DNA of 64,000 bases, taken from positions 372,001 through 436,000 of the forward strand of contig LSRY02000056.1 of assembly GCA_001643675.2 (NCBI GenBank), written 5' to 3'. The notes below the pieces were generated by a model that was not told the origin of the DNA, made no database searches, and worked only from the letters and a program-made list of their open reading frames with translations. Of this stretch, positions 1-64,000 are shown piece after piece (position 1 is the first letter of the stretch; each line of letters begins with the position of its first letter). Both the position numbers and the translations under genes were made by a program. Source of the stretch: Monocercomonoides exilis PA203 (taxonomy: Eukaryota > Protista > Preaxostyla).

Positions 1-535
1 TCCTGTGGAAGTCCTTACGAATTATTCAAAGTTATAATAATATTTAAAATTCAAGCAAACCAAAGAGACAATTAGATAAGCGCGTAAATTCGCGAAATAT
101 GCATTCGCTTGTCATTTCACAATCGAGTGGTTTATATTCATCCGGTTGTTGAAATTCTAGCGAACGCAGAAAATTCACTACTGGAATGAGAAGAAAGCAG
201 TCTTGGATTTTTGACAGAAACTGCTCTGGCTTAATTGCCTGTGAACTCAATTTCATTACCCATTTATAAACGGAAGCTTCTCTCCCAATAAACAAATGCA
301 TTAGAAGATCCTTTTGAAAAATAAAGAAAGTAAATGCATTTGATAAAAATTACAGATATTTTGAGCAAACTACATCTTGCTGCTCAGCATCTTCAAAGAA
401 GTTGCCCTCATCAATAAAATTGAGTTCATTCATTGATATTTCAGCACTTAAAGTGAAAGGTTCGTAGAATATGCGAAATGTTTCTCCCAAATACTCAATG
501 ATGATTCGACTGTAAACATTTATTTGAATTTCCAC
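1..535 (-). CDS. 5' part of a multi-exon hypothetical protein gene running off the left edge; start uncertain
   Basis: Two coding-like ORFs (350-535, 44-301) separated by a short AT-rich intron-like gap; no recognisable motif. Confidence 0.4.
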
Positions 536-654
536 AAATAATGTTTCATCTTAATCTGTGCAAAGTTATATACGAGAAAATGTTCAAAATAGCATTGTTA
601 TGCATTAAAAAAGGCATTTGTTATTTATTGATCGTATTCCACAATAAAATATAT

Positions 655-2033
655 ATGGAAGAAAAGATTGAGCAATTCGTCTCTGTAACGGGGCATTCAC
701 CAAGTGAAGCCCGAGCGTATATTAACGCTGCAAATGGAGATGTCGAGGTCTGTAAATTTTATTTATTATTTTCTTTATAATCATTATTTTTTGCTCTTAA
801 AGGAAGCCATATTACTCGCCTTGGATGCAGGCACTTCACAGGATAGACCGCCATCGAGCACGTCCTTAAGCAGTAACGAGTCATCGATGTATTTTCTTTG
901 CTATTTAACAAATTAAAGTGCTGGTTTTAAAAAATTTTTTTGTTATCAATTTTTGAGAAATTCGAGGCATAAATCAAGTAATGATCGTTCAAAACCTCAA
1001 AGTCGCTCTTCAATTCCAGCTGCTTCTCCAAGGCAAAGGTTTATTTATTTATTTAGCTGTTATTTAAACTTTTTTCAATTGCTTTTCTATTTCATAATTT
1101 TTGACAAAGAAACAAATCCATTCCTCACATTTACCCAACAAAACATACCCCAAAACAACCAACATCAGTGTATTTAACTATCTTCAATAACGGTTTTTCT
1201 ATCAACAATGGAGCTTTTTATTCAACCAATGATCCAGAAACAGGAAAATATCTAACAATTATTTCAAACGGGTTTAATAAATCTATATAATCATTGTTAG
1301 TACTTTCATATATTTTTAATTTAATTTTTTAGGCATATGCCAAAGGAATTGCTTCCGTCAGATCATGTTGGAGACGTGTCGCTTGTTGTGTTGGATAAAC
1401 GATCAGTCACATATTCACCTATTCTTTCCAACATTTCACAACAATCTCCTTCCTCATTTTCATCATCACCTCCAATTACAAGTTCTTCATCAATTCCAGA
1501 GCATTCTTCTTTGCCTTCTTCCCCAACTCCTACTTCATCATCATCATCTTCTTCTTCTTCTTCAACTTCTTTTCCAGTTCACGCAGTCAATTTGTCATTT
1601 CCAGAAACATCTTCTCCTCTTTCACTTCACCCTGCAAGCCCATCAGAACTTCATTCTCAAAAAAATCACGATTCAATTTCTTCTTCTCCGTCAATTTCTT
1701 CAGAAAAACAGTCTGATCATTCTCCTTCACAAGTTTCTTCCCCATCACTTGTCAATAGCATAACTGTGCAATGTCGTTTCGAAGAAGGGCAGGTTCAAAG
1801 ATTTGAATTTAACGAAGAAAGTACCCTTAAAGATTTAGAAAGAAAGGCAAAGTTTGTGATTTTCATTAGATTTAAAAGTTTACTGATTTTTTATCTTTAG
1901 ACAATTTCTTCAAGTTCAGTCTGTTGAATTAACACAGCCTTTCCCAAGGAAAATTTATCAACCAGAGGATATGGATAAGACATTAATTGAATTAAACTTA
2001 AAAAATGCTTCGGTTATTGTGAGAGGACTTTGA
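655..2033 (+). CDS. NSFL1C: p47/Shp1/NSFL1C-family p97 (Cdc48) adaptor with UBA, SEP and UBX domains, multi-exon
   Basis: UBA-like start MEEKIEQFVSVTGHSPSEARAYINAANGDVE; SEP exon near 1110-1271 (VYLTIFNNGFSINNGAFYSTNDPETGKYLTIISNG, continuing HMPKELL..VVLDKR); UBX C-terminus (ITVQCRFEEGQVQRFEFNEESTLKDL..QPFPRK..LNLKNASVIVRGL*); TGA at 2031-2033. Confidence 0.85.
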
Positions 2034-2189
2034 ATCTGAAATTTTTGAATTGTATTTATATTTTTATTAAGGGACTTATCCCACAACAAATCATATCAAT
2101 AAAAAATTACTGTTTGTTCTCTTTTTAACGACATATGTTTTGCGTAACTCGGTGCTGTAATCATTTAATTTACTAAATACTAATTTAGA

Positions 2190-2606
2190 ATGGCAAAACC
2201 ACTTGCTCAATCGCTTGAAGCCATGATTGACAATGAAACACTTCATGACGTTAGTGTTACTCAAACAGACTTGTTTGTTATATTTTGAGATATATACTTG
2301 TGATTCCCTTCGTTTTTATGTTTGTTAGACTTAAAAAGATGTCAGAAATGAATGCTAGATTGGAAAGATTTTGCGCAGAATCTGATCATAAGCTGGCGCC
2401 AGCACAGGCTGCATGCACATCATATATTGCTTCAATGAAAACCATTTCACAAGATTTATCTAACATATTTACAAGAGTGAGGTTTGCATTTATATTATGA
2501 GTCTTTTTTTAATCTGTATTGATTATGAAGGACTTTGAGGAAATTGCTTCATCAAAAATATCCAAGTATTTGTCCGGATTTTGAAGAACAGAAAGCGCCT
2601 TCATAA
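2190..2606 (+). CDS. KXD1: KxDL-motif protein (KXD1/BORCS4-like), 3 exons
   Basis: Spliced translation MAKPLAQSLEAMIDNETLHDVSVTQ..LKKMSEMNARLERFCAESDHKL..SMKTISQDLSNIFTRVRTLRKLLHQKYP resembles the KxDL coiled-coil C-terminus (DLxxIFxRxRxL); TAA at 2604-2606. Confidence 0.7.
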
Positions 2607-2703
2607 TAATGAGAGTTATTTCTATTCCATGTCATATGTCTTCATCTTTCACTTTTCAATTTTTATTTAAAAAAAAGATCATAATAACATTTATCAAAAC
2701 AAT

Positions 2704-5700
2704 CTACTCATCAAAACTAAAAAAATGGAAAAGCTTTGACATCTTTTCCTTTTCAAAAAGGAAAGTTTGTTGCGCATAAGTTAATGCTTTTTCAATATTT
2801 TCCATGGATGTCTGAAACTGTTTTATAAGTGATTCGCTGACTGGTATTTCTGGACCACCATGAAGTTCTATGGATTTGTCAAACGGCACAACTGCATTTT
2901 GTTTGGTGTGAAGTGTGTGTGATGAATTAATCGAAGAGGAAGTTAGTTGAGATGAATGAAGTGATTTCTGATGTGTAAATGCAGATTGAAGGGAAGGAAT
3001 AATTGGTGAATGAAGATGCGAAGAATCGAAAGCTGAAAGTTGGGATGGATGTGGAGACAGAGAAAGAGGAGGGGTTGCACGAAGTTGTGCTTCTGAAAGC
3101 TCGTCAATCCGCCTTGTAACTCGGCCAAGTGGTGTTGTCATGTTACTCTTTTTTGATTCATGAAGTGTCTCTTCTTCATTCAAACCATCTTTCATTTTTT
3201 CTTCGCCTTCTTCAGCATCAGATGGTTCATTTTCAGCAGAACTTGCATTCATTTCATTCTCCTTTTCCTTCTTCCCTTTCTTTTTCTTATCCTTTTCCTT
3301 GTCTTTTTCCTTATCTTTTTTCTTAACTTTGTCTTTCAGTTTCATTTTTGCTTCCTCTTTTTGGACAAATTCCCTGTCTCCCTGAACAAGCAATGCTATG
3401 CTCACTTTTGGTGCCTGCTTTTCGACTCGTAATCTCTTTCTCGATCTTTCCTCTTCCTCTTCGCTTTCAGTTTCTTCCTTCTTTGCATTTTTTGTTTTTT
3501 GATCCTTTTTTCTTTTATTCTTTGCCTCACTTGGAGAAAAATCGTCATCAAATGAATCATCTACTCCAGGCGGTACAAGCACAACCTCTTTCATTCTCGG
3601 CCTTTTTCTCTTGGGAACAAGCAAAATAGGATGTAACCGTTCTCCAAGTTCTGAATTCATATCAGTCTTTTCTTTGCTTTTCTGATTGGCTGTTTTGCTA
3701 ACTGACCCTTTTAAATAATCGTTCTCACTCAATTTCTTTGACTTTCTTTCTTTGATTTTTTGTTTGGATTCTTCTTCATTGTCATCATCTTCTTCTTCCT
3801 TCTTTGCCTCATCAGACTCCTCACTACCGTTATTTGAATGATTTCGTGTTGACACAGTCGATTTCAGTGAATAAGGCTTTCTTTTTGATTGAGCTTTGGC
3901 TTTTGTCTTAGCTTTGGCTTTAGATTTTGCATTTTCCTTCTCTTTCACATTAACATTTGCTTTAGACGATCCCTTTGGCCTTCCTCTGGGCCTTTTGCTT
4001 TTTTGGCTTTCAACTTCATCAAGTCCTTTTTCTTCATTTTTCTTTTCTTCTTGTTCTTCTTCCACTTTTTCCTTTTGTTGCCTCTTCTTTGCATATTTTC
4101 GTTTCTGAATTTTGTTTCTTTCTTCTTCCTCCTCTTCCTCCTCTTCCTCTTTCCCATTATCTGAACTTTTTTCATTTTCTCTATTTTCTCTCTTTATCTC
4201 ATCCTGTTTTGGCTCAAATGCTCTCAAAACAGGGCGACGTGGCTCAAATGAAGGTGTTTGTGAGAATGTTGATGCAACTGCAACACTTTGCTTGACTGAA
4301 GAAAACGCAGATACAGAAGAAATTGGAGGAGATGAAGGTGGAGCTGGAAGAAAAGAAGAGTTAAAATGAGTTGACGGCTTTTGATCAGTACTTGTTTCTT
4401 CGTTTTCATGCTGAGTCTCTGAGTGTACAGCTAGTTTATCAATCGAAGAAGTATAATTATTGCTTTTCTCATTTGAAATATCGATCTCTTTGTCTTCACT
4501 CTCTTTGTCATCTTTGTCAGACCGAGCAAATTCTCTTCTTTCTTTTTCGCCCTCTTCTGACAACTCCTCTTTTTCATTCCTCTTTTCTATTTTTTCATTT
4601 GAAATGTCATTTTTATCTTTCTCTGCTGTTTTGTTCGGCAGCATCTCTTTCTTCTTTCTCCTGGAAAATCTTGGTTGTTCTTCTTTTTCTTCTTCTTTTC
4701 CTTGTCTTTCCTGCCTCGTTTGCCCCTTCTGCCTTGAATAATCTGCATTCATTCCTTTTGCCACAGATTTAACAGACTTAAATGAAGCTGAGCCTGAATT
4801 CATTGAAGTTTGCGTTCTTGGCACAATAACTGGCTGTTTTGGCTGAAACTGCTGTGAAAGTGTGTTTAATTGAGCAAAACGCTGTGAAAGGGAAGCAGGC
4901 AGAGCAGCTGACTGCTTCGTCGTTGGCTCGTCTTTGAGAATGTTCACTTGAATGGACGTTGATGCTGCATCGTCATCATCATCATCTTCTTCTTCCTCTT
5001 CCTCTTCATCGTATTCTTCTTCTTTATCTCCTTTTGCCCCTTCAAATTTTCTGATTCCTGTTTGATTGTTGACATCTTCTTTATCGTTTCTGCCATAGTT
5101 CGCTCCTTCTTGCTCCATTCTGCTCAATTCATTGTAGTGATCGATTTCTTGTGAAAGCGAGTTCAATGAAGAAGAGGAAAGAGAAGAAGAATCAGCAGAA
5201 GAAAGAGAAAACTGCGAGTGAAGCGAAGAAAGCGACAGAAATGAAGGAGACTGCGGTGGATAGGATGGGAGAATGAAAGGTAGTTGAGCCGAGCTTCGAT
5301 TCAGCTGTGAGGCTGAAGAGGAATTAAAAGAATCGAGTGAAAGATGAGAAGGTGAAGGAGGAGGTGGTGGAAGAGGAGGCAGAGGAAACTCCGTATGTGG
5401 TGGAAGAAACTCGAGAGAAGATGCTTTGGAGACCTTTACACGAAGGTGTGGCCTGTTGAGTGATTGAGGAAAGGGCAAATGAAGTGAAGATGGAAGAACA
5501 GATAAAGCAGCATCTGTTCCGGTTGTTGGCTGTGATGATGAAGAAGGCAGGGGAGAAGCAAAAGATGAGAATGAAGATGAGAATTGTGTGTCCAGCTGCG
5601 ATTGCTGCATCATAAGTGATTGTGTTGATTGAAACTCCTCTTCATTTTCATTTTCCTTTTCATTTTCAGTCTCTTTTTCATTCACTCTTTCGTTCTCTTT

Positions 5701-7991
5701 GTCATTTTCCTGTTGACTAAGTTTTGGAACTGTTTGCACCTGCTTCGTTTTGAATGCTTGGCTCATCACAGTTTGCAAAATGGCTGCTGCAGATTTTTTT
5801 GGCTTAGAAGTTCGAGACGATTTATCAAAAGAAGAGGATGGCTTATTCTTTCCTTTCATTGCTCCTTTCTCTTCTTCTCCTTCTTCTCCTTCCTCTTCCT
5901 CTTCCTCTTCTTCCTCTTTTGTTGTCACCTTCACGTCGTCCATCGCCTTCCACATCGGCATCACCCGCTGGACAAACAGCCCAAACTCGCTCTTCCTCAC
6001 AAACTCAATCAGAAGACAGTTTCCTTCGTCTTCCATCTTCTTCTCAACACTTTCAGATGTGTTTCTTCTCTTTGCTTTTTCTTCTGCCTCTTCTTTTCTC
6101 CTCTCACCAGATGCATTTCCAGAAGCAGTGCCTGCACGAGCACCTCCTTCTTTCTCTTCTTCTCCCACATCCTCTTCGTCATCTCCTTCTCCATCATCTG
6201 CGCTTCCTCTCAGAAACAGACTCACAATCTGCGGAGGATAGCGCCTCTCCTTCAGCCAAATGAGCACCTTTCTCCGCTTCTCGTCTGCCACACACTTCTT
6301 CATCTGCCTCTTCCGCTCAATTGTGCAGCCGTGCTGAAGGCTGTCGCGACGCGTGGGGAAAGAAAGAGTGATCGAATATTTGCCCATCGTCACTTCCACA
6401 CCGCCAAAGGATTTGCGGGGAAAGACAAGGACACTGTGGAATAGAAAGATGCTGGTTTAAAAAGAAGAATTGATAAAATAAAGAAAAGAAAAGAAAGAAA
6501 AGAAAAGAACGTTAGAAAATTGAAAGATATATCAAATGATTTTTGAATAGAGGTAAAAATATGTTTGATTTCACAAAAATAATTAAAAATATTTGTATTT
6601 TCGTTGATTAAAAATTTTAAATACGCAAAATAAAATAGCATCACACTTTCTTTCTTCAGCTAGAGATGGATGTGTGTTGAGGATGTTCAGAAACGACGCA
6701 ATATCCTTGTAATTACCATATGGAAAATGGAAAAAAAATTTAACAGTGTTATTCGTTCGTTATAAAAAGAGACGCATTTGCAAATAAAGAATGTCAATGC
6801 ATTTTTCAAGTATCAAAGTTTTAATAAGATTTGAGCAGAAAAAAAAAGAAAGAAAACCTTTTCAAGAGAATCTGTTTGCATCAACGAAAATGCGTCAACA
6901 AGAGACGAGTCATTCACCATTTCAATCAAAACTTTCTTTACTTCAGCTTGAAACTGCTTATGTTGTAAATTCAACGAAGAAAGATCGCTTGATTCAGTAC
7001 TTGACACAAACAGCAAATGTGTCAGCTTCAAAACAAGAGTTTGCAAGCGATAATCACCTATCTTATGGAGCTGAGGAAGAATGCTCAGAAGAGTATTTTC
7101 AATAGTTGCTGAATATGATGGAAGTGTCTTTGAAGAAATTGATGATACTGTCGATGTTGCAGGAGTAACTGACTTAATGATTAGCTCTTAATAAAATTTT
7201 TAAAAAAAATCATAACGAAACAACAAAATGGAATCAGAAAAATTCAAAGAGTATCAAAAATACCAATGGCCAATATGCGAAGATACATGGAATGTGATTC
7301 AACCAAAAAGATTCTAAAGAGGCGTGGAATAATCATTGCCAACTTTGATCGATGATACTCATATTCGAATAGCTGTGAATAAGTGTATATCATTTCACGT
7401 AAAAATAAAGAATAGCCAGGATTTTGATTTTCTTCTGCAGTTCCCCAAGCGAGAAACAATGTTTGCTGGGCAGATTGCGCAATGAGTCGATCTGCTAACT
7501 GTTTTTCTTGAGCAATAACTTGATAAACTTGAAGGATGACACAAGAAAGTGAATAATTTCCATTTTTAACGCTCTCAAATGACAAAGGAAATGTAATATA
7601 CATAAATTTTTTAAAAAAATCAACCTTCATTAAGTAATCACCAATCTTCATGCCTATTGCAGAATTATAAACAGATAAATCAGGTTTTAAAAGCCATGTT
7701 TCTAGCAATCTTTTCTAAAAATAATATGCCTTTTAGAAATTTTAAAATATTAGCTTGTATTCAACAAACAATAACTGGCTGCGTTGAACCTCGCAAAAAT
7801 ATATCAGAAAGAGACATAATGAGCAATTGTATTTGAGGGGAAAAAATGAAATTTCCATTTTTCTGATACTGTAGAAGATACTGTAAATTATTTATTTGTT
7901 TTGTTTTTCACATTTTCTGAGCTTATATATTGTAGTTTGCTAAAAATATTAAAAATTACAGAGTAAAAAATGAAGATAAAGTACCTTGCAT
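2704..7991 (-). CDS. Large multi-exon protein, probably SYCP2/Red1-type axis protein: helical ARM-like and PH-like N-terminus, long disordered region with an AT-hook, short C-terminal helix; 5' end uncertain (about 7860-8400)
   Basis: Exons at about 7250-7715, 6858-7190, 6648-6705 and 2704-6451 splice to ..LHKIGDYRLQTLVL..AFSLMQTDSLEKDIASFLNILNTHPSLAEERNIFLF..VEVTMGKYSITLSF.., which resembles the SYCP2 N-terminal region as I recall it; AT-hook KRPRGRPKG near 3970-4000. Confidence 0.55.
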
Positions 7992-8572
7992 TTATTTTTC
8001 TCTGTTTAACGTAGAGATTCATGAAAAATAACAAAAATTGTCGGTGACAAAAATTGATTTGGGAGTGTTTATCTTTTTAGAATTATTTCTTCTCTTTTTG
8101 AAAGCAATTCAACGAAGGATATAAAAAATGTTCGACATAAGTGATTGTGGCAAATCAATTTTCAAGATGCAAAAAGCAAATTTCCTAACTTTTTCTAAAA
8201 TTTAAGTTGTCAAGAATTTTCAATAAACTCACAAAAAAAGAAAAATACTTTCAAAGATGTCATCTGTTTCAATACCTTGTAACTCTGAGGGAGAAAGAAA
8301 TACATAATGAGAAAAAAATAGAATAATCATCATGAATTTACAGCAATCATTCAAAAATTGTTTCAGTGATGTGAAATATCAACACTTTATTTCCTGGTAT
8401 CATAAGATTTTGCTTTCGTTAATTTAGAAGATAAAGAATGAGTCGTTAGTTGTTCTTGAGTTGAATCAAGTAGGGAAGGATTTAACAAAAAAGCTGAATG
8501 TACACTGTCTATTTCACCGCTTCTTTCTGCCTCTCTCATCTTTCTGTACTTATCTCCTTCTCTCAGGCCGTG

Positions 8573-11500
8573 TTATTGTTCTTTTGCTTGTGCATCTGCT
8601 GCTCTGTGACTTTTGTGCACGCGAGGCGCTTCTTCTTCGTCTTCATCGTCTGAACACAGTAAAATTCCTCCTGTTGTTGCTCTTCTAATCCTTTCCTTCT
8701 CTTTCTCTTTTTCCCGCTCTGCCTGCTGCTCCTTCTTTTCTCTCTTCTTTTGTTCTCTCAGCTTCTCTTTCTCTCTTTCCTTCTCTTTCTCTTTGTCCTT
8801 CTCTCCTTCTCCCTGCTCTCCCTTCTTCGACGAGTGCGAGTGCTCCTTGTGGCGATGATGCTCCTTTTTGTGTTTGTGTTCTCTTTCACCGTCTGCACCG
8901 CTGTGCTCACCTGTTCTGTGATGATGATGCTCTTTCGCCTCTCCACTCGCTTGCTTGCTGGACACATTGGACGTTGCCTGTTCAGTTGCCAACAATGCTG
9001 CTGCGGCATCAGCAGATGACTGGGTGAGTTCTTGTGCTTGGATGGCTGGAGATGAGTTCACTGACTGTGCCGATGGTGTTCCTGCAATGGCTCTTGTGGA
9101 TGTGCTGTCAGCAGCCAGCAGAGAAGGAGAAGATGTGTTGGAGGCAGCAAGAGGATTGACTGCAGCAGATACGGTTGAAGATGACGGGGCTGAATACATC
9201 TGGGGAGAGGAAGCAGGGAAAGCATTGACTTGAGTAAGATAAGAGGTGTTTGAAGCATCAGATGGGTGTGGAATGGCAGAAGAAGGTGGATTGGAGTAGA
9301 GTGTGGCAGATGGCTGGAGAGATGGCACAGATGAGACATCTTGTGGCAGATACGCTTGTTGTTGCTGCTGCTGCTGTTGTTGTTGAATCATTGGCTGTCT
9401 CTGCTGTTGCATCGGAATGAAGGCAGGGGAAGCAGACGATGGAGCAGAAGACATCATCGAGGTGTTCATCATCTGCATGTTCTGAATATTCTGCATGTTT
9501 TGCATGTTTTGTGTTGATGCTGGGTAGTTCTGTCCAGTTGCAGAGTATGTAGACACAGGGGCAAACGAGGAAGAGGATGCAGAAAGAGAGGCGGATGCTG
9601 ACAGATCGGGCTGTTGAAGGGAAGCAGTGTTCATTGAGGGTGACTTGGACATTTGCTGTGTGGGATAATGAGACATCTGCTGTGGTACTGCTTGTGAGGA
9701 CTGAATGTATTGTGGCTGCTGGGGAGTGCTCATTGATGATGATGATGTCAGCTTCGGAGCAGTTGACTGTGGAAAGGAAGAAGATGAGGAAGATGAGGAA
9801 GAAGAAGAAGAAGATGATGATGATGATGATGATGAAGATGAAGACGAAGAAGAAGTCTTCGCAGCCTTGTTGAAGCTTCCTGTCATCTGGAACGGGGTAG
9901 CATTTGCCGAAAGGGTTGCCAGTTTGTTCTTTGATTTGGGGACGAAAGTAGGAGCAGTGATAGACAGCTCTGTTTTGTGCTGCAGCTTCGACTTTGGAGT
10001 GAATGACGGGGCAGATGTGCTGAGTGTGATGGACACAGTGTGGGCGAGACCGATGTTGGCTGTTGTGGTCGACGTGAGGGTGGGGAGAGGAGCTGTGCTG
10101 TGCAACGAGGCATCAGCTGGCAATGTAAGTGAAGATGAAGATGGTGTTGTTGTTGTTGTTGTTGTTGTTGTGAATGGCGCTGCCACTGTTGTTGTTGATG
10201 ATGATGATGATGATGCAGTTGAGGGAGCAGCCATTGAAGTAGGAACAGATGTCTGTAGCGCTGCCTGTGAAGGCATACCAGAAACACCATAAGCTCCTGG
10301 TGTGGACAGAAGCGAGGCAGATGCAGCAGGTGGAGATATAACAGGAGAAGGCGTGGAAAAAGGAGGCTGTGCTGCATTCATCGCATTCTGAGGCAAGTTC
10401 AGCATTCCAGGCATCGGTGCTTGAGCAGGATACGCTGGATATGCAAGGACAGAAGAAGCAGGGGCAGAAGTAGAAGAGGCAGAGGAAACAGAAGAAGAGG
10501 AAGGAGAAGGTGAAACAGACGAAGGATGCTGTGCAGACGAACCTCCGGGAACTGTGTATGACAGCACCTGCTGGCGAGGAAGCTGTTGTGGCAGCTGGGA
10601 AGAATAGTGGAGTGCACCTGGATATACGATTTGTTCAGATGCAAGAGGAGGTGGCAAGAGCCCAGGTGACTGCGACATTGTATTCTGTTTGCGGGGCATC
10701 TTTTGTGAATACTGCTGCTGCTGCTGCTGTTGTTGTGGTTGATAATCTGAGCGATAGTACTTCTGCTGCATGGCTGATGGTGGCATCTGGCCGAGCAGCG
10801 AGTCTCCACCGTGTGAGGGCACACCTGTGAGTGGCTGGACACCGGCAGAGTGGTAGCTCTGCTGCTGGTTCTGCTGCAAGTAGAGTGCAGGAGACGGAGA
10901 TGGCGAATGGGCAGACTGCTGTCCGCCAGCCATCCCGTTTGTGTTTGTTGCTGGGAGTGTCAATGAGCCAGTCGCAGGAGACAAGAGGGGCTTGGGAGAG
11001 TAGTGTCCGTTGATGAGCATCGGATCGGTGGAGATCATCGGCTGGTTGGGCGGCTGTGAGAGCAGATGCGCAGAAGGAGTGGTGGGAGAGGAAGATGCAG
11101 GGGAAGGTGTTGGCGATGACGTGTGAGATGAAAGAGAGGCTGAGGAAACAGAAGGGGAATGAGATGGCTGGAACGAGCTGGCAGGAGAAGGGGCAGGATA
11201 CAGCGGCGCCGATGCTGATGCCGATGCATTCGACACAAGTGTGGACATTGGAGAAGGCGAAGCATTCATCCCTGTGTCTGCTGCTCCGTTCTCGCCAGCG
11301 TGCTCGTCGCGGCTTTTCTCTTTGCCGTTCGCTGCCCGTTTGTTGGGCTTTCTGCGCTGGTCGTTCTGCTCAGCCACAGCTGACTCAGAAGACTCTGGGT
11401 TTTCTTCTGCTTGCGCTTTGTTTTCCTTATTTTCTCTGTTTTCTTTGTTTTCTTTGTTGAGCTTCTTCTTCTTCTCTTCCTCTTCTTTCTTCTGCTTCTT

Positions 11501-12600
11501 CTTCTTTGCGAACGGCGTCTCCTCTTTCGACTGGCTAACATCGCCATGTACAATTGTCTTCTCTGGAAGAGGCTTCGACGACTTCATCTCCGCTGAGAAA
11601 GTTTCTCCGTTCGTCGAAATGGTAAACGTGAACGTCTTTTGCGCAGATGACGAAGAAGATGCTGATGAACTTTTGTCACTTGGACTTCCGACAGGCGAAC
11701 CTGAAGGAGATGGTGATGGAGACGGGGTGTATGTCATTGGCGATTGTTTCTGGTTCTGTTGCTGTCTCTGCTGCCCAGATGGACGGCGGAGTATGTCGAT
11801 TTTCCCTTTTCCCATCCTGTCTTGCTTTGATTGTTGCCTTCTTTGTTCAGTTTGATGAGCTGAAGAATAAAGCTCTTCCTCATTAAAATCCATTTCTTTT
11901 ATTTGACCTCGATCTTCAGCAACAAAACGATTATGCGTAACTTCTCTTTGAATTTCATTAGCAATTTTATCAGCTGTTTTTATATCATCCCGTGTTACAG
12001 TTTCTGGGATAAGAGGAGCATACAATTTTTCATCGTATGTTGTTTTTAATGCAAAACGTTCTTCATTAACTTTAAACTGATCCCAAGAAAGTTCAGCTTT
12101 GTTTTGCAAAGATCCATATTTTTTGTCAAGTGATGCAGCATCTGTTGTTGAAAAGAATGAAACAAGCTCGCGCTCACCAAATTTATCACCACGACCATCC
12201 GTCAACTCAGTATCGGTAAATGCTTTCTTTTTTGAATTTGGAGGGACAAGGCTTACAGAAGAAAACACAAGTTGGCCAACATCTGCTTTTTTAAATTTTT
12301 TCTTTGTGACAGGCTGGCCTAATGGAGTCTTTGAAATATCTGTAACCATTGCCAGCTCATATTCATCAGAATTCTTTTGTGCATTTGCCTTAAATACGCC
12401 AATGTATTTGGTTCCGTTCAATAGCCTTAACTCAACAATTTGACCTGCCATCAATCGCTGAGCAAAATAAAAACGATCGTTTAACGATGTATCCTCCAAA
12501 GGCTCCAATCCCCTGATAAAAAATGAAGAATTTCATATAAAACAAGAAAATATTTAATTTAATACAACCTTGGTGACGGGCTTGATGACGGATGGCTCAT
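8573..12600 (-). CDS. ATXN2: Ataxin-2/Pbp1 homolog (LSm, LsmAD, PAM2 motifs, long Q/S/P-rich tail), 2 exons
   Basis: LSm segment DRFYFAQRLMAGQIVELRLLNGTKYIGVF; AFTDTEL; ERELV; LsmAD segment SWDQFKVNEERFALKTTYDEKLY; PAM2-like LSTSAPSFTP and LSITAPTFVP; exon 1 12600-12569 and intron 12568-12513 splice in frame. Confidence 0.9.
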
Positions 12601-12655
12601 AATATAGATCTTGCACCAATTGCAATCGATCAATTACCCAATACATTTTTCACAA

Positions 12656-15600
12656 ATGTCTGAACTTGATTTTTCAATTGCGAATAGCTTCGAAGAAATA
12701 CGGCAAAACCTGGGTTTGCCATCATCCATGCAAACCTCAGTTCAACCAGCACCCCTTCAAGCTCAGTCTTATTCTTCATTCCCTTTTTCTCGTCAGGAAC
12801 CATCAACATCTTCATTAACTTCAACCCTACGTGATTCATCATTCTCACGTTCTCGTATCGATGTTTGATCAAATTTTTAAAATTTATGCTTTCTATTTAG
12901 TGGAATTTGATGATGTTTATCTTTTTGTTATTTTTAAGAATGAGCAATCAGTTCGAAATTCTCAGAGAGACGTTCAACTTAGAAAGCAAACAAAGCAGCT
13001 ATTTTCTGATTTAGCAATGGAATCTCTACAAAAACAAGTTTCAAGCATTGACAGTTCTGTTATTGAACTTGAAAAAAAGCTGAATTCTCAAGGTATTGAA
13101 CTAAACACTCGGCTATATACTTGCCAAAAAGAAATAATGAAAATTTCAGACATTCAAAAGAAAGGAGAAGACTTGTTCACAACATCTTTTCAACTTAATG
13201 AAGAGAAAAAAGATTTACTGAAAGAGTTACAAGAGACAAAATTGAGACTTGAACAAAAAACAAACGAACTTCATGAATTGAGTCAGAGAATATCATTGCT
13301 TACCGATAAAGTGAATGGATCAGAACGTAAGATGGTGGTATTGGGAAATTTAATAGAAACAACTGTGTCAGATGGCAGTGAGCGCTTTGAAAGATTACTT
13401 GTTTTGGAACGAAATGCCAAAGGAATAGAAGTTGATGTTGGGTTGCTAATGACAAAAGTGAAAGAAATGGAAAAAAGAGAACAAGAAAATGAGAAAGCAA
13501 GAAAGGTTGAGTGGAGTTCATGGAAAAAGGAGATTGCCAAATGGTTGGAGAAAGAGAAAGAGGAGAAAATAGAAATGGCAAGACTAACATATGAAGAAAC
13601 AGCGGTTGAAAAAGAGGCAGAACGAAGAGAAAGAGACGAAGCACAGAAGAAGAAAGACGACGAGCTGATGCGATTGATCAAGCAGCTGTATGAGGAGAAC
13701 AAAGCGATGAGAGCGCAGATGAATGCGTGCGAGGAGATGTGCAAAGGAACGAAAGACCGCTTTGAAGGGATAGGGAAAATGACAGATTCTGTGTATGAAG
13801 ACATGGCAGAGATAAGAGAAATGGCAGAAGAAGAGAACAAGAGGAGGAGAGAAGAGGAAGAGCGGGTGAAGGAGGAGAAGGAAAAGAGAAGAGCAGAGAA
13901 AGAGAAGATCAAAGCATACAGAAGGAAGAAGAAAGAGGAAGACGAAAAAAGACGAATGGACGAAATCCAGAAAATCATTGACGAATCAAAGAGAGACAGT
14001 GAGAAGACGCAGAAGCGGCGAGACGAGCAGCAGAAGGAGCAGCTGAGAGAGGTGGAGGCCGACTGCAAGAATCAGATACAGCGCCTGGCAGCAGAAGTCG
14101 AAAGAGCACAGGGAAACGCTGCTGAGTCGCTGCATCTGTCGCAGACGGCAAGTGACAAAGTGGAAAATGTGGTTAGCTCGTTCAAGAGACACGAGGAGAA
14201 TGAAGCGAAAAGAATGGAACGAGAAGACAGAAGGAAAGAAGAGGCTGAGCGGGCAGCAGAAGAGAAGAGAAGGAGAAAGAGAGAGAAAGAAGAAAGGCTG
14301 AATGAAGAGAAAGAAAGAGCAGAACGAGAAAAGAGCAAGCGGCGCCTGGAGAAGGAACGAGAGCGCGAACGTGAGAGAGCGAAAGCGAAAGAGAGAGAAA
14401 CAGAGAAAGACGAGCAGAACGCCCGCGAAATCATGCGGCAGAACGACAGGCTGCGCATTTTGAGTGACATTGTGACGTGTGCCCTGCCTCTTTTGGGATT
14501 GGAAATGGTGTCTCAAATACAATCTCTGCCTCAGCCACCACAGCATTCTCAGCAGCAGCTGGTGCAAAAGGGAGCATTCTCTCTCAATTCCAGCATCTCT
14601 ACTTCGTCTCTGACTCCTCTTTCTTCTTCCTCCTCTTCTTCCTCCTCCTCTTCTGCTGTTGGTAGCAGTAGTGCTTCTGTGTCATCTTCACCTCCTTCTG
14701 CTCAAACTGGCTCTCCTGTTTCCTTGTCAGGCTCTTCAAAGGCCAGGAAAGTTCCTCCGCTTTCTCTTTCATCAGCCACCCCGTCTTCCGCTGCTGGTTC
14801 CATCTCTTCCTCTGTGAATGCGAACTATGGCTCCTTGTATGCTTCTTCATTTGCCTCTCCTCGTGCCCTCCTTTCAGTGACTAACAAATCAGGTGACATT
14901 CAAGTCCGCTTCCGCCAGTCTGTGCCCTTGTGGACACTGGAAATTGACCAGCTGAAACAGATTCTCTTCAGACAGCCGTCTTCTTCTGCTTCTGCTTCTT
15001 CTGCTTCTTTGATGACAAACATTGTGTCGCCTCGCTATCCAAACATGGAGGCATCTGTCAATCATGATGACACATTCGCCAACACTCAGATCACTTCAGC
15101 TTCTTCTTCACTGACGAATTTGCTTAACACTCCAACATCATCTTCTTCCTCATCCTCTTCCTCTTCTTCTTTGCCTTTATCATCTGCCTCTGCCATGAGC
15201 TCGTCTGCTCCTTCTCCAAGATACCCTCCTCATTCATCAGAGCCGCAGCTGTCTCTTCCTGCCCTCTTTTCGCAGATTCAGCTGGCAATGCGGATGGTGC
15301 GTGATCTGTCGGGAATTGTGGAAGCGAACGGGAAAAGCGTAAATCAGATGAAAGTGAAGGTGGATGGGAACAGAGGCAGCACAGAACAGCTGATGCAGCG
15401 GATGGAGAAGACTGAGGGGGTTGTGAGGGAGCTGGAGAGGAGGGTGAATGGATGCGAAGTGAATGCAGAAGAGGAGAAGAGGAAGAATTCGGAAGAAAGA
15501 GAGAAGAGAAGGAGGGAGAACGAGAGAGACGCGGCTGAGCAGAGGAAGGAGAAAGAAGACGCAGAAAACAAAAATGCTTTTGCGATGGAAAGAGCAAAGC

Positions 15601-18600
15601 AAAGTTGCAGTTCAACAACTTCAACTTCTGCAGGTGAAGAGAAAGACAGTGAAAGAGAAAGAAGAGAGAAAGAAGAGAAAGAAGAGAGAGAAGAGAGAGA
15701 AAAGGAGTTTATCAAGCAGATTGTGGCAAAGAACATAAGCGAGGCGATGTTGTCTGAACAGGCGATGCTGCAGGAGCTGCTGAGTGAGATGAAGAAGGAA
15801 AGAGAAGCCAACGCTGCATTGTCAGAGCAGATGAAGGAAAGCTCGAAAAACAGCAAGCAGAACGGTTCTTCTTCTGCTTCTGCTTCTGCGTCTTCTTCTT
15901 CTTCAGATAGCAAAGCATCAGGCAACAATGAAGAAGGAGCAGATTCTGAAGACAGCTGCGTGCCAAGTGAGTCTTTTGCGAAGCGTGTGAATATAGTGCT
16001 TCTGGAGCTGATCCAGCTGTTTATGTTCAACATCTTTGTAGACCACGAGCCAGAGGAGGAGGACGGCGAAGAAGGCGACGGCGGAAGCGGCAGCGGCAGT
16101 GGCAATGCTGCTGAACAGAACAGCTCAGCCCCGCCGATCGACCATCTGAGCAACGATGTGGTGAATGTGTCGCGCGATCTGAGTGAGAGCATCCTCGTCA
16201 CACTCGCCAACATCACCAAGCACTGCGAGGAAAGCATCTCTTCTGCGTCGGCATCCCTTCAGAGCAGGCAGAAGCAGACAGAAGCGACTGTCAAAGAGGA
16301 AGTGAAGCAGATGAAGGCAGCAATAGAAACAGTGCAGAACTATGTGGAGTGGAGTTGCAAAGGGCGGCATTCGAAGTCTGCTTCGACGACTTCGTTGAAT
16401 TCGCCGCACAGCTCGCCTCATCTGCACCGCTCGGCCTCTTCGCTGACACCAGCAATGTCCCTCCATTCGTCTTCTCCTGTGCCTGAATCACCAAAAATAC
16501 AACACTCGCCGTCTGCTTCTGCTTCTTCTAGAGATATACGCAGAAACGAGACTTCGTCTTCCTCTTCTTCATCCTCTTCCTCTTCCTCTTCCTCTTCCTC
16601 TTCTTCATCTGCATCTGCATCTTCTTCTCCTTCTTCCCCCTTGGCATCGCCCACACTTCACAAGCACTCCCACAGCCGCTCCAGTTCGAAGTCTCAGCCG
16701 ATTCATTCATCGCCTTCATTCTCATCACCCGAAAGCTCACCTCATCGGCATCATCACCATCACCACCACCACACCTCCTCCCAATCATCATCTCAGGTCT
16801 CGTTTACTCCACTGCCTCAGCTGTCTCCTGCTTTGTCTTCTTCGAATTCCTCTTCTTCTTCTTCTTCGTCTTCGTCTTCCTCACTATCTTCCTTGCCTTC
16901 TGCTTCATCGAACGCTCAACTGGCATCTCCAATCACTTCAGCTCCTACCATCGTTGCATCTAATCCTTCTTCTTCTTCCTCTTCTTCTTCTTCCTCTTCT
17001 TCTTCTTCCTCTTCTTCTTTAAACAGCACCAAATCATCTTCTGCATCTGGCCATTTGACACTGTTAGAAGAGGACAAACAGGACGGATGCGAAATTGAGT
17101 CTATTCATGTTTCTATTTCAGACAATTCTGTGCAATATCCTTCAGTGGAATCAACAATGGTCGAGCTGATTGAACCAGAAAAGGAAAAGGAAAATGACAA
17201 AGAAAATGAGAAGGAAGAGGAAAAAGAAAAAGAAAATGATGAAGTGGTCAGAGCAGTGAAAGGGAAAAGGGAAGGGCAAAGAAGCACTGAAGATGAAGAG
17301 ACTCAAAACAAAACAGGAAAAGAAAGTGAAAACACGAAAAATACTAAAAATGAAGCTAATGGTAACCAAGAAAATGAGCAAGAGAAAGAAATGGACAAAT
17401 ACGAGGAGACAGAAGTTATGTCGTTCCACAACCAATTTGACACAGAAAAGGAGGCGACTGCCTCGCAAAGCCAGCTGTTTCCGCTGATTCCCTCGGAAAT
17501 GCAGCAAAATTCGCAATTGAATGTGAAACAAAGCGAGAATTCAGATGAGCGGACAACAAAACAGTCTGAAGAAATGCAATCAAATGAGTTGGATCAAAAC
17601 AAAGCAAAAGAGGAAAACAAAACAGGAGCGCATAAAAGGAGTGATGATGAAAGAGGCAGAAAACTGAATATGGACGATGATGAGGATCTGTTTTTGGAGT
17701 GGAAAGGCAGCGACGATGGGACAGAAACAAAGAAAGCGAAGAAAGATAGCGGGAAAGCACAAGATCAAGAGGAGGAAGAAGAAGAGGAAGAGGAAGAGGA
17801 GGAAGAAGAAGATGTGGAAGAAGAGGAAGAGACAGAAAACGAAGTGAAACCTTTTTCTTTGGACAAAAATGATGCTCAAAGTGAAACACATCAACAGCCA
17901 TCTTTAAATCCATGCGCTTCTTCGACAGTTTTGATGTCTCGCAAAAAGCCAGATGCTGAAGTTGATTCATCACAAGCACAACAACAACAACAACAACAAC
18001 AGCCTCCATCCACTCCAACCTCAACTTCTGCCACAGTCTTCCCTCCACCTCCTCCTCCTTCTCATTCATCGTCATCTCCTTCTGGAAACCACACAACATT
18101 ATCTACACCTCAAACTGATAATAACACTTCATCATCATCATCTTCTTCTTCTTCTTCTTCCACATCACCCTCTCAACCTTCAACATCCACCACTGGTTCT
18201 TCTCTTCCTCCATCACATCCATTCAATCTCGCAGTCGGACAAGCCTCGTCTCCTTCATCCTCAGCTGCTCTTCCTTCAAACACATCAGCCCAGCCAAATC
18301 GCCAAATGGCTGCTTCTGCCAAGCCACAGGCATCCAAACTGGCAAAGCCATCTTCTCAGTCTTCGATGGCATCAGATGCAAATGATTCAGCAACAGCAAC
18401 AACAGCTACACCAGTTACTCCAAGAGCTTCTTCATTCTCATCCTCATCATCCTCCTCATCAAACTCAGCCCCAGTCAACGCACACACCCCAATCCCCACC
18501 CCTTCAACCACACCTCTTCCTCCCGCACACTCTCCTTCTCCTTCTCACTCCCCCTCTCAGTCAGTCCAGCCAACCTCACAAACACCCCAGCCAGCAACGA

Positions 18601-19154
18601 CTCCTGTGAATGCGCCGCTGAGTCTGGAGGAAGTGGCAGCTGTGTACCAGCACCAGATCGACCTGCTGCATCAGGAGCAGCAGAAAGTGCGGCAGAAAGT
18701 GGAGAGCGAAGAGCTCGAGGCAGAGCAGCAGAAGCAGCTTCTGGCGTACGAGCAGCAGCTCATCCAGCAGCAGTACCAGGTCTACCACCAGTTCCAGCAG
18801 TACCAGCGGCAGGTGCTCGCACAGAGCCAGGCTGCGATGCTCGCCTCGCCAAGAAACACGCAGCAGGCGATGCATCGTCAGCAGCAGCAGCAGATACAGC
18901 AACAACAACAGCAGCAGCAACAAACACAACATCAGCCTCATTATGAGCAGCCCCACCACCATCACCGCAATTCTTCCTCGGGCATCCAGCAGTCAGGGTC
19001 GCTTTCTGCTCGGTCAACAGGAGCTGCGTCCACCACTCCGCGCGCACTCTCTCATGGATCTCCTGCGTTTTCTTCTCGTCGTTCTCACGATCGGGATTCT
19101 CGCCATTCCCACTCAACAAGATCAAGTTCTGGTTCTTACCTGAAAAAAGGTTGA
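12656..19154 (+). CDS. Hypothetical protein of about 2100 aa, coiled-coil and low-complexity; one probable intron at about 12863-12938
   Basis: Long ORF 12831-19154 with heptad-like E/K/R helices and poly-Ser, His and Gln tracts; upstream exon MSELDFSIANSFEEIRQNLG.. ends at a GTTTGA donor. Confidence 0.8.
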
Positions 19155-19356
19155 AGCTGAAATCGAAAATCATATTTTATTGTTTCATTATTGATATTGT
19201 TCATTTGGGGGTTGTAAGAAAGGAATAATATTCTGCAGTTAAATATTTGTCGAATTTTAATTATGTGGATTCTGTGCCCTTAATTTAGATTTATTTTTTC
19301 TTAAAATTAATAATTAATTTTTTTTCGTAAAGAAGCTTGATCTTTGATTTTCAATC

Positions 19357-20075
19357 ATGCCAAAGCACGAAAAATCTCAAGAAAGATATCAAATAGAAGA
19401 AAAGCCAGATGAAAAAGAATTGAAAGCAAGAGAAGTACTTTCCACGTTTTCAAACAAATTTTCTTTTGGAAGGGTAACCATCAAAAATGTCGGAGCGCTT
19501 AGAGTTTTAAATTCAACATGCCTTCCTGTTCATTATCGAAATTGGTTTTATGATGGTATTTTCGACAGAGAAGAAAAATATGCAAGAATTGGTTTGTTAA
19601 TAACTTTTCTTACAAACAAATTTTAATTACAAAACGTATTTATTTCAAACATTTTCAAACACGATGATTTGAAAAAAATAAGTTTCATTCAATGATATTC
19701 TTGTTGGTGGTGTTGTCTTCAATAAAGATGATGTTTCATCTTATTACATAATGTCATTTTCTGTTTTGAAGCAATTTAGGCGTTGTAAAATTGGTTTGAC
19801 TGAATTCCATTTGTATTTATTTCACTTTTTTGCTTCTATCATAAAACTTTAAATTATAATTCAAAGGAACATATCTGATGAATTACGTTCTCAATGTTGC
19901 AAAGGACGATCCAGCAATTAAACGAATTCATTTGAATGTTCATGTAATAAATAAATCTGCAATTGATTTTTACATGAATGCATTTGGGTTCGTTCAAAAG
20001 AAGCGAATTGAAAAGTATTATAAAACTCTTAAACCATCATCATGCTATGAACTGGAGAAAGAAATTACTCATTAA
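19357..20075 (+). CDS. NAA50: N-alpha-acetyltransferase 50 (NatE catalytic subunit, GNAT fold), 3 exons
   Basis: VTIKNVGALRVLNSTCLPVHYRNWFY; middle exon FNDILVGGV..YIMSFSVLKQFRRCKIG; IHLNVHVINKSAIDFY..FGF..KYYKTLKP all follow NAA50 motifs. Confidence 0.85.
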
Positions 20076-21067
20076 GCACATTTCATTTAATGAATTAATA
20101 TGTATCAAGAAGTGATTTCTTTTTCTTTTTCTTTTTTTTTTTTTGAACATTGATTATTGTAGAAGATAAAAATAATCGAGAAATTCTGATTGCATTGAAA
20201 ATGCAACAAAACATCGTGGCAACAAAGAAAAAATGAGAAGAAAAAAGAGTTGAATACAACGCTGTTATACATCTGGAGCAATAAAGTTATTCAAAGTTAA
20301 GTTTTGACGAGGATAGACACGTAATAGAATGAACAATAATTGCTCTTGGTATATGTAAGAAAGAATAAGTGCTAATTTATAAAAATTAAAAAGCAAGAAA
20401 GAAACACGACATTGAGAAGATGCGTAAGATGTGAATTGACACAATAAAAATAAAGAAAAAAAAAACTTTTATATGACTTAATGAAAAAAAGAGTTTAGAG
20501 GTCATACAAATCCAGATGATAAACAACTTTCAGAGAACGGAGATAAAATCAATAGAAGTGCACAAAATAAAAGGAAGAAAAATTGATGTGAATTGAGATT
20601 CAAAAAAACAGCTCATCATACAGAGAAACCTGCACAGAACATACAAAGAAAAACGGAAAGAAAACGTGGGGTGAATTTATGAAATTTCCCAATTGAGCAT
20701 ATTGCCAATGAAAAAACAACGTCACTGTATCCTTCGGTTATGTAAGTGTAAAGGTGAAAAATAAAAAGAAATCAAAGAACAGAACAGAACAGAAAGAAAA
20801 AAAGAACAAGAAGTTGCGAAAATGCTTTAGACCACTGAAAAAAACAATAAATTAACATTCAAAAAAAAAGGTTAATTACAGAAATAAAAAGAAACTGAAT
20901 GATAGAAGTGTATGTGCCTCATTCCAAAATTCAACTCATTTCATTTTTTATTTTTTGTAGCTTGAAAAGGAAAATATATAAATAGTTTGACTTTAAAAAT
21001 CAATTTTCTTCTTTTTCTCCACGTTTTCATTTCCGTTTTATCTATTTGTTGCTTTTTTAACAGGTTC

Positions 21068-22820
21068 TCAGATCCGAAGAATCTGGATGAGTGTTTCCAT
21101 TGCAATGGCAATCCACGAAGGATGCTGAGAAGACCAGCTGACAGTGTTGATAGGCTGTGCAGCATGATATGCAAGATATGGCTCTGAAAAAAAAAAAGAA
21201 AAGAAATGCAATTGAAATATGAAAGAGATGAAGATTATTAAAAATGAAAGAATAAAATAAACAGAGCGAAAAAAGAAAAGAAAAGAAAAGAGCAATGGAT
21301 GATCAATGAAATAATTCACGTCTTCAGAAACATTCAACAAAACACTGCCTCGATCCACACCTTTTATTTCTTTGGGGGCAGAGCGAAGATCCCAAATGAA
21401 TGCGTTGCTATCATCGCTTCCTGAGGCAATGTAGTGAGGTGATGATGGCGCCCAGTCAATTGAATTGGTAGGCTGTGTGTGGCCAGTCAGCTGGAGAAGA
21501 GGCAGAGATGGTTGCCTATGGAAATAAATGAGTGAAATGGAGGCGTGTGTTTTTCAACGGGGGAAAAAAAGTGTTATTGAAAATAATAGCAACAACAATA
21601 ACAATAAAGAAAAAGCGTTAAAAAAAGAAAATGTTGAAAATGCAACATGTTGATTATAAAACAGTAGCTTTCATAATTCTTTAAACTTTCAGTTTCATTC
21701 TACAAAGTCAAAAATCAATTTCATAAACTTTCGCACCTTATATCCAATATGACAACAGTTGCAGTATCCAAAATAAGAGTTGCGAGGTAATTTGGCTCAA
21801 CATGACTCCACTTCACCCTCAACAATGGAGAATATTTTGGTGATTCATAGATGATTGTTGAATGTTCAAGGTTTCTGAATAAACGTTTGCAAACAAAATA
21901 ATAGGGAAATGAATATTAATAATAATATTGTATGATTCAATGGCACAAGGAGCAATGACAAATTTTAAGTTGAATCGAAAAAAGAAAAGAAAAAGATTTG
22001 TTTGAAGAGTTATAAATTATTCACAACAAAAAAGAATAACGACGTTACAAAACTTGAACAATCCATATAGTAAAATTGGCACACCTTAAATCAAATAATC
22101 TAACAGAACCATCTGCTCCAACAGTTGTAAATACATGAACTCCTGATGTGAAAGCAATATCGAAAACTTCTTTGTCATGAGCAATTAACTGAGCCATTGC
22201 CCTTTCATTCTATAAATTGCATATAACAAAATATTAAATTTTTAAGAATAATGTTGCAAACTTGTATGTCCCAGATTGTGCAAGTGGTATCAATACTTGA
22301 AGTTCCAATAATATTTGGATCCGTGAAATTCCAATCGAATGAAGTGAGTGGTGCGTGATGTTCGCTTCCTGGTGTTTGCTAAAAAGAAATGCAACAAAAG
22401 AATGAAAAATAGAAAGAAAAGTGAATGAATGATGTTGCATACGCTGTTTAAAACGCATTTGTTAACAACAGATGAACCTTTCAATTCCCAAATTCTAAGG
22501 AAATCACCTGTAGTTGCAAATAAATCTGGTTTGTCTGATTGTGTATATGGCATCCACATAACTTTTGTTGGTGGAAATTGATGTTCTACTGTCGTAATTT
22601 GTTTGAGTTGTCGAGCGCTTTCATCGAGTTGGATAAGTGTAATGCGATTTGAAAGATTTTCAGTAAATGAAGTGAAGGCAAGTCGATAAGGAAATTCTTT
22701 TCTCCAACTCCAATCAACTGAATAGACAGGATGACTGGCAGTAAATGTATAAATCTCTTTCTTTGATGAATCAGAATCTGATTGCTTAGCATCCACTGGA
22801 GGAAGACGGGGATCAGCCAT
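21068..22820 (-). CDS. DCAF7: WD40 protein of the DCAF7/WDR68/TTG1 family, multi-exon
   Basis: [52 protein letters not shown]; [15 protein letters not shown]; [13 protein letters not shown]; C-terminus [15 protein letters not shown]. Confidence 0.93.
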
Positions 22821-23064
22821 TTCTAAAATGAATAAAGAAAAAAGTATAAAAATAAATTTAAAAGATATAAGGAACAGGACTTTTTCAGCAACGAGTTTGA
22901 TCTATCCCATTGTTTAACAATTATTTGTTTGACTCTCAAATTCTTAATAATTGTAAACAAAAAAATTGATTGATTAAAAAAGTGCGAATGTAAAAAGAGA
23001 AGCTTAAGCATTAATTGGTTTTACGAAAAAGAATCGAATCAAACAAAAAATCTGAAATGAGCTA

Positions 23065-26000
23065 TCAAATGAGAAATGAAGAAACATTTTGATGTGTTTG
23101 ATAGAAAGATAAGAGGTTTGCTGTTTCGTAAAGTGATGCTCCAATCCATGGAATGAGTGAAGTGTTGTGAGGTGCTTGAACTTTTGTAGTGTTTGACGAT
23201 AGAATAGCGAGGAGATGAAGCCAGCTTATAAGATTTATTTGGGCTTCAGATGAAAGAAATGGTGCTGGAGGTGGATATTGTGTTGGTATGACACAAGACA
23301 TAACCACTTCAAATATTGAATGGACAACCTTCATCTCTTTGTATCCATACATATTTGCTTTTTGACGTTTCAAAGTTTCATATGCAATTCTTGAAATTGT
23401 GTCAATTTGCTTCAAATAGTAATAAATTTTCCCTTCTTCTGCACTTTGAGAAGTCTGCACTGATGAGATTGTTGAAGAGAAACCTGCAGATGCTTTTAAA
23501 GGATCTTGTTCGTTTGCTACAGGATTCAGAACAGTTGAACAATTGCTTGAAGTTTCTTCTTGAGGATGTTTTTGACAACCAGAAGTTTTGTTTTGCTCTT
23601 TTTCGTTCTTTTCACTTTCTTTTTCTTTTTCTTTTTCCAATGGTAATTTAAGAGCTTCAATGCAATGAAGTACCCCTCGAAAAAGAAGGATAATAATCGT
23701 ATTAAACATGAAATCGTTGTTCAAATATGAATCTTTGTTATCTCTGTTTGAATCATATTTTTTGTCTGTTTGCCGAGCAATTGGATCATCATTCATTTTT
23801 CCCTTTGGATTTTCTTTCTTTTCGTCTTTGATAAAACTTGAGCTTTCATGTCCAGCAGCAAAACATTCATTATGTGAATGAAAAGCTTGCATAAGCTCGA
23901 AAACAGCCTGAAGAATTTCCGAAAAAGAAGGGAAAATTGGAGGGAACAAAAGCTGCTGCTGAACAGAAAGTGAGCAAAACGGATAAGGAAGCGGATGGCG
24001 AATCATCTCTTCCAATTTCACTTGTTGTGAAATTTTGGATGGCTTTGGAGAGGATGAAGCTGGTGAAGAGGAAGAACGAGCAGACGAACCTGATAATGAA
24101 ATCTCTGATGAGAAACGAGAAGAGTTCTTGAGTCTTCTGATTCTCATTTCTGATGATTGAATATCAATTTCCTCCTCTTCCTCCTCTTCCTCCTCCTCTT
24201 CATCTTCATCTTCATCTGTCTCATCGTCATATTCGTAAGGGTAGTTCTCGTCAAACTTTTTTTCGTTCTTCGCTTTGTCTAATTCTTCACCGGTCAAATA
24301 ATCATAGCGAGCTTCATTCATTCCTTCGTTCCATTGTTCTCTTTTTCCTTTCTTTCTGTTTTTCTCCTTCTGTTGCATCTGATCTTCATTATCCAGATTT
24401 GACTGCTCAAAATAGCCTTCTTCTTTTTCATCCTCTTCCTTCACTGAATAAAGTGTCAGAATGTCTTTCCTTGTCTCTGGCAATTTTGAAGGAGATAGCA
24501 AACTTCCGCTATGTTTTGGTTTCTCTCCTGTTTCTTCACTTTCTCTTCCTTCTTTATCAACTGCTTCTTTCACATTATCTATTTTTTTCTTTTCCTCTCT
24601 TTCTTTTTCCAACTTTTCCTCTTCCTCCTTCTTCTTCTTCTCTTCTTCTCTTCGCCTGCACTCCAGCTCCTCTTCGCTTTCTCCAACAGACGCAAAAAAT
24701 GGGTGGCGACGAGCAGCCGATGCTGAAAGGCGATTGACTGGATTGACAGAGAGGCAGAGACGGCACAGATCAGCACAGTCATGGGAAAGTCTTTCCAATG
24801 GAGAAAAATCTGGTGAAATGTGGAGTTGACGACTATGAGAGGAAAATGGTTTGGTTTAATTATTTTCGCACAAAAAAATAATGAATGGAGTGTTTTTTTG
24901 ATGGAATAAGTTTATTTTCAAAATTGAGAGTATATTTGAAGAACGGAAAAAAGGATGTTTTCAGATTACAAAATTATATAAAAATACAAAGAATATAAGA
25001 AAATAAGCACACTCAATTAAATCAGCTTCACTGAAACGTAGATAAATCGCATTTAAAGTTTTCGTTTGGGTGATTATCGCAACAAGAGGCAAAAGCAAAA
25101 AATGATAATAAATTCAAAGTTTTGTTTAAGTACAATGAATAAACGCATTCGGTTTAAAAAAATAGATAAGTTTTAAAAAAAGATTGTTTAGATTAATATT
25201 CTTCTAAATAAGCTAAATATTTGCACACTTTATAGGTTTCAACCATCTGAGTGAATAAAAAGAATAAAAAAATTATTGTGGAAATCAAATAAAAGTTATA
25301 ATCAATTAGAACTTGAACCTTTCTCCTGGACGAGACGGTGGATAGTCAAAAGGGAAATGCCTAAAGAAACATTAAAAAAGTTAAATAGAACATGAAAATA
25401 TATGTAAAAATAACCAATTTTCAAGTAATGAACTTCAGTTTAAGAATTGTAATCGAAAAGTTTAAAAATAATTGTAGTTGTTTTCATAAGGTTTGTCTAT
25501 TATTGAACTCATAATTTTCGCTTTTCATTATTTAATGAAAGTTCTCACAAGCAGCATCATTCATCATCTTTAATGCACACCCAGAAACTACTTTGAAAAG
25601 GACAACGCCAAATGAATAGATGTCCTCTTTTCCAGAGACAATTGAGGTCTCCTTCATCACAGCCAGCCTCTTTTTATCTTTCATTCTTTCGCTAACAGTC
25701 AAATCACGCTTGTCACGGAAGAGCTCAGGCGCCTAAGTTGTGAAGCAAAGAAAGAATAAAATTAATAAATAAAATTAAGTATCGAAAATAGCGTGGGCGA
25801 GAATAATGTTCAAATATGAAGGGAATGCATCAAAACAATTTCTCCGATAGCATTAAAAAAATAATTTTAAAAAAAAAACGAAATTAACACATCATCAATT
25901 AAAACATACGCGAATCATTGGTGTTCTAGAAAATTGATTGGTCAAGTAGAATGTGTTTTACGGGAAATGAAGATATAAAGCAATTACATTTATCGGTTGC

Positions 26001-27562
26001 GATTTGAAAAATCATCATTAGAAAATCGTAACATTCAAATAAAGATTCAAAAATATGATATTAATTCACAAAATACCCAATATTGAGTGTAGCATTCAGC
26101 AAGGCTCCGTTGTGTATATCGTGTCTCGCAGTACCATAGTCTGCAACAACAGCCAGCGGCGTCTTTTGTGTGATTGTAAACGGTAGCTGTTTGGGTGCAA
26201 AAGGAGGGAGCACAGACGCAACAGGAGGAGAAGGCGATGACTGGGTGAGTGACAGTGATTGTGATGTGGTGTTGGAAGATTGCTGGGGAATTGGCGATAT
26301 TGTTGGTTTCGCTTCATTTTGTTGTGAAAGTGTTGCTTGAGAAGAAGGGTTGGCAGAAGAGGATGTGAGTGGCTGAAGAACAGAAGAAAAATTATTTGCC
26401 AGTTCTGTTGTTGAAGACATAGAAGAAGTTGTGGATGAAAGAGAAGGGGTTAGTTCAGGAGGAAGTGTATTCGGTTGAGGTGGTTCAGTTGCAATCAGAA
26501 CATTATCAGCTTTTAAATCTCTGAGAAATATTTGGCAAAGCATTAAAAAGTTTTTATACATGTTTTGAATAACAGTTTTCAGATAAAAAAGGACAACGTG
26601 AAATTTTTCGTTTATAACAAAAAAACACAAGCCTATGAATCATCCCAGCTGTGTTCATGGCGCATAGGCAGTCCACTGTTAATGTTATGAATCAAAATGT
26701 TGATATTTAGTTCATTCAAAAAAATCAGCCATGCAAAGCAAATGCAGCATACAAATCTGAGCGAAGACATGACGAATTATATCCACATTAAGATTTTCAG
26801 TTTTTTTCATGAATGTTGTCAGGGTCTGGATCAATAAAGCGAATTTCATCAAAAAAATGATATTTTAAAAAATCGTCTTATAAAAAATGCTTAATAATTA
26901 GCAACCTCTCCTTTTATATATTGCATCAAATATCCTCGACACTTAAAACTGTTAACCGTTTGAAAAATTGGAACAGCGTGCGATGTGTACCTGAGTTAAA
27001 TATTTATTTGTTAATTGACTCGCTAATTCTTATTAAAATTGGTGATCTCAACCTTGGAAGCATCATTCCAGCTCGAACTTCTCGACTAAAATAACTTTTT
27101 GAGTATGCTCGATGTGGAGGAATTAGTTTTAAGGCGCATATTTCTGGTGTTTGAGCAGCACGCCCTTCACATACACGAACAAGAAAAACTCTAAATGAGG
27201 CAAAAAAATTGTTATATATTTCTAAAATGCACAGTAAATGAAAAAGCACAACTGTCCAAATGATCCATGTCCTATCTCAATTTATTTGGTTTCAAAATGG
27301 AAATTTTTAACATAAAATCAAAAATAAAAAATAAACCATACCGAGAAGTTCAAGAATCTATTTTATCAGATGCATTTATTCAAAATAAAAATTAAAACAA
27401 ATTTCCATGTCGTAATCTTCAACTAAATTTTCAAACAGTCACAGGACCAATATCAAGAAAAAGAATTGAACCACGGCATGGAGAAGAATCTGAACAAAAA
27501 TATTGATATGCTGTTGCTATACACTCCGGGGTATACCCGGGGTAAGCTTTCAGACTTTGCAT
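23065..27562 (-). CDS. Ser/Thr protein kinase, many exons, with acidic C-terminal extension
   Basis: Gly loop IGHGSFG (about 27255-27275); CALKLI; HR|DLKADNVL; VADYGTA; APELF; DIYSFGVVLF; LSHDCADLCRLCLSVNPVNRLSASAARRHPFF; ATG at 27562. Confidence 0.88.
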
Positions 27563-28335
27563 TCAATCTTTGTCCCGTTTTAAATGCAATTAATTTTGTA
27601 AATATCCCAATATTATTTTTATAAATGACAATGTTTTTTTTCTATCGATGAAAGATTTTTTATGATAATTATTATTTTTGTCTTTCAAAATCGAACTAAA
27701 TTCTTTGTAATATCAATTGATGAATAATAAAAGACATTAAGACTTTCAAAAATTATTTGCGAATCGAAAATTTTTTGGGTTTATTTGAAATGAAGAAATC
27801 TTTGAAAAACTTAAATTCAATTTTTTGGTTTTTCAAATTCTTTGAACATTCAAAATTATTAAAATTGTTTATTTCGGATTCTGTTTGAAGGATATTAATA
27901 CTAAGTGGTCATTTTTTTAACTAGTGACTATCACAATTATTGTAAGATTGGAATTATTTGAATTTCAATAAACAAAAAACAAACAGCATTACCCTTTTTT
28001 TTGTTGTTGCTGTTTTTTTGAAGTAGCAAGATATAACATGGATGTATCAAACCGTTAAATAAAACTGTTTCTTCGTGAAATATATTTGTTTTGATTTTTA
28101 GAATATGAATGCTTTTTTTATTTTTTGATCAAAATAATATCTATTTTTTGTTCAGTCGAAAATTTTTTGATTGTTTTATTTTGTAATGAAAATTTTATTG
28201 TCAGTTAAATTTGTTTAAATCGTTTGAGTTCAATTATTTTTCTATCCTAATGAACCAAGTTTTCTTTTCACTTAAACTTTTTTCGATTTTAATGGATGAA
28301 ATGCGAATAAAAAGTTTTAATTCGAATGATCTGAC

Positions 28336-31300
28336 TTTATTCGAACAAACCCCCTTATAATTGAATGAGAGGCAGTTTATTCAAATAAACGTCTGCTTTC
28401 TCGAATCAACCATGAAAGATTTGAATAAAAAATTAATAGATATTATAATGGAATTTTTGTTCATGTTTTCGATGTTTTTCATGCGTTATTCACGATTTAT
28501 AAATAATAAAAACTAGTGATCAAACATTTTTTTCGTGAAAATCAATGAAAAACTTTTTTATGAAGTAATTTAATGAAAATTTTCATGATTCATAAATTTA
28601 TTTTAATTATTTTTCACATATATAAGAGGTTTTTTGTGGAATTATCATTTTTTACAACTTTGATCATAACATAAATTGGAAATATTTCATGAAAATAAAG
28701 ATTTCTTCTTCTTTTCACATTGGAATGATTATTTCATGTTGAAAAGGTTATTCGCCAAACTGATTGATAATGTATATTAATAAGTCCTTCTTTATTTTGC
28801 ACTCATCTTGTTTCACAATCTTTATTTTTTGATTCTGATTTTTAGAAATTATTACCTTAATTTTTCGATTATGATAGTTATTTAACAAAAAAGCCGTTTG
28901 CATTTTTGCGTGCTCGTCCAATTGCTGTTGAGTGAGCAATATTATTTATTCCTTATTTGAACGTTAGCACGAAAATAAAAATCCAAAAGAATATGCAAAA
29001 ATTACGCATTCCTTAAACATCATTTGCGATTCAACGTAAAGAATAGTTTGAAAACTTCTTTCGTGAAAATATGAACATGTTTATTGTTTATTTGCTTTGA
29101 TTCATTTTTTTAACATTGCGAAAATATCCTTCATATTCTTTCAACATTGCTTTTGATTTTTGTAGACTTAGAATCACATTTTGTTTTTCTGTTGACTTTC
29201 CATTCCGATACGCCCAGCCACTCATTCTCGTTCCAGTGAAATTCATTCACCGGATCAGTACAGAATTGTAATATTATACCCGTTATTAGCTGCTCAAATT
29301 ATTATTCACAGAACCGCCATTTTCTGCACTGCTCGACACACACCCCTACACATTTGTCTTGTTCACAACAACTTCCACCCCACCTTCTTCCCTGCTCCAA
29401 ATAACAGACGACTTGTTCGCTGTTTGCAAAATACCAACCTATGCCGATCTGAAGATGGTAATTGATGAAGGGTGATTGGGAGAGCTGTTAGTACTGCTTG
29501 CTGCTTCGACAATGGAGCATTTGGACAGGCTGCATGACGAAATTCGATGGAATCGAATGTGCTCGAAGATCCCTCATACAGCAAAAATATCGAACGCATG
29601 AGATTGTTGTTTGTCAACTCAAATTATGTTCAAATATGTTTTTCCACTTTTACAACAGAAAAGGTATTTGCACCAAGCTCAGCGATACTTGCGTGTGGGT
29701 CAAAAGAAAACTCATCCATTGCCAATGAACCCTGCTTGCTGAGGATGATTGTGCTGACTTCGTTGCTGAATTCATTGACAACGTGGAGAGAGATCCCTGA
29801 AAGAGAGAGGCTCCAACTGTTCAGGAGGTATGGATTGGATCACTTACTGTCTTCCTGGAACAGCAGCTCTGACTGCGCTGCTTCCTCGCTGGAAAACGAC
29901 TGGCAGGTGAAGTTCGACAAGTCTGCCGGACAGATGAAGTGTGCTGGGTAGCTGATGCAGAACGTTTTGTGTACACCCGATACATCCATGCGCTCAAAGC
30001 CAGTCACAAAGGATCTGCAGGAATCGATCCGCGATTCACACGAAGCAATGACAAATCCAGCATCGGTCATGTTGATCTCACTGGATGCGAATGGAACAAG
30101 GAAGCGGGACAGATCAGCATTTACAAATGTTTGATCGCTCTCCACAAACGTTTGCGAATCATAAACACACAGTTCGAATAAGAGGTGGAAGGTGGCTGAG
30201 GTTTCACTCTTTCTGAAGTTGAATCAGTCCACATATATGTTTCTTCCTTTGGCTGAATCGTTGCTCGCAAAAGTGAATGCCTCTGAAAGGGATGTTGCTT
30301 TGTTGCATCTGTGTCTGTCCTTTTCACATTCAGAACATTTCTTCTGTCTGCTTTGTTATAGTTCCATCCGTGGTTAAACTCTCACCAAGCTGCACTCAAA
30401 TGGTATTCGCTTGGAAGAATCACTCCAATCAGTTCATTTGCATCGCAATCCAAGGTTCAGCTTTCTTGAAATACACTTGTGTTCATCTCCACAGATCTTC
30501 AGATGCACAGGAGAGATAAAGAGGGAGCAAAAGCGTAGACACGCACCCTTCCGTCTGTACACTGCATCCTTCAGCACGAACAAGTGCGCCTTCAACCCGA
30601 GGAGAGCTTGCTGGAGCAAACGTCTTGCTATCGAGCAGAAGTCGATCCCGAGGTGTGGAGGAAGATACGAGTCGGAGAAACGAAGAAAGGAATTCCTGAC
30701 AACAGAATAATCAGTACGGACGAAGCTCTGTCTATCTGTGATTAGTACAGCACAACGGAGGGTACCATCGTGTGCGGCAGAAGAAAATTTGAATATAGCC
30801 TTTTCAGAGCTGCTGGAGGAAACTGATAAAAATTTCTGGTCGAACTCGTTTCGGATAAGCGCCGATTCCTCGAAAGCAAGCGTATTGCCTGCTGAACCTG
30901 AATTAATATTCAGCGTTCCTCTCCAGAACGATGCACAAAGAAAAATGTCTGAACCGCACACCAGTATATCGAAGCCGTTGGGATGGATGCAGGAGCTGGA
31001 GAACATGTCATTTCTCATTCCATTTATACCTGAATAGCACAAGAAAAATGAGAAAAAACTCATTTGGTTGCATTTATCAGAGTTTTCCCAGCTATTCTTC
31101 AGAATTCAACACCTCCGTTTTAATGACACTTATTGAATTTTCATTTTTCATAAAAGAATTAACTTTTTTCTCAATAAGTTCATTTGAACTTATGTTCACA
31201 AACGTACTTTTGAACACATATTAAAGTCAGTTGTTTGTCGTATGTTTCGTTTTAATAATAGGAAATATTTCTTTCAGGAAAACTATTCTTAATATTTTTT

Positions 31301-31600
31301 ACAATTTTTAAAAGGAGCTAACATATTTTTATTATCCGATTTTTCAAATTTTTTAAGTGAATTCGCAAAATGAAATGTGAAATGAATGAAAATTGTTATT
31401 TAAATATTCAATTCAAATTTTAAAACATCTTTGAAACATCAAAATGTTTTGGATTATTTCGCATTTCGATCGAAAAATCCCACAATAAAAAATAACTCAA
31501 ATAAAGGGCTCAGTTTTCAAATAAACATGGTTTATACGAATAAACTGCCTGTATTTGAAATAAAGGCTATTTATTCGAATAAACTATCTTTATTCAAATT
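28336..31600. repeat. Degenerate inverted repeats (about 28336-28390 and 31529-31600) built on TTTATTCGAATAAA-like palindromes
   Basis: Reverse complement of the left copy gtttatttgaataaactgcct..ttcgaataaa aligns by eye with the right copy gtttatacgaataaactgcct..ttcgaataaa. Confidence 0.5.
29200..31050 (-). pseudogene. GC-richer degenerate coding island of unknown family
   Basis: Coding-like composition in an AT-rich region; consecutive minus-strand ORF pieces (30434-31063, 30121-30327, 29840-30145, 29363-29617) broken by stops and frameshifts. Confidence 0.45.
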
Positions 31601-32729
31601 AAAATTTCTTATTCGAATTTCATCCAATAATGAATAATTCAATTGAATGTAATCAACATCGGTGATAATAACAAATGTCTGTGTTAATATTTGATTTTTA
31701 TTTTTCATTCATTACTTATCACATATAATCACAGGATTAAACAAAAAAAAAAACACAAATTATTAAAAAATAGATTTGTTAATTCATAAAAAAAAAGGTT
31801 TATTTTTAAAAAAACTCATTTAATTGATTAGAAATAATATGAAAAAGGAAGCCATCATAAGATGCAACATCATAATAATTGCTTTCTTTATGATAAAATG
31901 TGTCTTTGTCAAATTTTTTCCGATTAGTTCATTTTGTTCAAATTTCAGGTAAATATTGTTATAGAACATTTTCGTCAAATTTTCATTCCAACTAATAAAA
32001 ATTCCCTGCCATAGAACTTATCGTATTGACAACCATTTGTTTCCATACTGATGAAATTTGATGAGTTGGAATAAAATTAAGATGAAAAGATACAATTTCT
32101 ATTTCACCTGAGATAATTACAAATTCAACTTTTTCGAAAAAAAAAATTAAAAACATATAATTGTTACAAAAAAATTTTTTTGTATGAAGTCACATCTCTT
32201 ATAATCATAATCTGATATTATCACAAAAAGTTGTGCATAATTCAATGTGATTATATCCTTTTTTTATCTGGGGATTATTTTTTAAATGGGTGATTTTTTT
32301 TGATATCATAAAAAAAGATCAAAAATAGAAAAAATATAATCTATAGTGGTTTTTATTGATCAAAAAGTTAAGTTGATATCTCATAAGTATTTAGCTTTTA
32401 TTTCTGTCATATGTATTTGTTTTATTTATTTATATAAAAAATCATACCTTTTTAATGTTTTAGTTTAAAAGTGATTTTTTTGATCAAGTTTCAAAAATTA
32501 AAAAAAATAAAATAAAAATAAAAAATCATCTTTAAAAGGAAAATTGATATTTCCAAACTGGAAAAACAAAACATTGTTAAGAAAAAATTAAAAAGAAGAA
32601 CAGAAAAGAAGAAAAGAAAACAAAATTTTTTTGACAAATTTAACATTAATTATTATTTTTCTTTTTTTTCCTCACCTTTGTATAGCTAATAAATCTCCGT
32701 TCATTTTATTCGATTCATCGGATTCATCA

Positions 32730-35700
32730 AACAGAAACAGATAAAGTGGAATATTGGATTAACACAAATTCGAAAGCTTGTTCCCTCACATTACTCTGAA
32801 TAAAATTGTAGCAAACAATGGAGCCGATGCTGATGGCTGTAATTAAACATAGCAAAACACTTGCGCCATTATCGAATATGCCATCAACGGCTTCATTTCC
32901 CTCTTCCAAGACGCTTCCCTCACCCTCCTTTCCTCAACATTTGTTCCTTCTCAAACACTCACTTTCGAAGCGGTTGACACAAAAATCATTGATAACAATA
33001 ACCTTTTTCTAATTTCTTTAAAATTTCCTCAATTATTTCTTCTTCAAATTTTGTTTTATTTTCCATGTCATAGAAAAATCCATGAGCTATCATTTTCTTT
33101 TCACCAGAAGTTTAATTTTTTTCAAAATCCTAAACGAAAGACCAGATAAAAATATTTCTTCTCCATTTCTTCATATAATTTTTTCTTTTCATCAAATGCA
33201 AATAAAGCTCATTGCCTGAAGGAATCTTCTATTTCATCTCTTCAAAATGCATTTCTTCATCGTTTCATTTGCAACAATTCGCCGTGGTTTCGCTGCTGTG
33301 AAATCTGCCTAAGGCTATTTTCAAACATCCAAACAAAATAACTTTTCTGTCTGTTTTCTGTGAATTCTTTCATCTTCCAAATGAAAAAGTCAGAAACATT
33401 TTCTTGTTGATGACGTGCATGCTTTTCTTTGCTTTGTGGAGAATCGCTTCAGTCGTAATGTAATTTCAGCTGTTATTTATTATTTGTATAAGTATTTCTT
33501 TGTATCTCTCCAAGTTGCAACGAAAGATGAGGTCTGACTCCGAATTCAAGGAGAGTTGAATGAAAAAGAAGTAGACGAAGAAAGAGCAGGCAGTGAAAGT
33601 GGAGAAAGTGAGCCAGGACAGCAAGATTAGAAGCAGATGGATGAACAGCTTGAGATAAAAGGAAGGGAGATGAAGAGATTCTGAAAGAAGGAGAAAATTG
33701 AAGTTGGATGTTCATAAAAATGAACGAATTGACAAGTGAAAAAGTTCGGTGAGAAAGAGGATGAAGAACATTTTTTGTATTAACAGCAAGATCAGCAGCT
33801 GAATCAAAAGGCGTAACAAAATTGAGGGCAGGGTATTTCTGCATCAGATCCATCGCCTTTGAATTCTGCGATGTGAAGAAAGACGTCAACTTTGAGAACA
33901 ACATCGAAGAAAACAGTTTTGACATCACATCTTTTATTCCAGGCACGCTGCTCTGACTGAATGTTCTTTTCACTTTCTCCTTCTGAAACAGCAGAGCTGA
34001 TCCTTTCCATGCCCCTTTATTTCCCTTTCTGTGTGTTTTTTCTGCTTCCTTTTCACAGTTCCGCCTGGCTCAGCTTCAGCCCACTCTTCAGCGCACTCAT
34101 CAGATCCAACCGCGTTCTTGTCTGCCTCGCGTCGACTGCTGCATGCACAGGCACTTTTCACATCTTCCACACAAATTGCCCGTTTTCCTCGCTTTTGATG
34201 CGAACATAGCGGCAGGGCACATCCAATTCATCGCTCAAATCTTCTAAGTCAGAATTAGCGAGGTCATTCAGCATGCAGTCCAATTTCCTCTCTCTTGTCA
34301 AAATTGGCGTTTGGCTTTCTTTCGCCTCTTGCTGCACCTCGCTTGCCACTTTGTTCTCCTTCTGGTTAATTGGTGTGCCTATCTCAATGTAAGGTTGCAG
34401 TATTCCTTGGATGCTGCTTAACAGATTCTTGTATTTTTCTTCAATCTTCTTCGCCATTTTCTCCATTTTCCGGCGCTCCCGCTTTTCTTTCTTCTTCCGC
34501 CTCTTCTCTTTCTCTTCTTTCTCCTTCTTCTTCTTCTGTCTTTCCTGCAGTTTCATCAGTCGAAGCAGTTTTTCTTTCTGATCATCAGATTCCAATGAAT
34601 TAAACGTGATTTTCGCTTCTTCATCGTCCACTTTCCCTTTCTCATTCTGAAACTCATCTTGCATCGCCCTTGTCACTTCTTTGTTCAAATCCTTCATCCC
34701 CATCACACTCAACGTCACCACTCCTCCTCCAACAACAACAACAGGTGACGGAAGCGTTGTTGAGGCACCAATAGCTCCTCTCCACATTTCCAACCGCCTT
34801 CCTTTTGCTTCCCTCGTGTTAAATACATCGTTCCAAAAGTATCTCTTGCTGAAAAGAATTGTTTAGGCTATGGAAAAGGTGATTGTGTTGTGTACTGTTT
34901 CTGCTGTTTTTGCAGGACTTGCGATGAAAGTGGCTCTAGTTTTGGCTCATTATTGTTCGTTTCAAGTTTTTTGTCATTTTTAATGGATTCTTTGGTGTTT
35001 GCACTCTTTTCTACTTCCGTTTGATAATATTTGCTTTTGAAACAACTGCTTTGGGGTTGTTCATTAAATCCTCCAAAATCACTTCTTTTCCTCATCTTTT
35101 CCATAATCTTCATCTTCTTCAACTTCTTCCTTGTTTCCATTTTCATTCAAAGAATTATTCCATTCTTTCTCTTCTTTTCCGTCTTCTTTGCCATCTCCCT
35201 CACTTTTTGCAGCATTTTCATTAATTCCTGGTCTTTTTATCGACTCGTCAATAGGAACCGGAGAAAGCAGCAGGTTTGGTCTGACCATCAAAATCACCTC
35301 ATTCACAACAGAATCACGTTGAAGCTCAAGCGCCTGGCAATACCTTCGCATCAGCCTCTGTTTCTCTCTCTCTGTTTGTGCCTCTTCTCTCTTCGCTCTT
35401 CTTCATCACTGATGATGGAGCTGTCGGAAAGGCATTCACTTTCTTCTTTATTCTTCGTTTTCTTCAGAGAATCTCTTCTAATCAATGATAAACTCTCGTT
35501 TTCTTCTGCTTTGACATTATTTTCTTTTTCATCATCATTGTTATTTTCATCATTTGCAGATTTCAATGCCTTCCTCATCTTAATCAGTTCTCTTATTCTT
35601 CTCTTCTCTCTTCTCTCGTTCCTTGCTTCTCTCTCTCTCCTTCGCTCTCTCTCTTTCTCTCTTCCTTTTCTCCAGATTCTCCGCATACCGCTCCACCATC

Positions 35701-38240
35701 CGAAACTCTGCAAACAGCGGCAGCGCCTCAAACACATCTGAAGGGAGAACAAAATATTGTTTTTTTCTTCTTCTTCCGAACTGCTGCCTCATCCTCCTCA
35801 TCTGCTGCTCTTCTCCTGTCAGAAATCTGTTTCCAGAAGAGCGAAGCAATGAGGAAGAAGAAGAAGAGGAAGAAGAACGTGAAGCACCAGAAGCAGCAGC
35901 CACTTGTGCACAGCGGTTGAGATAGCGTCGGCGGAGGAGAGGATGCATTGCTCTTATGCGGCGAGCCATAGCAATTTCAGAACGATGAGGTGGTTTTGGA
36001 TGGAGAGAGAGGTCAGTTACTGCTGGAGAAGATGAGGAAGAGGAAGAGGAGGGAGAAGGAGATGGCCGGCAAAGAGAAAGAAAAGATTCATCGTACAATG
36101 AAGAAGGAGATGTTCCTCTTCTTGTGCCAATTCCAGCAGTTGAATGAGTCAAAAAGGTTTGTGTTGAATTTTGATTGATTTTTCTCTGTCTTTGTCTTCG
36201 AGGCACATAAGATGGATTCAGATCGCATCTGACTGAAAAACGGACAATTCTCTGCTCGAAATGAGGCTGTTTGCAAGCGAACCGAATCTTCTTCGCAGAA
36301 TGCCATCGCCGTTGTTCAGCACTTGCTCAAAGAGGAAATCGTCAATGAGAAAAGTTGCATAGTCAAAAAAACCAAATGTGTTGATGGTGTTGGAAGATGA
36401 GTAGTTTTCGAGTGTCAATGGATTGACTCCACATTCATCAACTGCCTCGTCTGTGTCAAGATGCTCTACCCAATCGCCTAACAGTCTAAAGCCAGGAAAT
36501 TTCTCTCGTTTCTCTTTCTCTTTTCCTTTCCCTTTTTCTCTCTCTTTCAGTTTTTCTTTCCACTTCTCCTTCTCTCTCTCCCTCATTGCTGTTATTCCTG
36601 TTATTCCTCTCACAACATTTCCTCTTTTTCTCTTTCCATCTTTCCCATCATTCCCTTTCTCATACATTCCAGTGAAAATAGCCATAATTCTCTGCTCTTT
36701 GTTCGACGTCTGTTTGTTTCTCTGCCCCCATCTCAGTCTGTTTTGTCTCAATTGAAGTTTTCTTGTGCGAATGTTAGAAAATTCGTTGCCTTCATCAAAG
36801 AAAGGCGGAGGATAAGGAGAAAGATCAGGTGAAGTTGACTGAGAAAGAAGCTGTTGAGTGAGAAAAGAATGAGGGAGAGAAGGGATGTGTGAGTGAGAAG
36901 AGAGAGAAAGGAAAGAAGGAGAAAGGGAAGAAAGGGAAGACGATAAAGAAGAAGTGGAGTTGGAAGGAGTTGATGGAGAACGAATAACAGAAGAGAAAGA
37001 AGAAGGTTTGAGGGACGTTTTGAAGTTATGTTGTGGTTGTTGATTAAGATGTTGATGATGATGATGATGGCGAGGATGAGAAATGAATAAGAACATGAAT
37101 AAGAAAAATTAAAAGAAGAAGAATATGATGTGTTTAATGAATAAATGCCTGTTGGATAAAGATGATGAATAGATGCAGAAGAAGGCGAAAAGCGTTGAGT
37201 GGCGAAATGGAAATGGAAAGAAGAGGAAAGAGGAGAAAGAGGAGAATATTGAAGAGCCAATGAAGAAGGAACAAGAGAAGATCTGCTTGTTGAGAGAAGG
37301 CGGTGAATGAAAGGTGAATTGAATGAAAGAGAAGGATTAGGAGGATGTAAAGGATGAGGTGGAGAAAGAGAAAAAAAAGAAAAAGAAATCTTATGATATG
37401 ATATTGATATATTTGATAAAGAAGAAGATGACGATGATGAATGAATGTCATGAAATGATTAATTGTTGAAAAGTGAGAAGATGGGAGTCAATAAATATCA
37501 ACGTAGAATTTCATTGAAATTCTCTTCTTCAGGATTTTGTCTTCTTCTGGCAAATAATAGCCTCTGAATCCTTTTCACTTTCAGCTCAATCCTCTTTCCC
37601 ACCAACAAAAAATACAAAACACGCGTCAATCACTTTTTCATTCCATGCATTTTTCTTTCAATTCCCCTTCTTTCACAAAAAATCATCTTTCCTGAAAAAT
37701 AATTCTTCACCAAAGCCCAGTGTCAGGAATCTTCGAAATATCTCGCATTTCATCTATCTGTATTTTTCTTCCTTGCTTTTCTTCTTCTTCTTCAAAGCCA
37801 CCTAATCCTTAACTCTTTCAGCAACCTGAATGAAAAAATTATAATCACTTCGAAAAAAATAATAACAACAGCAAACCTTCTAAACATTTTTATATGCAAT
37901 TTTCTGTTTTTTATTCCATTGCCAACTGTTTCCCTCCAATAAAAATTCTTTATTCCTTCCATTTTCAAATATTTCTTCATCTGATTTTCTAATCGTCCTT
38001 TCCGGAAGTCATTTTCCCATCAAATGCATCGATTTCCCTCTCTTCTGAAAAATGTGAAATTCATGTTTTCTGCTCAAATTTCATCTTTCTTATTGAAAAA
38101 TATCCTTGTTTCTCGTCTGAAAATATCATCTCCAAATTCCTTCCCAATCCCTTCACCCTAAGCACATTCCATATGAAATTGCTCTCCCAACTCCATAGCC
38201 ACCCTTCATAACGAGATATCCCGCTTTTATTCATTTCCAT
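32730..38240 (-). pseudogene. Fragmented pseudogene forming the left arm, facing away from the transposon; possible RCC1-like and BTB-like remnants
   Basis: Chain of broken low-complexity minus-strand ORFs; 5' end lies in the long inverted repeat; shares motifs with the right arm (LRQNRLRWGQRN..QRIMAIF vs LRKEEFDWGESN..DRLDAMF). Confidence 0.5.
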
Positions 38241-38891
38241 TCTTTTTGACCTGTTTCCGTTAAGAAAGAATAAAAACGGTCAATAAAAAATAATCATATA
38301 TAGAAATAATAAATAAATGCCAAACTTCCTTCTCTGCCTTTTATTAGCAATTATTCTTTGGCATATCAATCATATAAATATTTTCATTAAAAACAAAAGA
38401 AAGAACATCTATTGATTGTCTATGAAAAAGATTTGTTTAAAAAACATGTGTTTTCCTCATATGATAACAAATAACAAACCTCGATGCTACGTCAATGCGA
38501 GAAAAATTGTTGAAAGAACATTTTGAAATAAAGTTATGGAATTTTTTCTCATTGAAAAAAGTTCTAAACACACATTTTTTTTTAATCATTTTTAATGAAT
38601 ATTGTTGTTTTAATAATTATGAAGCGTATGAGCACTAATAGAATATAAGCATTTTCTCGTTCTTGAAAGAACAAAAAAGCGAAAATTTTTCATAGATTTT
38701 TGATCTGAAAATTTGAGATACATTTTTCGAAAAAGAGGTCACACCTTGGTGCCCCTTTTTTTGACATATTTCATACACCGTCATTCTAACAAATCGATTC
38801 GTGCAAAAAAATACCACCCAAGGTGTGACCCTCGTGGGATACCTTAAAAATATTTTTTCCTAATGATCATATCCATAATTATTTGGATATG
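37510..38891 (+). repeat. Left copy of a 1382-bp inverted repeat
   Basis: Reverse complement of 44866-46247; paired coordinates sum to 83757 at both ends and at the identical mirror ORFs (37792-37980/45777-45965 and 38635-38817/44940-45122). Confidence 0.97.
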
Positions 38892-39696
38892 AACATAAAT
38901 TTGTCTGACTTTAGTGTTATGAGACGATTATTCTCCATTTGTTATTTGCACAAAATTTTAACATACTAACATTATTTTGTAAGATATTTTGTTGTTTCTA
39001 AGTTTTTGTTGGATGAAATTTTTATATTTGTGATGTTAAATGTTTTTATAATGAGTAATTTTTGTTTTTTCTTTTTTGAATCTTCAAATTAAAAAAAAGA
39101 ATAAATGATCTCGAGTGGTTTGCCAAAAGTTTATAAATTGAACAAAAAATGTTTCATCATTATTGTTCAAATAAAAAAGAATTTTTCATTTGATTTTGAA
39201 CAAATAAATGGAAAAACATAGAATTTCTTCAAGGTTGTATTTGTGAAAAATAATATTTTTTATCTGTAATTAAAAATATTTTAATTAGTCATCCATTCAT
39301 ATATTAATAATTTTGTGCATTGAGTAAAAATAAAAAAATTAAAATGTTTTACTAAACTTTCATCTGTCATTAAATTTTTTCTTGAAAAAATATATTTTTT
39401 GCTGAAATCAAACAACTCAATATTTATTTAAAAAGAAGAAAAGAAAATCAGTTTTATATTTAATTTTGTTAATTATCAGATTTTTTGAATTTGAATTTTT
39501 TTTTTTTTTTTTGATTTTGTGATTTCATTTATGAGCTTTTTGGATAACTATGTGCCTTTTGAGAAAATCAAATTGCGAGAAAGAAAAAAAGAATTTCAAT
39601 AAATAAAAATAAAAATAAATAAACAGTGAATGACTTCGGAATTTTTAGGATTTTTTCATATTGAAAATTCCATAATAAATTATATATTTCACAAAA

Positions 39697-42600
39697 ATGT
39701 CTTTTTTGAAACCTCAATCAACTCTTAATTCTCGATGCAAAGTTATTTGGAACGAAATAAAACGAATTGGTGGAGATGACGTTAATTCATTGCTTGTCTA
39801 TCTATTTTACAACTACAGGCAATCATCTTCAGTAATTAACGATTTGTTGAAGTCATTAAACGGTTTGATTATTATTTAGTCAAGTTTTATATAGAAAAAT
39901 TTATGGACTGTCATTGTTGTCATTTTCTTATTTATTTGCGAATTATTTATATTCATAAACAGAATATCATATAAAGCTGCTGGAAGACCTGTCTGTGGTG
40001 TACAACAACGCTCCGTTGCACACTCAGACAACAATGCTGCAAGCGCTTTCCCGCAACACATCATTACCCGATTTACAGGACTATGGATATGATGTCACAG
40101 AAGGAAAATTCAGTTACGCGAAACAAACTCTGAAGAAAAACCAAGGATTTATTATTCCGCCTCAAAAACCTCATCTTCCGTCTTGCAAAAGTGGTTTGTA
40201 TTTATTTTATTTTTTTTTTTTGAATTATGTTCTCTTTTTTCCTTAGGCTTAAATGAACAGGACTGGGAAAAGGGCAACAACTGGATGTTAGCTCATTCAA
40301 CTGAAGCCTCCACTTCTCTCCAATCGGCAAAGAAAAAGCAGCGAGCGGAGCCAGATTACGCCAGATTTATTGACGAAGCAGCGTGGGAAGATGAAATTAC
40401 TACAGAAAACTCTTCATCAAAGAAAAAACAATCTTCTTCATCAGATAAATCACATCAACAAAATAAAAAATCATATATTATTTCGGAAAAAAATTCATCT
40501 TCATTAAATCCTTCATCGTCTGAAGCTGTTGATGCACCAATCAACACTCCAATTATGAGAGAAAGGAGATCAACAAAAAGAAAAACAAATAAATCACATC
40601 AAAAACGTCACTCGTCTCCTTCACCCATTCAAATTCACAAATTCTTCAAAACAAAACAATCGTCATCCACTTCCTCATCTCCCTCATCTTCCTCATCTTC
40701 CTCATCTTCCTCATCTTCCTCATCTTCCTCATCTCCCTCATCTTCCTCATCTTCCTCATCTTCCTCATCTTCCTCATCTTCCTCATCTTCCTCATCTTCC
40801 TCATCTTCCTCATCTTCCTCATCTTCCTCATCTTCCTCATCTTCCTCATCTTCCTCATCTTCCTCATCTTCCTCATCTTCCTCATCTTCCTCATCTTCCT
40901 CATCTTCCTCATCTTCCTCATCTTCCTCATCTTCCTCATCTTCCTCATCTTCCTCATCTTCCTCATCTTCCTCATCTTCCTCATCTTCCTCATCTTCCTC
41001 ATCTTACTCATATTCCAAAAAGCAACAAAAAGCAACAACAAACACTTCTTCTTTCAGCAACAATGATGTGTGGGTGAGTGATCAATTAGTTGAATATGCC
41101 ACTTCACCCACTCTTATTCCTCCTCAAGCATTCCAAAATCTCTTTTCTTCATTTTCAAAAGAGAATGGCACTTCAACACTTCAACAACAAAGCATTCAAT
41201 CTTCAAATAATGAAATATGTCAAAAAAAAATTTCTTCAAAAAATATTTCAAAAAAGAATGCGAAAGAAAATTCAACAAAAAATTATTCTCATTCTCAATC
41301 TTCTTCAAATTCATTATATTCTTCAAATAAATCATCCCAAATAGCAAAAGGATTGCCAAACTTAGGCAACACTTGCTATTTGGCTTCTCTTCTTCAATGC
41401 TTCTCTTCTGTAATGTCACAAAAACCATCTTTAATCAGAAAACCATCAACAACAAAGAGCATATCTTCTCGTGTATTAAGTGTATGCAATCAACTATCCA
41501 AAGATGGAATTGAAGTTCATTCGTGGATCTCATCGCTTATCAACAAATGGGAAGACTTTTGTGGATATAGTAGCGGACAGCAACAAAATGTGACAGAAGC
41601 GTTTGACAATCTTCATCAACTTTTTATCAAAGATGAGTTAATAAAACAAGATTGCTTCAATCCTGTTTTGATCACTCATTTGAAATGCCAACAATGCCAA
41701 AAAGTTTCAAATTGTTTCAATGAAATTGGAAACAATGTGGTTATTAATTCATCTTCTCCTCATAAAGGTCTATCTTCTCTCTTTTCTACTGAGATATTGA
41801 ACGGAAAAAATGCTGTCTATTGCAACGATTGCAAAGAGAAATGCTGCGCTGCGAGATGGGAGGAAATGGCTGCATTTCCAGAGGTGCTGGCCCTCTGTCA
41901 CGAATGCACTGACTCTGCTATCTCTGCTCCTTCACGAACTCTTCTGATTGAAACAGATCGTGTTAACAAGCGAACATTTATCAAAGGGTTTTCTACAGAA
42001 AGTATTCAACATCTCCAAAAGAACAATAAGGAAATCATCATATATCATCTTGTTGGACAAATTCTTTTTCAGCGTCTGGATCAACAAAATGGGCATTACA
42101 TTGCAGTTGTGAAAAGGAAGGCAGGAAGAGAGACACTGTGGAATATTTGCAACGATTCTGATATACTTGAATTGGACAAAGAAAACTGGACAAAGGCATG
42201 GAAGGATCTTTATGCTCAAGGTTTCACTCCTTCACTCTCATTCTATACCAAAGAAAAAACCAGACCAACTTTTTCATCAATTCAATTTGGTGGTTCTTCT
42301 TCTTTTTCTTCAGAAACATCAAATTTCAATTGTTTAAATAACACAACAACAACAACAACATCGTCATCATCATCTTCATCATCATCATCATCATCATCGT
42401 CGTCGTCGTCGTCGTCGTCTTCGTCGTCAACATTCATCACACCACCACATCGAACCACTTCCATTCCACAATTGTCATCAACAATCGCCTCAAGCTACGG
42501 ATTGGAATCACTGAAAGAAAGAAGAAAGAAAACGGGCATCTTTTCTCCCAATGAAAAGAGATTAATTTTTAAGCCCAAGACAAAATTGTGGAGTGAGTTT

Positions 42601-43305
42601 TCAGAAGAAACAAATATCAAAGTTTCTTTGTCTCACTTTTACAAACTCACTTCAAACTTCTCCAAAGCAAAAAGGCGCACAGATCTCTGTGGCATGTGCG
42701 AGAAGTTGGACTATCTCGAGAACAAATTAAAGTCATCTCAAAACAAAAATGGACTGTCTGAAGCAGAGTTTCATACACTTAAATTACTTCGACAACATCG
42801 ACTTGTTGCAGAAATGCAACGCAAACATTATCAATCTTCTGTCGACAATCTGAAAGAGGGAGAAGCAGTCTTCGTCTTCGACTTCAAAGAGAAATGGAAA
42901 CTCCCCATCAGAAAGAACCAACTTCAACAGGAATTCTTCAATTATCAACAGGTTTCTCAATTCACAATCATCTCTCTTCAAAAAATTAATAATCAACAAA
43001 TAAAAAGAACATTCAACTTCTTCTCCGACTGCCTCTCAAATGATCACAGATTTGTTATTGAGTGTCTGGAATCTGTGATCAAAAGACACTTCTTCTCAGA
43101 CACTCACACTTTTAAGTTCTTCTGCGATTCGGGTCCACACAACCGAAATCGCTTCCTTCTTCACTTCATCCTCTCTAAACAATCCAAACTTCTCAAAAAG
43201 AAAAATACACAACTCAACTTCTTCGCTGAGCACCATGGAAAGAACATCTGTGATAGTGAATTTGGTGCACTTGTGAACACAATCAACAACAACCTATCAA
43301 CTTAA
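39697..43305 (+). CDS. Transposase with in-frame ubiquitin-specific protease (peptidase C19) domain; exons 39697-39862, 39963-40193 and 40247-43305 (1151 aa); the same frame resumes after the TAA and runs to 43797
   Basis: USP: GLPNLGNTCYLASLLQ, QQQNVTEAF, CQQC/CNDC, GHYIAVVK, WNICND. Transposase: VSLSHFYKL..RRTDLCGMC, VFDFKE (D at 42880), FFSDCLSND, FCDSGPHNRN (D at 43126), FFAEHHGKNICDSEFG (D at 43252). Confidence 0.88.
40672..41004 (+). repeat. 9-bp tandem repeat (TCCTCATCT) of about 37 units encoding a poly-Ser linker
   Basis: Directly visible near-perfect array with two CCC variants. Confidence 0.97.
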
Positions 43306-43822
43306 CACATCACCACACTTCATGACTTGATCAACTTCTTCAACAACAATATGAACATATCGGCATCAGCTTCTTCGACATCACAACAAGACATTTTTGA
43401 ATCATCCTCAACCAATTCTTCTCCATCAACATCAACTGTCAATGACTCTGCACATGAGAGGTACTTTGAAGAGTATGTGCCATCTCAGCAAATCTCATGG
43501 CCATCGCTGTCAGTCCCTCACATGAAGGACTACTTGTATTTTGAGCGCAAGGGCTCATTTGTCTGTGCTTCAGCTGTTGGATATCTTCCTCAACGCTCTC
43601 TGGTTGCCCTCGAATCTTCGACAATGAAGGAAAAGGTTCAACGTTCAAGAAAGACTTTCAACTCTGGTAACACATCATCCAACTCTTCTCTTCTTTCTCA
43701 ATCTTCTCAAGATCTTCTTTCAAGGAGATTTGAGCTTCTTCTTGACTCTTCTTCTTTTAATGGATCTCAAAATTGTTTTAATGGTGTCCCTAATTAAGAA
43801 ACTAGTTGTTGTGTATGCTTAG

Positions 43823-43916
43823 CTGGCACTCTATCGGAAGGGTGCTGGACATGACTGTTCGTATTAGATACTGCAGCCTCTGGGCTGCTTTATCCGGACC
43901 TGGATACGACGAACAG
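43823..43916 (+). other. Candidate structured RNA or DNA element downstream of the transposase
   Basis: GC-rich island with four stems, G-U pairs favouring the + strand; no family recognised. Confidence 0.35.
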
Positions 43917-44865
43917 CCTCCCAGGTGCACAATAGTTAGAATCCGATTGTTTTCTTGCGGTTTTTGTCCCTATATTGTCCCTATTATTGAATTGGTTATT
44001 GTCCCTATTATATATGTCTATATCGAGATTCATTAATAGAGAGAGTTGTGAGGGAATTCATTGATCTTTGAGTGAGTTTTTTGGAAGTGAGAGTTGTTGA
44101 GAGTGTGAAGTGATGTTTTATCTTTGCGTCTGTCTTTTTTCTTTGTTGGATTTGATCTTTTTGAGTCAAAGAAAGAGAAATATCAGAAAGGGGAGAGTGG
44201 ATGGAAAACAAAAGAAAAACAGTCAAGTTTGTTTTTGGACTTAAAGTATTTGTAATCTTTTTTGTTTGGTATTGCCATTGATACCATGAATTTGTTGATA
44301 TAGCAATGCTTTTTATTGAATCTTTTATTGTTCAGAATATTTGGTAATTTGATAATGATGAGTGAGAATTTCGAGAGAATGAAAATGAAAATGCATATGT
44401 TTGTGTTTGATTGAAAAAAAAGATGTCTTTGTATTTAATTTTGTTGATCGTCAGATGTTGCTAAAAGTTGTTTAAAATTGTTTTTTTGAATTTATTTTAT
44501 TAAGTTTTTCTTTGTTTTTAAGTGTTTAGGTTTTTTGGTTTGTCTGTTGTTGTTTCAAAGTTCCAATTCATTTATTTCAAAATATTTTTAACATTGTGCA
44601 CAGCGAACTGGTTTTATTATTTGAAATATTTTTGTTAACAATAATGAACAACAATAATGTGAAAAAATCAAATCAACTGATTTCATCAAGGATTTGAAAA
44701 TACAATAAAAAAATTTATGTTGCAATTAAGAGTGAATAGACTGCTGAGAATTCTTATCCTTTTAAAAAAACGAAACGAAAAAATATCATTCCATCAACGA
44801 ATAGATTAAATTTAAAAAAAAAATTAAAAACACAAATACATCACTTAAAAAAAGATAATTTTACA

Positions 44866-46247
44866 CATATCCAAATAATTATGGATATGATCATTAGGAA
44901 AAAATATTTTTAAGGTATCCCACGAGGGTCACACCTTGGGTGGTATTTTTTTGCACGAATCGATTTGTTAGAATGACGGTGTATGAAATATGTCAAAAAA
45001 AGGGGCACCAAGGTGTGACCTCTTTTTCGAAAAATGTATCTCAAATTTTCAGATCAAAAATCTATGAAAAATTTTCGCTTTTTTGTTCTTTCAAGAACGA
45101 GAAAATGCTTATATTCTATTAGTGCTCATACGCTTCATAATTATTAAAACAACAATATTCATTAAAAATGATTAAAAAAAAATGTGTGTTTAGAACTTTT
45201 TTCAATGAGAAAAAATTCCATAACTTTATTTCAAAATGTTCTTTCAACAATTTTTCTCGCATTGACGTAGCATCGAGGTTTGTTATTTGTTATCATATGA
45301 GGAAAACACATGTTTTTTAAACAAATCTTTTTCATAGACAATCAATAGATGTTCTTTCTTTTGTTTTTAATGAAAATATTTATATGATTGATATGCCAAA
45401 GAATAATTGCTAATAAAAGGCAGAGAAGGAAGTTTGGCATTTATTTATTATTTCTATATATGATTATTTTTTATTGACCGTTTTTATTCTTTCTTAACGG
45501 AAACAGGTCAAAAAGAATGGAAATGAATAAAAGCGGGATATCTCGTTATGAAGGGTGGCTATGGAGTTGGGAGAGCAATTTCATATGGAATGTGCTTAGG
45601 GTGAAGGGATTGGGAAGGAATTTGGAGATGATATTTTCAGACGAGAAACAAGGATATTTTTCAATAAGAAAGATGAAATTTGAGCAGAAAACATGAATTT
45701 CACATTTTTCAGAAGAGAGGGAAATCGATGCATTTGATGGGAAAATGACTTCCGGAAAGGACGATTAGAAAATCAGATGAAGAAATATTTGAAAATGGAA
45801 GGAATAAAGAATTTTTATTGGAGGGAAACAGTTGGCAATGGAATAAAAAACAGAAAATTGCATATAAAAATGTTTAGAAGGTTTGCTGTTGTTATTATTT
45901 TTTTCGAAGTGATTATAATTTTTTCATTCAGGTTGCTGAAAGAGTTAAGGATTAGGTGGCTTTGAAGAAGAAGAAGAAAAGCAAGGAAGAAAAATACAGA
46001 TAGATGAAATGCGAGATATTTCGAAGATTCCTGACACTGGGCTTTGGTGAAGAATTATTTTTCAGGAAAGATGATTTTTTGTGAAAGAAGGGGAATTGAA
46101 AGAAAAATGCATGGAATGAAAAAGTGATTGACGCGTGTTTTGTATTTTTTGTTGGTGGGAAAGAGGATTGAGCTGAAAGTGAAAAGGATTCAGAGGCTAT
46201 TATTTGCCAGAAGAAGACAAAATCCTGAAGAAGAGAATTTCAATGAA
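44866..46247 (-). repeat. Right copy of the 1382-bp inverted repeat
   Basis: Reverse complement of 37510-38891. Confidence 0.97.
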
Positions 46248-49200
46248 TTTCTCAGTTGATAATAATATGCATTAATCTGCAAAATTTTCGATCTTCAAAA
46301 ACCTCATAATTACACTTCTCCTTTTTCAACAGTCGATGCCAAACCACATCACATGCCTTCTCCTTCTTCGTTATCTTCCTCTTCTTCTTCCTCATCCTCA
46401 TCCTCTTCTTCTTCTTCCAAATCCACCTCCGACTCACAATCTGAAGCGATGAGCGTGATAAAGTCGAAACCGGAGATGAGCTTCGATTCAACTTCTCGTT
46501 TTTCCACTGAATGTTTCGTGAGCGGAGCGGTTGTTTGCGTGTTTGAGGGCAATGTGGCAGTGGGAAAGCATGGCATCTTTCAGAACAAGCAGCAGTGAGG
46601 AGAAATGGCAGGAAAGCAGATGAAAAGAGCTAGAAAGGAGAAGAGAAGAGAAGAGGGAGAGGAGGAAGATAGAGGAAGACGAGAAAATTATTAAGAGGAC
46701 GAAGGAGTAATGAGTGATTCAGAGCAAAAAAAAGCAAAGATACGAAGAAAGCGCAAAACAGAAGAGATAAAAAGAAACATCTGATGATCTGAGCAAGCTG
46801 CGGAAGGAAGAATTTGACTGGGGAGAATCGAACTATTTTAGAAAGCAGGTGATCAAAGACACAATTAAAGACAGGCTTGATGCGATGTTTGGGAACAAGA
46901 TATCGAAAAGTTGGCGGAGAAGAAGAAACGGACACAGAGGGAGTCACGAAAATAAAGAAAGGAATACAAGAAATCAACAGAATTCTTCTTCCTCTTCTTC
47001 TTCTTCCTCCTCTTCTTCTCCACACAGCAATTCTCACAATCGATCTTCTTATTCAGACTCCTTCTTCGAAGTGAGCGAAGATGAAAAAGACGAAGAAAAC
47101 AACGAAGCAAACGACACTACAGATGGCTCAGATTATCCATAACATGCAAGGCAATCAGCAGAACGAGATGTTCGAATGGATTTTGGCTCATCCTGCGTCT
47201 TCAGAGCGAATCAAGTGCGACATGCGCTGATGATGCAGCCAAGTAAGTTTGCAATATACAACTTTGTGGTGTGTGCACCGTCGATTCGATATGGTTCGTA
47301 TGGAGAGGAGGAAGAAGAGGAAGAGAAGGAGAAGGAGAGAGAGAAAGAGAAGAAGGATGAAGAGAAGGAGAAAAGAAGAAAGAGAAAAAGAAGGAAAACA
47401 AAGGAAAAACTGAAAAAGGACTGACTTTTCGAAATCCGAAGGGTAAACAACGGATAAGAACGCAAAAAAAATAGAGAGTGCCTTTTTATCACAAAATATA
47501 CAACAAAAAATGTACGTCATCATCATCATCACTTGCAAGTTTCGATAAATCTGACGCAAATAAAAGCGAAAAATCTTCTTCTTCGTATTCTTCTTCTTCT
47601 TCCTCCTCTTCCTCCTCTTCATCTTATTCTTCATCCAACCAAGTGATCTATACAGCTTGTTCTCCACACACATATTTCACCACAAATGACTGGGCGCATC
47701 TTCTCTCTTCATTCAGCAACCATCCCAAACGATTCCATCACAGCATAAACATTTTTGGAAGAGCTGTTTCTTCGATAAGGAGAATGCATCAACAATTGAT
47801 GGAAGATGATTCTGAAGTATCTTCATAAAACGAAAACGTTGAAGAAGAAGAGAACAAAGAATTTGAATCATCTCAAAATCCAAAAAAAACATTCACACAA
47901 ATCTCAAAATCATACTTTTTCTTCTTCTTCCTCTCATTCTCTTTCTTCTCCTCCTCATTATGTTGACCATTGTCTTCGTCTGATCAACCGACTTGCGTAT
48001 GTGATGAGTGTGCGGACGCTGCATCTGGTTGAGCGGTAAAACTTAACACGTTTTTTGCACTGGAAAAAAAAGTTGGTAAGACGTGGACTTGTGGAGAATA
48101 ACTTTGAGCAGGCAGATGTGGAGCAGGAGTAGGAGAAAGCAACATGGCGGAACAGAACGCGTTTTGAAGAAGGAGATGCAGAGAACAGGTGAAAGAGGAG
48201 AAGATGCTGAGTGCAGAAGAAATAGCTGCTTTGTTTAGTGATTTTCTTTCAAAAGTTAAATGTGATGGAGAAACTAATGGGATGAGTCATCTTGGCAACT
48301 TGAGTGATAACAATAAACTTGATTCTACGACTCAATCAGAAAAAAATTAGCAACTTTCAGATAGTGCTTGGCCGGAAAGGCAACTTTGCTCAGCTTCCAG
48401 AAACTCATTTTTCCTCTTCTGCTATTCTCAACTGCAACTCCGTATTCATTCACAGGCACAGAATAAACAGCAACCTTCACATTCTTCTTCTCCACCTCCT
48501 TCCTCTGCTTTTCCACTTGGTTTGCTTTCTTCCCATTCTACATGTCATCATCCACACAGAAGAAGGGCTGGCTGTCAGGTGAAGAGTTCTGTTGAGCCAG
48601 AGGCAAAAGGGAAAGATGAACCTTATTTTTTAATAATCACAAGAATTCTGATTCATTTTGTTGAGTGCTCAGATCGAAAGGGACAGAAAGAGGATAAAAT
48701 GAAGAGGTGAAATGATGATTTGGAAGATGAAGGAGGTCTTGGAAATGAGGGAGATTGAGGTGAATTGCAATAAAAGCAGATGAAAGGAGGTTATAAAAGG
48801 AATTTAGAAAAGAAAATAGCAAAGAACTTGAAAAAGTCAGAAAAGGAAACGAATAAGAAGAGAGTGAAGGTGAAAGAGAAGGAAGAAGATGCAGAGAAGG
48901 ATACGTAAACACGAAAACCTCAGAATCTTTAGAAGGACCATTGGATGACCAAATTTATTCGTCCAAATCTGAACAATTTGAAGGAGCGGCTGCTGAAAGA
49001 AAGGAGCAGCAAGAATTTGTATCTTCTTTTATATCATCTTCCTTCTGATCGTCATCACGGCCAATTGGTTGTGAGGCAACTGAATGTTGCTATGTCCAAA
49101 TATCTTGCTCTTTTGCTACCTCTTCTTCGGATGTGGAGAAAGAAGCAGCAGATGAAACATGTTCAAATGCAACTTCGATCACTTTCATTACAAAACCTCC

Positions 49201-51780
49201 TTTGACTGCCACCAATAATCTTCTTCTTCTTCTTCTTCTTCTTCTTCACCTTCTTCTTCTCCTTCTTCTTCTTCCTCTTCCTCTTCTCCTTCTTCTACTT
49301 CTTCTTCTTCTTCTGTTTCTTCTTCTTCTTCTTCTTCTTCTTCTTCTTCTTCTTCTTCTTTTTCTTCTTCTTCTTCTTCCTCCTCCTCCTCTTCTTCTTC
49401 TTCTTCTATTTCATCTTCTTTGTTTGCATAAATATTATGTAACACCACTTTTTCATCATCATCTCTTTCTTCATATGATTGGATTTCTTCTTTTTTTTTC
49501 TCATCTTTATATGGGATGATTACAGAAAGAAAGAAGAATGTTATTTCTGAAGAAAAAAAAACAGTTGAAAATGAGAAGAAGATTGAAAAGTCAATGAAGA
49601 GAATGAAGATATAGAGATAGAAGAATTCGTTTAGACAGGATATGATGAATGGAAATTGGTAAGTGAAAATTGCTGAGATTTTAAAAAATGAGGAAGTTAA
49701 ATGGAAATGGGGAGAAGTTGGAGGAGAAGAAGATGATGAACCAGAACAGGAAACAATGTGGCAGGAAGGAATACGTTGAATATCTGAATCATTCTATCTG
49801 TTGCTTCTTTTTCATGAGCGTTATGGAGCACAGATACGAAGAATGTGGAAGTGCGCAGAGATGTGATTCAGTTAAGGGAACATTTGTGGTTGAGAAGCCA
49901 AAAGGAGGTCCATGAGAGCATGCCATCACCTCTCCAGGGAAAGGCAATAATGACAGAACAGCGAGAAGGAGGCGAAGTTTTAGCAAGCGGATTAATTATT
50001 AGGGAAGACGGGGCTATTAGCGAACTTACAGCAGTTGATACAAGCACGTGTTTCTGCGGAGACTATGTTCGGCTGTTCTTCTTTTGTAATGAATTAGAAA
50101 GGCTCTTCATTTACAGACACTTTCTTATGAATCAGATGTAGTGTCCAATTGATACTTGTGGCAGCTGCAGAGCGAATCCATTTATTGGGCATGTCTCGAG
50201 TACAGCTATAGATCAATGGATAAACGCGACTGCTCTCCAAAAGGATGTAGAAGTTCCGTTCTGGAGTATGGTGCAGTTTGAGATACACTGGAGCCATGCT
50301 GCTGTTTCATTCGAATATGTTGCTGATAAGGTATCCAATCAAAGATGGTAGTTAAGACGGAGAGCATCAAGCTGAAGGGACTTTCTGATATTTTTATTCC
50401 AAAAAGATAAATAAGAACAATTATACCGCATTCAATTGCGATATACGTTGAGATAAGATGCTGTGCTGAGCTATTGGATTCACCATCAAAAGCGAATTCG
50501 ATTGAAGTAGCATTTTGTGAAGAGATGTTGATGTTGGAGAGAAAGACGCAGGAATTGGGAAGAGCACGAAGATCGGATAGGAAGAGGCTCAGATATCCTC
50601 TTCAAGCACAAAGAAGTATGTGGTTGAGGTGAAGATGCTTGTTGGAAGGAGAAAGGAGAGAGGAGGACTCAGCAAGAGATACGACGATGAAGGAGAAGAG
50701 GGAAGAGTGAGTGAAGGAGTATGAATTATGAGAAAAGATGTGATGGCAAATGAGAATGCAGCTTGTGAGATATAACAGCAGCAAGTTGGCGAAGGCGAAA
50801 TGAGCAGGAACAAGACTTTAAGAGACAGATATGATTCGAATGTTGGAAATACAAAATAAACTTTTGGTATGGAGGACATCTGCGGAGGTGGGGCCCAGGG
50901 GGCAAGCGGGGAGCCGCAATAGTGCGCAATGGAGCCGGTGTCTTGATTGACAAATATATGATGGGCGCAGTCGAATATGATGAAGGTGACTTTGTTGAAG
51001 TCGAGATCGGGGTTGGGGTCTGTGTAGGAGAAGTCAAACGCGCAGATTGACGTGTTTCAAGCGAAAGAATGCTGAGTGAATCCGAAGGAAAAGAGGGACT
51101 CGTTGATTTGGGCGGGGAAGGAGGAGCATCGGAGAAAGAGGTCCTTTCCCATGAATACATTATTCAAGACGAAGCAGAAGTTGAGGATGCATTCGGGCAA
51201 GCGCAGCTACGACTTCTCACAGTTGAGGAACACCATTGCAACTCCGCCCTCGGAAGACTCTTCGCTCACATAACTGGTAAACACATACGCCTCAGAAGCG
51301 CAGTCAAAGGCACATCACCTTTCCAAATTAACACAAGAGCTGCTCAGTTGGATGAGTGCACAATGTTGGTATTATTGGAGGAGTGAAAACCGATTATTGT
51401 TCTTTGGTCTGGGGCAGACAAGCCAGCCAGAGAAGCGGAGCTATCCAGAGCAGATGGGCAGATAGCCACGAGGGAATTGCTAGGGAGCCAAGAGGTAGAG
51501 ACTGAGAGGAATTCAAGTTTAGCTGAGGTGGATGCAGAAACGGATATGATAATGATGAAGAGGCGAGGGTTCAGTAGTTCAGAGACACACACTTTTTCCG
51601 CTTCCACAATCGTTAATGAAAAAAGTGTTTGTTAAGCCCGAATGAAAAAGGAGCGTCGCGACAAAAGGAGAGGAGCATCAGGTGTGGATATCTGAATGAA
51701 GGATAAGAGACGAGGAAGAAATATAGAGAATCAGAGGAGAAACGAAGGGAGGAGGATAAAATGAAGGTGTTCGCGCGATA
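45517..51780 (+). pseudogene. Fragmented pseudogene forming the right arm, paralog of the left arm; possible RCC1-like and BTB-like remnants
   Basis: ATG 45517 MEMNKSGISRYEGWLWSWESN then, after a 1-nt shift, SYGMCLG (RCC1-like); CGDYVRLFFFCNELERLFIYRHFL near 50050-50125 (BTB-start-like); many stops and frameshifts. Confidence 0.5.
49218..49406 (+). repeat. Imperfect (CTT)n microsatellite
   Basis: Directly visible. Confidence 0.9.
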
Positions 51781-53775
51781 GAAGCTTATTAAGAATCTAA
51801 TGCAAAAATTTGCAAATTTCTATTCAATTTTTATTATTTTCTTTGTTATTTTTCTATATCTTTGTTTGATCAATTTATAAGAAAAGCGAATTTTAAGAAT
51901 TTTTTGTTTCTAAACAAAAATAAACAACAAACCGTTGTATCTCTGATAAATATCTTGTTTAACTATTCAATTTTTCAATCGGTGTCAAAAAAAAACTGAC
52001 TGTTTTCAACAAACATTTTATGATCTTCAATATGAATTTGAAATTTTCTATGCAACAAAATCATAAAACAAATTTTTTATAAGAAATTGATTTATTGAGT
52101 ATTGAAACAATCATTATCATGCTTTTCAAGCAAGATAACTTATGTTTTTTTCTGTTTATCAAATTTTCGAGATTTTTTGAAAAATTTTTTAAGTTTTTTT
52201 ATAAATTTGTAATAAAAACAATTGGAAACAAATTAAAATCAACAAATAATTAATAATAATAATGCACTCAACTTTTATTTCATGTAACTTCAAATTAAAA
52301 CTTTCTCTTCAACCCCACCCTTAATTAAAATATATTTTGATCAAACTTCGTAAATTTTTATGATATCAAAAAAAATTACCCAAATAATAACTTTTTTCGG
52401 TGTGTTGACTTTTCAAAGGAAAACTATCATAAGAAAGAGTTTATGGATTCCTGTGCTGAATTCATCACAGCAGTTTCAAAAACAAATGTTTGAGCCGAAA
52501 TAAAGATGATAATTACTTGAATGTGCCTCTTCTCTTTTCAGAATTCTTTTGATAACATTCTAGGAAAATTTTCGAACAGAAAAATTTGAATGAAAAAAAA
52601 GTATTTTTTTCCACAAATAATCTCTAAACTTTTTTTATAAAAAATTATTTATCTTTGAGAATTTGACAAAAAGATAAGGATGAAAAGAATAGGAAGAGAT
52701 TTCGGCATTTCATAGATCAAATCATTGTCATTCATTTTTAAAATATTTTTTTGGTTACAAAAATAACTTTAACACAAAGAAAATGTCAAAAAAACCAAGT
52801 GTTTTGTTTCAAATAATCTCATCTGACAGCTTTCGGGATATTGGAAGCTATTTCGAAAGTTTATAGTTTATATTTAACTTCTAATAAATCAAAAATTAAA
52901 AACCAACAATTGATAAAAAAAAAATAAAATTATATTAAAAACAAAAATATAAATGGAACAATTTTCCAATAATGAGTAATCATGTTTTAATTTGAAAAAT
53001 TGTTCACTGGAATGTTTTTTGTAGAAAATTTAAATCTCATATTGAGATGAAGTTTCTATTCCCTCTCTCAATTTTTCTCAAGAAAGGAACTTCAAAATAA
53101 ACAGAATCATTGTGAAAGAAAGTATTTCCATTTTTGTTTAATATTTTTGGATGGAACTGCACTTTGATAAAAATATTCGATTTTTTTTTAACATATGAAG
53201 CATTAACAAAAGTGGCTTTTCAAATATATTTTGACAAATGAGTCGAAATTATAAGCCTATATAAAAATTTTATGTAATCTCAAAGTTTCTGCAAATAAAA
53301 TGGTATTTTCTGCTGCTTCATTTTCAGAAGCTTATCAATAATATTCATTTATTGTCAATATAAATCAAAAATTTCCAAATATTTTCCAACATTTCTACTG
53401 TCAAAATTAAAAAGAAAAAGTAACATCAACGCAAAATTCCTCAAAAAGCTATATAATTACAAAAAAACACTACAACAAAAAAGAAAAAGCAAAAAACAAA
53501 TAGTTATAAATATTCAAAAATGCGTGTTTATAAAAAACAAACATAATTATTATGAAAACACTTTCAAAATCTATTTATTTCTTTTTTCTTTTCTTTTCAT
53601 TCATTTTAATTAATCTTATAAATTCAAAAACAGAACACTTTTAATAATAATAATGTATAATAATAAACTCTCTAACTTTTGAAGTTCAAATTGAAAGTTG
53701 TACTTTATCATAAAATTCTGAATATTTGAAAGAATGCAACACAATTACCAAAGCAATTCATCTTGAAGAATAATT

Positions 53776-56700
53776 CTATGAAGTCTTGAAAGAAGAGTTG
53801 CTCATTGGAGGCTGAATTTGAACAGGTGATTTAGATGTCGGTACAGCTGACCCTTGCTGCACGTCAGAAGCACCCACAGAGGAAGAAGAGGTGAAAAGAG
53901 ACAAAAGCCTTGCAGAGTCAGATAGAGTGGAGTCTGCGCTTTCAGAAGAAGAATCAGGAGTAAGTGGAGTTGCAGCAGAAGTGTATGCAGACGCAGTTGG
54001 TGAAACAAAAGAGGAATACGCAGACGGAAGTAGAAAAGAGCTGCTTTCTGAGTAAGCACAACTACTACTGTTATTATTATTATTATTATTACTGCTATTG
54101 TTACTGCTCAAAGGCTGGAAGTTATTAGGAGTGAGATAGTCGCCTTGCTGAGGAGAAACAGCATTCACTTCTGCTTCATGTGGTTTTGATTGTATTTGTG
54201 TTTGTGTTTGCGTTTGTGTACCTTTTGTGGGGTCAAAAGCAATAAAGGAAGCAAAATGAGGTTTTTGTTGAACCTGTTGCTGTGCTGAAGATGTGGTCAT
54301 TGATGAAGATGAAGATGAAGCTGAATTTGAAGCAGAAGCAACAGGCATTGCAGAAGCTGAGACTGAAGAATATGGCCATATAAATGAGTCATTTGCTTTG
54401 GTGCTAGAAGAAGGAGACAACGGAGAAATAGAAATAGAAGAAGTTGAAGAAGAAGAAGAAGATAATGTTTGTCCGGACTGTGACTGAAGCGAAGTCAAAC
54501 TAACTGGAGCAAAACTTCTGGTTGCATTGTTTGTGTCAGACTTGGATGATTGAGTGCATGAGAGCTTATTTGCAGCAGATGGGACAGGCGGTGGAGGAGA
54601 GTGAGGAGGACACAATGAATAAATAGCAGAAGAATTAATGATTGATGGATTAAAATGTGCATTCGAAGAAGAAGAAGAAGAAGAAGGAGGAGGAGGAGGC
54701 GATGATGATGACGATGAAATATTAGTAGAATTCGACCGAGAAGCCGGAGAATGCTGCGAAAGAGGGAAAGGCGGTGGAGGAGATGTTGGAGGTGTTGATG
54801 AAGCAGGCGATGTTCTTGTTCCCGATAGGATCAAGGGAGGAGGCGCTGGAAATGGTTTTTCTGGTTTAGCAGCAGCAGCTGTTGAGCGTGTGTCAGTCAT
54901 TTTGGCTTTGGGGCTGTCTTTGTCTGAAAGCAAGTCGTTGCCTAAGAGCGAATCCTTCACTGTCCTGCCGAATTTCGCAAATCCCTTTGCAATCTGCTTG
55001 GAAAGAGATATGGATGAAGAAGATGGAGAAGAAGAAGCAGAACTATCAGATGAAGGAGACTGTCCATCATAAATAGATGAATAATAATTCGATTGTGATG
55101 ATGATGATGATGATGATGATGGAGATGTTTTTGAAGGAGACAGTTTTTTCGAGCCAGCGGGAAGCGAACTTGAGTATGTTCTTGTTGATCCATTGGACTC
55201 TGGGCTTCTTTGTGTAATGTTACTAAAGCCATATTCACTGCTTGCTCGATTAGCTGTCTTTTTGACAGGATAATCATCAATCACTGAAAAACCTGAGTCA
55301 ATTGTCTGTGTGTAGCTGTAGAAGGGAGAAGAACTAACATCTGCTTCATCACCTTCTTTTCTCTCGCTGATATCTCCTTCTTCTCCTTCTCTTCTTCCTT
55401 CTCCTTCTGAACCATTCTCATTCTTCTCTTCCATGTTATTGCTGCTTCCTTCTTCCTCTTCACTTTCATCATCGCTATCCATTTCTGTGTCACTTGACTC
55501 TGACAGCTCTTCCTCTGTCTCCACAAAACATAAGCTTTGCATCCACTCTTCGCTCAGCTCACTTTCACTCTCACTTTCTGCTTCGTTTGCTTCAATTCCT
55601 CCTCCTTCTTTTTCTTTGCTTTTCTCTGTTTTTCCTTCTTCTTTTGTTTTCTTCTCATTCGATTTTTTAATTCGTTTCGGAACACCAGCCGTGGTAAGCC
55701 CCCAGCTCTTCTCATACAAAAGCATCCACTTCAAATTCAGCTTGCTCAAATGTTCTTTCTTTTCCCCTCCTTTTTGCTCTTTTGATTCATTCACACCTTG
55801 TTTCGTCTTGTTCTGCTCTGACACAATAACTTGTTGTGCTTCATTAACTTTCACATTCGTTTCCTCCTTCTTTTTGAAATCACTTTCTTCATTCGCTTCC
55901 TCTGCTCCTGCTCCTCTTCCTTCTGCTCCTTCTTCTCCTTCTCCTTCTCCTTCTTCTTCTGTTCTCCCTTCATCTGGAAGAAGAAAGAACTGAATCGGCT
56001 TTGTCACTCTTCCCCCGCTCCTCCTCAGCTCCTCCTCTTCCTCCTCCCTCTCTTTCTTCCTCTGCTCTCTAATAACCCTCCTTTTTAGCTTCCTCTTCTC
56101 TTTCTGCCTCTTCTTCAGCACCATTTTGATTCGTGCTCTTTCTTCAGCGCCAATCAAATACAACTTCAATGCCATGTGAATAAGCTCATTCGCGTTGTAC
56201 CTGTTCTTCATAGCAGACAGATACGAAATGAGGTCAGGGGCAGAGGTGGGCGGGGGTAGCTTGGGAAATGGTGGAAGAGAAGAAGAAGAAGATGATGATG
56301 ATGAATTAGAAGATGATGAAGAAGAAAGAGAAGAGGAAGAATCTGAAGATTTAAGAGGAGAATTAGCCACGTTGATGAAAGAAAGGAAAGAAGGGGTGTG
56401 GAGGATGGCAAGAAGGATGAAGGGAAACAAGGTGAGAGAAGGAGAAGGAGAAGGAGACGTGAAGTTTGCATAGGAAACATCAGAAGGAGCAAGATTGGAT
56501 GAGTTCTGAAGTGAAATGGCTGTGGTGGCGTGGACAGCAGCTGAAGAAGATGACATTGAAGAAGACAGAGAAGAAGAAGAAGAAGAAGAAGAAGAAGAAG
56601 AAGAAGAAGAAGAAGAAGAAGAAGAAGAAGAAGAAGAAGAAGAAGAAGAAGAAGAAGGATATGAAGAAGGGAGTAGCTCAGCCGATTGCTGAGAAGAAAC

Positions 56701-59700
56701 AGAAAGAGCACCAGATGCCTCGTGAAATGGAGAGTGTGCAGGAGAAGAAAAAGCCTCAGTGAAAAGACAGTGATAATACTGCTGGGAGGAAGAGAAAGGG
56801 ACGGGTAGCTTCTGAAGAGGGAAGGCAGAAGAGAAGTAGTCCTGTGGAAGAAAGACCTGCTGCTGATGAGGCTGTCGATGATTCGGATTGTTTTTGTGTC
56901 TGCCACCATCTTTCTCAACAGCATCCTCATTTTTGTCTCCAACAAGAGTGAATGAAGAAGAAGAGAAAGAAGAAGAGGAAGAGGAAAAAGAAGAAGGGGG
57001 AGGAGGAGGGATTGATAAATAAGCGTGGTGAGAGAGGAGGGAAGGGAGAGGGAGGTAAACAGAAGACAAAGGGAGGGTGCGGCGGGTGGGGTGGACGAGA
57101 ATGCGAGGAGAGGCAAAGTGACTGAGGGGAACAGGAAGGCGAGAAAGAAGAGGGACAGAGGGGAAAGAAGAGGAAGAAGAGGAAGAAGAGTTAGAAGAAG
57201 AAAAAGAAGACGGGCAATTAGCCGAGGAAGGCAGGAGAAACTGATTGAAAAGAGGAGAAGGAGAAGAAGATTGAGAAGGGGATGAAAAAGGGGAAGAATT
57301 GTTGAGCTCTTCCAGTGTATCCTTCATATCATGTGCCAAGTCTTCGATGTGAGTGGGAGGGAAGAGAATGAACGAGTCAGGCTGCGACAGAAAAGAAGAG
57401 AGATCAAATGGCCTTTTGTGAAGAATAGCACAATTTTTATCTTCTTCCCTCATTTTCATTGCTTCTCGCAAAAAGCTGCTTTTCATTGAATCACTGCCCT
57501 TTCGCTGTGAAGAAGTGTCATTTATCTCATGGAAGCGAATTCGCACTGGAATCTCATTCATCCTGTTCCTCTCGTTCTCCTTTTCCTTCCTTCTCTCCCT
57601 CCTCATCTGCATCCTCCTTCTCCTCTCTTTCTTCCTCTTCTCCCTCAAACCCCTCAATCTCTTCTGCCTTCTCCCTTCTTCCTCTCTCATTCTCCTCCAC
57701 AGCCTCTCCAACTCTCCAAATGCTAACACAGAGTCCCACAGCTTGGCTATTTCACACCATTCTCCTTCTCTCTTCATCAGCAGCAGCACAAACGAGAAGA
57801 AGAAGAAGAAGAAGTCGGATGAAGGAGAGGGGACTTTATGTTGTTGTTGTTGTTGAGAAATGGAAGAAGAAGAAGATGATGAGTTGCTTTGTCCATTCAT
57901 CATGCTACGTGGAACAGAAGATATCATACGTGATGATGCTGTGTTTGCAAATTGATTGTTCCTCTGTTGTTGTTGCTGCTGCATTTGAATGCGCTGCTTA
58001 CTGCCAAGTGTGGAATTAATGAAAGCAGCAGCAGCAGAAGAAGAAGAAGATGGCAATGAAGAAGAAGAAGATGATGATATAGGCATCACAGACGGATCTT
58101 CAATATTAGCCAGTCTGGCTGACACATCTGGTGAGAAATACGCCAAAAACGAGGCAAACACCTCAAAAAACAGAGTGAAGGCAGAACCAGGGCGGAGATA
58201 GAAAGGGCGGAGGGAGCGAAGGAGAGAGGCGAAGGAGAAGAATGTTAAGGGAACATTGCCGGCATACTGATGGAGCAGAAAAGAGGCTAAATCGTTCATT
58301 CCTTGCACATAGCCTAATTTATGAGTAAGTGAAGAATGAAGCAAAAAGAGATGTTTGAAAATAAAAGAAGAAAAAAGTAAAAAAAAAGAAAAATGAGTTG
58401 TAACATGAATTGTTAAACTTTTCATGTGTCAAAATGCATCCAATTCTCTTTTAGAAAACACAAAGAAATTCTCATTCAATAAAATCATATTTTCATTACA
58501 ATCCATACCTAATTTCCTATCCAACACGAGATGTGCTCTGAGGATGTTTCTGACACCCACAAACATGAATGAGTCTTCTCTCTCCATTCCACACTGCTCT
58601 CTGTCTGTCCTCACCAGATCCAGCTCAATCCTCCTCCTCCCTTCAGCCAGCGACGCCCTCGTAATCATCTTCTGCCCTTTCCTCTGCTCTTTCTTCCTCT
58701 CCCTCTCCTTCTTCCTCTTCTCCACATACTCTCTATGCGATTCCTCTATCAGCCTCTCTATCTCCTTCTCGTCTTCCTCTTCTTCTCTCTCTAAATCTGC
58801 CAGTCTGTCTGTCTCATCTATCTCTAACTGAGGCTGCTGCGAGCGAAACGCAAACTGCTGCGAATAATCAAACGCCTTCCCATTCATTTGCCCTGCTTTT
58901 CCAGCCCCTGCTCTCAACCCTCCTCCTCCTCCTCCTCCTCCTCCTCCTCCTCCTCCTCCTCCTCCTCCTCCTCCTCCTCCCCTTCCTCTTCTTCTTTTCT
59001 CCTCCTCTTCTCTTTTTTGCTTCCTCTCTCTTCGAAACTGCCTTCTTATCTCCTTCTCCTTCTCCCTCTGCGCATTCGCTGCCTTCTCCTCTTCCTCCAT
59101 CTCCCTCGCAATTTCATCGTCTTCCTCTTCATCCTGCTCCCTCTCCTCCTCTTTCTCCATCCAATCCTTGTCCATCCGCTCTTCCTCCTTCCCTTTCGCC
59201 TGCCCAACATTCCCTTCCTCCTTCAGCCGCTCAAACCGTCTGACAAGCCCTGCCTCGCTGATGTTCCGCTCCACATAGCCAGAGTCAGTATCAAACACCT
59301 GAAAGAGGAAAGGAAGGACATGCAGGCGAGCAGCAGGGGTGCAGGAGTAGAGGAGAACAGTAGAGAGAAGAGAAGTGTAGTTCATTATCTGGCCAGAGGG
59401 AGAAAGCAATGAGGAGAAGTGAGTGAGAGTCAATGGCTCTGATTGAAATGCGGTTGAGGCATTGGGATTGAGAAGGTTAGCTGGTTGTTGTTGTTGTTGG
59501 TGGTGGTGAAATGGAAAAGAGTGGAATGAAGAGGAAGAGGAGGAGAATGAGGAAGAATGAGATGCAGAATGATTTAGAAGCTTCCTTAGAAAAGTAGTCC
59601 ACCCAACTCTGAATGGCGGAGAAGGTAATCCATTCACCTCAGACGTTTTTTTGTTGGAATCAGAAGGCAACGAGCCTTTATCAGAAGTTCCTTTTGCTTG

Positions 59701-60794
59701 AACGAAATTGAATGCCTGCTGATTCAGCAGTGTCTGCCCAGCTGTGTCAGAAGCCAGTGCAGACGGTGAAAGCGAGGCCAAAGAAGAGGGCTGCACCGAC
59801 GAAGACGGAGAAGAACCGTCCAAAAAGTGGGTTATGTCTGCAGAATGCTCCAGTTTGAATGGGACGCCGATGTCGAGGAGCAGCGGGGGTGTTGTGGGAG
59901 GTGTGATGATTTTGGCTCTGCTATTCGGTTGCATTGAAGAAGGCTGTTGAGACGCGGGTAATAAGCTTTGAGGTGAAGGCTCCGCTGTTGTAGCTTCTGT
60001 TGGTTGCTTTAAGGATGAAGAAGGATCTGCTAATGCTTTTAAGTTTGGAGAGTGATCAGTTATCATTTCAAAAAGTTTATCTAAAAATGGATCTAATGTT
60101 TTCAGAAAAGGTGGCGGTGAAATATCTCTGGTTCCATCTTTCCGGATTTGCATCGAAGGTGAAGATACCCTTGATGATGGAGATGGATATTTCTTTAATC
60201 CTAATGCAGAAGAAAACTCACTTGAAAATCCGTTGAAAAAAATAAGATTCGAATCCTCCTCGGAAATTTGAGATTTTGAATTAGCTTTTAAAACATCCAA
60301 GAAATTATTGAGAGGATTAACACTCGAAAAAACAATATCAGGTGTCATAATTCCTAAATATCAATATCCTAATAATGAAAGAGAATAATAATTTATTGAA
60401 ACCAGTTTTTTGGTTTATAACCAAATATGGACGAGAAGATTTCTCCGAGTGAATTCTTATTGATTGAATATCCGTCATGAGAATAACAAGTTGACCTTTT
60501 ATAAAAAATCTGATTTTGAAACATAAAAATTTTGATATTCATACATATTGTACCAAAGTTTGTTTCTGCCTTCTTTTTCTAAATATGAGAAACAAAAACA
60601 GCTTTAAATCTAAGAGCATGTGACAAAGTCTTTCATACGTCAAACAATGCTGGAGTCCATCGAATATAAGCGCGTAAATCTTCCATTCGTACAATAACTT
60701 GGATTGTACCACGAATTGTCTTTGAATTATCATTTGGAGAGCGTAAATTTACACTACCGTTCCAAATTTCTGTTTCATTTGATTCAATATTCAT
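53776..60794 (-). CDS. TBC-domain Rab GTPase-activating protein, TBC1D15/17-Gyp7-like, multi-exon, greatly expanded by low-complexity inserts
   Basis: N-terminal PH-like exon MNIESNETEIWNGSVNLRSPNDNSKTIRGTIQVIV..IRWTP; Arg finger IELDLVRTDR; Gln finger LG|YVQGMNDL across intron 58508-58314; VLLLMKREG..KLWD. Confidence 0.85.
56571..56656 (+). repeat. (GAA)n microsatellite encoding poly-Ser in the RabGAP on the minus strand
   Basis: Directly visible. Confidence 0.95.
58919..58980 (+). repeat. (CCT)n microsatellite encoding poly-Gly in the RabGAP on the minus strand
   Basis: Directly visible. Confidence 0.95.
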
Positions 60795-61004
60795 TGAGTA
60801 AATAAAACCAATTTGTTAATATTTCTTTTTTTTTCTATGGTTCATATTTTTGTTTTCTTATATGAGTTTTTTGATTTAATTTTTTCATTATTTGACATTA
60901 TATTTTTTCACAAATCATGGCCAATCAAATATTTTCTTTTATTATAAATTATGGAATGAAATCAATAATAATTGGGTTGAGATCACACAACTCAATAAAG
61001 ATCG

Positions 61005-61283
61005 ATGGCAAAACGTACCAAAAAGGTAGGAATTGTTGGAAAATACGGTACCAGATACGGCGCTTCACTTCGTAAAGTTATTAAGAAGATTGAAGTTTCG
61101 CAGCATGCCCGATTCAATTGCAGATTCTGCGGAAAAGATTCCGTTAAGCGTAAGGCTGTTGGAATCTGGGAATGCAAAAGCTGCAAGAAAGTGATTGCTG
61201 GAGGTGCATGGCAATTATGCACAAGCGCAGCATCAGATATTTCATCAACTCTTCGTCGTCTGAACAAAGATGAATCTGAGTAA
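61005..61283 (+). CDS. RPL37A: 60S ribosomal protein L37a (eL43)
   Basis: [47 protein letters not shown]. Confidence 0.98.
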
Positions 61284-61885
61284 ACAACATTTCGCAATTC
61301 ATGTTTTCATTCAAAAGCCATCATCTTGAACGAACAGACAGCTTCTTCTGAAATTTTTGTTTATTTTTAATACAGGTTAAAAAAAGCTGAATTTCGCATG
61401 TCATTGAGCTTTTCCAGTTGTGCTGTAATCAAATGTTGATCATTATCTTTGAAAAGTGTGTATAAAAAAAATAATTATTCCAACAACTATCAAGCTTTAG
61501 AGAACACAAAAAAATGAGGAAAAAATGATAATTCATAATCAAAACTTTTTTTAAGAAAAAACGTAAAGGATATTTATTAAAGCAAAAATATCATAAAAAT
61601 TGATTCATTAATTATTAAATTCAATCACATCAAATTCAAATGATTAGCTCGACAATTTTTTGACGTTTTTTTTAAAAAAAATAAATTGATTTTGAAATAA
61701 CGCTTTTTTACTTATCAAATGATTCAAGTTATTGAAAGACGAAGCATGAAGATATATTGCCTGTTCGATGTGGAGAATCTTCAAGAGATGCAAAAGATTT
61801 TGTAAAAAAATATCTAGTCACTTAAAAGGACTTGAAATTTGAAGTGTGAGTAATTATGCTTTTTCTTTGATTCCAATGATTGAGA

Positions 61886-62413
61886 TTACTTTGATTGTGC
61901 TTTTTCTTGTTTAGCTTTTCTGATAGCTTTTGGCTTTGCAGTAACTCCTGAAAAATTTCATTAAACAAACAATAAGAAAAGGCAACACAAAGAGAATTCA
62001 AACCCTCACGGAAATGATTCTTCCAACGGCGAGAAACGTCTTTAAGATAGCTCATTCTTCCTGTTCCTGTAGTTCTACGACGGTTGGCTTTCATTGACCA
62101 TCCATCTATTTTGAGTAACAAAAAAGAAAATAAAAAGTGATAAAAATTATTAAACAATTGCACATCATTAAGAATTAAATATATTAAAACAAACATTTTC
62201 TCATTTTTGGATTTGGATAGGCACATGAAGCGCAACGATGGTGCTGCAAGTGGTATGCGCGCTTTCCACATCTTGGGCACATTCCATGTGATTTACCATG
62301 ACGAGGTCCGAATGAGCTTGTTCCTTTTGTCTAATATATTTTAATATAATTATAAAGATTTCCACACAAATTGGATCGTGAGACTACGGTCAAATAAGCA
62401 AAGATCAAACCAT
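61886..62413 (-). CDS. RPL37: 60S ribosomal protein L37 (eL37), 4 exons; first coding exon is only the ATG
   Basis: M|[45 protein letters not shown]|[34 protein letters not shown]|[20 protein letters not shown]. Confidence 0.97.
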
Positions 62414-62923
62414 CTCGCTAAGACTTCCTAAATAAGATTTTTAAAATCCAACAATGATCTTGCCCATCAAACCAATCTTTTTTCTTTGAAGAGAAAAAAA
62501 TTTTAATTTGCCGAATATTTTCGTTTATAATCTCTTAATGCTGTTTCTTTTCGTTTAGTTATAATTATGTATATTTTATTAAAGAGAAAAAATATGTAGG
62601 AAATGGTGATGACTTATGTTGCTGACAATAGTATTTTTTCATATTTGGAAGCAATGTTCACTTCTCATCGTTGTCAACAAAGTGAAAATTTTTTATGTTG
62701 ATAAATTTTCTCTCCTTTCGCCGAACTGTACATCTAAATAATTGTGAACACCATCTGAATCGAGTGTTTATGTCAAATGAAGAACAAGATATGAAGCCCT
62801 AAAAAAATGTCTTTCTAAATTATCATTTTATAATTGAAATATGAATAATTGACAAAGTTCATCAACTTTCCCTGTTTTATTTGATTCAAAATAAAAATAC
62901 ATTTTTTCTTTGAAATTCACATA

Positions 62924-64000
62924 CAGTCTGTCCAAAATAAATGTTGATCTGTCCAAAAAAAATGTAGATCATCCCTCAAAATTAAAAAAAGAGATATTCC
63001 CACAATCTCTAGCTGAAATTACGAGAAAAATTCAATGCAAACTATTTCCTTTCTGGATGCGAGAACACCAAACAAAAGGATGTTATTGAGCAGCCAAGTT
63101 CCAAATATATCAGAATACAGAGTTGAATACATCGCATCGCATTTTTCACATCCTTTGGAAGAAATGATGCATGAAAATATTAGAATGAGAGCAGCTTTGA
63201 AAGAGAAGGAAGACAGAGAAAAAAAAATTGAACAATTCAGGCAGAAGGATACTGAGGTTGAAGGAAAATGCAAAAGGCCATACACTCCAGCAACTGTCGA
63301 AAAAAGAAAAAAACTTACAGATTTATTCAGAACGTATGGAAGAAGCAAGTCCGAAAGCTGGTATGCGAATGAATGTACCCTCACAAACATCACCACCAGC
63401 AGATATTTACAAAAACTGCAGATTGGTATAGACATTATTCACAACGAAAAACAAAAAGGAAGAAAAAAAATAGTGAACAATGATCGATATAAGAATCTCA
63501 TAAGACAAAAAATGAAGCAAAATCCATTAACCACACTTCGAACAATATCACACGAGCTTTCTTCAACTGGATTGCATATCTCTAAATCTACTGTGCACAA
63601 TATGCTACATGAAAAAAACAACGATACAGATTTATTCCCAATATTTTCTTTCAAGAGAATAACTGTCAGGCCAGCATTCGCAAACACCGATGAAAATAAG
63701 AAACAAAGAATTCATTTCATTGAACAATTATTTCGATACGAGAAAGATGGCGCGCTAATTTTCTACATCGATGAGACGTCGTGGAACGTCAGTTGCATCA
63801 GGAAATACGGTTGGGCAGAAAGAGGAGAAAAAGTGTTGGTTCCTCCACCTCCACTATTTCAATCTGTAACAGCTATCACGTCTATATCCATGCTTGGAAT
63901 GGGCTACACAGAAGTGATTAGAGGAACAGTCAACCACGAAGTGTTTGAAGCCTATATTAAGCGTTTTCTATTATCCATTAAAAATTACAAATCGTCTGTG
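62924..64000 (+). mobile_element. IS630-Tc1-mariner DNA transposon, left end, truncated by the window
   Basis: TA|CAGTCTGTCCAAAA terminus after TA at 62922-62923; internal repeat tctgtccaaaa..aaatgt twice; transposase ORF downstream. Confidence 0.8.
63035..64000 (+). CDS. IS630/Tc1-family (DDE_3-like) transposase, 322 codons, open at the window end
   Basis: My translation: KGRKKIV..NPLTTLRTISHELSSTGLHISKSTVHNML (HTH)..FSFKRI..IFYIDETSW (first catalytic D)..YGWAERGEK..GTVNHEVFEAYI; no stop from 63035 to 64000. Confidence 0.9.
   Translation, partial: MQTISFLDARTPNKRMLLSSQVPNISEYRVEYIASHFSHPLEEMMHENIRMRAALKEKEDREKKIEQFRQKDTEVEGKCKRPYTPATVEKRKKLTDLFRTYGRSKSESWYANECTLTNITTSRYLQKLQIGIDIIHNEKQKGRKKIVNNDRYKNLIRQKMKQNPLTTLRTISHELSSTGLHISKSTVHNMLHEKNNDTDLFPIFSFKRITVRPAFANTDENKKQRIHFIEQLFRYEKDGALIFYIDETSWNVSCIRKYGWAERGEKVLVPPPPLFQSVTAITSISMLGMGYTEVIRGTVNHEVFEAYIKRFLLSIKNYKSSV

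Follow-up and report, generated by a model that had tools for sequence, protein, structure and literature searches.

A giant Sola2 transposon of Monocercomonoides exilis with a predicted USP/C19 deubiquitinase domain inside its transposase

Results

A USP domain within a Sola2 transposase gene

In the window, by which we mean the whole 64,000-nucleotide stretch of Monocercomonoides exilis DNA that was analysed, a giant Sola2 transposon carries a USP/C19 domain in frame within its transposase gene, and this fusion is shared by a high-copy family. Our preferred reading, to which we assign a probability of about 0.6, is that the USP was captured by the element and is kept to act in cis against ubiquitin on the transposase or on proteins at the cut site. 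The USP-Sola2 fusion is new for the Sola superfamily and an instance of the known theme of transposon-borne proteases for ubiquitin or ubiquitin-like proteins (Ub/Ubl).

The transposase gene lies on the forward strand and is composed of three exons, for which homology searches were run one exon at a time. The junction of exon 1 (39697-39862) agrees with the NCBI model MONOS_13149. Exon 2 (39963-40193) encodes a conserved Sola2 N-terminal module that probably binds DNA, and exon 3 (40247-43797) encodes a linker, the USP, a second linker, the CxxC and DDD core and a C-terminal domain. Six siblings share intron 1 (39863-39962; GTTTGA..CAG) and at least two share intron 2 (40194-40246; GTTTGT..TAG), with the same ends and length. 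Both junctions are also used by MONOS_13149, in agreement with the two introns predicted from the sequence alone. In siblings the exon-2 module is 89-97% identical, in one Logan relative 37%, and its HMM matches upstream of the core in 11 relatives from outside the family. A single open frame (40183-43305; 1040 codons) contains both USP and core. The two Ser-rich linkers described earlier are indeed in frame; the 110-residue poly-Ser tract, however, is a peculiarity of the window copy, in which a 9-nt repeat expansion (40659-41006, forward strand) encodes about 110 serines where siblings have only a few.

Properties of the predicted USP domain

The predicted USP/C19 deubiquitinase domain extends from 41341 to 42261 on the forward strand. 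Its match to Pfam UCH (E = 1.5e-14; 54.6 bits) is well above the gathering cut-off of 23.9, as is that of the USP from an intact sibling (56.9 bits), and PDB sequence matches were obtained for USP36, USP15, USP21 and USP12, in agreement with the proposal of a complete USP domain. The best solved relatives are USP34, USP12, USP9X, USP46 and USP21, and the catalytic residues aligned with those of USP34 and USP12. The oxyanion Asn (41359), the catalytic Cys (41374), the His (42094), the Asn (42151) and Asp (42154) of the ND pair, the CxxC pairs of the zinc finger (Cys codons at 41686, 41695, 41821 and 41830) and the QQQNVTEAF stretch were all found in one frame and where the sequence-only reading had placed them. 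In the family, the finger cysteines are conserved, the oxyanion Asn, His, Asn and Asp are present in 11 of 11 copies and the catalytic Cys in 10. The QDxxE ubiquitin-tail loop reads QNVxE, with the Glu retained in 10 of 11 copies and the Asp replaced by Asn in all 11. A single-sequence AlphaFold model of the USP reached a pLDDT of 32. With regard to the donor, homology searches gave M. exilis proteins, one weak unrelated match and nothing else; the nearest proteins by language-model features were giant-virus USPs, at 23-30% identity no better than human USPs.

The altered loop would fit a protease that is active on a different substrate, that is, a SUMO or Ubl isopeptidase resembling USPL1 or USP18, or an enzyme that frees the core by self-cleavage of a polyprotein. 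The nearest Atlas clusters of the USP contain Peptidase_C98 (the USPL1, SUMO-directed type) in 25-36% of their members, long disordered linkers flank the domain on both sides, and in other transposases the same role is filled by Ulp1 SUMO proteases (PMC2836005). We nevertheless consider this explanation unlikely, because the Cys box LxNLGNTCY has the form canonical for ubiquitin USPs, Pfam calls UCH and not C98, and the best solved relatives named above are all USPs.

The catalytic core and its assignment to Sola2

The Sola2 CxxC and RNase H-like DDD core (42550-43302, forward strand) has its CxxC at 42688 and 42697, its three Asp residues at 42880, 43126 and 43252, and the motifs DFKE, CDSG and HHGKNICD. 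A search of 1.84 billion proteins retrieved 637 relatives of the core, and the three Asp residues are invariant or nearly so across 57 relatives. Core homologues sharing 85-95% identity are all M. exilis proteins with loci in GCA_001643675.2, and neither JGI metagenomes nor viral contigs yielded close relatives of the core; short fragments resembling both domains were present in a gut metagenome and in a second, independent sample with another organism label. The structural model of the core (pLDDT 92.6) has an RNase H fold, with IstA, Hermes, PFV integrase and Mos1 as the best PDB neighbours. By eye and unscored, the core consensus matches the CxxC-H, DFxEN and HGKxxCD motifs of Sola2_DFa-2 and Sola2_PPa-1. 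The TIRs begin with GGG, consistent with the GRG at which Sola2 TIRs reportedly start according to Bao et al. in 2009, and the element ends have a 4-bp AT-rich TSD, as in Sola2. Because an AWWT TSD is also a hallmark of Sola1 (PMC3845634), the TSD cannot separate the Sola groups. Pfam is without Sola profiles (PMC5751038), and the core resembles DUF7869 and no other profile. Taken together, the motifs (compared by eye), short TIRs, TSD and RNase H fold uphold the earlier assignment to the Sola superfamily and place the transposase specifically in Sola2.

Ends and internal organization of the element

The sequence-only reading, placed at 39697-43797, had named no element ends; this interval holds the gene, and the ends lie far outside it. 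Comparison with sibling loci extended the homology out to 32284 and 52382, where the ends of an element of 20,094 bp (32288-52381) were found. On the left, the 4-bp TSD AAAT (32284-32287) precedes a 27-bp TIR that starts with GGG (32288-32314, forward strand), a terminus common to sibling copies; on the right, a TIR that matches the left one at 26 of 27 positions (52355-52381, reverse strand) is followed by the identical TSD AAAT (52382-52385). The left arm (32315-37495, reverse strand) contains degenerate, outward-reading, low-complexity cargo ORFs without convincing Pfam match and is common to the copies L001, L004 and L005, whereas the outer part of the right arm, also a cargo region (46262-52354), is common to L004, L007 and L008.

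Between arms and gene lies a pair of internal inverted repeats (left, 37496-38891, forward strand; right, 44866-46261, reverse strand), which flank the gene and are perfect over 1382 bp (37510-38891 versus 44866-46247). These 1.38-kb repeats were considered as the TIRs and rejected, because there is no TSD at their edge, homology to L001 runs through it, and the repeats of other copies differ there. In Galileo/Foldback-type elements, long inverted repeats are the true ends. The repeats of M. exilis resemble those of such elements in that the arms are homogenised and extended within a copy and vary between copies, but they lie inside the element, at a distance of 5-6 kb from its ends.

The gene is enclosed by these termini also in L004 (about 17.4 kb), in L005 (about 17.1 kb) and in L007 (21.9 kb), and one GGG end was seen in L001 and in L011. 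The TSD is perfect in L007 (ATAT/ATAT) and imperfect in L004 (ATTT/ATTA) and L005 (ACAT/ATTT). L007, on LSRY02000015.1 at the locus of MONOS_13149, is an intact copy, in which exon 3 is uninterrupted and the USP complete; most of the sampled copies are broken. A stand-alone, divergently transcribed USP-like gene, which retains Cys, His and Asp and has no QDxxE loop, is carried by L007 (as MONOS_13148), L010 and L011; no such gene was found in the window copy. In one sequencing run, 19,877 short contigs fell on 5.4 kb of the element, and the summed depth compared with that of a private allele suggests, as depth rather than copy number, a rough order of at least 100 family copies. The family consists of high-copy, cargo-carrying elements of 17-22 kb.

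A private premature stop in the window copy

The open reading frame had been thought to continue to 43797, but an in-frame TAA at 43303-43305 (forward strand), 17 codons beyond the third core Asp, cuts it short after 1151 codons. The ten siblings all encode Glu at this position, and in the genome's own sequencing runs the G allele makes up 8246 of a depth of 8282 (run X1) and 15246 of a depth of 15436 (run X2), which identifies the TAA as a private nonsense change. An assembly error is unlikely, since the T was seen at low depth in both runs. TAA encodes Gln in other oxymonads. For M. exilis, an oxymonad eukaryote with the standard code, such a non-standard reading was ruled out, because the siblings have GAA and the TAA is the sole stop among 1184 codons of exon 3. 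The change costs the window copy its last 164 residues (43306-43797, forward strand), a C-terminal region constrained in the family, and this copy is therefore probably dead as a transposase. Apart from the stop, its private changes in the core are 8 synonymous and 0 non-synonymous, indicating that its lineage was active until recently.

Age of the fusion and selection on the USP

In 10 of 10 siblings the USP was found at the same place, and in frame save for copies with a frameshift of their own. Pairwise comparison of 11 copies gave a dN/dS of 0.24 for the USP (range 0.16-0.39), with all 55 pairs below 0.4; by the same measure the core was at 0.08, the C-terminus at 0.29 and the linker at 0.68. 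For variants shared by at least two copies dN/dS was 0.21, versus 0.47 for singletons, as would be expected with selection on active lineages and decay in dead copies. The USP is under purifying selection, and the fusion is a family-wide trait.

The genome holds a second family of identical layout, with cores 42-46% and USPs 21-30% identical to those of the first, and its USP keeps the Cys, GHF and C[NS]D; the capture is therefore old. In line with the proposed capture on the N-terminal side of the core, the USP is preceded by the conserved N-terminal module and followed by the CxxC/DDD region. In relatives from outside the family, the spacer from exon-2 module to CxxC is short (49-167 aa versus roughly 680-810 aa here), so that the USP appears as an insertion into this spacer. 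No UCH domain was found in any of 66 long outside relatives, so that Sola2 transposition in general does not depend on the USP. In a relative from a sequencing run (P0021), which has the same first two exons, an OTU-like motif was noticed by eye in the slot of the USP; Pfam and PDB gave no support for its OTU identity.

A further explanation is that the USP owes its retention mainly to non-catalytic binding of ubiquitin or chromatin, by which it would steer insertion, or that it is usually spliced out. It draws on MONOS_13149, the NCBI model of the intact copy, which predicts a third intron of about 640 nt that would delete the Cys box in frame and has an atypical GT donor shared by 4 of the 8 copies compared, and on the USP evolving three times faster than the core. 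Yet this GT donor is missing from the window copy and from three more, the acceptor lacks a pyrimidine tract, the intron would have six times the length of the others, and the catalytic residues are conserved even at the 21-30% identity of the second family; we regard the explanation as quite improbable. That the USP is a neutral passenger, a host exon captured once, or an assembly chimera is hardly credible: the elements do carry much degenerate cargo and most sampled copies are broken, but the low dN/dS in all 55 pairs and the shared position in ten siblings and a second family largely refute this, and short-read contigs cover both domains in two runs.

Discussion

A model for the retention of the USP

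In the mechanism that we favour, a USP/C19 domain would have entered the flexible spacer between N-terminal module and CxxC/DDD core in an element ancestral to at least two diverged families. The transposase would bind the 27-bp GGG ends, with a chemistry presumed from the family, and the DDD core would cut out the whole element and insert it at AWWT sites, with duplication of 4 bp of target. Selection on active lineages would have kept the USP a working thiol isopeptidase, which, tethered to the transposase, would strip ubiquitin from the transposase or transpososome and so permit escape from proteasomal destruction. Alternatively, the USP may deubiquitinate chromatin and repair factors at cut sites. 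The window copy would have been mobilised by a recently active lineage and then have gained its one nonsense change. The cis role is proposed by analogy to the VTD deubiquitinases of Helitrons, enzymes that are active on K48 chains (PMC9741609). On the same analogy, protection of the transposase from the host ubiquitin system is probably the reason why the USP was kept, and the counter-defence role suggested from the sequence alone is plausible.

Comparison with known elements

The Sola2 elements of Dictyostelium fasciculatum and Polysphondylium pallidum (DFa-1/2/3 and PPa-1/4/5; Bao and Jurka, 2013; PMC3627910) share with those of M. exilis the motif chain S.F, RTDxCxxC, DFKE, W/CD..xHF/N and HGKxxCD. 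These amoebozoan elements have short TIRs, a 4-bp AWWT TSD, a length of 10-15 kb and cargo genes (PMC3627910), and the M. exilis elements are similar in having short TIRs, an AWWT TSD, large size and cargo. In contrast, amoebozoan Sola2 encode Fanzor1 as a separate gene and have no protease in the transposase (PMC3627910), whereas those of M. exilis measure 17-22 kb, contain internal inverted repeats and have the USP built into the transposase.

The high novelty implied by the sequence-only reading has to be lowered, since earlier work had noted C19 together with a transposase in Trichomonas vaginalis (PMC2836005) and UCH in Helentrons (PMC11417382). The T. vaginalis protein XP_001314237.1 combines transposase_11 (IS4/IS5-like) with peptidase C19 (Bao et al., 2010; PMC2836005) and, compared by description, is likewise a single metamonad protein with C19 and a DDE transposase; however, it belongs to another transposase superfamily and received a single passing mention without analysis of family or selection (PMC2836005). 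Ginger1 and Mutator elements with Ulp1/C48 or OTU also combine an in-frame Ub/Ubl protease, thought to aid transposition, with a cut-and-paste transposase, but their proteases have other folds, lie C-terminally and occur in other superfamilies (PMC2836005). Helitrons and Helentrons likewise bear deubiquitinases, namely VTD and OTU (PMC9741609) and, in HLE2 subgroups, a stably carried UCH (PMC11417382); unlike the M. exilis elements, they are rolling-circle transposons, and their UCH is a separate ORF (PMC11417382). A literature search conducted mostly outside subscription papers and Repbase Reports found neither a Sola transposase with a USP nor any account of the M. exilis family.

Implications

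Ulp1, OTU, VTD and USP domains have been acquired by transposons independently and repeatedly, for reasons debated since about 2006-2010. The USPs, the largest deubiquitinase family, are now added for a cut-and-paste Sola element, with evidence of selection that goes beyond a single annotated protein. The intact natural copy L007 makes the path from ubiquitin removal to transposase stability and transposition testable in one protein. For M. exilis itself, where repeats left unclassified in the genome paper make up 35% of the assembly (PMC8767320), the family explains part of this fraction, and it constitutes a natural system for moving about 20 kb of cargo.

A bolder and tentative extension, possible but doubtful, is that the elements are self-contained anti-ubiquitin devices, with a USP in cis, often a second USP-like gene head-to-head, an exchangeable deubiquitinase slot and a flipping cassette. 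The second USP has a different substrate loop, and the cassette lies between self-homogenising internal inverted repeats. If this extension were true, an early-branching eukaryote would be restricting transposases through ubiquitin, and an arms race open to direct test would be implied.

Surroundings and relatives of the Sola2 element

Immediately to the left of the Sola2 element lies a distinct 3.3-kb element (window 28289-31630) with imperfect inverted ends of about 100 bp (77%) and a degenerate ORF on the minus strand. To the right of the Sola2 element, two host genes on the minus strand were recognized by eye, one TBC/RabGAP-like (53776-60348) and one ribosomal protein L37-like (61822-62280). 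Sequences of further, diverged Sola2 families, with a core identity of 42-62%, adjoin copies of the window's family at four of the sibling loci, L001 (17288-20414, minus strand), L002 (3477-5548, plus strand), L007 (22873-23619, minus strand) and L004 (20039-20224), and both of the readable neighbours possess an in-frame USP of their own.

A second USP-like gene, stand-alone and multi-copy, is oriented head-to-head with the transposase gene (L007, 7450-8936, minus strand; L010 and L011, 10001-11486, plus strand; gene models MONOS_13148, 8903, 18286 and 4204). It shares about 21% identity with the fused USP and retains the catalytic triad without the QDxxE loop. P0021, a relative encoded on a contig (L009) of sequencing run SRR25904989, shares its first intron and its N-terminal module with the family but carries, in the slot of the USP (residues ~295-445), an OTU-like DGxC...HY motif for which no match was obtained in Pfam or PDB.

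Divergence between copies and internal inverted repeats

Between copies, synonymous divergence was higher for the USP (0.73) than for the core (0.47) or the C-terminus (0.24), and the higher value for the USP together with the disagreement of USP and core trees hints at recombination or conversion between copies.

Internal inverted repeats that are 95-100% identical flank the transposase gene in 7 of 11 copies: the window (37496-38891/44866-46261), L002 (7352-7956/13407-14011), L004 (7682-9070/14272-15660), L007 with two pairs (6579-7059/14580-15059 and 4278-4664/15906-16292), L008 (6991-7860/12767-13637), L010 (3824-4323/11879-12378) and L011 (2628-4379/11863-13615). The window repeats contain a short palindromic pair, GGTCACACCTTGG/CCAAGGTGTGACC (38736-38836 and 44921-45021), and GTGACC/GGTCAC motifs are present again in the differing arms of L002, L003 and L005. 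Whereas the arms are nearly identical within each of these seven copies, between most copies they are much less similar or unrelated, and the side on which they flank the transposase gene is swapped in L005 versus the window and in L006 versus L008. These comparisons of the arms suggest that the central cassette of the Sola2 copies undergoes gene conversion and flipping.
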